Source: Thermoanaerobaculia bacterium (GTDB lineage Bacteria; Acidobacteriota; Thermoanaerobaculia; UBA5066). Taken from it: a DNA stretch of 64,000 bases. The translations under genes were made by a program, and so were the position numbers. Location of the stretch: the NCBI GenBank assembly GCA_963816185.1, contig CAWFJJ010000005.1, positions 64,001 to 128,000 on the forward strand, in the 5' to 3' direction. The notes under the pieces are model-generated. The model ran no database searches, was not told the origin of the DNA, and saw only the letters and a list, made by a program, of their open reading frames with translations. This document shows positions 1 through 64,000 of the stretch, piece by piece (the first letter of the stretch is position 1; each line of letters starts with the position of its first letter).

Positions 1-400
1 CGCGCCGCGCGAGGAGCGCGAAACCGCCGATGACCCCGGTACGGCGAAGCAGTGAGACCCCCGCGACGGTCGGATCCTCGAAGTGGCCGAGGAGCGACGC
101 CGCCCACTCGCCGTCGAGAACGATGACACCCGGGTCCAGGAGAAAGAGAACGTCGCACGGCCGCTCGAGCGCCGCCTGATAGAACTCGACCTCATCGAGG
201 GCCTCGAACGACGGGGCGAGAAACGTCGCGCCGGGGAAGAGTCTCGGCTCGAAGCCCTCGGGCGTCGCGTCGCGGAAGAGAACCACCTCTACGTCGGCCC
301 CGGCGCCTCGGAGCGCGGGGAGGAGATCCCGCGCCAGGGACCGGAACCACAGGCGCGCGAAGTCGGAATATCGGTGGGCCGCCGCGAGGACGACTCTCAA
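1..400 (-). CDS. Glycosyltransferase-like (GT-A fold?) protein, runs off the window edge
   Basis: Manual translation from TTG at 400, overlapping the upstream TGA: MRVVLAAAHRYSDFARLWFRSLARDLLPAL...CDVLFLLDPGVIVLDGEWAASLLGHFEDPTVAGVS. It resembles the GT-A DxD-region layout and is not in the ORF track. Confidence 0.5.
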   Translation of the reverse strand, partial: MRVVLAAAHRYSDFARLWFRSLARDLLPALRGAGADVEVVLFRDATPEGFEPRLFPGATFLAPSFEALDEVEFYQAALERPCDVLFLLDPGVIVLDGEWAASLLGHFEDPTVAGVSLLRRTGVIGGFALLARR

Positions 401-678
401 GGATGCACGGTGCGGGGATGGTACTTGCCGTCGGGGCCGAAACCGTTCTCCCAGTCGCCGCTCGTCCACGTACCGGCCAGCCACACGCCGCCCCAGAACA
501 CGCCGCCCAAGAACGCGCCGGACCGGAAGAGGCCGCCCATCATGACGCCGGCCTCGAATTCGCCGCCGTCCCAGGTGCAGTCAAGAAGGACGGCGCCGCG
601 GTTCACCGTGCCGCGACCGAACGTCTCGTTCCGGTAAACCTCGCCCTCGCCGAGGACGAGAACGGGCGCGTCGGACAT
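397..678 (-). CDS. Small (93 aa) Gly/aromatic pentapeptide-repeat protein
   Basis: ATG at 678 directly follows the amidohydrolase stop. Sequence MSDAPVLVLG...DCTWD GGEFE AGVMM GGLFR SGAFL GGVFW GGVWL AGTWT SGDWE NGFGP. Confidence 0.7.
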   Translation of the reverse strand: MSDAPVLVLGEGEVYRNETFGRGTVNRGAVLLDCTWDGGEFEAGVMMGGLFRSGAFLGGVFWGGVWLAGTWTSGDWENGFGPDGKYHPRTVHP

Positions 679-679
679 G

Positions 680-1759
680 TCACGCGATGATACGGCGAAG
701 GTCCGGCACGAGGCTGATCGCCGCCTCGGCGACGGAGGCGAGCGGAAGAGCCACACGCTTCGGAACGCCGCCCACGGTGAGCGCCTCGGACGGAACGCCC
801 GCCGCGTCGAAGATCCCCGCATGCCTGTCGTCCGCGAGGACCGGCCGCCCGTCCACGAGGACGAGCACGACGTTTCGCGGGGCCGCTTCGAGGACCGGCG
901 CGTCGAGCGCGACGACGTCCGCTCTCGCTCCGGGCTCGAGGGACGGCGGCGGAAGGAAGAGCCGCCTTCTCGCCGTGGCACCGACCGCCTGCAAAAGGCG
1001 TGAGTCGGTCAGGAAGCCGAGGGCGCGCGCGGCCCTCAGCTCGTCGAGCAGCGTTCCTTCGCCGCTCACGAGCGCGTCGGTCCCGAGGAGCACGTCGAGG
1101 CCGGATTCGAAGAGCGCCCGCGGGGCTGTCGACCCGTAGAGAAATCCGTTCGAGGTCGGGCACCACACGACGGCGCAGCCGGCCGCCGCGAGCCGCGCGA
1201 CTCCCTGAGGGCCGGCACCCACGAGGTGCACCGCGAGCAGCGCGTTCGAGAGAAGGCCGCGTGCCTCGGCCTCGTCCATCTCGGCCGCGGACGCCGCGTC
1301 CGTGCCCTCCGCGAGGTGGAGCGCCCAGGGAACCGAAGAGGGAGCGGCCTTTGCATCGCGCAGCGCGTCCACCGCCGGAATCCGCACGACCCGCACGGGA
1401 AAGTCCCGGTCGAATTCGACTTCCCACGGGTCGTGATGGACGACCGACGTCGCACCGCCGAGCACGTTCTTGAGCGCGCCGAAGAGAAGCGCATCGCGAC
1501 GCGGCAGCATGTGCCGCCGCGCGAGGTCTCCGGCGAAGCGCGCATGGAGGTCCGCGCCCCACGCGGCGACGCTCGGGTAGGGGGGCTCGCCGAGGCGTGG
1601 AAGGTGGTTACGGTGAAGATGATCGTGCGCGTTCACGAGCCCGGGTAAGAGCGCGGCACCTCCGAGATCGAGCGTGAAGTCTGCCGGTCCTTCCGCCGCC
1701 CGGAGTGTTCCTTGGGCGACGTCGCGCGTCGCGTTCCGCGCCTCGAGGCGCAGCCTCAT
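680..1759 (-). CDS. Amidohydrolase family metalloenzyme (deaminase-like)
   Basis: LLPGLVNAHDH, HLAEG, AVH and LGTD motifs. ATG at 1759 forms an ATGA overlap with the upstream stop. Confidence 0.85.
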   Translation of the reverse strand: MRLRLEARNATRDVAQGTLRAAEGPADFTLDLGGAALLPGLVNAHDHLHRNHLPRLGEPPYPSVAAWGADLHARFAGDLARRHMLPRRDALLFGALKNVLGGATSVVHHDPWEVEFDRDFPVRVVRIPAVDALRDAKAAPSSVPWALHLAEGTDAASAAEMDEAEARGLLSNALLAVHLVGAGPQGVARLAAAGCAVVWCPTSNGFLYGSTAPRALFESGLDVLLGTDALVSGEGTLLDELRAARALGFLTDSRLLQAVGATARRRLFLPPPSLEPGARADVVALDAPVLEAAPRNVVLVLVDGRPVLADDRHAGIFDAAGVPSEALTVGGVPKRVALPLASVAEAAISLVPDLRRIIA

Positions 1760-2442
1760 TTCGAGAAACGCAGCGCGAGGAGGAGCGGCAGGCCCACGTC
1801 CGCCATGTAACGGTCCAGCTTCTTCGCGCGCTCGTAGAAGGGTCGTACCTCCACGCCGACGCCGAGCGAGCCCGAGGCGTCGAAGGTGAGCCCCGCCTCG
1901 CGCGCGGCGGCCTCGTGGGCGTCCGCTTCGTGCACGACGTGCTCGACGACGTGCGCGGCTCCGGACGCGTCGCGAAACGCGCGCGCGTGCCCGCGGCGGA
2001 TGGCATCCGGGTGGAAATCCGTCACGACGGCGTACCCGCCCTTGCGGAGAACCCGCGCGAGCTCGCGGTACAGCGGCGCGATCTTCAGGAGGTGCCCGGC
2101 CGCGAGCCGGCACCACACGACGTCGAAGCCCCCGGCGGCGAAGGGCAGCGCCCGGACGTCGCCGCCCGCGGTCGTGCGCGGCCGCGCCGGGTCGCGGCGG
2201 CCGGCCGCCAGCATCTCGAAGACGAGGTCCACCCCGCAGGCGCTCTTCGGAGCGTGCCCTTCCGGGAAGACGAGACGGCGCGCGGTGCCGCAGGCCGCGT
2301 CGAGAAGCCGCTTTCCCTCGATGTCGTGCGAGAAGAACCGGACTGCGAGCGAGTCCATCGTCGTGAGCGGGTTTTCCACGTCGTATGTCGCGGCCCAGAG
2401 CCGGTACGCCGGGCCCGTCTCGAGGGGCGGCTCTGCGCTCAC
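1756..2442 (-). CDS. Class I SAM-dependent methyltransferase (BioC-like)
   Basis: AYRLWAATYD, LLDAACGTAR, LPFAAGGFDVV, ELARVLRKGG, TDFHP. GTG start overlaps the upstream TGA. Confidence 0.85.
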   Translation of the reverse strand: MSAEPPLETGPAYRLWAATYDVENPLTTMDSLAVRFFSHDIEGKRLLDAACGTARRLVFPEGHAPKSACGVDLVFEMLAAGRRDPARPRTTAGGDVRALPFAAGGFDVVWCRLAAGHLLKIAPLYRELARVLRKGGYAVVTDFHPDAIRRGHARAFRDASGAAHVVEHVVHEADAHEAAAREAGLTFDASGSLGVGVEVRPFYERAKKLDRYMADVGLPLLLALRFSK

Positions 2443-3806
2443 GCGGGCGGCCTCAGGTGTCCGTAAGCCTGTGAGTCCGAAGGCACGAGTCCACCCTTGA
2501 GCCGTCGCGCGAAGTCTTCCACACGCCCCTTGAGAGAGCGTGAGAGCCACGGCACATGCGGGTCCTCGTGCGTCATCCAACCGCTCCACTCCGGCGTCGT
2601 CCACTCCTCGAGGGTCGCGGGCGTCGTGGAGAGCGGGTCGACGTTTCCATAGGTGCCGCGACGCTGCGGCGTGGGCGTATAGAAATAGGTGATGAGCTTC
2701 ATGTCCGGATTCACGGCGGCCAGCTTCTCCACGAACGCGAGCGTGGTCTCGACGTCCCGCTCCGGGTCGTCGGGATCGCCGAACATGAAGGAAAACTCCG
2801 GCACGACGCCGAAGCGGCGGGCCTTCTCCGCGAGGGCGAGCGTCTGAGCCGTCGTGAGGTTCTTCGACATCTTCTTCAGGGTCTCGTCGGAGCCCGATTC
2901 GGCCCCGAAGTAGGCCATCGTGAGGCCGGAGCGCCGGAGAGTCTCCCACGTGCGGTCGGGGAATCGCAGCATCACGTCGATCCGGGCCTCGCACCACCAT
3001 TTCAGCCCGAGCGGCGTCATCCTCTCGGCGAGCTCCTCGGCGCGCCCCTCCTTGAGAAAGAAATTGTTGTCGTAGAAATGCACCGCGTCCATGCCGTGGC
3101 TCTTCACGAGATAGGCGAGGTTCGCCTCGGTCCGGGCGGGCGATTCGAATTTCTGCAGGCTTCCGAGCGCCGCGATGACGCCGCAGAAGTTGCAGGTGTA
3201 CGAACAACCGATCGAGGCCTGGTAGACGCCGTTTCGCCTCCCGAACGCGGTCGGATGGAGATAGTCGTCGACGTCGATCCGGTTCCAGGGCAGCGCCGGG
3301 AACGCGTCGGGTCCCTCCCAGGCCCGTTCCGCGTTGACGCGCGCCGCGCCGCCGTCCTTCCAGCCGAGGCCTTTGACGGCGGCGGGATCGAGGCGTCCGG
3401 CCAGAACGTCGAGAAGCTCGACGAGCGTGCGTTCTCCCTGGCCGCGCACGAGGAAGTCCACGTACGGCGCGCGCAGCACGGGTGCGGGGTAGAGACTCGG
3501 GAAGTAGCCGCCCCACACGATGGGGAGCGTCGGGAAGCGCTCTTTGAGGCGGCGTGCGAGCGGAACGGCCGAGACGAGCTGAGGGCCCGGCATGACCGTC
3601 ATCGCGATGAGCGTGACGGGATCTTCCGTGAGCGCGCGCATCCCGACCCGCGTGGCGACCTCCGCCTCGAGGTCGGCGTCCGGCGGGTTTCCGTCGAGGA
3701 TCTCCCACGAAACGCCGGGGGGCAGCGCCGCGCCGAGCGCGAGGAGAGAGAGCGGGAAGCGCCGGTTCTTCGGACGCGTCGCGCGCGGGTTGAGGAAGAG
3801 GATCAC
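2439..3806 (-). CDS. B12-binding domain radical SAM protein
   Basis: N-terminal cobalamin-binding region (PLSLLAL...VWGGYFPS...VRGQGE), CSYTCNFC motif, FYDNNF and GAESGS. Confidence 0.9.
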   Translation of the reverse strand: MILFLNPRATRPKNRRFPLSLLALGAALPPGVSWEILDGNPPDADLEAEVATRVGMRALTEDPVTLIAMTVMPGPQLVSAVPLARRLKERFPTLPIVWGGYFPSLYPAPVLRAPYVDFLVRGQGERTLVELLDVLAGRLDPAAVKGLGWKDGGAARVNAERAWEGPDAFPALPWNRIDVDDYLHPTAFGRRNGVYQASIGCSYTCNFCGVIAALGSLQKFESPARTEANLAYLVKSHGMDAVHFYDNNFFLKEGRAEELAERMTPLGLKWWCEARIDVMLRFPDRTWETLRRSGLTMAYFGAESGSDETLKKMSKNLTTAQTLALAEKARRFGVVPEFSFMFGDPDDPERDVETTLAFVEKLAAVNPDMKLITYFYTPTPQRRGTYGNVDPLSTTPATLEEWTTPEWSGWMTHEDPHVPWLSRSLKGRVEDFARRLKGGLVPSDSQAYGHLRPPA

Positions 3807-3813
3807 GCGCGCC

Positions 3814-4623
3814 TCACGCTCTCCGTGCGATCCACAAATCGAAGCGCGAAGGCTCTCGCCTCCCGAGGAGCCGCGCCTTGACGCCCCGCATCTCGTACGA
3901 GAGGGGATAGAGGACGCGGCTCTTCCGGAACGACAGGCCTGCGGACGCCGCGGCGCGCTCGAGTCTTTCGGGCGTGAGGTATTCGATCGGAGTCAGCGCG
4001 AGGAGGTCCCCCGCGAGCTCGCGAAATTTCCGTGCGGTGTCGCGCCGCTTCTCCTCGGCCATGGCGTCCCCCGACGCGCGCCGCGCGTAAAAAGGGGAGT
4101 CGAGTATAGCCACGCGCCCACCCGCCGCCATCGTGCGCGCCGCCTCGGCGAGAGCGCTCTCGAGATCCTCGGCGAGGTGAAGAGCGGCGTTGAAGACGAT
4201 GAGGTCGAAGAGAGCGTCCGAAAAAGGCAGCCCGTCGAACGACGCGCAAACGCGTCCGAACATGCGCGGCAGATGCCGCCGGAACGCGGCCCCCGCGGCG
4301 AGGCCGTCCACGTCGTCGACGCGCAGGTCGAGGGCGACACACCGGTGCCCGTCGCGCGCGAGGCGCGCGCAGAGCCAGCCATTGCCCGCGCCGAGGTCGA
4401 GAACCGAGAGCCCTCTGGCGCGCTCCTGGACGAGCGGACCGACGACGCGCGCTTTCAGGGCGTCGAACGTGCGGGCCCTGACCGCCCATTGGCTGGCGAG
4501 AGGGCCGGCGGTCAGATACGGCAGCTCGAGGAGCTCGGCTTCTCCGCCCGCGCCACGTCCCTCCGTCCGGCGGAGACGCGCGTAGGCGCGCGCCCATCGC
4601 CGGCGGGGAGGCTCGGCGGTCAT
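3814..4623 (-). CDS. Class I SAM-dependent methyltransferase
   Basis: VLDLGAGNGW, LPFSDALFDLIVFNAALH. ATG at 4623 forms an ATGA overlap. Confidence 0.85.
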   Translation of the reverse strand: MTAEPPRRRWARAYARLRRTEGRGAGGEAELLELPYLTAGPLASQWAVRARTFDALKARVVGPLVQERARGLSVLDLGAGNGWLCARLARDGHRCVALDLRVDDVDGLAAGAAFRRHLPRMFGRVCASFDGLPFSDALFDLIVFNAALHLAEDLESALAEAARTMAAGGRVAILDSPFYARRASGDAMAEEKRRDTARKFRELAGDLLALTPIEYLTPERLERAAASAGLSFRKSRVLYPLSYEMRGVKARLLGRREPSRFDLWIARRA

Positions 4624-5450
4624 GCGGGAACGGCCGTTCGCTCGAAGTCGCAGAGCACGTGGTCGCCGAGAAAGGCGAGCGGCCGCGCGGCCAGCCGGTC
4701 GAGGCGTTCGAGCGCGCCGAGGAGGCGCGGAAAGCGCGACACGGCGGGCTCGGCGGAGCTGGGCGGAACGAAGATCCCCACGCCGCGCGTTCCGCGGAGG
4801 CGGAACCACGGCTTGAACGCACGGGCGAGCGTTCCCGGCGAGGGATACGTCACGGTGAACGACTCGCCGCCTACGCGCGCCGGTGCGGGAGAACGCGCGA
4901 GCCTCCGGAATGCCGCCCGCACCTCCCCCCGCGCCAGGAGAACGAGGATCTCGCCGGGGCAACACGGCCCGAAGACGACGAGAAGAGCGCGCCGTCCCGG
5001 GAGAAGGAGGCGCGCAAGGCCGTGCGCCACGGAGGCGTGGTCCGTCACGCAGTTCAGGGCCGCGAAGTTCGAGAACGCGCCGTCGACGCTCGTGCCTTTG
5101 CGCGCAGCCGCCCACGCGTCGACCTCCTCGAGCGAGACGCGTTCCGCCGCGACGCGATCTGCGAGGCGCGCCGCGCGCGCCTTCTCCGCGGTGCGCGCCA
5201 CCATCGCAGGGGCTCCGTCCGTGACGAGGACGCGGCGGCCGCGCTCCGCGAGAAAAAGCGCGTCGTCCCCGGTGCCGCCTCCCAGCTCGATCAGCGAGGC
5301 GCCCTGAGGGAAGGTCTTGAGGAGAGCGGTTCGGACGGCACGCCTCTGCGCGGCGACGCTCTTCCAGCCGGCGAACCGCTCGTCGAAGAGTGGCGCGAGC
5401 GCGTCGAAGGCGCGGACCGCGGGGGACAGAGTCGCCGCGTCGCCGGTCAC
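4620..5450 (-). CDS. Class I SAM-dependent methyltransferase
   Basis: AFDALAPLFDERF, LIELGGGTGDDA, DGAFSNFAALNC. GTG start overlaps the upstream TGA. Confidence 0.85.
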   Translation of the reverse strand: MTGDAATLSPAVRAFDALAPLFDERFAGWKSVAAQRRAVRTALLKTFPQGASLIELGGGTGDDALFLAERGRRVLVTDGAPAMVARTAEKARAARLADRVAAERVSLEEVDAWAAARKGTSVDGAFSNFAALNCVTDHASVAHGLARLLLPGRRALLVVFGPCCPGEILVLLARGEVRAAFRRLARSPAPARVGGESFTVTYPSPGTLARAFKPWFRLRGTRGVGIFVPPSSAEPAVSRFPRLLGALERLDRLAARPLAFLGDHVLCDFERTAVPA

Positions 5451-6922
5451 GCGCTTGCGAGTCGGAGCGGATGCATGGAAGGCTTTTCGGTCCGGAAACC
5501 GGCTTCGGTCGCGGCCAGCTCGGCCCAAGCCTTGTCGAACGTCAGTCCGGCCTCGGCTGCCGCGTTGCCGCCGCCCGCGAACGCGGCGACCTCCTCGTGC
5601 AGGAGGTCGCGCACGCGACGGTAGAACGTGCTCTCGTACGTGCCGCGGAACATCATCGCGAGGTCGTCGCTGTCGCTCCAGTTCGACCGCCCGCCGAGCT
5701 GGGCCTTCACACGTTCGTAGAACAGCGTGCCCGGCAGCGGATAGGAGACCGAGACGCCCACGTCGGCGGGACGCTCCTGAAGGACGAGAGCGCGCGTCGC
5801 GACGAGGTCCTCCCACGTTTCGCCCGGGTAGCCGAGCTGCAGGAACCACGCGGGGCGGATCCCATGCGACCTGAGAAGGCGGGTCGCCAGGCGCACCTGA
5901 GAGAGGCGCGTGCCCTTGTCCATGGCGTCGAGGATCTTCTGCGCGCCCGACTCCACTCCCATCCAGACCTCCTCGGCCCCCGCGCGGGCGAGCGCGGCGA
6001 CGGCGGACGGCGTCATGAGGTCCACGCGCGACTGCATCGTGAACGGCACGCGCACCCCCTCTTTCGCGAGGGCCTCGGCGTAGGATTCGATCCAGCGCGG
6101 CGTCAGGCCGAAGATGTCGTCGGCAAACCAGAGATGGTCCGGGCGAACGCTCTCTACGAGAAGGCGCACCTCGCGTGCGACGTTCGCGGGGCTTCGCTGG
6201 GCGTAGCGCGTGCCGTACAGCGGCTTCGCGCACCAGTTGCAGTGAAACGGACACCCGCGCGTCGTCACGACGTTCCACGAAAGGCGGCCATGAACCCGCG
6301 ACCATGCCACCCGGTAGATCTCCGCATCGACGAGGTCCCACGCCGGAAACGGAAGCGCGTCGAGGTCTTCCACGAACGGGCGTACCGCCGTCTTTCGCGG
6401 CAAGGGCGTGGCCGCGGACGCGGGGCCTTCGAGCGCGAGCCCCGCGATGCCGTCGAGCGGCGCCTCGGAATCCGCGGCCCACGCGGTCGCGAGCGCGGTG
6501 AACGTGACCTCCGGCTCGCCGAGGATCACGGCATCCGCCCCCGCGGCGAGGTAGAGAGACGCGTGGTCGGTCGCGTCCGACCCGTTCACGGCGACGCGGC
6601 GCGAGCGCGCGTGGGCCGCGGCCACCATCGAGAGCGCCGCCTCGCGGTTCCGCGTCGTGCACATCTTCGTGAGGAAGTTGAAGTTGTCCTCGAGAATCCC
6701 GACGATCGCGGCATCCGAGGCCTCGAGGGCGAGCTCGAACTCGGCCTCGCTCGGCGCGAGCATCGCGTCGAACAGCTCCACGTCGAAGCCGTGCTCACGC
6801 AGGACCGACGCGACGAGGAGCGTCGCGAGCGGCGGATAGGGTTTCATCTTCCGCCACTGCTTGGCGTCGTGCGCGAGGTAGTAGGAATGCGCAAGGAGGA
6901 CCTTCGTCCGGGCTCCGCTCAT
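5447..6922 (-). CDS. B12-binding domain radical SAM protein
   Basis: PYPPLATL B12-domain start, RGCPFHCNWC motif, FADDIF, GVESGAQKIL, GYPGET. Confidence 0.9.
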   Translation of the reverse strand: MSGARTKVLLAHSYYLAHDAKQWRKMKPYPPLATLLVASVLREHGFDVELFDAMLAPSEAEFELALEASDAAIVGILEDNFNFLTKMCTTRNREAALSMVAAAHARSRRVAVNGSDATDHASLYLAAGADAVILGEPEVTFTALATAWAADSEAPLDGIAGLALEGPASAATPLPRKTAVRPFVEDLDALPFPAWDLVDAEIYRVAWSRVHGRLSWNVVTTRGCPFHCNWCAKPLYGTRYAQRSPANVAREVRLLVESVRPDHLWFADDIFGLTPRWIESYAEALAKEGVRVPFTMQSRVDLMTPSAVAALARAGAEEVWMGVESGAQKILDAMDKGTRLSQVRLATRLLRSHGIRPAWFLQLGYPGETWEDLVATRALVLQERPADVGVSVSYPLPGTLFYERVKAQLGGRSNWSDSDDLAMMFRGTYESTFYRRVRDLLHEEVAAFAGGGNAAAEAGLTFDKAWAELAATEAGFRTEKPSMHPLRLASA

Positions 6923-6979
6923 CGCGACTGAGACTAAGTCGGGCCGTCTTCAAATTCTGTGACGTGGGTTCCAATATCG

Positions 6980-8036
6980 TTACGTGACGAGACTCTTCAA
7001 CAAGGCGACGGCGCCTTGAAGATCGGAGGCGCCCTCCAGGCGCGAGCCGCCCGCGTCGGCCCAGGCGCGCGCGATGGCGCCGGCGCCGCCGTCGACGTGC
7101 TCCTGGGGGATTTCGCCTTTCGTGAATTCCTCGAGAAATCCCGAGGGGGAAAGCGGGACGAGCCGCGCGGGCCCGGGCTCGCGTGGCCCGAGAAGCACCG
7201 TCGAGACGCGGCGGGCGGCGCGCGCCTCGGGGCTCGAGGAAGCGAAAAGATCGATGCGGCGCTTCTCCTCGCCGCCCGAGAACGCGGCCTCCGTGCGCGA
7301 AAGGAGTCCGAGGAGCGCCGCGCTGTCCTCGCGCAGCGTCAGCTCTCGAACCGACGAGGCGAGATCGTCCGGATCGACACGCGAGACGAAGAGGCTCTCG
7401 TCGCCGAGCACCTCGAGGCCGGCGAGATGCGCGGCGGCCACGAGCGTGGACTTTCCGGCACCCCCGCCTCCGCGCACCACGACTGCCCCCTTCGGACCCT
7501 GCGACCGCGCCGGCGTGAAGCGCCCGCCAGCCCCGGCGGGCGAGAAGGACGGCGGCAGGCGCCTCGAGGACCGTGCGGGCGAGGAAGGACCTCAACGAAG
7601 AAGAAAGAGAAGGATGAAGAAAGGAGCGAGGAGAGAAAGAAAGAGATTTCTTGGAAAAGGAGAGAAGAAGCTCGGGAGCGAGGCCCGCGTGGATTCCGGC
7701 GGTCAGGAGGTCGATGCGGACGTCGAGGACGCCGGGAACCTCGCAGCGAAATTCCGCCGGCTCGTGCACCCAGCGCAGTTCTTCTTCGAATGAGACTGTG
7801 GAGGTGGCGGCTTTGCGCCGCGGCGAGTCGGGTGCCGCCGCGCCGTCCTCCTTCGCGCCTTCTAAGAAATCTTTGTCCTCCGCGTGCGCCACCTCGATCG
7901 CGATCGCGTCGCCCGCGTCACCCGCGGGAGCCGGCGCCCAGAGTTTCTCCGCCAGCTCGAAGACGAGAGGCTCGCTCGCGGTGAGCGCCACGAGATCCCC
8001 GGGCGGGGCAAAGAGACGCGTCGTCAGGTCCGCCAC
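6980..8036 (-). pseudogene. HprK-related P-loop kinase, split by a single-base frameshift near 7497 (possibly an assembly error)
   Basis: Frame 1 ends ...WRALHAGAVAG. Removing one G gives ...GPKGAVVVRGGGGAGKSTL...EVLGDE, the HprK-like H + Walker A + DD/DE layout. Confidence 0.7.
7780..7870. repeat. Copy of inverted-repeat element, in-frame inside the kinase gene
   Basis: CCTTCTAAGAAATC at 7858-7871 is identical to 48698-48711. Degenerate left arm TCTTCTTCGAATG at 7780-7792. Confidence 0.55.
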
Positions 8037-8175
8037 GCCGCGCAGCTTGCCACGGTGGTGCCTAATGCGGCAGGAGTCCGGCTCGGAGCATGCGCGGACC
8101 GTTCCGCCTGAAGGCGTAACTCTATTGGCATTTCGCGCGTCATACGAGGATGCTTTCGGCTCCGGAGGTTCTCCG

Positions 8176-11100
8176 ATGTCTCAGGTTCGAGATCGTCTCT
8201 CCATGGTCCCGCTCCTTGCGTTCGTTCTCTCGGCCGGGGCCGCGCGCGCCAGCGAGATCCGCGGGCGGCTCCTCGTCAGCGATGGCGCCGACAAGCCCGC
8301 GGGAGGGCTCACGGTCAGCGCGGTGCCGTGGGAAACCCCGGGCGACGAAACGCGCCGAGTGATGAAAGGAGGCGAGGCCCCGAAGGCGATCGCTTCGGCG
8401 GTGACCGGAGTCGATGGCTCGTTCGTCCTGGCCGTTCCCTCCGAGCCGGGCAAGGACGGCAAAGACAAGACGTTTCGCGTTCGGGCCGAAGGCGCCGGTG
8501 TCGTGCCGGTTCTCTTCGAAGACGTCTACGACGCGGCGGAGACCGAAGACCTCGGCGAGCACACGCTGCCGCACGGCGAGAAGCTCACGGGTGTCGCGGT
8601 GGACGCGTCCGGCAAACCCCTGGCGGGGGCGGAAGTCGCTCTCGAGGCCGGCGTCGCGGTCGGCGAAGACCTCGCATTCCGCGTCGTCACGCGGAAAGTC
8701 GTGACGGGCGAAGACGGGAAGTTCCAGTTCGACGAGGCGAGCGCGCAGGGGAACCGCATCACGATCGAGAAAGCGGATCTCGCGCCAAAGCGGGAGACGG
8801 GCCTCAAATCCGGCGCGATTCCGAGGCCGATCGCGGTCGTTGCGGGCGACCCGGTCGGAGGCGTCGTCCTCAACGCCGCCCATAAGCCCGTCGGGGGCGC
8901 TCTCGTGCGACTGGAGAGCGTCAAGGCCACGACCCGCTGGGTCGAGACGGACGCCGAGGGTCGCTTCACGATCCCGTACGCTCCCGAGGGGCGTGGCTCC
9001 GTCGTCGTCGACGCCGGCGACGCGGGCTGGGGCCGCAAGCCCGACGTCAAGCTGCCGCTCGGCGAGGGCAAGACCCTCACGATCACGCTCGCTCTCCCGG
9101 CCTCGCTCGACGGCAAGGTCGTCGACGACAAGACGGGACGAATCGTGCCGCGCGCGAAGGTCTTCGCGAAGGCGAGCGGCTTCGCGCGCCTCGTGCGCAC
9201 GGGCCCGGACGGGATGTATCACCTGAAGGGCATTCCGGCCCAGACCTACCGTCTCGCCGTCGACGAGGCGCGATACGTGCCGTGGGTGAAGCCGGACCTC
9301 GTGCTCGCGCCCGGCGAGGGGAGGCGCCTCGACATCGCCATGACGCTCGGGGCCACGATCGCCGGAAAGGTCGTGGACGAGAACGGCGCACCCGTCGCGA
9401 GCGCACGGGGCACCCTCATGCGCGGGGGCGAGAACGCGTTCCAGGGCATTCGCCGGATGCTCCGCATGGGCGGCGAAACCACCGCGTTCCGGACGCGTTC
9501 TGACGGAACGTTCAAGGCGTCCCGCCTGACTCCCGGCGAGAATCAGCGTCTCTTCGTGAGCCATGCGGACTTCGAGCGCACCACGCTCGCGGGCCTCTCC
9601 CTGCCCTCGGGAGGCATGAAGAGCGGTATTGCGATCGTGATGCACCGCGGAGCCACCATCTCGGGCGTCGTGAAGGATGCGAACGGCCAGCCGATCGTGG
9701 ACGTGGAGGTGCAGGTCGACCCGTCCGTGAGCTTCCGCGCGGGAGCGGGCGGCATGGTCGCGAATTTCGCGCGCCTCGGCGGCCCGAGCATGCGCCCGAA
9801 AACGAAAACGGGCGCCGACGGCACATTTCAGATCAAGGGCATGTCCGTGGGCGAGTACGCGCTCCAAATCAGCAAGCCGGGATTCGCGAACGAGCGCGTC
9901 GACCCCGTGAAGGTGACCGAGAAGGGCGCCGACCCTGTGGCGGTGACTCTCGGGCCGGGAGCGAGCATCGCAGGGATCGTGCGCCGAAAGAGCGGAGAGG
10001 GAGCCGAAGGCTATTTCGTGCGCGTGGGTGCAGGAGGCCGCAGGGCCGGCGGCGGGGGCGGCCTGCTCGGCGGAGCCGGCACTCCGCTTCCCACGGGCCC
10101 CGACGGCCTGTTCGTTCTCGAGGGCCTGAAGCCGGGGGAGGTCTACGACCTCTCCGTCTTCGGCGGGGCGGGCATCGGGCCGCAGAAGCGCGGCGTTACG
10201 GCACCGGCCTCGAACGTCGAGATTCAGGTCGCCGGCACGGGCCGCATCGCGGGGACGGCGCTCGACGCGCGAAGCGGCCAGCCACTCAAGAGCTTCTCGG
10301 TCTCGTACGAGCCCGCCCGCGGCGGCGGCGCGATCATCCGCCTCGTCGCGCGCGGCGCGGGCGGGCAGACCGGCATCGGCCAGAAGCGCGAATTCAACAC
10401 CGAGGACGGCGCCTTCACGCTGGAGGACGTGCCGGCGGGTACGTGGACGGTCGTTGTCGAGGCGAAGGGCTATCAGGAGGCGCGTGTCGCGAACCTCGTC
10501 GTCGAGGAGAACGGCGCCAAGGACGGCGTCGAAGTGCGTGCGACGCCCGGCATCGTCCTCAACGGGCATGTCTCGGACGCGCGCACGGGTCGCTCCGTCG
10601 CGAATGCGAGCATCACGCACGAGCCGACGGGAGGCGGCGGGCCGGGCGGTTTCGGGGGCTTCGGCGGCCGCGCCGGCGTGCTCGCGGGCCTGGACGCCGG
10701 TGACGACATCACGAGCGACGCCGAAGGCAACTTCCAGATCGAGGGCCTCTCCGCGGGGCGCATCAAGGTCACCGCGAAGAACCCGGACTATACGGACGGC
10801 AGCGAGGTGGTCGACGTCAAGGACACGGGCGGCACGGTCGAGATCAAGCTCACCGCGGGCGGGTCGGCGAGCGGCGTGGTCGTGGCCGGAAACCAGCCGC
10901 TCGCGAACGCCCAGGTCGCCCTCGCGGTCGCGGGCGACGCGGGCTTCGGGCGCATCCTCGGCGGCGGGCAGACGGCGACGACAGACGCCACGGGCCGCTT
11001 CGTCTTCGACCACCTCGGGGCGGGCCGGTACAGCGTCTCGGCGGGGATGAACGGCAAGTCGAGCGATCTCTCCGAGTTCGTTCTTCAGGCGGGCGACTCG

Positions 11101-12450
11101 AAGAGCGACCTCGTTCTGTCGCTTTCTGCGGGGTCCACGATCCAGGGCACCGTCTCCGGGCTCCCGGACGGATGGAAGACCGGTGCGACCGTGGCGGCCA
11201 GCGGCATCGAGTCGTTTTTCGCGACGACGAAGGTCGCCGCCGACGGCTCTTTCCAGGTCACGGGCGTGCCGGCCGGGCCCGTCACGCTCCGCGCGCAGGC
11301 AGGCGACGGGCTCGGCACGTCGCGCAGCGCGACGAAGCAGGTCACGGCGAGCGACGACGTTCCCGTGCTCCAGACGGAGATCGTGTTCGACGTCGGCTTC
11401 ACGCTGACCGGACACGTCACGCGGGCGGGGCAGCCCGCCGTGAACGCGATGGTCGTCGCGAATCTTCAGGGCGGAGGCGGCCGGCAGGCGACGACGCGCA
11501 CGGATGACGGAGGCACCTACACGCTGCAGGGCCTCCAGGAGGGCTCGTACGTCGTCACCGCGATGGCCGATCCGCTGTCCGGCGGCGCGGGCTCGCAGGT
11601 GCGGCAGACCGTCTCGCTCACGAGCGACCAGAACCTCGACCTGACGTTCCCGACGGCGAAGGTGGCGGGCACGGTGACGGATGCCGACACGAAGCAGCCG
11701 CTGGCCGACGCCACGGTCTCTCTCGCCTCGGCCTCCGGTACGGGAAGCGTCCCGACGCAGCGCATGGCGACGACCGACAGCAACGGGCACTTCCAGTTCA
11801 CGGACATCCTGCCGCAGGCGTACACGCTCAATTCCCAGAAGACCGATTACCAGTTCGACAAGCGCGACCTCACGGCTGCCGATGACGGCAGCACCGAGAA
11901 TCTCTCGATCGAGCTCGTGCACGGGCAAGGGATCGGCATCCAGGTGCGGGACGGGCTCTACGGCGTCCCGATGCGCAGCGTCCTGGCGCGCGTCCTCGAC
12001 GGAAACAAGTCGGCGGTCTTCACGGGCACGATTGCACTCGACACGAGCGGTGTCGGCGAGATTCCCTCGCTCCAGCCGGGCGGCTACGCGCTCTACGTAA
12101 ACGCGAGCGGCTACGCCACGACCACGCTCGCGAACGTCTCGGCCCCGTCGCAGCAGCCGGTGGCCGTTTCTCTCACGCCCGGCGGCTCCGCCGACATCTC
12201 GGCCGGTCCGAAGTCGTTCGTGAACGGCATCCTGCGCGGCACGCTCAAGACGGCGGCGGGCATCCCCTACCCGTACACGCTCTTCGCGACGGACGGGCGA
12301 ATCGCGATCACCGCCGACGCGAGCGGCCAGACCGGCTTCCGACGCCTCACGAACCTCGCTCCGGGCAGCTACATCCTCGCGCTCGACAGCGGCGGCGGCA
12401 CGACCTTCAACATCGCCGAAGGCGGCATCACGCCGGTCCCGTTGCCGTAG
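8176..12450 (+). CDS. Large exported protein with many carboxypeptidase-regulatory-like (transthyretin-like) beta-sandwich repeats
   Basis: GGAGG RBS and a signal-peptide-like N-terminus. Repeated 'G.V.D..G.P+..A.V...TD.DG.F....+..G.Y.+' units. Confidence 0.85.
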   Translation: MSQVRDRLSMVPLLAFVLSAGAARASEIRGRLLVSDGADKPAGGLTVSAVPWETPGDETRRVMKGGEAPKAIASAVTGVDGSFVLAVPSEPGKDGKDKTFRVRAEGAGVVPVLFEDVYDAAETEDLGEHTLPHGEKLTGVAVDASGKPLAGAEVALEAGVAVGEDLAFRVVTRKVVTGEDGKFQFDEASAQGNRITIEKADLAPKRETGLKSGAIPRPIAVVAGDPVGGVVLNAAHKPVGGALVRLESVKATTRWVETDAEGRFTIPYAPEGRGSVVVDAGDAGWGRKPDVKLPLGEGKTLTITLALPASLDGKVVDDKTGRIVPRAKVFAKASGFARLVRTGPDGMYHLKGIPAQTYRLAVDEARYVPWVKPDLVLAPGEGRRLDIAMTLGATIAGKVVDENGAPVASARGTLMRGGENAFQGIRRMLRMGGETTAFRTRSDGTFKASRLTPGENQRLFVSHADFERTTLAGLSLPSGGMKSGIAIVMHRGATISGVVKDANGQPIVDVEVQVDPSVSFRAGAGGMVANFARLGGPSMRPKTKTGADGTFQIKGMSVGEYALQISKPGFANERVDPVKVTEKGADPVAVTLGPGASIAGIVRRKSGEGAEGYFVRVGAGGRRAGGGGGLLGGAGTPLPTGPDGLFVLEGLKPGEVYDLSVFGGAGIGPQKRGVTAPASNVEIQVAGTGRIAGTALDARSGQPLKSFSVSYEPARGGGAIIRLVARGAGGQTGIGQKREFNTEDGAFTLEDVPAGTWTVVVEAKGYQEARVANLVVEENGAKDGVEVRATPGIVLNGHVSDARTGRSVANASITHEPTGGGGPGGFGGFGGRAGVLAGLDAGDDITSDAEGNFQIEGLSAGRIKVTAKNPDYTDGSEVVDVKDTGGTVEIKLTAGGSASGVVVAGNQPLANAQVALAVAGDAGFGRILGGGQTATTDATGRFVFDHLGAGRYSVSAGMNGKSSDLSEFVLQAGDSKSDLVLSLSAGSTIQGTVSGLPDGWKTGATVAASGIESFFATTKVAADGSFQVTGVPAGPVTLRAQAGDGLGTSRSATKQVTASDDVPVLQTEIVFDVGFTLTGHVTRAGQPAVNAMVVANLQGGGGRQATTRTDDGGTYTLQGLQEGSYVVTAMADPLSGGAGSQVRQTVSLTSDQNLDLTFPTAKVAGTVTDADTKQPLADATVSLASASGTGSVPTQRMATTDSNGHFQFTDILPQAYTLNSQKTDYQFDKRDLTAADDGSTENLSIELVHGQGIGIQVRDGLYGVPMRSVLARVLDGNKSAVFTGTIALDTSGVGEIPSLQPGGYALYVNASGYATTTLANVSAPSQQPVAVSLTPGGSADISAGPKSFVNGILRGTLKTAAGIPYPYTLFATDGRIAITADASGQTGFRRLTNLAPGSYILALDSGGGTTFNIAEGGITPVPLP

Positions 12451-12512
12451 GAACACGAGAAGAAGAGAAAATCTTCGGAAAGAGAATTCGGAGAATGAAA
12501 TTCCTCTGATAT

Positions 12513-12536
12513 TCGGGGCTGCTGTTGCAGCCCCGA
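12513..12536. terminator. Perfect 10-bp stem hairpin, terminator-like
   Basis: TCGGGGCTGC-TGTT-GCAGCCCCGA downstream of the 8176-12450 gene. No clear U-tract. Confidence 0.45.
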
Positions 12537-12552
12537 TAGTAGAAATCTTCTT

Positions 12553-12627
12553 CCCGGATGTCCGGAGTCAAGGGCGCGCTGCGCGCGCCGCGTAGCGGTC
12601 GAAGACCCTTGACACCGGACATCCGGG
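12553..12627. repeat. Intergenic palindromic element (REP/MITE-like)
   Basis: 22-bp inverted repeat CCCGGATGTCCGGAGTCAAGGG / CCCTTGACACCGGACATCCGGG (1 mismatch) enclosing two mini-hairpins (GCGCGC-TGC-GCGCGC and CCGC-GTA-GCGG). Confidence 0.65.
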
Positions 12628-12661
12628 GGGCATCCGACTCTTCAGCCGTTAAGATCCGCGC

Positions 12662-14659
12662 ATGAAAATGCACGGGAGCAGGAATCTCTTATTCTTCGTC
12701 CTCTTGGCGCTCGCCATGTCTGCCGCCTTCGCGGAAACGCCCGAACAAGCGCGCGGGAGAAAGCAGGCCGCGGCGCTGTGGCGACCGGCCGACGGCGACG
12801 CGGCGGCCTTCGAGGCGTTCGCGAAGGCGAACACGGCGTCCGACGCTGCGACGCGCGAGGCCCTTTTCACTCGTCTTTCGGCGGCGATCGTCTCGCTCGA
12901 GGGGCACATGGGCGAGGCTGGCCGCGACCTCAGGATGTACGTGGACCTGGATCGGGGCCCGATCCTGCCGTTCGACGAGGTGCTCGCGGCGTACGATCCC
13001 GGCGCTCACCTCACGGACGACCTCTTCGAGAACAAGCTCGCGTTCACGGCGCTTCTCAACTTCCCCGTGTACTCGCTCGACGAGAAGCTCCGCCTCGGTC
13101 CGGCGTGGACCCGGCGCCAGTGGGCGGAGGCGCGTCTCGCGGACCGCTTCGCGCATCGCGTTCCAGCCAGCGTGAACCTTGCGATCGCGAAGGCTCAATC
13201 CGACGCGGCGCAATACATCGCGTCGTACAACATCTGGATGCATCACCTCGTGGACGACAAGGGGGTCCGCCTCTTCCCGCCGAAGATGCGGCTCCTCTCG
13301 CACTGGAACCTGCGCGACGAGCTCAAGTCCGATTACGCCGACAGACAGAATGGGCCAGCCAAGCAGCGCGCGATCCGCAAGGTCATGGAGCGCATCGTCG
13401 ACCAGACGATCCCGGCGGCCGTTCTCGACAACCCCGGCGTCGACTGGAATCCGTTCACGAACGAGGTTCGCAAAGCGGCCGTCAAGGACTCGGATCTGCC
13501 CGAGAAGGCCGTCGCCCCCGGCCCCGAGCCCGACACGCGTTACGCGACCCTTCTCGCGGATTTTCGCGCCGTGAGGCAGGCCGATCCCTACTCGCCCACG
13601 GCGCCCACGTTCATCGCGCGGAAGTTCGACGAGGGGCGCCAGCTTCCGGAAGCGCGTGTCCGGAAAATGCTCGAGGACGTTCTGTCGTCTCCGCTCGTTC
13701 CGAAAGTCGCCGCGCTCATCGAGAAGCGCCTCGGCCGGAAGCTTTCGGCCGTCGACGTCTGGTATCCGGGGTTCCGTCCGCAGCCGGCCCAGACGGGCGC
13801 AGAGCTCGACGCGCTCGTGCGGGCGAAATACCCCACGCCCGAGGCATACGCGAAAGATATCCCGAACCTTCTCGTCAAGCTCGGGTTCTCGAAGGAGAAA
13901 GCCGAGTACGTCGCCGCCCACATGGAGGTGCATCCCGCGCGCGGCTCGGGCCACGCGTCGGGCGCCGAGCTCAAGGGCTACAAGGCCTACCTCAGGACGC
14001 GCGTCGAGAAGGACGGGATGAACTACAAGGGCTACAACATCGCCGTCCACGAGATGGGGCACAACGTCGAGCAGACGTTCTCCCTCTACGAGGTCGATGA
14101 ACCGCTGCTGAAAGGCGTGCCGAACACGGCCTTCACCGAGGCGCTCGCGTTCGTGTTCCAGGGCCACGACCTCGAGCTCCTCGGCCTCGCGCAGCCTTCG
14201 GAGAAGGCGCGTGCGGAGAAGACGCTCGACGCGTTCTGGGGTGCATACGAGATCGCGGGCGTCGGCCTCGTCGACATGGGCGTCTGGCACTTCATGTACG
14301 ACCACCCCGAGGCGACGCCGTCCGAGCTGAAAGCCGCGACGATTGCGATCGCGCGCGACGTGTGGAACCGCTTTTACGCGCCCGTCCTCGGCGAGAAGGA
14401 CGTCACACTCCTCGCGATCTATTCGCACATGATCGACGCGTTTCTCTACCTGCCCGACTATTCGATCGGCCACATGATCGCGTTCCAGGTCGAGCGGCAG
14501 ATGGAGAAAGCCGGGGCGATCGGCCCCGAGTTCGAGCGCATGGCGAAGCTGGGCGATATCGCGCCCGATCTCTGGATGACCGAGGCCACCGGCGCGCCGG
14601 TCGGCCCCGAGGCGCTGCTCGCCGAGACCCAGAAGGCGCTCGTCGCCGTGACCCGGTGA
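12662..14659 (+). CDS. Exported gluzincin-type (M3/M2-like) metallopeptidase-like protein
   Basis: Signal peptide, AVHEMGH (HExxH) and downstream NTAFTEA (third-ligand Glu), late H...Y..Y motif (SHMIDAFLYLPDY). Confidence 0.7.
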   Translation: MKMHGSRNLLFFVLLALAMSAAFAETPEQARGRKQAAALWRPADGDAAAFEAFAKANTASDAATREALFTRLSAAIVSLEGHMGEAGRDLRMYVDLDRGPILPFDEVLAAYDPGAHLTDDLFENKLAFTALLNFPVYSLDEKLRLGPAWTRRQWAEARLADRFAHRVPASVNLAIAKAQSDAAQYIASYNIWMHHLVDDKGVRLFPPKMRLLSHWNLRDELKSDYADRQNGPAKQRAIRKVMERIVDQTIPAAVLDNPGVDWNPFTNEVRKAAVKDSDLPEKAVAPGPEPDTRYATLLADFRAVRQADPYSPTAPTFIARKFDEGRQLPEARVRKMLEDVLSSPLVPKVAALIEKRLGRKLSAVDVWYPGFRPQPAQTGAELDALVRAKYPTPEAYAKDIPNLLVKLGFSKEKAEYVAAHMEVHPARGSGHASGAELKGYKAYLRTRVEKDGMNYKGYNIAVHEMGHNVEQTFSLYEVDEPLLKGVPNTAFTEALAFVFQGHDLELLGLAQPSEKARAEKTLDAFWGAYEIAGVGLVDMGVWHFMYDHPEATPSELKAATIAIARDVWNRFYAPVLGEKDVTLLAIYSHMIDAFLYLPDYSIGHMIAFQVERQMEKAGAIGPEFERMAKLGDIAPDLWMTEATGAPVGPEALLAETQKALVAVTR

Positions 14660-14696
14660 CCAGAACCCGTGCTCCTCTTCCCCGTATCATGACGGC

Positions 14697-16034
14697 ATGA
14701 GAGTCACCTCCACCCTCGTCGCCGCGCTTCTTGCGGCTTCCGCTCCCTCATTGGCTTCCACCACGAAAGAGGCGACGAAAGAAGTCCTACCGTTCATCGC
14801 CGACGACTACCCGAAAGGCCTCGCGCTCGCACGCGCTGAGGGGAAGCCGATCTTCCTCGAGGCCTGGGCGCCCTGGTGACACACGTGCCGCACCATGAGG
14901 GCCTTCGTCTTCACGGACAGGGCGCTCGGGCGGCAGGCCGGACGGTTCGTCTGGCTCTCGATCAACACCGAGAAGCGCGAGAACGCCCCGGTGCTCGCGA
15001 AGTTCCCGGTCCAGGCGTGGCCTTCGTACTACGTCATCGACCCGAAGTCTGAGAAAGTCGTCCTGCGTCATGTGGGCGGCGCTACGGTGTCGCAGCTCCA
15101 GCGCATCCTCGACGACGGGGAGAAGGCGACGCGCGAAGCGGGAGCCTCCTCCGGGACCGTCGAGACTCTCGCGAAGGCGGACCGTCTCTACGCGGAGGGA
15201 AAGAACGCCGAGGCTGCGGCCGCATTCCGCGCCGCTCTTCCGGGCCTGCCGCCGTCGTCGCCGTCCTACGCCCGGGCGGTCGACTCGGTCCTGTTCGCGC
15301 TCTCGGCGAGCCGCCAGCGGGATTCGTGCGCGACGATCGCGCGCGACGCCTTTCCGCACCTTCGCTCTGCGCCCTCGGCCGCGAACGTGGCCGGCTCGGG
15401 CCTCGACTGCGCGGTTTCGCTCCCGAAGGACGCTCCCGGGAGGGCCGCTCTCGTCCAGGCCCTCACGGCGGACGCGCGCGAGGTCCTCTCGGGAAAGCAC
15501 GCGGGTCTTGCGGTCGATGACGTCTCGTCGCTGTACCAGTCGCTCGCCGACGCGCGGGGGAGCGAGGGTGACGAGGCCGGGAAGAAGAAGGCGCTCGAAG
15601 AGTGGGCGTCGTATCTCGAGGGAGAGGCCGCGAAGGCGAAGACGGCCGATGGCCGCGCCGCGTTCGACGCGCACCGGATCACCGCCTACCTCGAGCTGGG
15701 CCAGCCCGAGCGGGGAATCCCGATGCTCGAGGCCTCCGAGCGCGATTTTCCCGACGACTACAACCCGCCCGCGCGCCTCGCCCTCGCGTACCGGGACATG
15801 AAGAAGTACGACGAGGCCCTCGCGGCGTCCGATCGCGCGCTCCTGCGCGCGTACGGCCCACGAAAGCTCGTCATCCTGAACGCGCGCGCAGACATCTACG
15901 ACCGGAAGGGAGACGCGGCCCATGCGCGCAAGACGCGCGAGGACGCCCTGACCTGGGCCGAATCCCTCCCGAAGGAGCAGGTTTCCGAGCGTCATATCGC
16001 CGCGCTGAAGAAGCAGCTCGAAACGTCTAAGTAG
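14697..16034 (+). CDS. Exported thioredoxin-fold + TPR protein with in-frame UGA (predicted selenocysteine, UxxC)
   Basis: ORFs 14697-14879 and 14895-16034 are in the same frame and read EAWAPW-[TGA]-HTC-RTM, the thioredoxin WCxxC site. A helical TPR-like C-terminus follows. Confidence 0.85.
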
Positions 16035-16060
16035 AATCGACTCGTCGAGACGGAGGTTCC

Positions 16061-17392
16061 ATGCGGCGGATTCTCCGCGCGGTCGTTCCGGCGGTCGTCC
16101 TCCTCGCGCATGCCGCGTTCGCGCAGGACTCGCTCCTCGGCCCGGACGCCCTCGCCTCCGAGTCCGGGCGCTTCCGCCTCAGGGTGGAGGCGAAGATCAA
16201 CGCGCGCACCTCGGCTTCCGTCGAATTCCCCGTCATGAACACGGGCGCGCCCTTCCCGGTCGTTTTGGAAACCGTCTCGCCGCACACCTCCGCGGAGATC
16301 TCGAACATCATCCTCACGGCCGAGGGCGACTTCACGCCCGACATCTTCGCGAGGGTCGTCATCAACTTCCTCGACCTTTACAACCGCAATCCCTCGTCCA
16401 CTCCGGACCGCATCTTCGTCCGCGAGGCTTACCTGCGGTTCGGGAAGAAGTTCGAAGCTCTGAAGGAGATGCCCGGCACGACCGTCTATCTCGAGCTCGG
16501 AAAGGCGCCGCGCTTCGCGAAGCAGATCGTGCGGCGTCTCGAGACCTACGGCCTGTGGGGCACGGCCGTCAACCGCTTCGAGGAGACAGGGACCGAGGCG
16601 GGCGGCTCGTTCGGCGCGCACGTCTACTGGCGCGCGAGCGCCACCGGCGGGACGCCGCTCTATTTCCGCGACCCGAACGCGCTTGCGGGCGACAACAACA
16701 CGCTCGAGCACACCGCCAGCTACCCGGTGCCGGTCGTCTACGGCTCGGGCATCCCGATCCTCTACGACACGATGGGGACGGACGTGAACTTCTCGGGCCG
16801 CTTCCAGCTCGGCGGCGGGGTCGGGCTGCGCTTCAACTGGGGTGCGGACCGCCGTGACGGCGTCGACGTCCTCGGCTGGCATTTCCGCCGCGATCTCACC
16901 ACGTATGCCCCGATCCGCGGCACGTTCTACTCGGGCGATCTCGAGGTCCTGGAGGGCAACGGCATTCCCCTGCCCTTCAGCGGAACCGAGAAATACGAGT
17001 ACGGTCTGAACCTGGAGGCGCGCTTCGGACCCGTACACCTCTTCGGGCAGGGCGTGAAGCAGTCCATCGCGGGCCTCGGGCGTGAAGGTTACGAGGTCGA
17101 GGCCTCCGTGCGCATCGCGCTCCCGGGCCTCTTCGCGTCGGGCGACCAGCCGGTCGTCAACTGGATCGAGCCCGACGTGCGCGTTTCGTACATCGACAAC
17201 CTCTTCGATCTGCCGGTCGGCTTCGTGGCGCCCTCCTTCGGATGGGACTGGCGCAAGTACGATTACGGCTTCCGGCTCGGCATCGTGCGCGGCCTCGATC
17301 TCACGGCCGAGTACACGCGCAACGAGGTCATCACGCGGAGAGGCCACATCCACCCGGACGAGGGTCTCCTGACGCTCCACGCGGCGTTCTGA
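16061..17392 (+). CDS. Putative outer-membrane beta-barrel/porin-like protein
   Basis: Signal peptide, alternating beta-strand pattern, 'VREAYLRFG', C-terminal Phe. Confidence 0.65.
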   Translation: MRRILRAVVPAVVLLAHAAFAQDSLLGPDALASESGRFRLRVEAKINARTSASVEFPVMNTGAPFPVVLETVSPHTSAEISNIILTAEGDFTPDIFARVVINFLDLYNRNPSSTPDRIFVREAYLRFGKKFEALKEMPGTTVYLELGKAPRFAKQIVRRLETYGLWGTAVNRFEETGTEAGGSFGAHVYWRASATGGTPLYFRDPNALAGDNNTLEHTASYPVPVVYGSGIPILYDTMGTDVNFSGRFQLGGGVGLRFNWGADRRDGVDVLGWHFRRDLTTYAPIRGTFYSGDLEVLEGNGIPLPFSGTEKYEYGLNLEARFGPVHLFGQGVKQSIAGLGREGYEVEASVRIALPGLFASGDQPVVNWIEPDVRVSYIDNLFDLPVGFVAPSFGWDWRKYDYGFRLGIVRGLDLTAEYTRNEVITRRGHIHPDEGLLTLHAAF

Positions 17393-17393
17393 T

Positions 17394-17975
17394 TCAGAGA
17401 AGGAACGCCTTCGCGAAGAGGCCGAGGCCGATCAGCCCGACGCCCATCGACCCGTACCACACGAGCTTGTTTCGCGTCAGCGCGGCGATGGCTCCGAGCG
17501 CGATCGACACCTGGAAGAGCATGACGGTGATCGAAAAGCCGTGGTGTTCGTGCAGGAGGTGGTCGGCTTCCTTCGACTTCGCATCCCGTTCGTGCTCTTT
17601 CTCCTCGGCTTTCTCCTTGATCTCGGCCTGCTCGTCCTTGTAGCGTTTCTGCTCCTCCGCGAACTTTGCCGGGGCCTCGCGCCCCGCCGCGAGCCACGCC
17701 GTGGCCGAAGCCTCCTGCACCGCGGCCTTCAACCCCTTCGCCTGGTAATAGGCCCACTGGTCCGAGGCCTCGGCCTGCAGTCGCGTGGCTTCCGTCTTCA
17801 GCACGAGCGCCTCGTTCACGGTCGCGCCCGCGCGCAGGGAGGCGATCGCGGCACAAACCGCGAGGAGCGCCGTCGTCAGCGCGATTTGCCTGAGGAAGGA
17901 TCCGCCTTCTTTCTCCATCTCCTCCTGAATCGCCTCGTGCAGTTTTTCGGTCTCGACTTCCGGGCCCTCAGGCAT
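17394..17975 (-). CDS. DUF4337-like membrane protein
   Basis: GAGGAGG RBS, IALTTALLAV TM segment, ASDQWAYYQAK motif, C-terminal TM pair. Confidence 0.8.
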   Translation of the reverse strand: MPEGPEVETEKLHEAIQEEMEKEGGSFLRQIALTTALLAVCAAIASLRAGATVNEALVLKTEATRLQAEASDQWAYYQAKGLKAAVQEASATAWLAAGREAPAKFAEEQKRYKDEQAEIKEKAEEKEHERDAKSKEADHLLHEHHGFSITVMLFQVSIALGAIAALTRNKLVWYGSMGVGLIGLGLFAKAFLL

Positions 17976-18086
17976 CCGATCCTCCTCGCGTGGGGATTCT
18001 GCCTCACGAGCAGCCGGCGAAGCTCCTTCTGGCGCCGATCTTGCGACGTTGGAACCGCGGGGTTTCGATCTCGCAGGATGGTGACC

Positions 18087-18782
18087 ATGCTTGCGAAAAA
18101 AATTACAAACGAAAGGCACGTTTACAACGACGTGGTGAAAGTACCCACTGGCGAAATCGAGCTGCCGGTGGAGATTTCAATTCCCGAGCTTTCGGACGGA
18201 ATCGTGGTGTGCTGCCACGGCAGCCGGAACCGGCGACACGGCTCCGCAAATCGCACGGTGGCCGAAGGCCTGATCCAGGAAGGGATCGGCGCGGCGGTCT
18301 GCAACCTGCTGACGCCCGTCGAGGAGAAGCTCGACGAGCAGATCGCGGGCCCGCGATTCGACATCAAGCAGCTCGCGGGGCGCCTCGTCGACGTCACCGA
18401 CACCCTCTCGAAGGAAGAGGGAACGCGGCATCTGTCGATCGCATACTTCGGCGCGTCGACGGCCGCGGCCGCCGCTCTCGTGGCGGCCGCGGCGCGGCCG
18501 CTCGTGGTGCGCGGGGTCGTGTCGTTCGGCGGGCTGCCCCATCTCGCCGGAACGGCGCTGGCCGACGTCGAGGCTCCTACGCTTCTCCTCGTCGGCGAGC
18601 ACGACTGGCAGATCATGGACGGGAACCGGGAGGCGCTTGCGAGAATCCGCGCGCCGAAGTCGCTCCAGATCGTTCCGGGCGGCACGCATCTGTTTGCCGC
18701 CCCGGACGCTCTCGCCGAAGCCTCTCGTCTCGCTCGCGAATGGTTCCGGCACTACCTGAGCCTCGTCCCCGTGACCGCCTGA
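18087..18782 (+). CDS. Dienelactone hydrolase-like alpha/beta hydrolase
   Basis: HGS, LLTPVEE...RFDI, YFGASTA, APTLLLVGEHD, VPGGTHLF. Confidence 0.8.
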   Translation: MLAKKITNERHVYNDVVKVPTGEIELPVEISIPELSDGIVVCCHGSRNRRHGSANRTVAEGLIQEGIGAAVCNLLTPVEEKLDEQIAGPRFDIKQLAGRLVDVTDTLSKEEGTRHLSIAYFGASTAAAAALVAAAARPLVVRGVVSFGGLPHLAGTALADVEAPTLLLVGEHDWQIMDGNREALARIRAPKSLQIVPGGTHLFAAPDALAEASRLAREWFRHYLSLVPVTA

Positions 18783-18804
18783 TTCGAAAACGCGCCTCGA
18801 AGGC

Positions 18805-21037
18805 CTACCGGAAGTAGCCGCTGACGTCGACGATCAGGTGCACCGTGCCGAACGGTTGCGCGCAGCGGATGAAGACGGCGTCGTCCGTGCCGATCGACAG
18901 AACGGCGTTGTTCGCGCGCGTCTGGCCGGCTCCGTAGCTGGCGGTCGTCGTGGCGCCGGGGGTGGAGCCCGCCGGAAAGAGGCTCAGGCTGCCCGCCGCC
19001 GTGCCTTGCGTGACGGTGACGTTCGCGACGACGGCGCGAATCCCTGAGGGGATGCCGCACCGGCCTGCGAGCGTGAGGAACCTTTCCGTGTTGGCCACGA
19101 GCGCGGGTCCGCCATACGGCCCGTCGGGGTTTCGCGTATCGGACACCCGGCAGGGCGTGAGCGTGTAGAGGGACGCTCCCGGAATGGGGGCCGGAGGCGC
19201 GACCGTGCCGATCTTGTACGCGCGGAATTGCGTGAACCAGAGATTCCCGTCGGGGCCGGACGTGATCCCGTACGGTCCGCTGTCCGCCGTCGGGATGAGG
19301 AACTCGACGATGCCGCCGGACGTCGTGATGCGCCCGATTCTGTTGTTGTCGTACTCGGTGAACCAGAGGGCGCCGTCGGGACCGGCAGAGATGTCGAAGC
19401 AACGCGTCGTCGACGGCAGGGGGAACTCGGTGAACGCGCCCGCCGGCGTGAGGCGCCCGATCTTGCTGGCGTTCGACTCGGTGAACCAGAGGTTTCCGTC
19501 GGGGCCCGCGACGATTCCCGAGGGACCGGAGGTCGCGGTCGGCGTGGGGTACTCGGTCACGACGCCGGCCGTCGTGATGCGTCCGATCCTGTTGTCGGAG
19601 AATTCCGTGAACCAGAGGGCGCCGTCGGGGCCGGCGGCGATCGTCTGCGGGAGGGTGTTCGCCGAGGGAATGGGGTAATCCCCCGTGAACACTCCGGCCG
19701 TCGTGATGCGTCCGATCCCGTTGCCGGTCGATTCCGTGAACCAGAAAGCGCCGTCCGAGCCCAGGACGATTCCCTCGGGCCCGCCGGCGACGGTGAAGTG
19801 GGTCAACCCTCCCGCCGTCGTCAAGCGTCCGATCTTGTTCGAGCCTGCTTCCGTGAACCAGAGGGCGCCGTCGGGCCCGGAGACTATTCCGTGCGGATTG
19901 GAGACCGAGCCCGCCGCAAACGCCGTGACGCCGCCGCTCGTCGTGATGCGTCCGATGCGGTCTGCTTCCGTGAACCAGAGGGCGCCGTCGGGGCCGGCCG
20001 TGATCTTGTACGGCAGCCCGCTCGTCGGGAGCGGATACTCCGGTCCGGTTTCCGGGGGAGGCGTTTCTCCGATGCGAGGCGCCCGATCTGGCCGGCCTGG
20101 AACTCGGTGAACCAGAGCGCGCCGTCCGGGCCTTTGGCGATCCCCAGGGGTCCGCAGTTCGCCGTCGGAACGAGGAACTCGGTGACGACTCCCGCCGTGG
20201 TGACGCGCGCGATCTTGTCGTCGTCGTACCCGGTGAACCAGAGATTGCCGTCCGGACCCGCCGCGATGTCGAAGCTGCGCGTGACGTCGGGCATCGGAAA
20301 TTCCGTGAAGACGCCCGCGGTCGTGAGGCGTCCGACCTTCTTCGCGCTCGACTCGATGAACCACAGGTTGCCGTCGGAGCCGACGACGATGGCGGCCGGA
20401 CCGGACGCGGGGGTCGGAGTCGGGAACTCGGTCACGACGCCTGCAGTCGTGATGCGCCCGATTCTGCTGCCGGAGAATTCCGTGAACCAGAGCGCTCCGT
20501 CGGGTCCTGTGACGATCCCCTGCGGCAGGCTGTTCGCCGAGGGGATGGGGTAATCCGTGAACCCTCCGGCCGTCGTGAGGCGCCCGATCCTGTTTCCGCT
20601 CGACTCCGTGAACCAGAGAGCGCCGTCCGGCCCCACGGCAATTCCCTGGGGGCCGCCGCCCACGGGGAAATGTGTCAGCCCTCCGGCCGTCGTCAGGCGT
20701 CCGATCCGGTTGGTCGAATCGGTGAACCAGAGCGCGCCGTCGGGCCCGGAGACGATGCCCTGAGGGTTGAAGACGGAGCCGACGGCGTAGTCGGTGGCCA
20801 CGCCGCCCGTCGTGATGCGCCCGATCCGGTCGGTCTCGGTGAACCAGAGCGCGCCGTCCGATCCCGCCGCAATGCGGTTCGGCAGCTTGTTCGCGGGAAG
20901 CGGGAACTCGAGAACGGCGTCCGCGCGCGGCGCGACGGCAAAGACGGCGACGAGAGCAAGAAAAAGAGGCAGAGCCGCCCCGCGACGACGCGGTCGGCTC
21001 TCGAGGAGCCTTCTCCGAGACTCGGCGTCCCGCGCCG

Positions 21038-21041
<4 letters not shown>
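18805..21041 (-). CDS. Exported double Vgb-like beta-propeller protein with C-terminal 'PCRxxDTR' domain; frameshifted near 20070
   Basis: 14 'GPDGxLWFTE...IGR+TT.G' blades (7+7) spread across two frames. ATG at 21041 overlaps the upstream stop, followed by a signal-like hydrophobic stretch. Confidence 0.75.
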
Positions 21042-23175
<2,134 letters not shown>

Positions 23176-23179
<4 letters not shown>

Positions 23180-23640
23180 GTCTTCGTCTCCCCGGCCGCC
23201 CGTCTCACCGCTCTGAGGATTCGCGGGTACGTGCCGCACCGGCAGATGTTGCCCTGGAGAGCGGCGACGATCTCGGCGTCGGCGGGATGCGGCCGGCGCG
23301 CAAGGAGAGCGGCCGCCCCAAGGATCATCCCGGACGTGCAGGACCCGCACTGGAAGGCCTCTTCCTTCAAGACGGCCTCCTGAACGGCGTGGAGGCGCCC
23401 GTTCGCCTCGAGCCCCTCGATCGTCGTGATCTTCCTGCCCGCGGCGTCGGCGGCGGGCGTGAGGCACGAGCGCGCGGGGCGGCCGTCCAGGAGCACGGTG
23501 CAGGCGCCGCACTGTCCTTCGCCGCATCCGTATTTCGTGCCGGTGAGGTCGAGGCGGTCGCGCAGGACGGTGAGGAGGGACTCGCCCGCTGGCGCATCCG
23601 CCGTCCGCTTCGTCCCGTTCACGAGAAGGACCAGCGCCAT
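23176..23640 (-). CDS. (2Fe-2S)-binding small subunit (IorA/CoxS-like)
   Basis: GTKYGCGEGQCGACTV, QCGSCTSG, NICRCGTY. Confidence 0.93.
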
Positions 23641-23829
23641 TCAGCCTCCGCCGAACCCGTGATTATAGGAGCGGGCCGATGTGCGCTATACTTCCTGTGT
23701 TCGCCCTTTCTCTCGTACTGACGGAGCGGACCGAGACCGAAAGGTCCCCGTCGACCATCTTTCGTTCCTCTCATCACCATCTGCCAGCCGCACGCGTCCC
23801 TCGGACGCCGTGTTCAACAAAGGATCCCC

Positions 23830-24120
<291 letters not shown>

Positions 24121-24147
24121 GTCCCTCGAGAACCAGTTCTTCTCGAC

Positions 24148-24184
24148 CGGCGCCGGAGTGGAGTCACTTCGGCGCCGTTTTTTT
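24148..24184 (+). terminator. Rho-independent terminator
   Basis: CGGCGCCGGAGTG-GAGT-CACTTCGGCGCCG followed by T7. Confidence 0.85.
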
Positions 24185-24239
24185 GTTTTCGGGCAAGGCT
24201 CCGTCGGTCGGTCCCGTCGGCCGCGTAACATCGAGCGTC

Positions 24240-24554
24240 ATGTCCGATGCTCAGGCTCGGCGGGCTCGGCTCGAGAGCGCGGCGGCGGAGGTCGTCGACG
24301 TCTTCGAGACGATGGATTACGAGACCTACGCGAAGGCGGCGGGCTTGAGGAACGCGATACGGTCCGGGCTGCCGCCGCCGCCGCAGATCGTCGCCGCCGT
24401 TCACAGGGCGCTCCGGAAGGCGCTCGAAGAGGCGGCGAAGGAGTCGTCGTCGCCCGGGGCAAAGCTCGACGCGGGAGCGACGCGGGCGACGAGGTCGACG
24501 ATTCGCGGCGTCCTCAAGCGGTTCGAGGACGCGTTCATGGCGGGGACGTCATGA
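24240..24554 (+). CDS. Hypothetical protein
   Basis: ATG 24240 with GC-typical codon usage. Stop overlaps the next ATG (ATGA). Confidence 0.6.
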   Translation: MSDAQARRARLESAAAEVVDVFETMDYETYAKAAGLRNAIRSGLPPPPQIVAAVHRALRKALEEAAKESSSPGAKLDAGATRATRSTIRGVLKRFEDAFMAGTS

Positions 24555-25177
24555 GCTCCCAGGGCGAGCCCCGCTGGCCGATCCTCCTCACGTTGCTCGC
24601 GCTGGGCGTGCTCAACCTTGCCCTCCCGCCGTCGCTCACGGTCGGCCCCCGGTGGGTGCTCCTCGTCGTGGTCGTCGTCCTGACCGTCCCGACGATGCTC
24701 GCGCATCGCGCGGGTCACACGTCGCTCAGTCGCAGGCTGGGCTATGCCGTGAGCGGAGTCGTGACGGTCGCGCTCGTCGGCTCGCTCGCGCTTCTCATCG
24801 GGGGCCTGCCGAAAAAGAGCGAGACGCCTGCCGAGCTCGCAGAGTCGGCCGCGTGCCTCTGGATCGCGAACGTGCTGGTCTTCGCCCTCTGGTACTGGCG
24901 GCTCGATGCGGGCGGGCCGCACGAGAGGGACGGGCGCGGCGCGCACACCGAGGGCGATTTCTTCTTTCCCCAGATGATGGAGGGGGCACCCTCGGCCACG
25001 GACTGGGCGCCGCGGTTCGTGGACTACCTCTTCATCGCATTCAACAACAGCACGGCCTTTTCTCCGACGGACACGCCTGTTCTCTCTCGCTGGGCGAAGG
25101 TCCTCACGATGCTCCAGTCGCTCATCTCGCTTCTCGTGGTCGCGGTTCTCGCCTCGCGCGCCGTCGGCCTGATCTGA
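24551..25177 (+). CDS. DUF1345-like membrane protein
   Basis: EPRWP, NVLVFALWYWRLDAGGP, DFFFPQM, FVDYLFIAFNNSTAFSPTD. Confidence 0.8.
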   Translation: MSSQGEPRWPILLTLLALGVLNLALPPSLTVGPRWVLLVVVVVLTVPTMLAHRAGHTSLSRRLGYAVSGVVTVALVGSLALLIGGLPKKSETPAELAESAACLWIANVLVFALWYWRLDAGGPHERDGRGAHTEGDFFFPQMMEGAPSATDWAPRFVDYLFIAFNNSTAFSPTDTPVLSRWAKVLTMLQSLISLLVVAVLASRAVGLI

Positions 25178-25337
25178 GGAATCCGGGCTTTCCCGCTCCT
25201 CCGGACTCGTTTCGGCCCTCCTCCGGAATCCGACCGACCCGCCTCGGGAGTTTTTCCCGCGCGATCCCGGTCCCGTCCCGATTGAGGAAACTCCGCCCGG
25301 GCCCCACATTGTCGGTGTCAGCAGCAAGGAGGGCGTC

Positions 25338-25643
25338 ATGAGAAAAGAACAGAACGAACCCAGAGGCGGAAACAAGGTCGACGGAGGCTTCTACCTGAAC
25401 CGGAAGACGTGGGACCTCGTGACCGTGAACGGAAAGAAGGGTGTCCTCCCCGGCGAGGCGAACGACCTCTATCGAAAAGTTCCGACGCTGGCGATGCTGG
25501 CGGCGGCTCCCGTGCTCGGCGCGACGCTCGTCGTCTTCCTGCCGTTCATCGGCTTCGCGCTCTTCGCCGTGGCGGGCCTCCGCAAGGTGACGGGCCTCGA
25601 CAAAACGACGAAGGCCGCCCAGCACGCGCGCTCGGCTCGCTGA
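25338..25643 (+). CDS. Small membrane protein (paralog 1)
   Basis: AAGGAGG RBS; GGFYLNRKTWDLVTV...GVLPG...APVLGATLVVFLPFIGF. Confidence 0.8.
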   Translation: MRKEQNEPRGGNKVDGGFYLNRKTWDLVTVNGKKGVLPGEANDLYRKVPTLAMLAAAPVLGATLVVFLPFIGFALFAVAGLRKVTGLDKTTKAAQHARSAR

Positions 25644-25695
25644 GCCCCGGCACACGAGATTCCATCGAAAGAATCGAAGGGAAAAGGAGCGTTCC

Positions 25696-25992
25696 ATGAA
25701 ACGGTTCGAAGGCTTGAGCAGGGTCCCGGGCGGCTTCTATTTCAACCAGAAGAGCTGGGATCTCGTGACGGTGAGCGGGAAGGCCGGCGTCCTGCCCGGG
25801 ACGACCTCCGACCATTTCCTCAGGGTGCCGCTTTTCCTCCTGCTCCTCGGGGCGCCCGTGTTCGGCGCGACGCTCGTGATGTTCCTTCCCTTCGTCGGCA
25901 TCGCGCTGTTCCTCCACGCGGTGGTCGGGAAGGCTGCGAAACCGTTCGCGGCCCGGAGGCTCGAGAAGGTGCCGGCGCGCGTGACGCGCTGA
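25696..25992 (+). CDS. Small membrane protein (paralog 2)
   Basis: AAGGAG RBS; GGFYFNQKSWDLVTV...GVLPG...APVFGATLVMFLPFVGI, colinear with paralog 1. Confidence 0.8.
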   Translation: MKRFEGLSRVPGGFYFNQKSWDLVTVSGKAGVLPGTTSDHFLRVPLFLLLLGAPVFGATLVMFLPFVGIALFLHAVVGKAAKPFAARRLEKVPARVTR

Positions 25993-26001
25993 CCCCAGCG
26001 T

Positions 26002-26655
26002 TCAGGCCTGAATGATTCCGCGACGGAGTGCGAAGCGGATGAGCTCGGTCCGCCCATGGACGCCGAGCTTGCCCATGACGTGCTCGCGGTGGGACATCGC
26101 GGTCTTCACGCCGATTCCCAGGAGCTCGGCGATCTCCTTGTTGCTGCGCCCCTCGGCCACGAGCTTCAGGACCTGCTTCTCGCGGTCGGTGAGGGTCTCG
26201 TACGCGTCAACGGTCTCCAGGCCGGCGGCCGCGGCCTCGCGCTCTTCGAGGGCGACGCGCGCGACCTCGGGGGCGAGCACGAGGCCGCCGCGAACGACCG
26301 CGCGAATGGCCGAGGCCAGCTCGGCGCCGGCCGCCTTCTTCAGGACATAGCCCGAAACGCCGATCTTGAGGAAACGCGCGACGTACTCGCGATCCGCGTA
26401 CTGCGTCAGGACGATGATCTTCGTGCGCGGGCAGAGCTTGCGGATCTCGAGCGCGGCCTCGAGGCCTCCCAGGTTCGGCATCGCGATGTCGAGGAGAAGG
26501 ACGTCGGGCAGGAGCTCGACGGAGCGATCGATCGCCTGTCGTCCATCCTCGGCCTCGCCCACGACCTCGATGTCGTCGGCCTTCTGGAGGAGGGCCCGTA
26601 TGCCCTCGCGCATGAGGGCGTGGTCGTCGGCGATCACGACGCGCGTCCTAGGCAT
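26002..26655 (-). CDS. NarL/LuxR-family response regulator
   Basis: VIADDH, LLDIAMP receiver; LTDREKQVL...SNKEIA HTH. Confidence 0.93.
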   Translation of the reverse strand: MPRTRVVIADDHALMREGIRALLQKADDIEVVGEAEDGRQAIDRSVELLPDVLLLDIAMPNLGGLEAALEIRKLCPRTKIIVLTQYADREYVARFLKIGVSGYVLKKAAGAELASAIRAVVRGGLVLAPEVARVALEEREAAAAGLETVDAYETLTDREKQVLKLVAEGRSNKEIAELLGIGVKTAMSHREHVMGKLGVHGRTELIRFALRRGIIQA

Positions 26656-28465
26656 GAACGACCTCTTTCGGAATCGGGATCTCGAGCGTGATATGCGCAC
26701 CCTCTCCGGGTGCCGAGTCGAGTCCCATCTTCCCACCGAGGATCTCCACGCGTTCACGCATGCCGAGGAGGCCGAGACCGCGGCCCGTCTCCGACGGCAG
26801 CTCCACGCTCTTCGGGTCGAAGCCCCGGCCGTCGTCCTCGATCTCGATGAGCAGCCGCGTGTCGTCGGCGGCGATCTGCAGGAGGACGTTCTCGGCCTTC
26901 GCGTGGCGGGCGACGTTGAGGAGCGCCTCCTGCACGATCCGGAAGACCGCCGTCGCGACGTCCCGAGGCACGCGACCCTCGACGTCCTCGAACTCGCACC
27001 TCACGGCGATGCCGAGCGGCTCGATGTGACGCGCCGCGTACCAGCGCACCGCGGCCAGGAGGCCGAGGTCGTCGAGAATCGACGGGCGCAGGTCGAAGAT
27101 GACGCGGTGCAGGTCGTCGAGGGCACGTCCGGCCAGGCCCTTGACCTCCTCGAGGCGCGCGCGCGTCCCGCTTTCGGGCAGGTCGCCGAGCGCGCTCTCG
27201 AGGCGGAAAGAGAGGGCCGCGATGGTCTGGCACGTCTCGTCGTGCAGCTCGCGCGCAAGGCGCATGCGCTCGCGTTCCTGCGCGCTCAGGAAGCGCTTGA
27301 GCAATTCGGCGCGCCTCTCGTCGCGGTCCCGCAGCTCGGCGTAGAGGCGTTGAAGCTCCTGGGTGCGCGCGGTGACGCGCGCCTCGAGCTGCTCGTTCGC
27401 TGTCCGGATCTCGTCGAGCGACGCGCCGAGCCTCACGCGCATCGTCTCGAGCGAGCGGCCGAGCCGTCCGACCTCGTCGTCGGGCAGCGGGGGAATGGGC
27501 CGCTCGAGGTCGCCGCTCGTGATGCGCTCGGCTGCGCGAGTGAGGACGAGAAGGGGCCGAAGCACGCTGCGCGCGGCACCCCACGTGAAGAACGCCGCGA
27601 GCGCGAGAAAGACGGGCGTCAGGGCGAGCATCCGCCGGCGAAACAGATACGCGGGCGCGAACGCGTCGGCCGCGCGTTCGCGCACGACGACTCCCCACGG
27701 AAACAGGCGAAGAGGCGCGAAGGCGACGACGTCGTCTCCGGCGCGCCCGGCGAACGGCCGCTGGTCACGGAGGAGCGGCCGGAGGAACTCCGGGGCGACG
27801 GCCGGCCGCGCCGCGGGACCGGTGTCCGTCGTCGCGACGACCTCGCCTGCGGCGTCGACGAGATCGGTCGCGTGATTCTCGCCCGTCTGCGGGGCCGGAA
27901 GGAGGCTCGCGAAGACCGGGCGTGCGGGATCGAGGCTCGCGCCGGCGATTCCCGTGGTCTTCCCGTCGAGATTCACGAGAGGGACGAAAAGAAAGAGGCG
28001 CCGGGCGCCGTTCGGGAGCGTCGTCAGCGCGGACGCTGCGCGGCGGCCGGTCGCGAGGGCTTCCCGGGCCGCCGGCATCGCGATGAGACGGTCGTCGCGA
28101 TGGCCGCCGGGCGGCTCCTCCCAGAGGATCTCGCCGGCCGGACTCAGAAGAAAGACGCTGGAAAAAAGATGCGAGCGGCGATATGTGGCGAGGAGCGCCG
28201 CCCTGCGGGCGGGGCTGTCGGGCTCGACACCTCCGCCGTAGAGGCCTTCGAGATCGTCACGGATGATCTCCTCGACGTGGTCCACGGCGCCGCGGGCGAG
28301 ACGTTGCTGGTCGCGAATGACGCGGGCGGAGAGGTCATCGAGGGCGTTCATGCTCAGGATTCCGAGGATGACGAGGGGCGCGAGGAGTCCGAGCGCGACG
28401 AGCAGGAGCGCCCGCGCCTGCAGGGCATTTCGGACCCCGAGGCGCGGACGTTGCTCGTCGCTCAC
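26648..28465 (-). CDS. Sensor histidine kinase (periplasmic Cache-like, HAMP, HisKA_3, HATPase)
   Basis: Two TM segments, [46 protein letters not shown]. Confidence 0.9.
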
Positions 28466-29181
28466 GGCCCTGGCGGTGTTTCCGGAGCGGGCGGCGCGCT
28501 CTCGTGGTGCGCGGGCTCGCCGTAGAGTCGCGCGTACTCGAGCGGGTGCTCGTGCCTGAGCCGTTCCTTGCTGATCTTGCCCGTGAAGATGCTCGCGTCG
28601 TACGGGAAGATGCCGGGTGCGAGGTGGGCATTGTAAATGTGCCACGTGATGACGACGAGGAAGGCCATGAGGCCTTCGTTGCTGTGCGCGACCTTCGAGA
28701 CCGGGATCAGCTCGCCCGGAAAGAAACGTGTCACGAGCATGGGAAAGTAGAGGACGAGGCCGGTCGAGATCATGACGAGGCCGCCGAGGACGAGCCCCCA
28801 GTACTCGAACTTCTGCCGGTAGTCGAACCGGTCGAACTTCGGCTGCGACTCCACCACGCCGAGATCGTAGCGGAGCTGCTGGACGGCGTCCTTGAAGTCC
28901 TGGCGGTTCGGCAGCAGCGTGAGCTTCATCTTCCTCTCGGCCGCGAGGATTGCGGCCGCCCCGAGATGCCACAGCGTCAGGAGCGAGAACACGAGGCCCG
29001 AGGCGCGGTGGACGAAGCGCACGTGGTCGAGCCCTCCGAGAGCGCGGACGATCCCGCGCGCCCAACCCGTCTCGAAGAACTTCTGCGGGAACCCCGTCAG
29101 CGCGAGGAGGACGAATGTCGTCATGACGACGACGTGCTCGAAGCGCTGCCTCTTCGAAAAACGAACGGCGTATTCGGTCAT
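28462..29181 (-). CDS. Di-heme cytochrome b subunit (FdnI/HydC-like)
   Basis: [36 protein letters not shown]; four TM helices. Confidence 0.85.
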
Positions 29182-30236
29182 CTGTTCACCAGCACGCGCC
29201 AGAGGTGGAGGAGGATCTGCAGGCAGAGTCCTCCGATGATGAAGGGAATGAAGATCTTGTAGAAGATGCCGACGGCCCACACGAGAGGAGCCCTCTTCAG
29301 GCTCGGCTCGTAGTGAGAAAGCCACGCGGAGGGGAAGTTCTTCGTGGCGCCCGCATGGCACTTCGCGCAGGTTTTCTGAAGGTTCGCCTTGAGCACCTGG
29401 GAGTTGCCTCCCTTTGTCTTCGTGATGTCATGCGTGCCGTGGCAGTCGATGCAGAGCGCCGTGACGACCTTCGGCTTCTCGCCGGAGGTGGCCAGCTTCG
29501 CGCTCATGCCGTGAAAGTCGGAAAGATACGACGCGAGAACATTCGTCGAGAGGCCGTACTTGGCCATCATCGGCTTGTTCGTGTGGCATTTCGCGCAGAG
29601 GTCGATCGTCGTGAGGCGCCAGTCCTTCGTGCGCGGGTCGGCGATGTCGTGCGCATGGTGGCAGTCGGTGCAGACGGGCACGTCCGGGTTGCCCGAGGCC
29701 ATCGCCATGCCGTGGACGCTCTTCGCGTACGTCTCGGCCGTGTCGCCATGACAGGCCCCGCAGGTTTCGGAGACCCTCGTACGCGGCACGGTGGGGTTCA
29801 TGACGTCGTGCGCGCCGTGGCAGTCGACGCAGAAGGGAGCGCTGCCGCCTTTCATGAGGATTTGGTAATGCACGCCGTCGAGCGCTTTCGTGTAGTTCTC
29901 GAAGTGGCAGGTCTTGCAGAGATCCTTGAAGGACGCGCTGAAGGCCGCCTTGTCCTTCGCCGTGAGCGGGGGGTGCGGTACTTCGGTCTGCGCCGGATGA
30001 CAGCCCGTGCAACCCTGCCGCGCGCCGTGGACGGACTTCTCGAAGACGTCTCGCGGCACGTAAAGAGACTGCTTTTCGCCGCTCGGAAGAGTGACCGACG
30101 CGTCCTTCTCGCCGTGGCAGCTCAGGCAGGTTTCGACTTCTTCGGTGCGCGTCGTCGAGGCCTCGGCCTTCAGGGTCACGAACCCGGCCAGCGGGATCGA
30201 GAGAAAACAAAAAAAGCCCGCCCAGATCGACTTCAA
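29178..30236 (-). CDS. Nonaheme cytochrome c with C-terminal membrane anchor
   Basis: Nine CxxCH motifs (CLSCH, CTGCH, CKTCH, CVDCH, CGACH, CTDCH, CAKCH, CIDCH, CAKCH). TTG start at 30236 chosen from a GGAGG RBS; signal peptide. Confidence 0.88.
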
Positions 30237-30313
30237 GGACGCGCCTCCAGCGTCAAACTGAGGGCAAGGCGGGTTCCTCACAATAATCAAGGCGCATTAG
30301 CCATAATCCGCGC

Positions 30314-33300
30314 GTGACGCGGCGGAGGGATCCGCTTCTTCAGACGCTCGCCGCCGCGCCCGCGGTGCAGCGTCTGGCCGGGCGGATCGAGGCGGGGGTT
30401 CTCGGGACGTCGCCGGGGAGCGTGTCTCTTTCGGGGGCGCCCCCCGGCCTTCTGCCCTACCTCCTCGAGGCCATCGGCGCCCCGCTTGGGCTGAGATGGC
30501 TCGTCGTGTTCGCGCACGAGCGCGATGCCACGGCCTTCTCGCGCGACTCGGCGAGCGTTCTCGGCGCGGAGCGCGTGGCGTTCTTTCCGGCGCCCGCGCT
30601 CTCGCCCTACCAGCAGATCGCGCCGTCTCTGAAGGTGCGGCGCGAGGAGTTCGGGACTCTGACACGCCTCGCGGAAGGCTCGGTGGATCTCCTTGTCGTC
30701 CCGGCGCGAGCCCTTCTTCGGCGCCTGCCGCAGGCGGATGAATTCAAGAAACGCACGCGCGTGCTCGGGGTGGGCGACGAGGCGCCGCCCGCGCGCATCG
30801 CCGAGTCGCTCCTCGACGAAGGCTACCAACGCGCCGATCTCGTGACCGAGACCGGCGATCTCGCCGTCCGCGGGGGGCTTCTCGACGTCTTCCCGCCGCA
30901 CCTTCCGGAGCCTGTGCGGATCGAGTTCGACCTGAACGCGATCGCCTCGATCCGGTCTTTCGACCCCGACACGCAGCGGTCGACGGGCACGCTTTCGACC
31001 GTGTCGCTCCCGCCGATGGCGCTCGCGCCCGACACGCGGGCCACACGCGAGACGGCGCAGCGCGTTCTCGCCGCCTGCCGAACCGCCGCCGACGACCCGC
31101 CGGTGCCGCGCGACCTTTCTCTCGCGCGCCACAACGACGGCCTCGAGGAGCTGCTGCCGCTTCTGGCCTCGGACGAAGCTCATGTCCTCGACCATGCCGG
31201 GAGCTTCGTCGTCGCCGTGGACGACCCCGACGCGGTCGCCTTAGAGCTCGTCCGCGCCGCGGACGTCCTCAATCTCGACTACGAGAATGCCCGCCGGAAA
31301 GGGCGCGTCGTGCCCGATCCGACTCGTCTCGCGGGAGACGCGGACCGGCTGATCCAGGAGCTCGAAGAGCGCGCCCTGGTCGCGCTCCAACCGGCCGTGC
31401 CGACGGGCGAGACGATCCCGATCGGAGCGGAGTCCGTTTCGTCGTTCGAGGACCGGCTTCCGGACGCGACGAAGGAGATCGCGCGCGCGCGGAGGGACAG
31501 CCTCGCCGTCGTGCTCGCCGCCGCGACGAAGGGCGAACGCGAGCACGTGGAGCGGCTCCTCGAAGAATACGAGATCGACCATCAGGGAAGGGCCGAGGAC
31601 GTGGTCTCGCCACTCGCGCCGGGGGCGTGCCGCGTCCTTTCAGGCGGCCCGCGCTCGGGATTCCTGTTCCGCTCGGCGGGCGTTTTGCTCCTCACGGCGG
31701 GAGACCTCTTCGGCGAGCCGCGCACCCAGGCGCCGAGAAGAAAATCCGCGTCGGAGGCGTTCCTTTCGGACCTGCGCGACCTGAAGGTGGGCGACATCGT
31801 CGTGCACCGCGACTACGGGCTGGGGCGGTTCGCCGGTCTCGCGCACGTCGAAGATGCTGGCCTCACGCGTGAGATGGTGGACGTTCGGTACGCGGGAGAC
31901 GCGAAGCTGCTCGTCCCGGTCGAGCGCCTGGACCTCATCCAGAAATACGCCGCCGCCGGCGAAGGACCGCTCCCCGCGCTCGACAGGCTCGGCGGCCTCG
32001 GCTGGGAGCGGCGGAAATCCTCGGTCAAGAAGGCCGTGAAAGACATCGCCGACCAGCTCCTGAAGCTCTACGCACGCCGCGCGGCCGCGCCGGGGCATGC
32101 GTTCTCGAAGGACTCGTCCTGGCAGAAGGAGTTCGAAGAGGCTTTCGAGTACACGGAGACGCCCGACCAGGCCGCGGCGATCCGCGACGTGAAGCGGGAC
32201 ATGGAGTCGGACAAGCCGATGGACCGGCTGCTCTGCGGCGACGTGGGATACGGGAAAACCGAGGTCGCGATGCGGGCGATCTTCAAGTGCGTCCTCGACG
32301 GCAAGCAAGCCGCGCTTCTTTCGCCCACGACGATCCTCTCGGACCAGCACTTCCGCACGCTGAAGAGGCGGTTCGCGGCGTTCCCGGTGGCGATCGACAT
32401 CCTGACGCGTTTTCGCGGGAAGGATGAGCAGAAGGAGCTGCTCCGGCGCCTTCAGGAGGGAACGCTCGACGTCGTGGTCGGGACGCACCGGCTCTTGAGC
32501 AAAGACGTCGCGTTCAAGGACCTCGGCCTTCTCGTCGTGGACGAGGAGCAGCGCTTCGGCGTGGCGCAGAAGGAGCGCATCAAGGACTGGCGCGCGTCGG
32601 TGGACGTCCTCGCGATGTCGGCGACTCCGATTCCGCGCTCTCTCCACCTGTCGCTCGCGGGCATCCGCGACCTGTCCGTCATCGAGACGCCGCCGAAGGA
32701 TCGCCTCGCGATCGCGACGCACGTCGTGCCGGTGGACGATGCGGTCATCCGCGACGCGATTCGCGCGGAGGTCGACCGCGGAGGGCAGGTTTTTGTCGTC
32801 CACAACCGGATCGAGTCGCTCGGCTTCTGGCGCGAGAGGCTCGCGACGCTCGTGCCGGAAGTCCGGGTCGTCACGGCCCACGGGCAGATGTCGGAAGGCG
32901 AGCTCGAGCGTGCGATGCGCGCGTTCGTCACACGAGCGGCCGATCTCCTGCTCGCCACGACGATCGTCGAGAACGGCCTCGACATCCCGTCGGCGAACAC
33001 GATGCTCATCGACCGTGCCGAGATGTACGGTCTTTCGCAGCTCTACCAGCTCCGCGGGCGCGTCGGTCGCAGCGACAAGGCCGCGGAGTGCTGGCTCCTC
33101 GTCCCGCCCGGGATCGCGGTCTCGGACGACGCGCGACGGCGCCTCCGCGCGATCCAGGAATTCTCGGATCTCGGCGCGGGATTCCGCATCGCGGCGAAGG
33201 ACCTCGAAATCCGCGGCGCGGGAAATCTCCTCGGCGGGGAGCAGTCCGGGCATATCGAGTCGGTGGGATTCGAGACCTACGTGAACCTCCTCGAGGAGGC

Positions 33301-33826
33301 GATGGCCGAGTTGAAGGGCGAGCCGATGCCCGAGACGCGCGACGTGACCATTCAGCTCGGCGTGCCGCTCGCAATTCCTGCGGCGTGGATTCCCGAAGAA
33401 AGCCTGCGCATGGCCCTGTACAAGAGAATCGCCGCGGCGTCCGACGAGGAGACGCTCCGGCTCGAGGCCGCGACCGCGGCCGACCGCTACGGCACGCCCC
33501 CGCCGGCGTTCTCCCGGCTGCTCGACCTCGCACGCCTCCGCCTCCTCGCGCGCGCCCTCGGCGTCAAGGCGCTCCGGCGAAGAGGCGACGAGCTAGCCGC
33601 CTCGCTGGAGAAAGATCACGGCCTCGATCCCGACAAGGTCGTCGCGGTGCTCCGGAAGGGGGATCTCTTCGCATCCGGCCCCGATGCCTTCCGGCTACCG
33701 AGGGCGTTCGCCGGAATTCCGGCCGACGGCGTGGGCGTCCCCGGCCGCGCGGCGCGCGTCCTCCTCGATCTCGCCGGAAAGCATGGCGCGGCTCTGCCTC
33801 TTTCGCTTCTCGCGGAGGCCGTGTGA
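30314..33826 (+). CDS. mfd: Transcription-repair coupling factor
   Basis: UvrB-like N-terminus, GDIVVHRDYG RID, GDVGYGKTEV, VDEEQRFG, SATPIPR, QLRGRVGR, TRCF C-terminus. Confidence 0.97.
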   Translation: MTRRRDPLLQTLAAAPAVQRLAGRIEAGVLGTSPGSVSLSGAPPGLLPYLLEAIGAPLGLRWLVVFAHERDATAFSRDSASVLGAERVAFFPAPALSPYQQIAPSLKVRREEFGTLTRLAEGSVDLLVVPARALLRRLPQADEFKKRTRVLGVGDEAPPARIAESLLDEGYQRADLVTETGDLAVRGGLLDVFPPHLPEPVRIEFDLNAIASIRSFDPDTQRSTGTLSTVSLPPMALAPDTRATRETAQRVLAACRTAADDPPVPRDLSLARHNDGLEELLPLLASDEAHVLDHAGSFVVAVDDPDAVALELVRAADVLNLDYENARRKGRVVPDPTRLAGDADRLIQELEERALVALQPAVPTGETIPIGAESVSSFEDRLPDATKEIARARRDSLAVVLAAATKGEREHVERLLEEYEIDHQGRAEDVVSPLAPGACRVLSGGPRSGFLFRSAGVLLLTAGDLFGEPRTQAPRRKSASEAFLSDLRDLKVGDIVVHRDYGLGRFAGLAHVEDAGLTREMVDVRYAGDAKLLVPVERLDLIQKYAAAGEGPLPALDRLGGLGWERRKSSVKKAVKDIADQLLKLYARRAAAPGHAFSKDSSWQKEFEEAFEYTETPDQAAAIRDVKRDMESDKPMDRLLCGDVGYGKTEVAMRAIFKCVLDGKQAALLSPTTILSDQHFRTLKRRFAAFPVAIDILTRFRGKDEQKELLRRLQEGTLDVVVGTHRLLSKDVAFKDLGLLVVDEEQRFGVAQKERIKDWRASVDVLAMSATPIPRSLHLSLAGIRDLSVIETPPKDRLAIATHVVPVDDAVIRDAIRAEVDRGGQVFVVHNRIESLGFWRERLATLVPEVRVVTAHGQMSEGELERAMRAFVTRAADLLLATTIVENGLDIPSANTMLIDRAEMYGLSQLYQLRGRVGRSDKAAECWLLVPPGIAVSDDARRRLRAIQEFSDLGAGFRIAAKDLEIRGAGNLLGGEQSGHIESVGFETYVNLLEEAMAELKGEPMPETRDVTIQLGVPLAIPAAWIPEESLRMALYKRIAAASDEETLRLEAATAADRYGTPPPAFSRLLDLARLRLLARALGVKALRRRGDELAASLEKDHGLDPDKVVAVLRKGDLFASGPDAFRLPRAFAGIPADGVGVPGRAARVLLDLAGKHGAALPLSLLAEAV

Positions 33827-34686
33827 GGCGCCGGCCGGCCCCCCTCGTCTCGGTGCTCGTCGTGCTCTGCGCCGCCGGGGGCTGCGCGAAGAAGGGCGGC
33901 CCCCGCGCCGCGGCCCGGCCGGAGACCGTCGCGATGGTCGGCGAGAGGCCCGTCACGCTCGACGAGTTCATGGCCTGGGCGAAGAAGGCGACGAGCGAGG
34001 ATCTGGTGAACGTCTCGCCGCGCGTCCTCTCGAGCCTCCTCGATCAGTACCTCGAAGAGCAGCTGCTGGCGCGGGCGGTCGAAGCTGCCGAGCCTCCGGT
34101 CCCGGGCGCGAATCCCGCGGAGAAGCGCCGTGCGTTTCTCGCCCGCTCGGCCGGGCTCGAGACGCTTCAGGACTCGGACTTCCGAAGAGAATACGACGCC
34201 CACCCCGAACGCTACAAGAGGCCGGCCCTCGTCCGCGCCTCGCAGCTTCTCTTCCCGACGAAGGAAAGCGCCGACGCCGCCGTGAAACGGCTCGATCTCG
34301 GCGCTGCCTGGCTGGACGTGTCGAAGGAATCCAGTATCGCGCCGAACGCCGCGTCCGGCGGTTCGCTCGGCCTGCTGGCTCGCACGGACCTTCCGCGCGA
34401 GTTCGAAAAAGCCGTGTGGAGCCTTCCCGCGGGTATGAGGAGCCCGGTGGTCGCGACGCCGCACGGCTTCCACGTGTTTCGGATGGACGAGCGGCTGGAC
34501 GCGCGCGACGTGACGTTCGAAGAGGCGCTGCCGGCGCTTCGGGTGGCTGTGGCCGAGGAGCGGAGCTCGAAAGCCGTGGAGGATACGATTGCCGGAGCGC
34601 GCCTCCGCTTCCCCTTGACCGTCATCGAGGATCACTTGCCCTTCCCTTACGTCGGAACGAACGCCCACCACCCGGCCCAGCGGTGA
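33823..34686 (+). CDS. PpiC/parvulin-type peptidyl-prolyl isomerase, likely lipoprotein
   Basis: Lipobox-like AGGC; GGSLG...EFEKAVW...TPHGFHVF. GTG start overlaps the mfd stop. Confidence 0.8.
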   Translation: MRRRPAPLVSVLVVLCAAGGCAKKGGPRAAARPETVAMVGERPVTLDEFMAWAKKATSEDLVNVSPRVLSSLLDQYLEEQLLARAVEAAEPPVPGANPAEKRRAFLARSAGLETLQDSDFRREYDAHPERYKRPALVRASQLLFPTKESADAAVKRLDLGAAWLDVSKESSIAPNAASGGSLGLLARTDLPREFEKAVWSLPAGMRSPVVATPHGFHVFRMDERLDARDVTFEEALPALRVAVAEERSSKAVEDTIAGARLRFPLTVIEDHLPFPYVGTNAHHPAQR

Positions 34687-34725
34687 AAGCGGGACCCCGG
34701 CCCGGTTTTCGCTAGACTGCTCCTC

Positions 34726-35769
34726 GTGAAGTCATTCCGGCTCTCTCGCGTCCTTCCCTTCGTCGTGCTGGCCGCGGTCACGTTCGTCTCCGTGCCGCTC
34801 TTGGCCGGCGAGGTCATCAATCGCATCCTCGTCCACGTGAACTCGCGCATCATCACGCAGAGCCAGTTCGACGCGCGCGTCGAGCAGAACATGCGCGAGA
34901 ACGGCCCCCCGCCCGACGCCGCCAGAGGCGAGGAGATGAAGAAGAGCGTGATGCTGGAGCTCGTAAACGAGGCGCTCCTCGAAGACCGCGCCAGGGAGCT
35001 CGACCTCGTCACGACCGACGCCGAGATCGAGGATCAGATCAAGCGGCTCAAGGAGCAGAACAACGTCACGACGGACGAGGACTTTTCGAAGGCCCTCGCC
35101 CAGTCGGGTCTCACGATCGACCGCCTGCGCGACCAGCTCCGCCGTACCGTGACGCTGCAGCGCGTCGTGGGACGCGAGGTGAACAGCAAGGTCGACCTGT
35201 CCGACGACGCCCTGCGCATCATCTACGAGCGTGAGAAAGAGACCTGGCGGGTGCCCGAGAAGGCGCATCTCGCAGAGATCCTCGTGTCGAACAGCGACGA
35301 TCCCGCGCGGGCGGCACGCCGGGCGAAGGAGGCGTCGGACCTCATCAAGGGCGGCGCGAAGTTCGAGGAGGTCGTGAAGGACTATTCCGACGGCGCGACG
35401 AAGAACCGGGGCGGCGACCTCGGACTCGTCACGAAAGGCGAGCTCACCGACGAGATCGACAAGGCCGTGTTCTCGCTGCCCGTCGGCTCGGTGTCGGACC
35501 CGATCGGGACGAAGTTCGGCTGGCACCTCGTGAAGGTGATCGACAAGATCCCGGTTTCCTACAAGCCGTTCGCCGACGTGAAAGCCGAGCTGTTGAAGCG
35601 CGAACAGGACACCCAGTTCCAGAAGAAGCTCGCCGAGTATCTCGACAAGCTCAAGAGCGACGCCGTCATCCGCGTCTCGCCGCAAGGGCAGGCGTATTAC
35701 ACGCCTCCGGCGGGTGTCGCAGTGCCGACGCCGGCACCGGCGCTCACGGGGAAGAAAAAGAAGAAGTAG
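34726..35769 (+). CDS. SurA-like peptidyl-prolyl isomerase/chaperone
   Basis: Signal peptide, INRILVHVNSRIIT SurA N-domain, rotamase GGDLG...TKFGWHLVKV. Confidence 0.88.
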   Translation: MKSFRLSRVLPFVVLAAVTFVSVPLLAGEVINRILVHVNSRIITQSQFDARVEQNMRENGPPPDAARGEEMKKSVMLELVNEALLEDRARELDLVTTDAEIEDQIKRLKEQNNVTTDEDFSKALAQSGLTIDRLRDQLRRTVTLQRVVGREVNSKVDLSDDALRIIYEREKETWRVPEKAHLAEILVSNSDDPARAARRAKEASDLIKGGAKFEEVVKDYSDGATKNRGGDLGLVTKGELTDEIDKAVFSLPVGSVSDPIGTKFGWHLVKVIDKIPVSYKPFADVKAELLKREQDTQFQKKLAEYLDKLKSDAVIRVSPQGQAYYTPPAGVAVPTPAPALTGKKKKK

Positions 35770-35777
35770 CCGCCGGC

Positions 35778-36917
35778 TCAGCTCGCGATCAGCTCGGCGC
35801 GCCAGCGGGACAGCCCGCCTTGCTCGACGAGGAGATCCGCCGTGAGACGTCCATTCGCGCGGCGCGCGCGCGCCGCTGCGGTCAGGACCGCACGGGACGC
35901 GAGGATGCCGGGGTCGAGCCCGAGCGTCGCGGCTTTCGCGTCACGTGACTTCTTGAGGGTCTCCACCTCGCGCTCGAGCGCAGGATCGACCTCGATCCGC
36001 TCGCCGCGACGAGCCTTCGGCCATTCGGCCGGTGTGAGAGCGCCGGTGCGCGCGAGAACCTCGTCGAGGGCTCCCGCGAACGAATCCGGCAGCGAGCGCG
36101 GGCCGGGGAACAGCTTTCTCAGATCTCGTTCGCCGCCGGCGGCCGTCTTTGCCGCGAGGAGCAGGCGCTCGTTCGTGAGGACGCGGAACGGGGGCAGGTC
36201 GAGAGCGCGGGAGCGGGTCTCGCGCGCCTGCCACAGGGCGCGCGCGAACGCGCGTTCCTTGTCCGTGAAGGCGTTCGTCCCCTTGATCCGCCAGTCGTTC
36301 TCCGGGTCGGCTTCACGCCCGGCGGGAAAAACCGTCCCGGCCAGCCGGGCGCATTCCTCGGCGTGCCACGCGAGCCGGCCCTTGACCTCGAGGTCCCGCG
36401 TGAGCGACTCCACGAGCGCGGCGAGGTGGAGGACGTCCGCGGCGGCGTAGGCGACCATCGGCGGCGTGAGCGGCCGCGCGCTCCAGTCGGCTCTCTGGTA
36501 CTTCTTGTCGAGACTGACACCCGCGCGGGCGGAGAGGAGCGCCGCCAGGCCGATCTCCTTTTCGCCGACCAGCTGCGCCGCGAGCATCGTGTCGAAGATG
36601 GAGGCCGCGCGAAAGCCGTATCCCCGAAAGAGGAGCCTGAGGTCGTAGTCGGCGCCGTGCATGAGAAGCCGGCGGGGAGCGAGCCGCTCGAGGAGAGCGG
36701 GGAGGTCGAGCGGCGCGAGCGGGTCCACGAGGTAGGCCGTGCCGTTCCAGGCGAGCTGCAGGAGGCAGACTTTCTCGAAGTAGTGGTGGAACGAGTCCGC
36801 CTCCGTGTCTAGCGCGACGTCGGCCTCGGACCGCTCGTCGAGGGCGCCGAGGAGGTGAACGAAAGAGTCCGGGTCGTGCACAAGTCGCGGGGTCGACGGG
36901 GTCGCGGAAGCGGTCAC
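35778..36917 (-). CDS. rnd: Ribonuclease D family (3'-5' exonuclease + HRDC)
   Basis: ALDTEADSFHHY, CLLQL, HGADYD, FDT, QRADWSARPL, YAAADV, HRDC region. Start approximate. Confidence 0.85.
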   Translation of the reverse strand: MTASATPSTPRLVHDPDSFVHLLGALDERSEADVALDTEADSFHHYFEKVCLLQLAWNGTAYLVDPLAPLDLPALLERLAPRRLLMHGADYDLRLLFRGYGFRAASIFDTMLAAQLVGEKEIGLAALLSARAGVSLDKKYQRADWSARPLTPPMVAYAAADVLHLAALVESLTRDLEVKGRLAWHAEECARLAGTVFPAGREADPENDWRIKGTNAFTDKERAFARALWQARETRSRALDLPPFRVLTNERLLLAAKTAAGGERDLRKLFPGPRSLPDSFAGALDEVLARTGALTPAEWPKARRGERIEVDPALEREVETLKKSRDAKAATLGLDPGILASRAVLTAAARARRANGRLTADLLVEQGGLSRWRAELIAS

Positions 36918-36978
36918 CTCCGGAGAGGGTACACCGCGGGGGCGCCAGCCGCAACATCTCTCCCGGCAGGGATTTCCC

Positions 36979-37047
36979 TTGACGCCCTGCCTCTTTTCGC
37001 CGGATACTCGCGAGTGGAAAAAAGTGGTTAGTAATGGCGTCTTGTGG
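36979..37047 (+). promoter_or_regulatory. dcw promoter with four MraZ-box-like (G/A)TGG repeats at 10-bp spacing
   Basis: TTGACG (36979) ... GATACT (37003); GTGG at 37014, 37024 and 37044, ATGG at 37034. Confidence 0.7.
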
Positions 37048-37100
37048 ATCCGAAGGGATTCTCGCGACGCCAGCCCCGGCTTTTGTCCCAGAGGAACATT

Positions 37101-37547
37101 ATGGACCGGCTTAGAGGCAGCGCGGAAACGACGGTGGACGAGAAGGGCCGCTTCAAGGTCCCGTCCGTCTTCCGCGGGCCGATCGAGGAGACGTTCGGGC
37201 CCGAGTTCTTCCTGACGTCCATTTCCGGTGTCGACGTTCTGATCTTTCCGATGCCCGTCTGGAACGCGCTCGAGGAGAAGCTCGCCGCGATGCCCGCGAT
37301 CCATCGCGCGAAAGCGAAGTTCCAGGAGCGTTTCAACACGTATGGACAGGTCGCGCGGATGGACGCGCAGGGCCGGCTTCTCGTGCCCTCGCTCCTGCGC
37401 GAGGTTTCGGCGCTCGAGGGCGATGCGCTCGTTCTCGGCCAGACCGACCACCTGAAGCTCGTCGATCGCGCAAAGCATCTCAAGAGCCTGCGCTCGGCCA
37501 CGATCACGGATGAGGACTACGACGAACTCGCTCGCCATCTCGTCTGA
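37101..37547 (+). CDS. mraZ: Transcriptional regulator MraZ
   Basis: VDEKGRFKVP and MDAQGRLLVP repeats; GAGGA RBS; first gene of the dcw cluster. Confidence 0.93.
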   Translation: MDRLRGSAETTVDEKGRFKVPSVFRGPIEETFGPEFFLTSISGVDVLIFPMPVWNALEEKLAAMPAIHRAKAKFQERFNTYGQVARMDAQGRLLVPSLLREVSALEGDALVLGQTDHLKLVDRAKHLKSLRSATITDEDYDELARHLV

Positions 37548-37553
37548 CCCGCC

Positions 37554-38525
37554 ATGGCCGAAGCCGGCATGGCCCACGTCCCGGTCCTGCTCCGGGAGGT
37601 CGTCGCGGCGCTCCGGCCGGAGCGCGGCGGAATCTACGTCGACGCGACGATCGGCCTCGGCGGCCACGCACAGGCGCTCCTCGAAGCCTCTCGCGACGTG
37701 CGTGTCGTCGGGATCGATCGCGATCCCGAAGCCCTGCGCCTCGCGAGAGAGCGGCTCACGGCGTTCGGGACACGCCTCGTCCTCGTGGAAGGTCGCCACG
37801 AGGACCTCGCGGAGCATCTCGATCGCCTCGGCCTCGCGCGGGTCGACGGGGTCCTCGCGGATCTCGGCGTCTCGTCGATGCAGCTCGACCGGGCGGAGCG
37901 AGGGTTTTCGTTCATGAAAGAAGGTCCGCTCGACATGCGCATGGGCGCCGACGGGCCGACGGCCGCCGACCTCGTGGCGACGGCCTCTCGCGAGGAGCTG
38001 ACGCGGATTTTCCGCGAATGGGGGGAGGAGCGCATGGCGGGACCGATCGCCCGTACGGTGGTGGAAGCTCGGAAGACGACTCCGATCCGAACGACCGGCG
38101 AGATGAGGCGGCTCGTGCTGAAGGTGATCAAGCCGCGGCGCGAGAAGCACAAGGATCCCGCGACCCGAGTCTTCCAGGCCCTGCGCATCGCGACGAATCA
38201 CGAGCTCGTCGAGCTCGAGCGGTTTCTCGACGATGCGATCGCACGACTCGCGCTCGGCGCCCGGCTCTCCGTGCTTTCGTATCACTCTCTCGAGGACCGC
38301 ATCGTCAAGCGCGTGTTCCAGCGCCACACGGCGGGCTGCACGTGCCCGCCCTCGTTCCCGGTGTGCGTGTGCTCGCGACGCCGCGTCATGGCCCTTGTCA
38401 CGCGCAAGTCCATTCGGCCCTCGCTGGCCGAGCTCGGCGGGAATCCCCGGGCGCGCTCGGCGCGGATGCGCGTGCTCGAGCGCGTCGCCGAGGACGGCGC
38501 CGGTCCGCTCACGCCTCAAGGTTAG
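37554..38525 (+). CDS. rsmH: 16S rRNA m4C1402 methyltransferase
   Basis: HVPVLL, DATIGLGGH, DLGVSSMQLD, GPLDMRM, FQALRI, SYHSLEDR, NPRARSA. Confidence 0.97.
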   Translation: MAEAGMAHVPVLLREVVAALRPERGGIYVDATIGLGGHAQALLEASRDVRVVGIDRDPEALRLARERLTAFGTRLVLVEGRHEDLAEHLDRLGLARVDGVLADLGVSSMQLDRAERGFSFMKEGPLDMRMGADGPTAADLVATASREELTRIFREWGEERMAGPIARTVVEARKTTPIRTTGEMRRLVLKVIKPRREKHKDPATRVFQALRIATNHELVELERFLDDAIARLALGARLSVLSYHSLEDRIVKRVFQRHTAGCTCPPSFPVCVCSRRRVMALVTRKSIRPSLAELGGNPRARSARMRVLERVAEDGAGPLTPQG

Positions 38526-38534
38526 GCCCAGTCC

Positions 38535-38915
38535 ATGGCCTACGCGGTCCGTCGCCCGGTCGAAAACGTCTATCTCGTGCGGGAACGCGACCGGCGGCGA
38601 ACGCGCGAGCTCGTCGCCCTCGCCCTGGCGGCGGTGCCGCCGGCGATCGTCCTCTTTCTCGCGATCTGGGCGAACCTCGAGACGGTGCGCCTCGGGTACC
38701 AGCTCGCGACGCTCTCGCGCATGCGAGAGACGCTGCTCGAGAGGAGACACCTGCTCGAGATGGACCGCGCGCAGGCTCTGGCGCTTCAACGCGTTGAGCG
38801 AATCGCGCGCGGCACGCTCGGCCTCGTGCCGCCCACTCTCGATCAGGTCATCCTCGTGAAGGACACGGCTCTCGCCCCGCCACCGGCGCCCACGCCGGGA
38901 AAGGCCCTGCCCTGA
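38535..38915 (+). CDS. ftsL: Cell division protein FtsL
   Basis: TM segment + coiled coil + 'RVERIAR..LG' between rsmH and ftsI. Confidence 0.8.
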   Translation: MAYAVRRPVENVYLVRERDRRRTRELVALALAAVPPAIVLFLAIWANLETVRLGYQLATLSRMRETLLERRHLLEMDRAQALALQRVERIARGTLGLVPPTLDQVILVKDTALAPPPAPTPGKALP

Positions 38916-40966
38916 GCGCCGCACCACGTCCGGACCGCCGGGCCCTGCTCCTGCTCGCGGGGGTCGGTCTCTGGATCCTCGTTCTTTTCGTGCGGCTCGT
39001 GGACCTGCAGGTCCTGAGGCGGGACGAGTTCCAGCGCCGCGCCCGAAGGCAGCAGGAACGCACGGTCGAGCTCGCCCCGCGGCGCGGCATCATCCAGGAC
39101 GCGGACGGCACGCTTCTGGCGGTGAACGCGCGCGCCGACTCGGTCTTCGCGATCCCGTCCGACGTGGCCGATGCCGAGAAGGAGGCCGCGCTGCTCGCGC
39201 CGCTCCTCAAGCATCCGGTGAGAGACCTTGCGAAGAAGCTCGCGAGCCCGGATCGTGACTTCATCTGGCTTTCGCGCCGCGTGAGCGACGCCGTGGCGGC
39301 GCGCGTGCGCGGTCTCGTCGCCGAAAAGCGCCTTCCGGGCATCCAGCTCGTGGCCGAGTCGACGCGCCGCTATCCCGAGGGAACGCTCGCGGCGGCCGTA
39401 CTGGGATACGTGGGAACCGACAACCAGGGGCTCGCGGGTCTCGAGTATCGCTTCGACGCCGACGTGCGCGGCAAGCCCGCGCGCGTGACGCTCCTCCGCG
39501 ACGCGGCGCAGCGGCCCTACGCGACCCGGGCTCGCGAAGGCGGCGAGGCGCCGCGCGAGGGCTACGAGGGCGCGCGGCTGACCCTCACGATCCGGACCTC
39601 GATCCAACACGCGGCCGAGCGCGAGCTCGCGAAGGTCATGGCGGAGTTCCATCCGCGCGGGGCCTCCGCAGTCGTCCTCGATCCGGCGTCGGGCGCGATC
39701 CTCGCGCTCGCCTCGTTCCCCACCTTCGATCCGAACCATTACGGCGACGTGGACGCCGAGGCACGGCGCTGCCGGCCGCTCGCGGACGTCTACGAGCCGG
39801 GCTCGACGTTCAAAATCGTGGCCGCCGCGACGGCCTTGGATTCCGGAACGATCTCTCTCGACGACCCGATCGACTGCGGCGGGGGCACGCTCACGATCGG
39901 GACGACCACGATTCACGAGCACGGCGGAATGGGCTGGAGCACTCTGACGATCGGCGACATCCTCGTCCATTCCTCGAACATCGGGATCGCGCACGTCGCA
40001 ATGACGCTCGGCCGCGCTTCGTTCTACAAGGCCGTCCGGGCGTTCGGTTTCGGGGAGAAGACGGGCGTCGAGCTGGAGGGGGAGACCGCGGGGCTGGTCG
40101 AGGAGACGTCGGGCTGGAGCGCGCTCACGCTGCCGACGATGGCGTTCGGCCAGGAGATCGGCGTCACGGTGCTTCAGATGGCGCGTGCGTACGCCGCGAT
40201 CGCGAACGGCGGCGTGCTGCCTCCGATCCATCTCGTGGATTCGATCGGTGACTCGAATCAGAGCCTGGATGCGGCGAATCGAAGAATCGAGCGGCCCGCC
40301 CCGCGGCGCCTCATGAGCGAGGACACGGCACGCCGGCTGCGGATCCTCCTCGCGAGGGTCGTCGAGATGGGAACGGGAAAAGCCGCCGCGATTCCAGGCT
40401 ACACCGCAGCCGGCAAGACGGGCACGGCGCAGAAGGCGGTGCCGGGGGCCGGGTATTCGAAGGACCGCACCGTGGCTTCCTTTATAGGATTCGCGCCCGC
40501 CGAAAAGCCGCGCGTCGTGATCGCGGTCGTCGTGGACGAGCCGAAGGGGAAGACTTACGGCGCCGAGGTCGCGGCGCCGGCCTTCTCGGCGATCGGAGCC
40601 GACGTCCTCAGGATCCTGAGGGAGCCCTCCGCTCCGGTCGACGCCACGCGTCCCTCCCTCCTCACCGCCGACCTCGGCGCGGGAGCTGCGGCCGTCGCGC
40701 TCAGCGCCCGTCTGAATGCCGACGACCTGGTGCCTGCGGCGAACCGGACCGAGAGGGCCGGCGAGAGCGCGGACCGCGTGCCGGACGTCTCCGGCAAGAG
40801 CGCGCGCGACGCCGTGCGGCTCCTCGCATCCCGCGGCCTTTCCGCGCGGCTTTCGGGAGACGGGTTCGTCGTGTCGCAGGAACCTCCCGCGGGGTCACCC
40901 GCCGAACGGGGGGGAGCGTGCGCGCTCCAGCTCGCTCAGCGGATCGCGCCGGGAGAGACGCCATGA
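38912..40966 (+). CDS. ftsI: Division transpeptidase PBP3/FtsI with C-terminal PASTA domain
   Basis: RGIIQD, RRYPEG, EPGSTFK (SxxK), SSN, GKTGT. Start placed at CTG 38912 to include the TM anchor; the first GTG is at 38990. Confidence 0.9.
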   Translation: MSAAPRPDRRALLLLAGVGLWILVLFVRLVDLQVLRRDEFQRRARRQQERTVELAPRRGIIQDADGTLLAVNARADSVFAIPSDVADAEKEAALLAPLLKHPVRDLAKKLASPDRDFIWLSRRVSDAVAARVRGLVAEKRLPGIQLVAESTRRYPEGTLAAAVLGYVGTDNQGLAGLEYRFDADVRGKPARVTLLRDAAQRPYATRAREGGEAPREGYEGARLTLTIRTSIQHAAERELAKVMAEFHPRGASAVVLDPASGAILALASFPTFDPNHYGDVDAEARRCRPLADVYEPGSTFKIVAAATALDSGTISLDDPIDCGGGTLTIGTTTIHEHGGMGWSTLTIGDILVHSSNIGIAHVAMTLGRASFYKAVRAFGFGEKTGVELEGETAGLVEETSGWSALTLPTMAFGQEIGVTVLQMARAYAAIANGGVLPPIHLVDSIGDSNQSLDAANRRIERPAPRRLMSEDTARRLRILLARVVEMGTGKAAAIPGYTAAGKTGTAQKAVPGAGYSKDRTVASFIGFAPAEKPRVVIAVVVDEPKGKTYGAEVAAPAFSAIGADVLRILREPSAPVDATRPSLLTADLGAGAAAVALSARLNADDLVPAANRTERAGESADRVPDVSGKSARDAVRLLASRGLSARLSGDGFVVSQEPPAGSPAERGGACALQLAQRIAPGETP

Positions 40967-42597
40967 AGCTCTCGACGCTTGCCTCGGATCTCGCGAACCG
41001 GCGCTCCGGCGCCCCCGGGGACCCCGACATCCTCTCCGTCACGCACGACTCGCGCGCCGCGAAGGCCGGATCGCTGTTCGCCGCATTCCCCGGCCTGAAA
41101 TCCGACGGCCGCCTATTCGTGGCCGACGCGGTCTCGCGCGGCGCCGTCGCGGCGCTCGGGCTCGCACCCGCACCCGATGCCACGGCCGTGCCGTACCTCG
41201 AGGTCGAGAACCCCCGGCGCTCGGCGGGTCTCGTGGCTTCGCGGCTCGCGGGCCGGCCGTCGGAGCGGCTCGCGATGGCGGGTGTGACCGGCACGAGCGG
41301 CAAGACGACGACGACGTACCTCCTCGACGGAATTCTCGCTCTCCGCCATCCGAAGCGCGGTTTCTTCGGGACGATCGTCTACCGCGGCGGCGGCTCGGCG
41401 ATTCCGGCGCCGCACACGACGCCGGAGGCCACGGAGCTGCAGCCGATGCTCGCGGCGCTCGTCGCGGAGGGCGGCACGGCCGCGATCCTGGAGTGCTCCT
41501 CGCATGCGCTCGTCCTCGAACGCCTCGCAGGGTGCTCGTTCGACGTCGCGATCTTCCTCAATCTCTCGCGGGATCATCTGGACTTCCACGGCGACATGGA
41601 CGATTACTTCGAGGCGAAGTCCCGCCTCTTCTCGATGCTCAAACCGGAGGGGAAGGCGGTCGTCAACCTCGGAGACGCGTACGGGCGGAAGCTCGCGAGC
41701 CGGCTGGTCGCCAAGGGAACCGTTGGATTTCTCTTAGAAGGTGAAGAGGGGACGGAGCAGACCAGGCCGGCGGCGCTTGCGGGGGCCGTGGCGCTGGCGG
41801 CGGCGGCTGCAGGGGAGACGAGCCTCTTCGCGACGGTTCTCGGCCGCGCGACGCTCGGTCTCGACGGAACGCGGCTCGAGATCGAGGTCAAGACCCCATT
41901 CCCCTTCGAAGAAAAAACAAACGTGACGCAAACCCCACTGAAGCGTGAAAGAACAGCCGAGTCTGGAGCCCTATTGACAATAGATTCCCCTCTTCTTGGA
42001 AGGTCGAATGCCGAGAACCTGCTGGCGGCTGCCGCCGCCGGCGTCGCGCTCGGCCTCTCGCCCGCCGAGATCAAGGCGGGTCTCGAGTCCGTGACGAGCG
42101 TGCCGGGGCGACTCGAGCGAATCGAGAACACGTGCGGATTCACGGTCCTCGTGGACTATGCCCACAAGCCCGCCGCCCTCGAGGGCGTGCTCAAGACGGT
42201 GAGACCGATCGCGGCGGCGGGAGGCGGCCGCCTGATCGCCGTGTTCGGGTGCGGCGGCGACCGCGACAAGGGGAAGCGCCCGGAGATGGGCCGCATTGCG
42301 GCGTTACTCGCCGACGAGGTCGTCGTGACGTCCGACAACCCGCGGTCGGAGGAGCCCGAGGCGATCCTCCGCGACGTGCGCGCGGGCGTCGAGGCGGCCG
42401 GAAAGACTGCGCATTACGTGACGGACCGCCGCGCGGCGATCGCCGCGGCTTTCGCACTTGCGCGGGTGGGGGACGTCGTCCTCGTGGCGGGCAAGGGGCA
42501 CGAGACGAGTCAGATCGCGGGCGGTCTGGAGCTGCCGTTCGACGACCGCCTCGTCGCGAAAGAGCTTCTCGAAAGTCATGAAACGGCGGCGCGATGA
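40963..42597 (+). CDS. murE: UDP-MurNAc-tripeptide ligase, with internal insertions
   Basis: [49 protein letters not shown]. Confidence 0.95.
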
Positions 42598-43679
42598 TCC
42601 TCTGGCTGCTCTACCCGCTGCACGGTCGGCTGCCGCTCTTCAATGTTTTCCGGTACATCACGTTCCGGGCAGCGAACGCGGCTCTCATGGCGCTTCTCCT
42701 GTCGATCTTCCTCGGGCCCGCCCTCATCCGCTGGCTACGCGCGAGGCAGATCGGCCAGTCCATCCGCGAGGACGGACCGAAGGGCCATCAGGTGAAAGCG
42801 GGCACGCCCACGATGGGCGGCGTCCTGATCAATCTGGCGATCGTCGTGCCCACGCTCGTGTTCGCCGACCTTTCGAATCGCTACGTATGGGTCGCCCTCG
42901 GCGCGACCGTCCTCGCCATGCTCATCGGCATCGGCGACGACTGGCGCAAGGTGTCGCGCAAGAACAACCGCGGCCTCTCGGGCCGGCAGAAGCTGGCCCT
43001 GCAAACCGCGATCGGGCTCGGCGTGGCGTGGGCGTCCGTGAAGCTCTTCGAAGCGCGCGCGGACGCCACGCAGATCGCCCTGCCGTTCCTGAAGAACGTC
43101 CACCCCGACCTCGGCCTTCTCTACATCCTCTTCGCGGCGGTCGTCGTCGTGGGCTCGTCGAACGCCGTGAACCTCACGGACGGCCTTGACGGGCTCGCGA
43201 TCGGCGCGACGCTCATCGCATCGGCCACGTTCGCGATCCTCGCGTACATCGCCGGGAACGCGAAGGCCGCGGGCTACCTCCTCGTGCCGTCCGTTCCCGG
43301 AACGGGCGAGCTCGCGGTCTTCTGCGCCGCGATCGTGGGCGCCTCGCTCGGCTTCCTCTGGTTCAACGCGTACCCGGCCGAGGTCTTCATGGGCGACACG
43401 GGCTCGCTCGCGCTCGGGGCCGCGCTCGGAACGGTCGCCGTCCTCATCAAGCAGGAGATCCTGCTCGTCCTCGTGGGCGGGCTCTTCGTCGTCGAAGCCG
43501 CTTCGGTGATCCTGCAGGTCGGCTCTTTCAAGATGCGGGGCAAGCGCATCTTTCGGATGGCGCCCCTCCACCACCACTTCGAGCTCGCCGGATGGCCGGA
43601 GTCGAAGGTCATCATCCGGTTCTGGATCGTGGCGATCCTCTTCGCGCTCTTCGCGCTTTCCACGCTGAAGCTCCGATGA
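42594..43679 (+). CDS. mraY: Phospho-N-acetylmuramoyl-pentapeptide transferase
   Basis: [38 protein letters not shown]. Confidence 0.97.
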
Positions 43680-45079
43680 CGCTCTCGCTCGGACCCGACC
43701 TGCCCGAGATCCGCTCCGCGGCGGTCTTCGGACTCGCTCGCTCGGGCCGTGCCGCGGTGGCGGCGCTCGCCGAGCGCGGAGTCGAGGTGATCGGGACGGA
43801 CGCGAAGGCCGACCTCGAAGGCCTCACCGAATGCCCCGGCGTGAGGTACGTCCTGGGCGGGCATCCCGAGTCGCTCCTCGACGGCATCGACCTCGTCGTC
43901 GTGTCGCCCGGAATTCCGCTGACGCTGCCCGTCTTCGACGCCGCGCGGGCACGCGCGCTTCCCGTCGTGGCGGAGATCGAGCTGGCCTCGCGCCTCTTGC
44001 CAGGCGTGGTCGTCGGCGTCACGGGCACGAACGGAAAGTCCACGACCACGGCGCTCGCCGCCGCGCTCCTGAAGAGTGCCGGCCATTACGCGGTGGCCTG
44101 CGGCAACTTCGGGACGCCATGGATTCACTTCGCGACGAAGGAGGGGGCGAACGGGAATGGCACCGTGCCGCGCACGTGGGTCGTCGAGCTGTCGTCCTTC
44201 CAGCTCGAGGGCATCCGGCGGTTCGCGCCCGACGTGGCGGTTCATCTGAACCTCACCCCCGATCACCTCGACCGTTACCGCTCGATGGACGACTACGGCG
44301 CGGCCAAGGCGCGCATCTTCGAGAATCAGCGCGAGGCTCAGGTCGCCGTCCTGAACGCGGACGACCCGCTCGTCGCACGCGTGAGGCCTCGCGCACGGCG
44401 CCTCGCGTTCTCGCGGCTCTGCTCGCCGGGGATGGGCGCCTGGGTCGCCGACGACCTGTTTCTCGCGGACGTGACGGGCAAGGGCCCGCGGATCGTCGCG
44501 AAGCGATCCGATCTCGCGCTGCCGGGTGCGCACAACGTCGAAAACGCGCTCGCGGCTCTCGCGGCGACACTGCCGCTCGGCGTCACGCCCGAAGCCGCCG
44601 TCGAGACGCTGCGCACGTTCCGGGGCCTGCCTCATCGCACGGCGCTCGTGCGCACGGTGAGCGGCGTCAGCTACTGGAACGACTCGAAGGGCACGAACGT
44701 GGACGCGACGCTGAAGAGCCTCGAGGGATTCGAGGACCACAGGGTACACCTCATCCTCGGCGGGAAGGACAAGGGCGACGACTTCAGGCGACTCGGCCCG
44801 CTCGCGGCGCGGAAGGCCCGGAAGATCCTGGCCATCGGCAAGGCGGCGCCCACGATCGCGCAGGCGCTCGGAAGCCTGCCCGGCGTCGCCCTCGAAGTCG
44901 TCGGGACGCTCGAGAAGGCGATCGAGGACGCCGCGGCCCACGCGGAGCCGGGAGACGCCGTGCTCCTCTCGCCGGCGTGCGCCTCGCTCGACCAGTTCCG
45001 CAACTTCGAGCATCGCGGCGAGGTGTTCGAAGCGCTCGTGAGAGCGCTCCCCGAGCGGGCCGCGGCGGGGAAACGCTGA
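43676..45079 (+). CDS. murD: UDP-MurNAc-L-Ala:D-Glu ligase
   Basis: [43 protein letters not shown]. Confidence 0.96.
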
Positions 45080-46185
45080 TGGCCCGGAAGCTGGCCTTCG
45101 ATCGCCTTCTCTTCGGGTCCGTCGTGCTCCTCGTGTTCCTGGGCCTGCTCATGATCTACAGCGCCTCGGCAATGCAGATCTACCTGCCGACGTCCGCGGC
45201 CCCGGCCGGGGCATATTTCTTCGTGATCAAGCAGACGATCGCCGTCGCCGTCGGCGGGGTCCTCGCATTCCTGGTGATGTCGATCGACTACCGCCGCCTG
45301 AACGACCCGCGCCTCATCGTCGCCCTGCTCGTCCTTCTCACGGGTGCCCTCGTCGCGGTGCTCCTTCGGGCCCCCGTAAACGGCGCGCGGCGTTGGCTGT
45401 CGTTCGGGATCGTCAAATCGATTCAGCCGTCGGAATTCGCGAAGATCGGCCTCGTCATCGCGCTCGCGGCGCTGCTGACGCGGCGGGAGCGGGAGATCAC
45501 GCACCCGACGCGGACCCTGCTTCCGATCCTCGGGCTCGTCTCCCTCTTCGCGGGGCTCGTCCTCCTCGAACCCGACTTCGGCACCGCCCTCACGTACTTC
45601 GTGATCGCCGGTGCGATGCTCTTTTTCGCAGGCTTGCCGCTGAAGTATTTTCTCGGCTCGGCGCTGCTCCTCGTGCCCACGCTCTCGGCGTTCGTGTGGA
45701 CGGCGCAATATCGGCGCGACCGTCTCCTCGCATTCCTGCACCCCGAGGCGGACCCTCTCGGCCGGGGTTTTCACGCGATCCAGTCGCTCATCGCCGTCGG
45801 CACGGGCGGCGTCACGGGTCTCGGCCTCGGGCACGGCAAGCAGAAGCTCTTCTTCCTGCCCTATCCGTACACGGACTTCATCTATGCGATCGTGGGCGAG
45901 GAGCTTGGGCTCATCGGCTGCGCCGCCGTCCTCGCGCTGTTCGGCTTCCTCTTCGCCCGAGGCGTCCGTGCCGCCGCGAATGCCCCCGACTCGTTCGGGA
46001 GGCTTCTGGGGATCGGCTTTTCCGTGATGATCGTCGTGCAGGCGCTCACGAACATCTCCGTCGTCCTTTCGCTCCTGCCCACGAAGGGAATCCCGCTGCC
46101 GTTCCTCTCGTACGGCGGGTCGGCGCTCTTCGCCGACCTCCTCGCGGTCGGGATCCTCCTCAACCTCTCGCAACACGCGTCATGA
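45079..46185 (+). CDS. ftsW: SEDS peptidoglycan polymerase FtsW
   Basis: NGARRW, IQPSEFAK, EPDFG, TDFI..IVGEELG, LPFLSYGGS. Confidence 0.95.
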   Translation: MARKLAFDRLLFGSVVLLVFLGLLMIYSASAMQIYLPTSAAPAGAYFFVIKQTIAVAVGGVLAFLVMSIDYRRLNDPRLIVALLVLLTGALVAVLLRAPVNGARRWLSFGIVKSIQPSEFAKIGLVIALAALLTRREREITHPTRTLLPILGLVSLFAGLVLLEPDFGTALTYFVIAGAMLFFAGLPLKYFLGSALLLVPTLSAFVWTAQYRRDRLLAFLHPEADPLGRGFHAIQSLIAVGTGGVTGLGLGHGKQKLFFLPYPYTDFIYAIVGEELGLIGCAAVLALFGFLFARGVRAAANAPDSFGRLLGIGFSVMIVVQALTNISVVLSLLPTKGIPLPFLSYGGSALFADLLAVGILLNLSQHAS

Positions 46186-47279
46186 CCGAGCGCGGCTTTC
46201 TCATCGCGGGCGGAGGGACGGGCGGGCACGTGTTCCCCGCGCTCGCCCTGGCTGGCGAGATCCGGCGGCGGCGTCCGGGCGCGTCCGTCGTGTTCGTGGG
46301 CACGGCGCGCGGGCTCGAGACGACTCTCGTCCCGAAGGCCGGCTTTCCCCTCGAGCTGATCCGCGCGAAGGGCCTCGTGGGCAAAGGCTGGCGCGCACGC
46401 CTCGACGGGCTCCTCGCGCTGCCTTTGGCGTTCGTCGATTCGCTGCGCCTTCTCGCGCGGCACGCCCCACGCGCCGTCGTGGGCGTCGGAGGCTATGCCT
46501 CGGGCCCGCTCGTGGCCACGGCGTGGGCTCGCCGTGTGCCGACGCTGATTCACGAGCAGAACGCGGTTCCCGGCCTCACGAACCGCCTGCTCGCGCGCGT
46601 GGCGAAACGCGTCGCGGTCGGCAACGCCCGCGGGGCCACCGCGCTGCCCGGAGCGATCGTGACGGGCAATCCGGTCCGAAAGGATTTCTTCGAGATCCCC
46701 TCCCTCGTCTCACGGGAAAGAGATCGCCGTTTCCGGCTTCTCGTCGTCGGCGGCAGCCAGGGCGCACAGATCCTGAATCGCCTCGTGCCGCCCGCGCTCG
46801 CGCGGGTCGCCGCGGCGGGGGTCGCGTTCGACGTCGTGCACCAGGCTGGAAAGGACCGCGCCGGCGAGGTCGTGACGTCGTACGCGAGGCTCGGCCTTCC
46901 GGCCGACCGCACGTTCGTCCACGAGTTTCTCGACGACATGGCCGCCGCGTACGCGGCCGCGGATCTCGTCGTCGCGCGCGCGGGCGCGATGACGATCGCG
47001 GAGATCGCGGCGGCCGGCCGCCCCGCGCTCCTCGTCCCGTTCGCGGCCGCGACGCACGCCCATCAGGAGGCGAACGCCCGCGCGCTCGAGGCGATGGGCG
47101 CGGCCGTGGTTCTCAAGGAGGCCGAAGCGACGGAGGAGGCTCTCGCGGCGGCGCTCGCGGGCCTTCTGGGCGATCCTCTGCGTCTTCTCGAGATGGGCGA
47201 GTCCGCGCGCCGCTCGGCTCATCCGGACGCGGCCTCGCGGCTGTGCGATTTGGTGTTCGAAGTCGAGGCGAAGTCGTGA
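46182..47279 (+). CDS. murG: Lipid II GlcNAc transferase
   Basis: GGGTGGHVFPA, GGYAS, HEQNAVPG, GGSQGA, RAGA, HQEANA. Confidence 0.96.
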   Translation: MTERGFLIAGGGTGGHVFPALALAGEIRRRRPGASVVFVGTARGLETTLVPKAGFPLELIRAKGLVGKGWRARLDGLLALPLAFVDSLRLLARHAPRAVVGVGGYASGPLVATAWARRVPTLIHEQNAVPGLTNRLLARVAKRVAVGNARGATALPGAIVTGNPVRKDFFEIPSLVSRERDRRFRLLVVGGSQGAQILNRLVPPALARVAAAGVAFDVVHQAGKDRAGEVVTSYARLGLPADRTFVHEFLDDMAAAYAAADLVVARAGAMTIAEIAAAGRPALLVPFAAATHAHQEANARALEAMGAAVVLKEAEATEEALAAALAGLLGDPLRLLEMGESARRSAHPDAASRLCDLVFEVEAKS

Positions 47280-48721
47280 ATTTCCTGAGGGTGAAGCGCC
47301 TTCATTTCGTGGGGATCGGCGGCATCGGGATGAGCGGCCTCGCCGAGCTCTTGAAGAGCGTCGGGCTCGAGGTGACCGGGTCGGACCTCTCGCTCGGAGA
47401 GACCACGATGCGTTTGAAGAGCCTCGGCATCCAGGTGCATCAGGGTCACCGCGCGGAAAACACGGCCGGCGCCGACGTCGTCATCTATTCGAGCGCGGTC
47501 AACGAGAGCAACGCGGAGGTCGCCGCCGCGCGGTCCGCCGGCATTCCCGTCATCAAGAGGGCCGAGATGCTCGCGGAAGTCATGCGCGTCAAGAGGGGAA
47601 TCGCGATCTCGGGCGCGCACGGCAAGACGACGACGACGTCCATGACCGGCGCGATCCTGATGGCGGCGGGCCTCGACCCCACGATCATCGTCGGCGGCCG
47701 CATGCGCGAAGTCGGCACGGCCCGGCTCGGACGCGGGGAATACCTCGTGGCCGAAGCCGACGAGTTCGACCGGTCGTTCCTGGCGCTCTCGCCGATGCTC
47801 GCGGTCGTCAACAACATCGACCTCGAGCACCTCGACACCTACCGCGACCTCGCGGACATCCAGGAGACGTTCGCACGCTTCGCGCGAAGCGTGCCGTTCT
47901 TCGGCGCCGCGATCCTCGGCCTGGACGATCCGAACGTGCAGGAGATCCGGCCTCTCATCTCGCGCCGTGTCGTGACGTTCGGCCTGACGCCTCAGGCCGA
48001 CGTGACCGTGCGGGACCTCGCTCTGGAGCGGACGGGCTCGCGGTTCGTCGCGACCGCGGGCCGCGAGTTCATGGGGCCCGTCGCGCTCAAGGTGCCGGGC
48101 CTCCATAACGTGAAGAACGCGCTCGCCGCGCTCGCCGTCGCGCGGGAGCTGTCGATTCCGTTCGGGATCGCCTCCCGCGCGCTCGAGGATTTCGCGGGCG
48201 TGATCCGGCGCTTCGAGAAAAAGGGCGAGACGGGCGGCATCATCGTGGTCGACGACTACGCGCACCACCCGACGGAGGTCGCCGCGACGCTCGCAGCCGC
48301 CCGCCAGTCGTACCCGGACCGGCGCATCGTCGCGCTCTTCCAGCCTCATCTCTATTCCCGTACGAAGGACTTCGCGGCGAACTTCGGGGCGGTATTTCTG
48401 AACGCGGACGTCCTCCTCGTGGCCCCGGTCTACGGCTCGCGGGAGGCGCCGCGCGAGGGTGTGACGGGCGCCCTCGTGGCCGACGCGGCGACGGCGCGCG
48501 GGCATCGGGCCGCGCGCTTCGTCGCCGACCGCGCGGACATCGGACGCGTTCTCGAGGAGGAATTGAAAGAGGGAGATCTTCTGCTCACGATGGGGGCCGG
48601 AGACGTGAATCAGTTCGGTGAAGAATTTCTTAGAAGGAAAGAGAACGCAGGTAACGTCACCGCGCAGCCGGCCGCCGCCGCGCAACCATCACACACCCCT
48701 TCTAAGAAATCCGAACCATGA
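47276..48721 (+). CDS. murC: UDP-MurNAc:L-Ala ligase, with repeat-derived C-terminal tail
   Basis: HFVGIGGIGMSG, GAHGKTTT, EADEFD, DDYAHHPTE, FQPH, MGAGD. Confidence 0.96.
   Translation: MNFLRVKRLHFVGIGGIGMSGLAELLKSVGLEVTGSDLSLGETTMRLKSLGIQVHQGHRAENTAGADVVIYSSAVNESNAEVAAARSAGIPVIKRAEMLAEVMRVKRGIAISGAHGKTTTTSMTGAILMAAGLDPTIIVGGRMREVGTARLGRGEYLVAEADEFDRSFLALSPMLAVVNNIDLEHLDTYRDLADIQETFARFARSVPFFGAAILGLDDPNVQEIRPLISRRVVTFGLTPQADVTVRDLALERTGSRFVATAGREFMGPVALKVPGLHNVKNALAALAVARELSIPFGIASRALEDFAGVIRRFEKKGETGGIIVVDDYAHHPTEVAATLAAARQSYPDRRIVALFQPHLYSRTKDFAANFGAVFLNADVLLVAPVYGSREAPREGVTGALVADAATARGHRAARFVADRADIGRVLEEELKEGDLLLTMGAGDVNQFGEEFLRRKENAGNVTAQPAAAAQPSHTPSKKSEP
48625..48710. repeat. 86-bp element with perfect 13-bp terminal inverted repeats, in-frame in the murC 3' end
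   Basis: ATTTCTTAGAAGG (48625-48637) ... CCTTCTAAGAAAT (48698-48710). Confidence 0.7.
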
Positions 48722-49527
48722 GCTCCTTCTACCGCCTCCCCGCCTCCCGCACCGTGCGCCCCATGCGGCGCCGCGCGGGACGGCAACTCCTCGTCCCGGG
48801 CGTGGTTTCGCTCGTCCTCGTGGTCCTCGGTCTTTCCGGCCTTCTCCTCTTGCGGACGCACCCTCGTTTCGCCGTGAATCGCGTCGTCCTCGAGGGCGTG
48901 CCTGAGGCGCGGCGATCCGAGGCGGAGGAGCTGACGGACGGCTGGATCGGACGCCCACTCCTCTTTCTGGATCTGGACGGGCCGGTGGCGGAGCTCTCGA
49001 AGCGCTCGTGGGTCGCGTCGGCGACGGCGCGCCGCATCGTGCCGGACACGATCGCCGTGCACGTCGTAGCGCGGCCGCCCGTCGCGCTCGTGGCGCGCGC
49101 CGACAGGGACGGCGAGCTGTGGACGATCGACCGCGGGGGCAGCTTCATCGGCCCCTATACGGGCCGCGCGCTCTCGAAGAGCGACGACTTCGTGGTCCTC
49201 TCCGGCGCATCCGACGCGGCAGCGCTCGGGCGCGGCGCGAAGTTCCTCGAGGCCCTTCGGAAAGAGGATCCCGAGCTCCTCGCGCGCGTGTCCGGCGTCG
49301 TCCTCGTGCCCGAAGGCTTTGCCGTGACGGACCGCGTCGCCAAGGCCCGCCTCCTGTTCGGGCCCGACGCCGCCGAGCCGCAGCGCGCCGCGCCGCTGTG
49401 GCGCGCGTTCCTCGCGCTTCGTCCCGAGCTCGACCGCAACTCCCTGCCCGCGACCGAGGCGGACCTTCGCTTTTCGGGACGCATCGTATTGAAAGCGCCC
49501 GGCGACACCGGGCACGGGAAGACCTGA
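48718..49527 (+). CDS. ftsQ: Cell division protein FtsQ/DivIB
   Basis: TM segment + POTRA (WVASATARRIVPDTI) + DLRF, located before ftsA. Confidence 0.85.
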   Translation: MSSFYRLPASRTVRPMRRRAGRQLLVPGVVSLVLVVLGLSGLLLLRTHPRFAVNRVVLEGVPEARRSEAEELTDGWIGRPLLFLDLDGPVAELSKRSWVASATARRIVPDTIAVHVVARPPVALVARADRDGELWTIDRGGSFIGPYTGRALSKSDDFVVLSGASDAAALGRGAKFLEALRKEDPELLARVSGVVLVPEGFAVTDRVAKARLLFGPDAAEPQRAAPLWRAFLALRPELDRNSLPATEADLRFSGRIVLKAPGDTGHGKT

Positions 49528-49536
49528 GGGGACTGG

Positions 49537-50784
49537 ATGCCGAAACCCGCTTCGTACCTCGTCAGCCTCGACATCGGATCGACGAAAGTCTGCGCCCTCA
49601 TCGCCGAGCCGGATGCGACGGGGCGCATCGACATCATCGGCAAGGGCACGGCCGCGCACAAGGGCGCGCGCAAGGGCGCCATCATCGACGTGCCCGTCAC
49701 GGTCGACGCGATCAAACGCGCGACGGAGGAAGCCGAGATCATGGCCGGCGCGCAGATCGAGCGTGCGGTCGTGGGCGTCGCCGGGCCGGCCGTCAAGTCG
49801 TTCAACAGCCGTCAGGTCGTCGCCGTGGCCGCGAAGAATCGCGAGATCACGCGCGAGGACATCCAGCGCTCGCTCGACGCGGCGCGCTCGGTGCCGATTC
49901 CCTCGGAGTTCGAGATCCTCCACGTCCTCCCGCGCGAGTTCGTCGTGGACGGCCAGGACGGGGTCGCCGACCCGCTCGGCATGGTGGGCAGCCGGCTCGA
50001 GGCCGACGTCCACGTCGTCACGGTGCCTGTCGCCACGACGCAGAACCTCCTGAACTGCGTGAACCGTGCCGGCGTCGAGGTGATCGAGATGGTGCTCGAG
50101 CCGCTCGCGGCGAGCGAGGCGGTGCTGACGCCGGACGAGCGCGAGCTGGGCGTCGTCCTCGCCGACATCGGTGGCGGGACGACGGAGGTCGCCGTCTGGC
50201 GCCACGGAGCGCTCGCGCACACGTCCGTCCTGCCCGTGGGCGGGGACCACTTCACGAACGACCTCGCGGTCGTCCTGAAGACCCCTGTGCCCGACGCCGA
50301 GCGGCTCAAACGCAAGTTCGGCGCGGCAATGGCCGCGCTCGTCGCAGAAAGCGAGTCGCTCGACGTGCCGCTCACGGGCGGGCGCGGCGTCCATCCCGTC
50401 AAGCGGCGCGAGATCGCCGAGATCCTCCAGCCGCGCGCCGAGGAGCTTCTCACGCTCCTCTGGGAGGAGTCGGTCCGGGAGGTTCCGGCGGGCGAGCTGC
50501 GCGCCGGACTCGTTCTCACGGGGGGCGGCGCCGAGCTGGACGGCCTCCTGGAGGTCGCCGAGCAGGTCCTCGGAGTGGCCGTACGCCGCGGCGTGCCGCG
50601 CGGCCTCGGAGGATTGACGGACGTCATCGCCTCGCCGGAGTGGGCCTGTGCGGCGGGTCTCCTGCTCTATGGCCGCGGCAGCGCCGCCGCGTCGAAGAAG
50701 CGCTCGCGCCCTGCCGGTCCTGGACTTTTCGAGAAGCTCAAAGGCTCCCTCAAGAACTTATTCCCCGCGTCCACCGCTCTGTGA
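49537..50784 (+). CDS. ftsA: Cell division protein FtsA
   Basis: [31 protein letters not shown]-terminal amphipathic helix. Confidence 0.96.
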
Positions 50785-50803
50785 TATCGATGGAGGAAAG
50801 AAC

Positions 50804-52012
50804 ATGATCCTTTTCGACGACGAGCCCCGTCCGTCGCTCCCGATCTCCCTGAACGACGAGGTTCCTCCTCCCGCCAAGATCAAGGTCGTGGGCGTGGGCG
50901 GGGGCGGCGGCAACGCCGTCAACCGCATGATCCAGGCCGGCATCAAGGGGATCGACTTCGTGGCCGCGAATACCGACCTCCAGGTGCTCCGGGTGAACCG
51001 GGCCGCAACGAAGCTGCAGCTCGGCCTCACGACGTCGCGAGGCATGGGCGCGGGATCGAACCCCGACGTCGGCCGCAATGCCGCGCTCGAGGACGCCGAG
51101 AGAATCACGCAAGTCCTCTCGGGCTCGGACATGGTCTTCGTGACGGCGGGCATGGGGGGCGGGACGGGCACAGGGGCGGCTCCGGTCGTGGCGCGGCTCG
51201 CGTCCGAGGCGGGCGCGCTCGTCGTCGCCATCGTGTCGAAGCCGTTCGCCTTCGAAGGGCGGCGGAAGCTGCGCTACGCCGAGGACGGCATCGCCGAGCT
51301 GCGCGAGTACGTCGACACGCTCATCACGATCCCGAACGAGCGACTCTACTCGTTCGTGGAGCGGAACGTGACGACCTGGGAGGCGTTCCGCATCGCGGAC
51401 GACGTGCTCCGGCAGGCCGTGCAGGGCATCAGCGACCTCATCACGGTACCCGGCGTCGTGAACCTCGACTTCGCCGACGTGAAGACGGTCATGGAGAACA
51501 TGGGCATGGCCCTCATGGGCACGGGCACCGCGTCGGGCGAGCACCGGGCCGTCGAGGCCGCGCAGCGCGCGATCTCGAACCCGCTCCTCGAAGAGCAGTC
51601 CATCCAGGGCGCGCGCGCCATCCTCATCAACGTGACCGGCGGCGACGACCTCACGCTCGCCGAGGTGAACGAGGCGTGCGCGATCATCCAGCAGGCGGCG
51701 GACGAGGAGGCGAACGTGATCTTCGGCCTCGTGATGGACAAGGACATGAAGGACGAGGTGAAGATCAGCGTCATCGCGACCGGGTTCGACGCTCCGGCGG
51801 CTCTCGCCTCGCGCCGCGAGGTGTCGCTCCCCGTCACGCCGAGCGGCGCGCGGCCGGCGGCCGAGAGGGAGCGCGAGCGCGAACGCGCGCGCACGGCTCC
51901 GGACACACCGATTCCGGAAGACCAGGGCTACGGCGTGAACCTGATCAACGTGCGCGACCCGCGCGAGGACATCTTCGACATCCCCACGTTCCTCCGCCGT
52001 CAGATGGACTGA
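50804..52012 (+). CDS. ftsZ: Cell division protein FtsZ
   Basis: [25 protein letters not shown]-terminal [11 protein letters not shown]; GGAGG RBS. Confidence 0.98.
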
Positions 52013-52311
52013 AGCGCCTTCGCCTTGCGCGCTCGTCGGCGCGCCCTCAGCCAGGCGCGCACCTTCAGCCACGTGCGCTCGAACTTCGGGTTGCTCTGGC
52101 GGAAGCGTCTCACCTTGCGCTGCACCCACCGGCTCTCCACGTAGAGGATCGCGGCGCCCGCGACTCCGAAAGGCCAGCCCTGGATCACGGGAAGAAGGCC
52201 TCCGATGATCCCGAGGGAGAGGAGACACCAGCCGAGCGTGAGGAGCGCGACCCGCACGAGCCGGCTGCGCCGCTTCGCGAGGCCGCGCGGCGGGGCCTGT
52301 CGCGTGCTCAT
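52000..52311 (-). CDS. Small membrane protein (PGPGW/DUF454-like)
   Basis: LGW...[13 protein letters not shown] hairpin TM, basic tail; ATGA coupling. Confidence 0.6.
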
Positions 52312-53140
52312 GCTTTCTTCGGAAAGATGCCCCGGCGCGCGTCGCGGACGATCCGCTTGGCTTCCTCGGAAAAGCTCTTCGAGATCATCCAGTCGAGGAA
52401 CCCCGGATGCTTTTCGGCGACCTCCTCGAGCGTCTTGCCCCGGTGCTCACTGAATGCGAAGACGATCTCGCCGTCCCGCCAGAGAAAGCGTTTGTCGGGG
52501 TCCGCGAACCGGCCCTCCTGGCGGCCTGGAAAGCTCGTGCAGCGCGGCGACGTCGCGGGGAAGGTCCGCATACCGACGGAGCTGCCCGGCGAGGACTTCC
52601 GCCGACGCGAGGGCGTCTGCGAGCGCGGAGTGCGCACCGTGTGTGCTCCCGGCCGGCGAAGAAACGCATGGCCGCGGCGAGGTCGCGCGGCTCCTTCTTG
52701 AAATAGATCGTCTGCATGTCCACGATGCGCCGGTTTTCGACCGGGAAGACCATGCTCGCGAGCTCGAACTCGCGCAGGAGCACGGGCACATCGAAGGAGC
52801 GCACGTTGTAACCCGCGAGGTCCGCGTCGCCGAAGAACTCGAGAACCCGGGCGGCGATCTCGGGAAACGCGGGCGCCCCGGCCACGTCGGCGTCCGAGAT
52901 GCCGTGGATGCGCGTGGATTCGCGCGGGATCTTGACTCCCGGGTTCACGCGGGACTCGAATGCGGCGACCGCGTCCCCCGGGCCGAACCTCAGAGCCGCG
53001 ATTTCCACGATCCGGTCCGTCAGACGGTCGGCGCCGGTCGTCTCGAGGTCGAAGACGACGAGCGGCCGCTCCCCGGAGAGCGCAGCGAGTGCCGCGAGGG
53101 TCTCGGGGGGAAGGGCGAGTTCGGTCACGCCCTGGATCAT
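52308..53140 (-). pseudogene. DEDDh 3'-5' exonuclease (DnaQ-like), with two frameshifts (~52640, ~52520)
   Basis: FDLETTG, YNVRSFD, then HSALADA in a second frame, then FSEHRGK..WM in a third frame. Confidence 0.8.
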
Positions 53141-53874
53141 GGCCCAGGAAAGGACAACGCGGGGGGCGGCGGCGCTTCCCAGGTCCAGGTCGTGCCTCGA
53201 GGCATTCCGGGAGGATCCGTCCAGACGAGGCGTGCCGCGTGCAGGAGCGGGGGAGGATCGCCGTCGGCCCGCCCGGGGTCGTACGCGGGGTCCCCGAGGA
53301 GCGGCGTACCGAGGGCGAGCAGGTGAATTCGAAGCTGGTGCATCCGACCCGTCTCGGGGACGAGCTCGACGAGAGCCGTCGCGCCGCGCGCCTCGAGCAC
53401 CCGGTAGCGCGTCGCGGCCGGCCGGCCGGCCGGATGAACGGCGGTCCGGCCGGGTGGAGGCAGAGGCGGAATTGCGAGCACGCGCCGGCCCGAAAGGAGG
53501 TGTCCCGCCCGCGAAGAGCCGTACGCCGCCACGACGGCGCGCTTCAGGAGATCCGGCCGCGACGTGCGGTGCTCGAGGAGCGGAGCGTCCACGCGCCCTT
53601 CGGGAGGATCGGGAACGCCTCTCGTGACGGCGACGTAGGTCTTCACGACGTGCGTCGGCCAGGCCGCGTGGGCGGCGCGAAGCGCGTCCGCGTCCCTCGC
53701 GAGGAGAAGGATGCCGGACGTCTCCTTGTCGAGCCTGTGGACGAGAGCGAGGTCCGCGCCGAGCTTCTCGCGGAGGGGGCCGAGAAGACCGCCACGGCCG
53801 TAAACCGCGGTTCCGGGCGGCTTGTCGATCGCGAGATAAGCGTCGGCCCCGGACGGGGACGGAAGGATCGTCAC
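53137..53874 (-). CDS. RluA-family pseudouridine synthase
   Basis: DKPPG, VHRLDKETSG, TGRMHQLRIH, GDPAY, LHA. Confidence 0.92.
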   Translation of the reverse strand: MTILPSPSGADAYLAIDKPPGTAVYGRGGLLGPLREKLGADLALVHRLDKETSGILLLARDADALRAAHAAWPTHVVKTYVAVTRGVPDPPEGRVDAPLLEHRTSRPDLLKRAVVAAYGSSRAGHLLSGRRVLAIPPLPPPGRTAVHPAGRPAATRYRVLEARGATALVELVPETGRMHQLRIHLLALGTPLLGDPAYDPGRADGDPPPLLHAARLVWTDPPGMPRGTTWTWEAPPPPALSFPGP

Positions 53875-54113
53875 GCGGTCTTGCGGAAGCGCAGCGCCGA
53901 GAGGATGACGGCGAGGCTGCCGACGATGTTCGCGGCCATGCCGATCACGATGGGCGCCTGGCGGAAGCGGATCCCGTAGAGGAAGTAGATCACCTGCCCG
54001 CCGAGAAACATCGCATACGTGAGTACGGAGACGTCCTCGGAGCTCCTTCGCCGCCAGATCCGCGCCGCCTGCGGCACGTAGGCCGCGCCGGTGGCGATCC
54101 CCACCACGGACAC
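53871..54113 (-). CDS. SemiSWEET/PQ-loop family protein
   Basis: YVPQ..IWR..SSEDVS, three TM segments, P....AN. Start uncertain. Confidence 0.75.
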   Translation of the reverse strand: MSVVGIATGAAYVPQAARIWRRRSSEDVSVLTYAMFLGGQVIYFLYGIRFRQAPIVIGMAANIVGSLAVILSALRFRKTA

Positions 54114-54159
54114 GGCCCAGGCGAGGAAGGCGTCGAAACCTCCCGGGCTCTCGATGACT

Positions 54160-54882
54160 CTACCTGCGGTTTCCGAAGAACCTGAGCATCATCAGGAAGA
54201 GGTTTATGAAGTCGAGATAGAGGGCGAGCGCACCCGAGATTGCGCCGCGCCGGCCAGCCTCGGAGGTGCCGTCCATCGCGAGAGCCATCGTCTTGAGCCT
54301 GCGCGTGTCGTAGGCCGTGAGGCCGACGAAGACGATGACGCCCACGCAGCTCACGACGAAGCCGAGCATGTCGGACCTCATGAAGATGTTCACCACGGAC
54401 GCGATGATCACCCCGATGAGGCCCATGAACGCGAAGGAGCCGAGGCCCTCGAGAGTCCGGTGCGTCGTGAGACCGTAAACGCTCATTGCCGCGAACGTGC
54501 CCGCCGCGACGAGGAACGTCGAGGCGATCGAGCCCGCGGTGAACGCGAAGAAGATCGCCGCGAGCGTCACGCCGTTCAGGGCGGAGTAAAGGAGAAAGAC
54601 GGCCGAGGCCGCGGCAGACGAGAGCTTCCCGACCATGCCGGACAGCCAGACAACGAGCCCGAGCTCCGCGAACAGAAGGCCGTAGAAGACGAGTTTGTTC
54701 CCGAAGACCGCGCGAAGCATGGTCTCGTTCGAGACTGTGAAGAGCGCCGCGCCTGCCGTGACGAGAAGACCCGTCGCCATCCAGCCGTAGACGCGGGCGA
54801 GAAAGCCGGGCACCGCGATCGACCCCGACGGGCTGATCGGGCGGGGAGAATCGAACGGTCGCGGCGGAAGCTCGGTGGGCAT
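54160..54882 (-). CDS. Bax inhibitor-1/YccA family membrane protein
   Basis: VYGWM..GL, AYDT, ALALYLDFINLF. Confidence 0.92.
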   Translation of the reverse strand: MPTELPPRPFDSPRPISPSGSIAVPGFLARVYGWMATGLLVTAGAALFTVSNETMLRAVFGNKLVFYGLLFAELGLVVWLSGMVGKLSSAAASAVFLLYSALNGVTLAAIFFAFTAGSIASTFLVAAGTFAAMSVYGLTTHRTLEGLGSFAFMGLIGVIIASVVNIFMRSDMLGFVVSCVGVIVFVGLTAYDTRRLKTMALAMDGTSEAGRRGAISGALALYLDFINLFLMMLRFFGNRR

Positions 54883-54999
54883 GTGGGAATCTCCTCTCGA
54901 ACAGTCATCCTAACGCGCCGGGGTCAAGATCCATTCCCGGGAGGCGCCGCCGGAGGCTTCGGGCGTCAGGCTTCCGCGCGAGCAGCTTCACGCGGGTCG

Positions 55000-55425
55000 T
55001 CAGCCTTTGGCGCGGCGCGGCCAGAAGGCGTAAGCCAGACCAAGAATGCCGATGAACGGCATGATGCCGTCATTGAGCTCGAGCCCAGTCTCCAGGGCTG
55101 AGTTGCGCGGGTCGGCAGGGTTGTAGTGGACCGTCACCCGACTGCCGGGGGTGTATGCAGCGCTGATGCGGCGGGCTTTTGCTTCGGAACTCACGAGATT
55201 CCCACCGGGCCGGTAGCTGTGGCCGCGAAACGTCTGGCTTTGGATAATGTAGGTGTATTGCAACTCCACCCGCCAATTACGCCGGGTGGGCGTGACAGTC
55301 GAATTCTGCACGACTCCATCGATGGTCGGCCAAGAAGTCGAGGCGGCGTCTTCGTAAGCGATCCATGTGCCGACGATGACCCCGACGATTCCAGCAACGA
55401 GCGCCAACGCGCGCAGCTTGAGCAT
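55000..55425 (-). CDS. DUF3592-like membrane protein
   Basis: TM segment, SWPTIDGVV, Y.Y, G..VTVHYNPADP..S.L, TM segment; AGGAG RBS; visibly lower GC. Confidence 0.75.
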   Translation of the reverse strand: MLKLRALALVAGIVGVIVGTWIAYEDAASTSWPTIDGVVQNSTVTPTRRNWRVELQYTYIIQSQTFRGHSYRPGGNLVSSEAKARRISAAYTPGSRVTVHYNPADPRNSALETGLELNDGIMPFIGILGLAYAFWPRRAKG

Positions 55426-55516
55426 CGCTTCTCCTTTTTGGTTCTCAGGATTGGTCGTAGGATGCGCAGCGAACTTGTCAGCACTTCTGACCGGGCAACG
55501 TCGTGCGAGGCGGGCC

Positions 55517-55987
55517 TCAGGCCGGAAGCTCGCTGATCTCGGCCGAGTCGATGAGTTCGATGCACCCCCTCACGCTCATGGCGCCGGGGCACCTCGTGAT
55601 GTACGTCTTGAGCGCCTCGCGCGCCTCGCCGGTCTTTCCCGGCGGGACCGAAAGCGTGTACTTAACGCGGATCCGGGTGATTCTCAGGACGCCGTCGACG
55701 TCCTCGATGTCGCCTTCGACGTCGGCGCGGTAGCGCTCCGAGAACGTGGGGATCTTGCTTCCGGCCAGCACCGTGGCCAGTGTCCCCATCATTCAACCCG
55801 CGACGGCGCCGACGATGTGATCGAGCGTCGCCGCGTGCTCCTTCTCGGGCTCGACCTTGTAGAAATTCTTGATCCCGCCGTGAACGCCGTAAAAGACGGG
55901 CTCCGCGAATCCTTCGATCAGAGCCTTTCGGGTCGGGCCCTTCTCCCGAGTGATGTGGATTCGGGACGTGTGCACGATCCTTCCCAT
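55517..55987 (-). CDS. OsmC-like protein with in-frame UGA (predicted selenocysteine)
   Basis: ORFs 55793-55987 and 55517-55792 abut in frame: GAVAG-[TGA]-MMGTL...RCPGAMSV. The UGA sits at the first OsmC Cys and a stem-loop begins 12 nt downstream. Confidence 0.85.
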
Positions 55988-56060
55988 GAGGTCCCTCCCC
56001 CCACGCGCAATGTTCCATACGCGTGGGGCCGAATCATCTCACCGGACCCGCTGGCGTTGG

Positions 56061-58184
56061 CTAGAACCGGAACGCGACCTCTCCCAGGAACCGCCGCGGC
56101 GAGGCCACGTAGAGCTGGCCGTCGCCGATCTCGCTGTCGGTGACGTAGTGGCGGTCGTCGCCGAGGTTGCGGCCGACGAGTGAAACGCGCCCCCACGAGA
56201 GCTCCCACGACACCCCGGCATCCCATTCATAGAAGGCGTCCGTGTAGAAGGTGTTTCGCCGTGTGAGGGGCCGGATGTTCTGGTGGCGCACGGCGCTCCA
56301 GAAGCCGAGGCCGGCCTTCGGCGCGTACGCGAGGCGGGCGTTCCAGAGGTCGCGCGGCACGAGCTCGAGGCGGTTGCCGTCCACGACGCGGAGCTGGCCG
56401 TCGGGCGTGAGGAACGAGAAGCTCACGTACGTCGCGTCGTGGTGGCCGTATCCGGCGGCCAGCGACCAGCCTTCGAGCTTCGGCAGCGCCCAGACGAGCT
56501 CGGCGTCCAGGCCCTGGAATCGCTCCTCGCCCGCGTTCGTAAGCTCGGGATGCCCGCTGGGACCGACCGTCGAGACGACGAGGTTCTCGAATTCCATGTG
56601 GAAGAGCGTGACATCGAAAGACAGCGCGCCCTGAGCCCAGCGCGTCTTGAGCCCGAGCTCGCCGGAGCGCGTGCGCTCAGGCTCCAGAATGCGCGCGCTC
56701 TCGGCCTCGAGGACGTTTGGGGCCGCGGGCTTGAAGTTGCTCTTGGCCGAGACGTAGACGTTCAGCGCGCTCAGGACGGAGGCCTGCGGTCTGTCCACGA
56801 TCCGGACGAGGGCCGCGGCGCCGCCCGACCACGCGCCGTCCGTCCGGCTGTCGGCGGCGACGTCGGGGGCTGCGGCGCCGACCTCAGCCACCGTCGCGTC
56901 GAGCGACTCCGAGGTCCGGTCGTAGCGCGCTCCGAACGTGAGCGTGAGAGCGCGGAGCGGCGTCCACTCGTCGTTCGCGTAGAAGCCCCAGAACGTCCGG
57001 CGGTCCTCCGCGGAGCGGTGATCGCCAACGGGGACCTCGTCGAGGGTCGGCACCACGGGATGCGGGCCGGTCAGGAGCGAGAAATCGAAACCCGTCCCAT
57101 CGAGTGTCGTCCGGCCCGAGGTGTACGCAATCCCGGCGACGAGCTTGTGGCGGCCGCCGGCCGTGAAATCGGCGACGATCCGAGCGTCGTCGAAGAGCGT
57201 CGTCTCGAGCGGCGTGAGCGACGTACCCGTCGCGGTGGCGGTCGTGCCGTCGCTCCCGGTGATGAACGAACGAACGGCGATCTGCTCGTCGCGCGCGAGG
57301 CCGAGCGTATTCTCGAAACGGACGGCGGCCGAGAGCGGCTGCGACACCGTCGAGGCGAGGGAATAGACGCGGTGGTCGAGCCGTCCGCCGCCGATCGCGT
57401 AGTTCCGATCGATCTCGAAGCCGGGCATGGGCTGGCCGGCGTCGACGGGAAGCGGCGACCCGAAGTAGCTCGTGTCACGAACGATGCCGAGCGTGACGTT
57501 CACGGACCCCTCTTTGGTGCGCTGGGTGAAGTCGAGGGAAAGTCGGTCGGCCGAGACGTCCGCCCGATCCTGCCAGCCCTTGTCGCGCGCCATCGAGCCG
57601 AAGAGGCGGATCGTCTCGTCGCCCTGTGAAGCCGTGACCGAGAGGTTGCCGTGCTTGTCCGAGAAGGACCCGCCGCCGAGAGTCAGCGCCCCTCCGGCGC
57701 CCTTCGGATGACGCGTGAAGACCTGGATCATGCCCGCGAACGCGGAGACGCCGTAGAGCGTCCCCTGTGGGCCCTTGACGATCTCGATGCGATCGACGTC
57801 CTCGACGGAAATTTGCGCGAGGGAGGGGTTGAAGGGACCTCCCACGGGGACGCCATCCACGGTGACGAGGAGGGCGTCGAACTCCTTCAGCCCCCACACT
57901 CCGATGTTCGGAAGCCGGCTGCCGGCATCGGACCCGTTGCCGGTGTCGAGGCCCGCGACGTCCTGGAGCGCCTCCGCGACGGTCTTGGCCCCATGCCGCC
58001 TCAGCTCGTCGCCTGAAACGACGGAGACGGGAGCCGCCACGTCGAGCGCGTCCTCTTCGGCCTTCGTCGCCGAGACGACCATCGTCGACGCCGTTCCGGT
58101 GCGCACGGGAACCTGAGCGACAACCGCCGTGTCGAGGGCGAGCGCGGAGCCAATGAACGCGAGCGCGGCGCGTGAAAACGACAT
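56061..58184 (-). CDS. TonB-dependent receptor
   Basis: Signal peptide, VVSATK TonB-box region, plug LVTVDGVP...DRIEIVKGPQGTLYG, C-terminal Phe. Confidence 0.93.
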   Translation of the reverse strand: MSFSRAALAFIGSALALDTAVVAQVPVRTGTASTMVVSATKAEEDALDVAAPVSVVSGDELRRHGAKTVAEALQDVAGLDTGNGSDAGSRLPNIGVWGLKEFDALLVTVDGVPVGGPFNPSLAQISVEDVDRIEIVKGPQGTLYGVSAFAGMIQVFTRHPKGAGGALTLGGGSFSDKHGNLSVTASQGDETIRLFGSMARDKGWQDRADVSADRLSLDFTQRTKEGSVNVTLGIVRDTSYFGSPLPVDAGQPMPGFEIDRNYAIGGGRLDHRVYSLASTVSQPLSAAVRFENTLGLARDEQIAVRSFITGSDGTTATATGTSLTPLETTLFDDARIVADFTAGGRHKLVAGIAYTSGRTTLDGTGFDFSLLTGPHPVVPTLDEVPVGDHRSAEDRRTFWGFYANDEWTPLRALTLTFGARYDRTSESLDATVAEVGAAAPDVAADSRTDGAWSGGAAALVRIVDRPQASVLSALNVYVSAKSNFKPAAPNVLEAESARILEPERTRSGELGLKTRWAQGALSFDVTLFHMEFENLVVSTVGPSGHPELTNAGEERFQGLDAELVWALPKLEGWSLAAGYGHHDATYVSFSFLTPDGQLRVVDGNRLELVPRDLWNARLAYAPKAGLGFWSAVRHQNIRPLTRRNTFYTDAFYEWDAGVSWELSWGRVSLVGRNLGDDRHYVTDSEIGDGQLYVASPRRFLGEVAFRF

Positions 58185-58210
58185 GCGCCCATGTTAACTA
58201 AACTATCGAC

Positions 58211-59707
58211 GTGAGACTCGGCATCGACTTCGGGACCACGCACACCGTCGTCACGCTCGTGGACCGCGGGAACTATCCCGTCGTCTCGTTCGACGGCGGC
58301 GATTTCGTGCCTTCGCTCGTGGCGCTCCAGGAGAGGACGGGAGAACGGCGCTACGGGTGGGGCGCGTTCGGCGTGCGGCACGAGCCCGGCTGGACGGTCG
58401 TCCGGTCCTTCAAACGTGCGCTCGACGCCGCCGGGCCCCAGGCCCAGATCGCGATCGGCTCCTGGCGTCTGTCTCTTCTCGATCTGCTTTCGGGCTTTTT
58501 CTCCGCGCTCCACCGTGAGCTCGTCGAGCGATCGAACGCAGGGCTTACGGCCGACGAGTCGCTCCACGCGGCCGTATCCGTGCCCGCGAACGCGTCGACG
58601 GCCCAGCGCTTCCTGACGCTCGAGGCTTTCAAGGCCGGCGGCTTTGCGGTGGAGGCGCTCCTCAACGAGCCCTCGGCCGCGGGCTTCGAGTACGCGCACC
58701 GGTATCGGCGCTCGGATCCGAAGCGCGAGTACCTCATCGTCTACGACCTCGGGGGAGGCACGTTCGACGCCTCGCTCCTGAAGATGACAGGAAGGACGAA
58801 CGAGGTCGTCGCCACGAACGGCGTCCGCCGGCTCGGGGGCGACGATTTCGACGAGGCGATCCTCGCGCTCGTTCTGGACCGGGCCGCGGTTGGCGCGCTC
58901 GACGACGCGAACCGCGACGTCGTCCTCGAAGAGTGTGCGCGCCAGAAGGAGAACCTTTCCCCGAACACGCGCCGCGTCCTCGTGGACCTCACGGCGATCG
59001 GGAGAGAGCCGCTCGTCCTGTCCGCCGAGGAGATTTACGCCGCGTGCGCTCCGCTCGTCCAGCGCTCTGTGGAGGCGGTCGCGCCTGTCCTCGCGGGCGC
59101 CGATGGCGAAAAAGCGGTTGCCTGGAGCGAGGTCGCCGGGCTCTACGTCGTCGGCGGCGGCGGGCTTTTCCCGCTCGTGACGCGGGTTCTGAAGGAGCGG
59201 TTCGGCGAGAAGCGCGTTCGTCGCTCGCCGCATCCCTTTGCCGCGACGGCCATGGGGCTCGCGATCTTCCTCGATCGCGAGGCGGGCTGGATGCTCGAAG
59301 ACAGGCTTTCGCGGCACTTCGGCGTTTTCCGTGAGAGCGAGGCGGGGACGGACGTGGCGTTCGACTCGATCTTCCCGAAGGGAACGGCGCTGCCGGCGCC
59401 CGGCGCCGCCCCGCTCTCGGTCACGCGCCGCTACCGCGCCGCGCACAACGTAGGCCACTTCCGGTTTCTCGAATGCACCCGCCTCACGGGTGGCCGGCCG
59501 GACGGAGACGTCACGCCCTGGGACGAAGTGCTGTTCCCGTTCGAGCGCGGACTCAGGGGTCGCTCGCTCTCCACCGCGGACGTGAAGCGCCGCGTCGAAG
59601 GGCCCGAGGTCGTGGAAACCTACGCGCTCGGAAGCGAAGGGGCCGTCTCGATGACGGTCACGGACGCGTCGGACGGTTTCACGCGCACCTTCACGCTCCG
59701 GCGCTGA
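58211..59707 (+). CDS. Hsp70-family (DnaK-like ATPase) protein with atypical short C-terminus
   Basis: GIDFGTT, SVPA, LNEPSAA, YDLGGGTFD, LGGDDFD, VGGG. Confidence 0.88.
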   Translation: MRLGIDFGTTHTVVTLVDRGNYPVVSFDGGDFVPSLVALQERTGERRYGWGAFGVRHEPGWTVVRSFKRALDAAGPQAQIAIGSWRLSLLDLLSGFFSALHRELVERSNAGLTADESLHAAVSVPANASTAQRFLTLEAFKAGGFAVEALLNEPSAAGFEYAHRYRRSDPKREYLIVYDLGGGTFDASLLKMTGRTNEVVATNGVRRLGGDDFDEAILALVLDRAAVGALDDANRDVVLEECARQKENLSPNTRRVLVDLTAIGREPLVLSAEEIYAACAPLVQRSVEAVAPVLAGADGEKAVAWSEVAGLYVVGGGGLFPLVTRVLKERFGEKRVRRSPHPFAATAMGLAIFLDREAGWMLEDRLSRHFGVFRESEAGTDVAFDSIFPKGTALPAPGAAPLSVTRRYRAAHNVGHFRFLECTRLTGGRPDGDVTPWDEVLFPFERGLRGRSLSTADVKRRVEGPEVVETYALGSEGAVSMTVTDASDGFTRTFTLRR

Positions 59708-61725
59708 CGGCGCCCTCGATCCTCAGGACGAGGAGCGTCCGGTCGTCCTCGGTGTCGGGGCGGTTCGTGAAGGCGCTCTGCACACGAAGGATGCGGTCCT
59801 TCAAGGCTGCGGCGCTTTGAGGCGGCTCGGCGCGCAGCACCTCCTCGAGGCGCGTGAACCCCCACGATTCGTCCGATGCCGCAGGCGTGGCCTCCACGAG
59901 TCCGTCCGAGAAGAGGACCCAGCAGTCGCCGGGCACGATCGGGGCCGTGACCGTGTGCCACCCGCCGGAAAGAGCCAGGCCGAGCGGGCGAGCGGGATTC
60001 GCCACGGCCTCGACCGCTCCGTCTCGGCCGATTCGGTACGGATACGGGTGTCCGGCGTTCGTGAAGGCCACCGTGCCGTTTGCAAGGTCGAAGACGAGAT
60101 GTTGGAGCGTGACGAACGTCCGCCGTTCGGTCGTCCGGACGATTTCCTCGTGGAGCAGCTCCATGAGCCTGACGCCGCCCGCTCCCGTCCGGGCCAGCAT
60201 GCCGAGGGACGCTTTCGCGGCCGCCATCACGAGCCCTGTCGGAAGACCGTGCCCCGACACGTCGGCCACACAGACCGTGAGCACCCGCTCCGCGTACGAC
60301 AGGTCGTAGAAGTCGCCGCCGATGGCGGCGGCAGGCGCGAAGTCCACGGCGATCTCGACGTCCGGGCACGCGAAGTCCGCGGGGGGAAGAAGGTGCCGCT
60401 GGAGGTCGCGCGCGACGGTGAGCTCGCGCTCGAGAGCCTCCTTCTCGGCGCGCGCCGCGACGCTCGCCGAGAGGCGCTCGACCATGTGGTTGAAGCTTTC
60501 GACGAGGGCCGCCAGCTGGTCGTGCCCTTTGAGAACGGCGCGGTGCGCGAAGTTGCCCTTCTCGATCTCGGAGAATCCCGCCGAGAGGCGGCGCGTCGCG
60601 CGCGCGATCCGATAGACGAGAATGCCGGCGAGGAGCGAGGCGCCCGCGAAGACGACGACGGTCGCGAATCCGAGCGCGCCCATGACGGCGAGGACGACGC
60701 GGCCCAGCTGGAGGCGCTCTGACCCGGCGATCCTGAGATCTCCGAAGAGCGCCCGCGACTCACGCTGAAGCGACGTTCGTACGAGAATGAGGACGGGGCC
60801 CTCGAGGGGCCGCCCGGTCTCCCAGTCGAGGACGGGCTCGGAGAGAAACAGCGGGAACGCGGTCCAGCGCGCAGACCACGGGCCCGAACCCGCGGGCGGC
60901 GCGGCTGTCTCGCCGGACGAGGCCTCCTCGCCGCCGGAGTCGGGCGCACCCGTGATGCTCGTCGTCGTGCCTTTCTTGCCCGGGTCGAAGGTGAAATGCA
61001 CGCGGCCCCTGGCCCTGTCGCCGGTCTCCTTCTTCACCTTGACGGTGCCGTGGAAGCGAATGACGTTGCCGGTCTCCTTCTCGAGCTCGCGGCGGAGTCC
61101 GGACTGGAGACGCAGGGTGAGGACGAGCGTGCCGGCAGGGCGCGGCTCGACGGCAGCCGCGAAGATGTGCGTTCCCGATTTCACGACGACGGATGTGCGC
61201 GACGTCATCCAGGGTCGTATCTCGAGGTCCGGGGCCGCTTGCGGTGCCGGCCGTCTCGACGGCCCCGCCCTTCGGCTGCCAGGCCATCCCGATCTCGGAC
61301 GACACCGGCGACGAAGCGATGGCTTCCGCGAAGGCACGCGCCCGCGCGCTCGCGTCCCGCGCGACCTCGAGGCGCGGCGCGAGGTCGTGCGTTCGCTCCG
61401 CAAGGGCGGCGCGCCATTTCTCGAGGGCGGTCTCGACGCGGCGCGTTCCGAGCTGCCCCGCGATGACGAGAAGGCCCGCGTAGAAGAAGAAGACCGCGAA
61501 GGCGACCGCCGAGAGGAGGAGGAGATACGAGACGGCGAGCCGGCTTCCGACGCGCCAGAGGAGACCGCGGAGGAGGTGCCGCGTCGCGCTGATCAAGAAG
61601 ACGGGAATTCCGAAGACGCAGAGCACGACGCCGAGCGCCCTGACGCCGTCCCATGGAACGGCGGCGAGGAGGACCCCTCCGAGGACGACGAGCCCGGAGA
61701 GCCGGAACGTCCGGGTCGTCTTCAT
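59691..61725 (-). pseudogene. Membrane HAMP + SpoIIE/PP2C phosphatase, frameshifted near 61245
   Basis: N-terminal TM segments in ORF 60760-61725. HAMP, GGDFYD, ADVSGHG, NAGH, SDGLVE and EDDRT lie in ORF 59691-61403. Confidence 0.78.
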
Positions 61726-63347
61726 CGCGTGGTCGAGCGGGTCTCCCCGTCCTGCCCGCGATCAAGCGGGTGGACGGCCTGCCCGGCCAAATAGGTCGTC
61801 TGCGACGGGAACGCGAGGGACGTGCCCGCTTTCTCGACGACGTCGAGGAGCACGAGGAGAAGCTCCTCCTGCGCGGCGAGGAACGCCGTGGTGTCGGGCA
61901 CGAGGAGGTACGCGAAGACCTCCACGTCGAGCGAGTACTCGTTGAGCTTCAGGAATCGCACCCGGGCCGTGCGCGCCTCGACGCGCGCGTCGGCGGCGAG
62001 GCGACCTCGACAGCTCTCGAGGGTCGCCTGCATCTGCGCCGCCGTCGTCTCGTACGTGAGGCCGAGGACGTGGCGGAACAGGAACTTGTCGCGGCGGCTG
62101 AGGTTCTCGATCTGGGACGTCAGGAGGGAGCCGTTCGGGATCGAGACGACCGTCCGCTCGGGCGTCCTGAGACGCGTCGCGTAGAGCGTCACGTCCTCGA
62201 TCACGCCCAGGAACGTCCCGATCCGAACGACGTCTCCGACGCGCAGGATCCGGTCGGAGATGACGACGAACCCGCCGAAGAGGTTCTCGAGGCTCTTCTG
62301 GGCCGCGAACGCGACGGCGAGTCCGCCGATCCCGAGGCCGGCGAGCGTCGCCGTCAGGTTGACGCCCAGGGTCCCGAGGGCGACGAGAGCCGCCGCGAGG
62401 ACGATGCCGCCCTGCAGGACGCGCCGTCCGATCGTGAGCGAGGACGCCGCGGTGGCTCCGGACGCGAGGAGCCGCATCGTGGCGCGCGACGTCACGAAGC
62501 CGAGGATATTGATCACCAGCCACGCGACCGCCGCGATGACGACGAGACTGAAGACCCGCCCGTAGCTGTAGCGGCCGAGGAGCGGGAGGCCGATCCGCGA
62601 CACGGCGGCCGCGTGGAGAGGAACGGCCACGAGGAGTGCGAGCGGCCCGCGGAAGCGAACGAGGCCGCTCGCAAGATCTTCCGCAGCGAAGCGGCGCGCG
62701 ACGGCGAGGAGCCCGGCCGCCAGGACGCGCGCGAGGAGCCACGCCAAGGGCATGAGGAGCCAGAACGCGAGCACCTGCCAGAGCCGGAGCGAGCCTGAAA
62801 TCCGGCGGCGGAGGACGTCCGGCATCAGGGCATCGAGCTCGGGCGTCGTAAGCTCGCGGAAAGCCGCCGGGATGTCCCGGAGCGTCTGCGAGGAGACGAG
62901 CCAGACCGGAGGACCCTCGGCCGGCTGCGTACGGACGAGGAGGATGTCGAACGAGTCTTCGCCCCGCTCGATCGAGCCGGCCCGCTCGAGGTCCTCTGAC
63001 AGGCCGTCGTTCACGTCGCCGAGCGGCGAACGGCTCAGCTTCTCGAGGTCTCCGGTGAAGCGCTCGTCGAGGACGGACTTCAGCTCCTTCGCGACCTCGC
63101 CGGGCGGCGTTCGTGCGCTCTTCGGCCACTGGAGGTATTCGGCCGCGACCGTCCAGTTCTCTCGCGCCGCCGCGCGCATGAAGCCGAAGAACGTGCCGTA
63201 GGGGGTTTCGCGGCGGTACGGGTCGCCGGGGGCCTCCGGGGACGGCGTCGGCGTCGGTGAGAGTCCCGGCAGCTGCGCGAGAGCGGGCGATGTCGGCCAC
63301 GCGAGCACGACGGCCGGAAGGAGAGCCCGGAGGAGAGCGCGGCGCAT
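61722..63347 (-). CDS. MscS-family mechanosensitive channel with periplasmic domain
   Basis: Signal peptide, RETP..T..GF, GLGIGGLAVAFAAQ..L.N, IPNG, AFPSQT. Alternative GTG start at 63368. Confidence 0.9.
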   Translation of the reverse strand: MRRALLRALLPAVVLAWPTSPALAQLPGLSPTPTPSPEAPGDPYRRETPYGTFFGFMRAAARENWTVAAEYLQWPKSARTPPGEVAKELKSVLDERFTGDLEKLSRSPLGDVNDGLSEDLERAGSIERGEDSFDILLVRTQPAEGPPVWLVSSQTLRDIPAAFRELTTPELDALMPDVLRRRISGSLRLWQVLAFWLLMPLAWLLARVLAAGLLAVARRFAAEDLASGLVRFRGPLALLVAVPLHAAAVSRIGLPLLGRYSYGRVFSLVVIAAVAWLVINILGFVTSRATMRLLASGATAASSLTIGRRVLQGGIVLAAALVALGTLGVNLTATLAGLGIGGLAVAFAAQKSLENLFGGFVVISDRILRVGDVVRIGTFLGVIEDVTLYATRLRTPERTVVSIPNGSLLTSQIENLSRRDKFLFRHVLGLTYETTAAQMQATLESCRGRLAADARVEARTARVRFLKLNEYSLDVEVFAYLLVPDTTAFLAAQEELLLVLLDVVEKAGTSLAFPSQTTYLAGQAVHPLDRGQDGETRSTTR

Positions 63348-63364
63348 CGCGCGGAGAGCGTATC

Positions 63365-63895
63365 TCACCGCGCCCAGGGAGGCCGCCGGCGGGCGATGCG
63401 GGCCGCGACGGGGCACGACGGGAGATGCGCGCCCTCTAGCCAGCCCGTCGACACGAGGAACTCGTTCACGATCTCTCCTCCGGTGAAACGGAACGTGGCC
63501 CCGAAGAGCTTCACCCATTGATCCTTCGGAAGGGGATGGTGTGCGTCGATCCACGCAGCGAAAGAGCCGTGGCTCTTCCGGAGTGCGAGGAGAACCCCGG
63601 CGTTGTGGATGACGGCCTCGACCTTGAGGCGGTTCCGGATGATCCCGGCGTCCGCGAGCAGCCGTTTCTTCTCCCGGGCACCGTAACGGGCCACGACCTC
63701 AGGATCGAAGCCGGCGAACGCGGCGCGAAAGTTCGCGCGCTTCCGCAGGATCGTCGCCCATGAAAGGCCGGCCTGGTTGATCTCGAGCGCGAGGCGCTCG
63801 AGGAGCTCCGAATCCTTCCTGAGCGGAAACCCGTATTCGCGGTCGTGATACGGCCCGTGGAGGGGATCGCCGGGCGCGACGTCGCAATAAGACAT
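63365..63895 (-). CDS. tag: DNA-3-methyladenine glycosylase I
   Basis: YC...YHDREYG, LEINQAGLSW, IIRNRLK, F.FTG, H..SC zinc ligands. Confidence 0.92.
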   Translation of the reverse strand: MSYCDVAPGDPLHGPYHDREYGFPLRKDSELLERLALEINQAGLSWATILRKRANFRAAFAGFDPEVVARYGAREKKRLLADAGIIRNRLKVEAVIHNAGVLLALRKSHGSFAAWIDAHHPLPKDQWVKLFGATFRFTGGEIVNEFLVSTGWLEGAHLPSCPVAARIARRRPPWAR

Positions 63896-63957
63896 GAGGC
63901 CGTCATTCTCGCGCGCCTCACGGCGTCCACAAAGACTTCGGCGGGCCGGAGAAATCC

Positions 63958-64000
63958 CTAGATGGCGGCGGGCTCCGTGAGCTTATAGCTCTGGAGGACG
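63958..64000 (-). CDS. 3' end of an upstream gene (partial)
   Basis: Reads ...VLQSYKLTEPAAI* on the minus strand; too short to identify. Confidence 0.3.
   Translation of the reverse strand, partial: VLQSYKLTEPAAI

Follow-up and report, generated by a model that had tools for sequence, protein, structure and literature searches.

A likely class-restricted family of short palindromic repeats at the murC–ftsQ junction and across Thermoanaerobaculia genomes

The present analysis indicates that the inverted repeat at the 3' end of murC, in a 64,000-nucleotide stretch of Thermoanaerobaculia DNA (the window), likely belongs to an old family of short palindromic repeats that is restricted to one bacterial class and resembles Rickettsia palindromic elements (RPEs) and MITEs in its behaviour. 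The family is probably previously undescribed; no earlier description of the repeat was found in the literature (supplementary files of the cited papers aside). This agrees with the original prediction, which envisaged a possibly undescribed family adding peptide segments to essential proteins, as in the segments of MurC and MurE.

Repeat copies within the window

The two arms of the repeat lie where murC meets ftsQ, are complementary at 13 of 13 positions and enclose a 60-nt spacer (Table 1), and the perfect 13-bp inverted repeat around a 60-bp core that had been proposed for the murC 3' end is thus present at its proposed place. The murC TGA stop and the ftsQ ATG overlap as ATGA, and the copy supplies the final ~28 residues of MurC. 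The translation of this tail, ending in EEFLRRKENAGNVTAQPAAAAQPSHTPSKKSEP followed by the stop codon, is as claimed, and its description as non-MurC was borne out, since the segment is absent from distant MurC orthologues. Among the best 120 MurC relatives, 99 stop at a short end; the tails of another 16 contain the right-arm peptide, and in the remaining 5 the tail is long but the peptide is missing. The right-arm peptide is PSKK or, in another frame, FEEK; that is, the reading frame switches among orthologous tails and the DNA motif stays. The FLR... and PSKK/FEEK ends of the tails are kept and their middles are variable, and the same holds between the window and L063, which holds an orthologous copy of the murC–ftsQ repeat.

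The RNA of positions 48605-48730 had a predicted folding energy of -40.1 kcal/mol (z -3.65), which none of 200 shuffles equalled. In the mRNA, the murC–ftsQ arms could base-pair around the start of ftsQ, and ribosomes completing the MurC tail would then open the paired arms, which may provide translational coupling to ftsQ. The scan of 48300-49000 gave 0 promoter-like and 0 terminator-like sites, an intrinsic terminator being taken as a GC-rich hairpin with a T run.

Arm-like sequences were far more frequent in the window than expected. The 13-mer, allowing up to 2 mismatches, occurred five times against 0.08 expected (7858, 41903 and 48698 on the plus strand, 41729 and 48625 on the minus strand), a number reached in 0 of 100 shuffles; TTCTTRGAAGG, allowing up to 1 mismatch, occurred seven times against 0.60 expected, again reached in 0 of 100. 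By itself, CTTCGAAG was unenriched in the window (5 vs 2.42 expected; 10 of 100 shuffles reach 5). The family profile, built from the stretches of the public-genome scan described below, recognised two copies at full length and one half copy.

Table 1. Repeat copies, arms and host genes in the window (positions counted from its first letter)
Feature	Coordinates	Strand	Evidence or remark
HprK-related kinase gene	6980..8036	-	GC3 phase; intact orthologue L060; weak TIGR04352
Solo arm-like GATTTCTTGGAAAAGG in GA-rich tract of kinase gene	7639..7662		nhmmer not significant, E 6
Full-length copy, N-terminal part of kinase gene	7773..7881		nhmmer E 1.6e-13, model positions 5-111
murE	40963..42597	+	Pfam; orthologues
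Left half-copy in murE	41718..41778	+	nhmmer E 2.2e-6, model positions 7-65
MurE insertion 1	41743..41820	+	Not in distant orthologues (106-orthologue alignment)
Right-end-like CCCCATTCCCCTTCGAAGAAAAAAC in murE	41893..41917	+	Resembles family right-end consensus
MurE insertion 2	41902..41964	+	Present, absent or doubled in close orthologues
Arm-like TTCTTGGAAGG over native MurE residues PLLGR	41991..42006	+	0 mismatches to TTCTTRGAAGG; nhmmer marginal, E 0.2
murC, UDP-N-acetylmuramate--L-alanine ligase	47276..48721	+	Pfam Mur_ligase, Mur_ligase_M, Mur_ligase_C; orthologues; gene call
Full-length copy, murC–ftsQ junction	48615..48713		nhmmer with family profile, E 1.7e-12, model positions 13-114
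Left arm ATTTCTTAGAAGG	48625..48637	+	murC reading (E)FLRR
Right arm CCTTCTAAGAAAT	48698..48710	+	murC reading PSKKS; ends 7 nt before ftsQ ATG
ftsQ	48718..49527	+	Weak POTRA_1, 22.7 bits (cut-off 23, just missed); dcw cluster position

The second full copy, read on the minus strand as DFLEGAKEDGAAAPDSPRRKAATSTVSFEEE (DFLEG...SFEEE), is also present in the orthologue L060. The kinase gene matches TIGR04352 at 22.5 bits (cut-off 200) and is interrupted by a frame change between about 7480 and 7600, with residues 1-181 of L060 corresponding to the 6795-8036 frame and residues 196-352 to the 6980-7591 frame. An intergenic position of 7858 was ruled out by GC3 phase and by L060, and the plus-strand ORF 7651-12450 lying over it was rejected, being a CarboxypepD_reg protein whose true start is near 8203. 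The arm proposed at 7858 is therefore inside the gene as predicted, with a weaker partner at ~70 nt instead of the ~90 nt suggested. The core GCCGCCGCGC said to be shared with murC was not upheld: it is merely GC-rich low complexity, words of this kind being 2-4 times commoner in copy middles than in the background, with no specific motif in common. The solo arm GATTTCTTGGAAAAGG in the same gene reads SFSKKS on the minus strand, and its 18-nt arm is 83% complementary to 7860-7877. The TTA codon is as rare as had been noted, accounting for 6 of the 19,987 codons in the called genes of the window.

In murE, related arms had been suggested at 41732 and 41903, and 13-mer sites were indeed found at 41729 and 41903. 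The half-copy arm GGATTTCTCTTAGAAGG reads GFLLEG, and the Mur_ligase_M match of MurE ends at profile position 139 of 200, which is the start of insertion 1. The right-end-like CCCCATTCCCCTTCGAAGAAAAAAC reads TPFPFEEK and opens insertion 2, which is absent from the close orthologues P0139, P0140, P0142 and P0158 and doubled in P0129 and P0131. In the AF2 model of MurE, pLDDT falls below 50 solely at residues 261-277 and 279-286 (insertion 1) and 314-334 (insertion 2). Thus, aligning the host proteins with their orthologues, as the original prediction proposed, revealed segments that distant MurC and MurE orthologues do not have. The MurC and MurE arms also partly cover residues already found in distant orthologues (EEWLR, FSLEG and PLLGR).

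Size, architecture and genomic context of the family

The paired-arm scan of public genomes returned at least 114 stretches. Among the 114 listed, 110 came from many loci of 23 high-GC assemblies labelled Thermoanaerobaculia, Acidobacteriota or Acidobacteria, and the other 4 were low-GC chance matches; the paired motif is accordingly strongly enriched and dispersed within one class, as an enrichment count proposed with the original prediction would have it. At least 14 scan loci, including one duplicate that overlaps another, were on the single contig CAWCSP010000004.1 (3.67 Mb). The hosts are free-living Acidobacteriota of soil and sediment with 69-72% GC. The pattern yielded 121 distinct copies of 73-97 nt, most often 87 nt (26 copies) or 86 nt (13 copies), and the profile copies measured about 90-180 nt, sizes too small for any gene. 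In the 1,352,609 bases of fetched DNA the profile found 175 copies (132 near full length and 43 partial). The density was one extra copy per 13.8 kb at the loci and three copies per 64 kb in the window, or overall about one per 14-21 kb. The left half of the repeat was also found alone at one locus.

The unit, about 90-110 bp overall, consists of two AT-rich, conserved ends of ~25 nt each, with a consensus inverted across some 17-25 nt (gaaGATTTCTTAGAAGGtgaAgaGggg ... ccCctcttcaCCTTCTAAGAAAatcttc in inverted orientation), and a GC-rich middle of ~40-60 bp that varies between copies. Each arm contains a 4-1-4 palindrome, TTCT-N-AGAA, with a 1-nt loop. As copies were picked by a pattern requiring perfect arms, this conservation of the arms is a biased estimate. 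Compared copy against copy, 89 of the 121 middles matched no other, and the 32 with any match were mostly orthologues; identity over the central 40 nt was 0.354 in register vs about 0.32 out of register, and the k-mer search for a common core returned only GC-rich low-complexity words. The predicted element therefore stands as a family, without its shared core, as only the ends are conserved.

According to our home-made gene caller, 71 of 124 distinct full copies are intergenic, 27 are internal to genes, 19 lie over a 3' end and 7 over a 5' end. The intergenic copies typically lie about 31 nt past a stop codon. A stricter flank test on 125 copies gave 10 internal in-frame copies, 26 with an ORF reading in and 89 outside. 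The internal hosts include AlaRS, RNase R, Fmt, biotin carboxylase, ABC-F and others, and 23 of 24 scanned host genes have bona fide Pfam domains. Relative to solved homologues, the net insertion is +28 aa in biotin carboxylase, +28 aa in Fmt and +20 aa in RNase R. The in-frame lifestyle that had been proposed is real, with in-frame copies in many unrelated housekeeping genes, but it is the minority state.

Translated copies are read in several frames and on both strands (DFLEG, FLRR, ISSKG, PSKK, HLLRK, FEEK). They occupy tolerant sites, namely C-termini, domain linkers and surface loops, and add ~20-28 low-confidence residues, as in the MurC tail and both MurE insertions. At least one stop-free frame exists in 118 of 126 copies, because the GC-rich middle is poor in stops and each arm shuts one frame of three. 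Twelve genes stop at a TAG 11-23 nt inside the copy, which is the TAG position of the left arm.

Mobility and comparison with known repeats

A 97-nt unit is found in L029 and is missing in L066, in which the two convergent stop codons lie directly next to each other, and L021 vs L031 is a second filled/empty pair; at orthologous sites a unit is thus either there or missing as a whole, its middle with it. L064 and L017, considered as a third case, are both filled. Neither filled/empty pair, with flanks 86-91% identical, showed a target-site duplication. The sequence flanking the copies has a GA/TC-rich, non-random consensus. The recommended search for a mobiliser gave no transposase: none of the 47 genes that separate neighbouring copies is one, nor is any window gene covered by the Pfam/NCBIfam scan. 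The MITE label of the original prediction is thus not established, given the two pairs without target-site duplication and the scanned genes without transposase.

Close relatives have copies in common at identical positions, so the insertions are old and inherited vertically. Mobility itself is something that we infer, as neither target-site duplication, transposase nor arm covariation was found. The units would have been spread by a trans-acting enzyme that recognised both ends as double-stranded DNA. Because related species have copies at the same sites, this spreading was presumably ancient, and selection or copy correction may since have maintained the ends as the middles drifted. A hairpin is not suggested, because changes in one arm occur without regard to the other: 86 one-sided changes vs 2 compensatory were counted (in copies biased by the perfect-arm search pattern), and the subterminal left/right identity was 6.34 of 12 positions vs 6.26 with permuted partners. 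The hairpin reading was therefore rejected; the middles alone fold like shuffles (median z 0.08), and the folding of whole copies (median z -3.16) arises because copies were selected for inverted arms. Rfam gave 0 matches at the gathering score for the whole window; at an E-value threshold, the murC copy and 12 loci matched only sub-threshold, hairpin-like, eukaryotic miRNA-precursor models, which were discarded. At one locus, a terminator-type hairpin lies within a repeat copy.

Several known systems share part of this behaviour. RPEs are described as short dispersed palindromes, many of them in-frame in unrelated housekeeping genes as fold-compatible fusions and others intergenic, with each family encoding a conserved peptide (PMC10969869). 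The Thermoanaerobaculia repeat is likewise dispersed, palindromic and either in-frame in unrelated housekeeping genes or intergenic. Unlike RPEs, it has no conserved peptide, being read in several frames with unrelated middle peptides and only its ends conserved; the in-frame fraction is lower (27 of 124 internal), and the host phylum and lifestyle are different. RPE membership is not claimed because the host phylum differs, and the likeness is one of behaviour. We know of no mobilising enzyme for RPEs.

In Coxiella burnetii, QMITE1 and QMITE2 are described as often overlapping gene 3' ends, where they give C-terminal residues or a stop codon, and as having terminal direct repeats (2-3 or 7-11 nt) and similarity along their length (PMC5896051). 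As in MITEs and QMITEs, the repeat here is a short non-coding unit that ends in inverted repeats and is dispersed in tens to hundreds of copies; as in QMITEs, copies lie over gene 3' ends (19 of 124), and the left-arm TAG ends 12 genes. Unlike QMITEs, it shows no target duplication in the two pairs, unrelated middles and no related IS among the scanned genes. The unrelated middles therefore leave no trace of recent copying, which is atypical for a MITE.

REPs are described as palindromes of 20-40 bp that form hairpins and bear a GTAG or CGTC tag (PMC3733652). The repeat shares with REPs, BIMEs and REPINs the inverted pairs of conserved units, the variable spacer, the mostly extragenic location, the ancient and vertically kept copies and the half-units; it differs in that a single arm cannot form a hairpin, there is no GTAG/CGTC tag and there is no covariation. 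No RAYT-like gene was found among the 47 inter-copy genes or the window genes scanned. Mycobacterial interspersed repetitive units (MIRUs) are short repeats of a high-GC genome that lie between operon genes, with small reading frames whose ends overlap the flanking genes. The murC–ftsQ ATGA junction and the L021/L031 pair resemble this arrangement; MIRUs differ from the repeat in being tandem direct repeats and not inverted units.

Alternative readings and biological meaning

In L014, an 87-nt copy with perfect arms is not an insertion and forms a native helix-strand-helix (beta-alpha) unit of HisA. The unit is present in 120 of the 120 orthologues listed, has only +5 aa vs solved HisA and is confidently folded. 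The HisA copy is therefore an exception to the insertion idea of the original prediction; here the "element" is native protein sequence. The hisA middle showed a weak signal against other copies (z >3 in 2 of 119 and z >2 in 11), with an in-register identity of 0.326-0.39. In hisA, murE and murC, arms lie over native codons and use very rare synonymous codons; those of hisA seem to have formed in place through point substitution. It is conceivable, if quite improbable, that the ends are an active, host-maintained bipartite signal overlaid on coding DNA, and that the repeat became the beta-alpha unit of HisA, an essential enzyme, or a hisA fragment bracketed by the arms seeded part of the family. 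If true, short repeats and core protein architecture would feed each other, beyond the surface-loop insertions of Rickettsia.

A related alternative, which we consider unlikely, is that the repeat is not a parasite and is instead a cis signal selected by the host, kept at hundreds of places and able to overwrite coding DNA, with any mobility in the past. It could take the form of two TTCTnAGAA palindromes ~75 bp apart, serving as a bipartite site for a dimeric DNA-binding protein, or of an mRNA stem for 3'-end protection or RNase processing. The ends conserved at orthologous sites over drifting middles (the MurC tails; the window vs L063), the very rare synonymous codons of the hisA, murE and murC arms, the usual position past stop codons, the palindrome in each arm and the failure to find either a transposase or a target-site duplication are all consistent with such a signal. 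However, entire 97-nt units come and go at orthologous sites together with their middles, and ~84 nt of extra sequence in essential genes is hard to justify for a regulatory site. The scarcity of compensatory arm changes, middles that fold no better than shuffles, the scan of the murC–ftsQ region for terminators and promoters and the Rfam search likewise argue against it, and a once-mobile repeat family remains the preferred reading.

The recurring Ala/Pro/Ser/Lys/Glu-rich tails and loops (PSKKS, FLEGEEG, poly-Ser) might instead reflect linkers or tails selected for peptide function, with the DNA repeat as a by-product. This is very hard to reconcile with the intergenic majority of copies, the several frames and both strands of the translated ones, and the MurC orthologue tails that change frame and retain the DNA motif; we regard it as most improbable. 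That AT-rich low complexity in a GC-rich genome produced the repeat by chance or through misassembly is suggested by the shortness of the arms and by nothing else, and is scarcely credible against the shuffle controls, nhmmer E-values down to 1e-13 and the recurrence of the repeat across 23 assemblies that are independent of one another, with contigs as long as 3.7 and 3.9 Mb among them. The evidence as a whole is thus best accounted for by the old palindromic repeat family.

For annotation, the family accounts for odd AT-rich islands, runs of rare codons, extended C-termini and orthologues of unequal length, which is relevant to the Thermoanaerobaculia genomes assembled from metagenomes. The conservation of the ends only, together with the HisA case, offers a concrete system for studying the upkeep of repeats and their gain of function. 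In-frame palindromic repeats have so far been regarded largely as an oddity of Rickettsia, which lives inside cells and whose genome is decaying, and the same behaviour is found here in free-living, GC-rich Acidobacteriota, in cell-wall ligases, AlaRS, RNase R, Fmt, biotin carboxylase and other proteins. Therefore, new loops, linkers and tails of proteins may originate from short repeats more generally.

Repeat copies of the window and their host genes

The relatives of MurC and MurE place the window, which has a GC content of about 69%, in Thermoanaerobaculia, a class of Acidobacteriota. The perfect inverted repeat claimed for the 3′ end of murC was confirmed, as ATTTCTTAGAAGG and CCTTCTAAGAAAT are complementary at 13 of 13 positions across a 60-nt spacer and lie within the final 100 nt of the gene, whose stop codon overlaps the ftsQ start codon in an ATGA. 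Within up to two mismatches, the arm 13-mer occurs five times in the window against 0.08 expected, and TTCTTRGAAGG occurs seven times within up to one mismatch against 0.60 expected, numbers that were each reached in none of 100 shuffles. The places of the arm matches are murC (two), murE (three), 7858 (one), and 56226 (one). The rarity of TTA was also as noted (6 of the 19,987 codons in the called genes of the window), and this codon is present in the murE and kinase arms. The dcw genes follow the order mraZ-rsmH-ftsI-murE-mraY-murD-ftsW-murG-murC-ftsQ-ftsA-ftsZ.

Coordinates of the repeat copies and of other features in the window (E values refer to the nhmmer profile of the family)
Feature	Position	Remark
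Repeat copy, full length	7773-7881	E 1.6e-13
Repeat copy, full length	48615-48713	E 1.7e-12
Repeat copy, left half	41718-41778	E 2.2e-6
Marginal profile match	41991-42038	E 0.2
Left arm, murC copy	48625-48637
Right arm, murC copy	48698-48710
murC	47276-48721
murC stop/ftsQ start overlap	48718-48721	ATGA
dcw cluster	37134-52012	no murF between murE and mraY; no murB or ddl between murC and ftsQ
B12-binding radical SAM genes	2439-3806, 5447-6922
Methyltransferase genes	1756-2442, 3814-4623, 4620-5450
HprK-related kinase gene	6980-8036, minus	frame change somewhere within about 7480-7600, in the Gly-rich P-loop region
CarboxypepD_reg protein	8203-12450	about 1415 aa, at least 12 CarboxypepD_reg repeats, signal-peptide-like start
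Open frame 5′ of the CarboxypepD_reg protein	7651-8202	noncoding on that strand
GC hairpin	12513-12522/12527-12536	about 60 nt past the CarboxypepD_reg protein stop
Inverted repeat	12553-12574/12606-12627	22 nt, 95% complementary, 31-nt spacer; adjoins the GC hairpin

The location of the copy at 7858 inside a kinase gene was upheld by the GC3 phase, by an orthologue at L060, a locus fetched from another genome, and by a weak HprK-related kinase A match of the C-terminal half (22.5 bits, where the cut-off is 200). The GC3 phase marks 7620-8040 as minus-strand coding sequence, and the reading of that strand at 7858, ...AEDKDFLEGAKEDGAAAPDSPRRKAATSTVSFEEELRW..., matches the N-terminus of the L060 orthologue, which is intact (352 aa) and 63% identical over 191 aligned N-terminal positions. 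Read in another frame, the C-terminal half of the window kinase is 85% identical over 157 residues to the P-loop half of the same orthologue. In the window, the frame of the kinase gene is broken in a way that has nothing to do with the repeat, and the split gene may be either a pseudogene or the product of an assembly error.

The long plus-strand ORF over 7858 belongs to a CarboxypepD_reg repeat protein, the true start of which is near 8203. Past that protein, the hairpin and the inverted repeat are each upstream of a further gene, at 12662. Within 1-8036, two radical SAM genes and three methyltransferase genes are grouped with the kinase, and this grouping looks like a peptide-modification (RiPP-like) cluster.

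Distribution and placement of the family

Species-representative genomes were scanned with ATTTCTTAGAAGG, 45-75 nt of any sequence, and TTCBAAGAA, which yielded at least 114 stretches. The predicted dispersal of the paired motif beyond the window was borne out, since among the matches listed 110 of 114 come from 23 assemblies whose record titles give Thermoanaerobaculia, Acidobacteriota, or Acidobacteria, as many as 14 loci falling in a single assembly, and four come from unrelated low-GC organisms (22-52% GC), about the chance expectation for the pattern. In the 121 distinct pattern copies, the similarity extends past the arms (consensus gaaGATTTCTTAGAAGGtgaAgaGggg on the left and ccCctcttcaCCTTCTAAGAAAatcttc on the right), and the commonest lengths are 87 nt (n=26) and 86 nt (n=13) within a range of 73-97 nt that is fixed by the search pattern. 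An nhmmer profile made from these copies, which were ascertained via perfect arms, found 175 copies at E<1e-3, 132 of them near full length, in the window and 76 loci (1,352,609 bases). The resulting densities, one extra copy per 13.8 kb with one seeded copy per locus set aside and three copies in the 64 kb of the window, are upper estimates, since the DNA was chosen for holding a copy.

Genes were called with a simple caller of our own, which was trained on the loci, recovers the window's dcw genes, and assigns 88% of the DNA to coding sequence. Among 124 distinct near-full copies, 71 are intergenic, 27 are internal (at least 30 nt of called gene on either side), 19 lie over a 3′ end, and 7 over a 5′ end. 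Under a stricter test, which asks for a same-frame coding signal in the 150 nt on either side, 10 of 125 copies are internal and in frame, 26 have an ORF reading into the copy, and 89 lie outside. Intergenic copies lie at a median of 31 nt from the upstream stop versus 77 nt from the downstream start, with no strong bias in the orientation of the flanking genes, and 12 genes end at a TAG located 11-23 nt into a copy, the position of the left-arm TAG. Therefore, the family is mainly extragenic, with in-frame copies as a sizeable minority, and the residence in genes proposed in the original prediction holds for the internal copies and not as the main state.

Long GA-rich tracts (TC-rich on the opposite strand) adjoin the arms at 7598-7665 of the window and in the flanks at many loci (e.g., L023, L027, and L031). 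When translated, they are poly-Ser or Lys/Glu-rich; examples are the KSSSS of HisA and the SLSFSPRSF of the kinase.

In-frame copies and native residues in proteins

Clear Pfam domains were found in 23 of the 24 host ORFs scanned. The in-frame hosts include alanyl-tRNA synthetase, ABC-F ATPases, biotin carboxylase, HisA, DUF2400, M61 peptidase, GT2 glycosyltransferase, Ser/Thr kinase, and Asp-Al_Ex permease, as well as RNase R, in which the copy lies within the RNB domain, and methionyl-tRNA formyltransferase (Fmt), in which it lies between the two domains. Compared with solved homologues, the net gain at the copy is 20 aa in RNase R, 28 aa in Fmt, and 28 aa in biotin carboxylase. Copies that are translated are read in several frames and from either strand (DFLEG..., FLRR..., ISSKG..., ...PSKK, ...HLLRK, and ...FEEK), so the common feature of the copies is DNA rather than peptide. 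At least one of the six frames is stop-free in 118 of 126 copies, owing to a 71% GC middle between 31% GC arms, each of which closes one frame.

The alignments agreed with the claim that the MurC and MurE segments are additions relative to orthologues. When the best 120 MurC relatives were sorted by the sequence after the conserved GAGD...FGEE, 99 ended within 14 residues, most commonly in a WLRAGGAA-like sequence, 16 carried the right-arm peptide, and 5 had other long tails. The 16 carriers are among the closest relatives, and their tails, with middles varying in sequence and length, open with FLR... and close with PSKK, replaced in four by FEEK or FEER, which is the same DNA in another frame. 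At locus L063, from one relative, the same murC copy occupies the same place in the DNA, with nearly intact arms and a middle about 80% identical. Past this common copy, about 70 nt of extra spacer is present at the murC-ftsQ junction of L063 (about 1980-2055), so the two genes do not overlap there, unlike in the window.

The alignment of 106 full-length MurE relatives contains two clade-specific insertions, one after native GF(F/L)LEG and the other, TPFPFEEK...GA, ahead of native residues; the latter is missing in the close relatives P0139, P0140, P0142, and P0158 and doubled in P0129 and P0131. In the AlphaFold model of the window MurE (mean pLDDT 86.3), values below 50 occur only at 261-277, 279-286, and 314-334, all inside the two insertions, and the strands between them are confident. 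At the two insertion sites of the 610-aa MurE relative P0213 stand several GVCLEGEEG-like units in tandem and a QFTFKA unit that is doubled, for which local amplification of arm-encoded segments is the likely cause.

The perfect-armed 87-nt copy in hisA (9700-10485 of locus L014) is not an insertion. Its stretch VEDFLEGVSTARAVVGSLPFLDRPAFTHLLRK has only 5 extra residues compared with solved HisA/PriA proteins, is present in all 120 orthologues listed (P0244-P0363), 8 of which have a degenerate second copy in tandem, and forms a confident helix-strand-helix unit (block pLDDT 81-86; model mean 86.4). The hisA middle is weakly similar to other copies (z>3 for 2 of 119). Further, the arms encoding EEFLR in MurC and FLLEG (model strand 253-259) and PLLGR in MurE lie on residues already found in distant orthologues, and these native residues are spelled in rare AT-rich codons. 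Three options can be considered, namely that native codons can take on the sequence of the arms, that insertion prefers arm-like sites, or that a hisA fragment fed the family. As the hisA copy and the native residues under the MurC and MurE arms fit poorly with insertion, they keep alive the explanation that the arms are a cis signal selected by the host rather than part of a parasite, which we consider unlikely. The same observations prompt a more novel reading of low probability, in which the repeat family and core proteins would have fed into each other.

Structure, known elements, and descent

Taken whole, the copies are well folded (median z -3.16), as expected from the inverted arms used for selecting them, and the middles alone fold like shuffles (median z 0.08; 6% below -2). 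Left and right subterminal likeness was 6.34/12 within the same copy versus 6.26/12 between different copies (reached in 254 of 1000 permutations), and arm changes were one-sided at 86 positions and two-sided at 6, of which 2 were compensatory; both counts are biased by the search pattern, which fixed one arm, and neither supports selection on arm pairing. The data agree with a pair of ends, each of them recognised as duplex DNA. There was no match to an Rfam family, and no terminator-like or promoter-like site was called in 48300-49000. For the murC copy only, the stem that can form up to the start of ftsQ (-40.1 kcal/mol and z -3.65, equalled by 0 of 200 shuffles) makes it reasonable to infer that ftsQ translation may be coupled to the end of murC.

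By behaviour, the palindromic elements of Rickettsia (RPEs) are the closest known elements. The QMITEs of Coxiella overlap gene 3′ ends, giving C-terminal residues or stops, and carry direct repeats at their ends (PMC5896051), and REPs are palindromes of 20-40 bp with GTAG or CGTC tags (PMC3733652). Like the known elements, the present family is dispersed, palindromic, and tolerated in frame, and to this extent the original RPE/MITE-like label stands; it differs in that its middles are unrelated, that more than one reading frame is used, that no target duplication is visible, and that it has neither a tag nor a known partner. It is therefore classed by its RPE- or MITE-like behaviour and not assigned to any named family. 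A full-text search, with subscription journals and supplementary files outside its coverage, returned no paper linking Thermoanaerobaculia with an inverted repeat, titles and abstract openings of Acidobacteria literature with 'miniature inverted-repeat transposable' held nothing on such a family, and Thermoanaerobaculia was absent from the listed results of a looser full-text literature search. A large MITE survey mentions Acidobacteria only once, for phage MITEs (PMC11602168).

Filled and empty sites were compared for this RPE/MITE-like family. A 97-nt unit lies at L029 between two convergent genes whose stop codons abut at L066 (TGA directly followed by CTA), and two genes that overlap at L031 by ATGA, a junction the same in kind as murC-ftsQ, are kept apart at L021 by about 125 nt with a copy among them; target duplication was seen in neither of these orthologous pairs. 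Three genomes differ at a further orthologous site between genes, where they have a full copy, the left half only, and a longer copy (L022 7138-7255, L049 about 7210-7260, and L013 12916-13123, respectively). The left half has a 10-bp GC stem, a tetraloop, and then TTT, as would an intrinsic terminator serving the gene upstream. The mobiliser with repeat ends that had been envisaged did not come to light, as no transposase was found among the 47 genes between neighbouring copies or among the scanned window genes.

Matches to any other copy at E<1e-3 were obtained for 32 of 121 middles, mostly to orthologues, and the central 40 nt of the 87-mers have an in-register identity of 0.354 versus about 0.32 out of register. 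By sequence comparison, the middles of paralogous copies are unrelated and hence give no sign of recent copying. Mobility, the enzyme behind it, and any function of the arms are what we infer from these data, and the family appears to be of old age and passed on vertically, with a gain or loss now and then.
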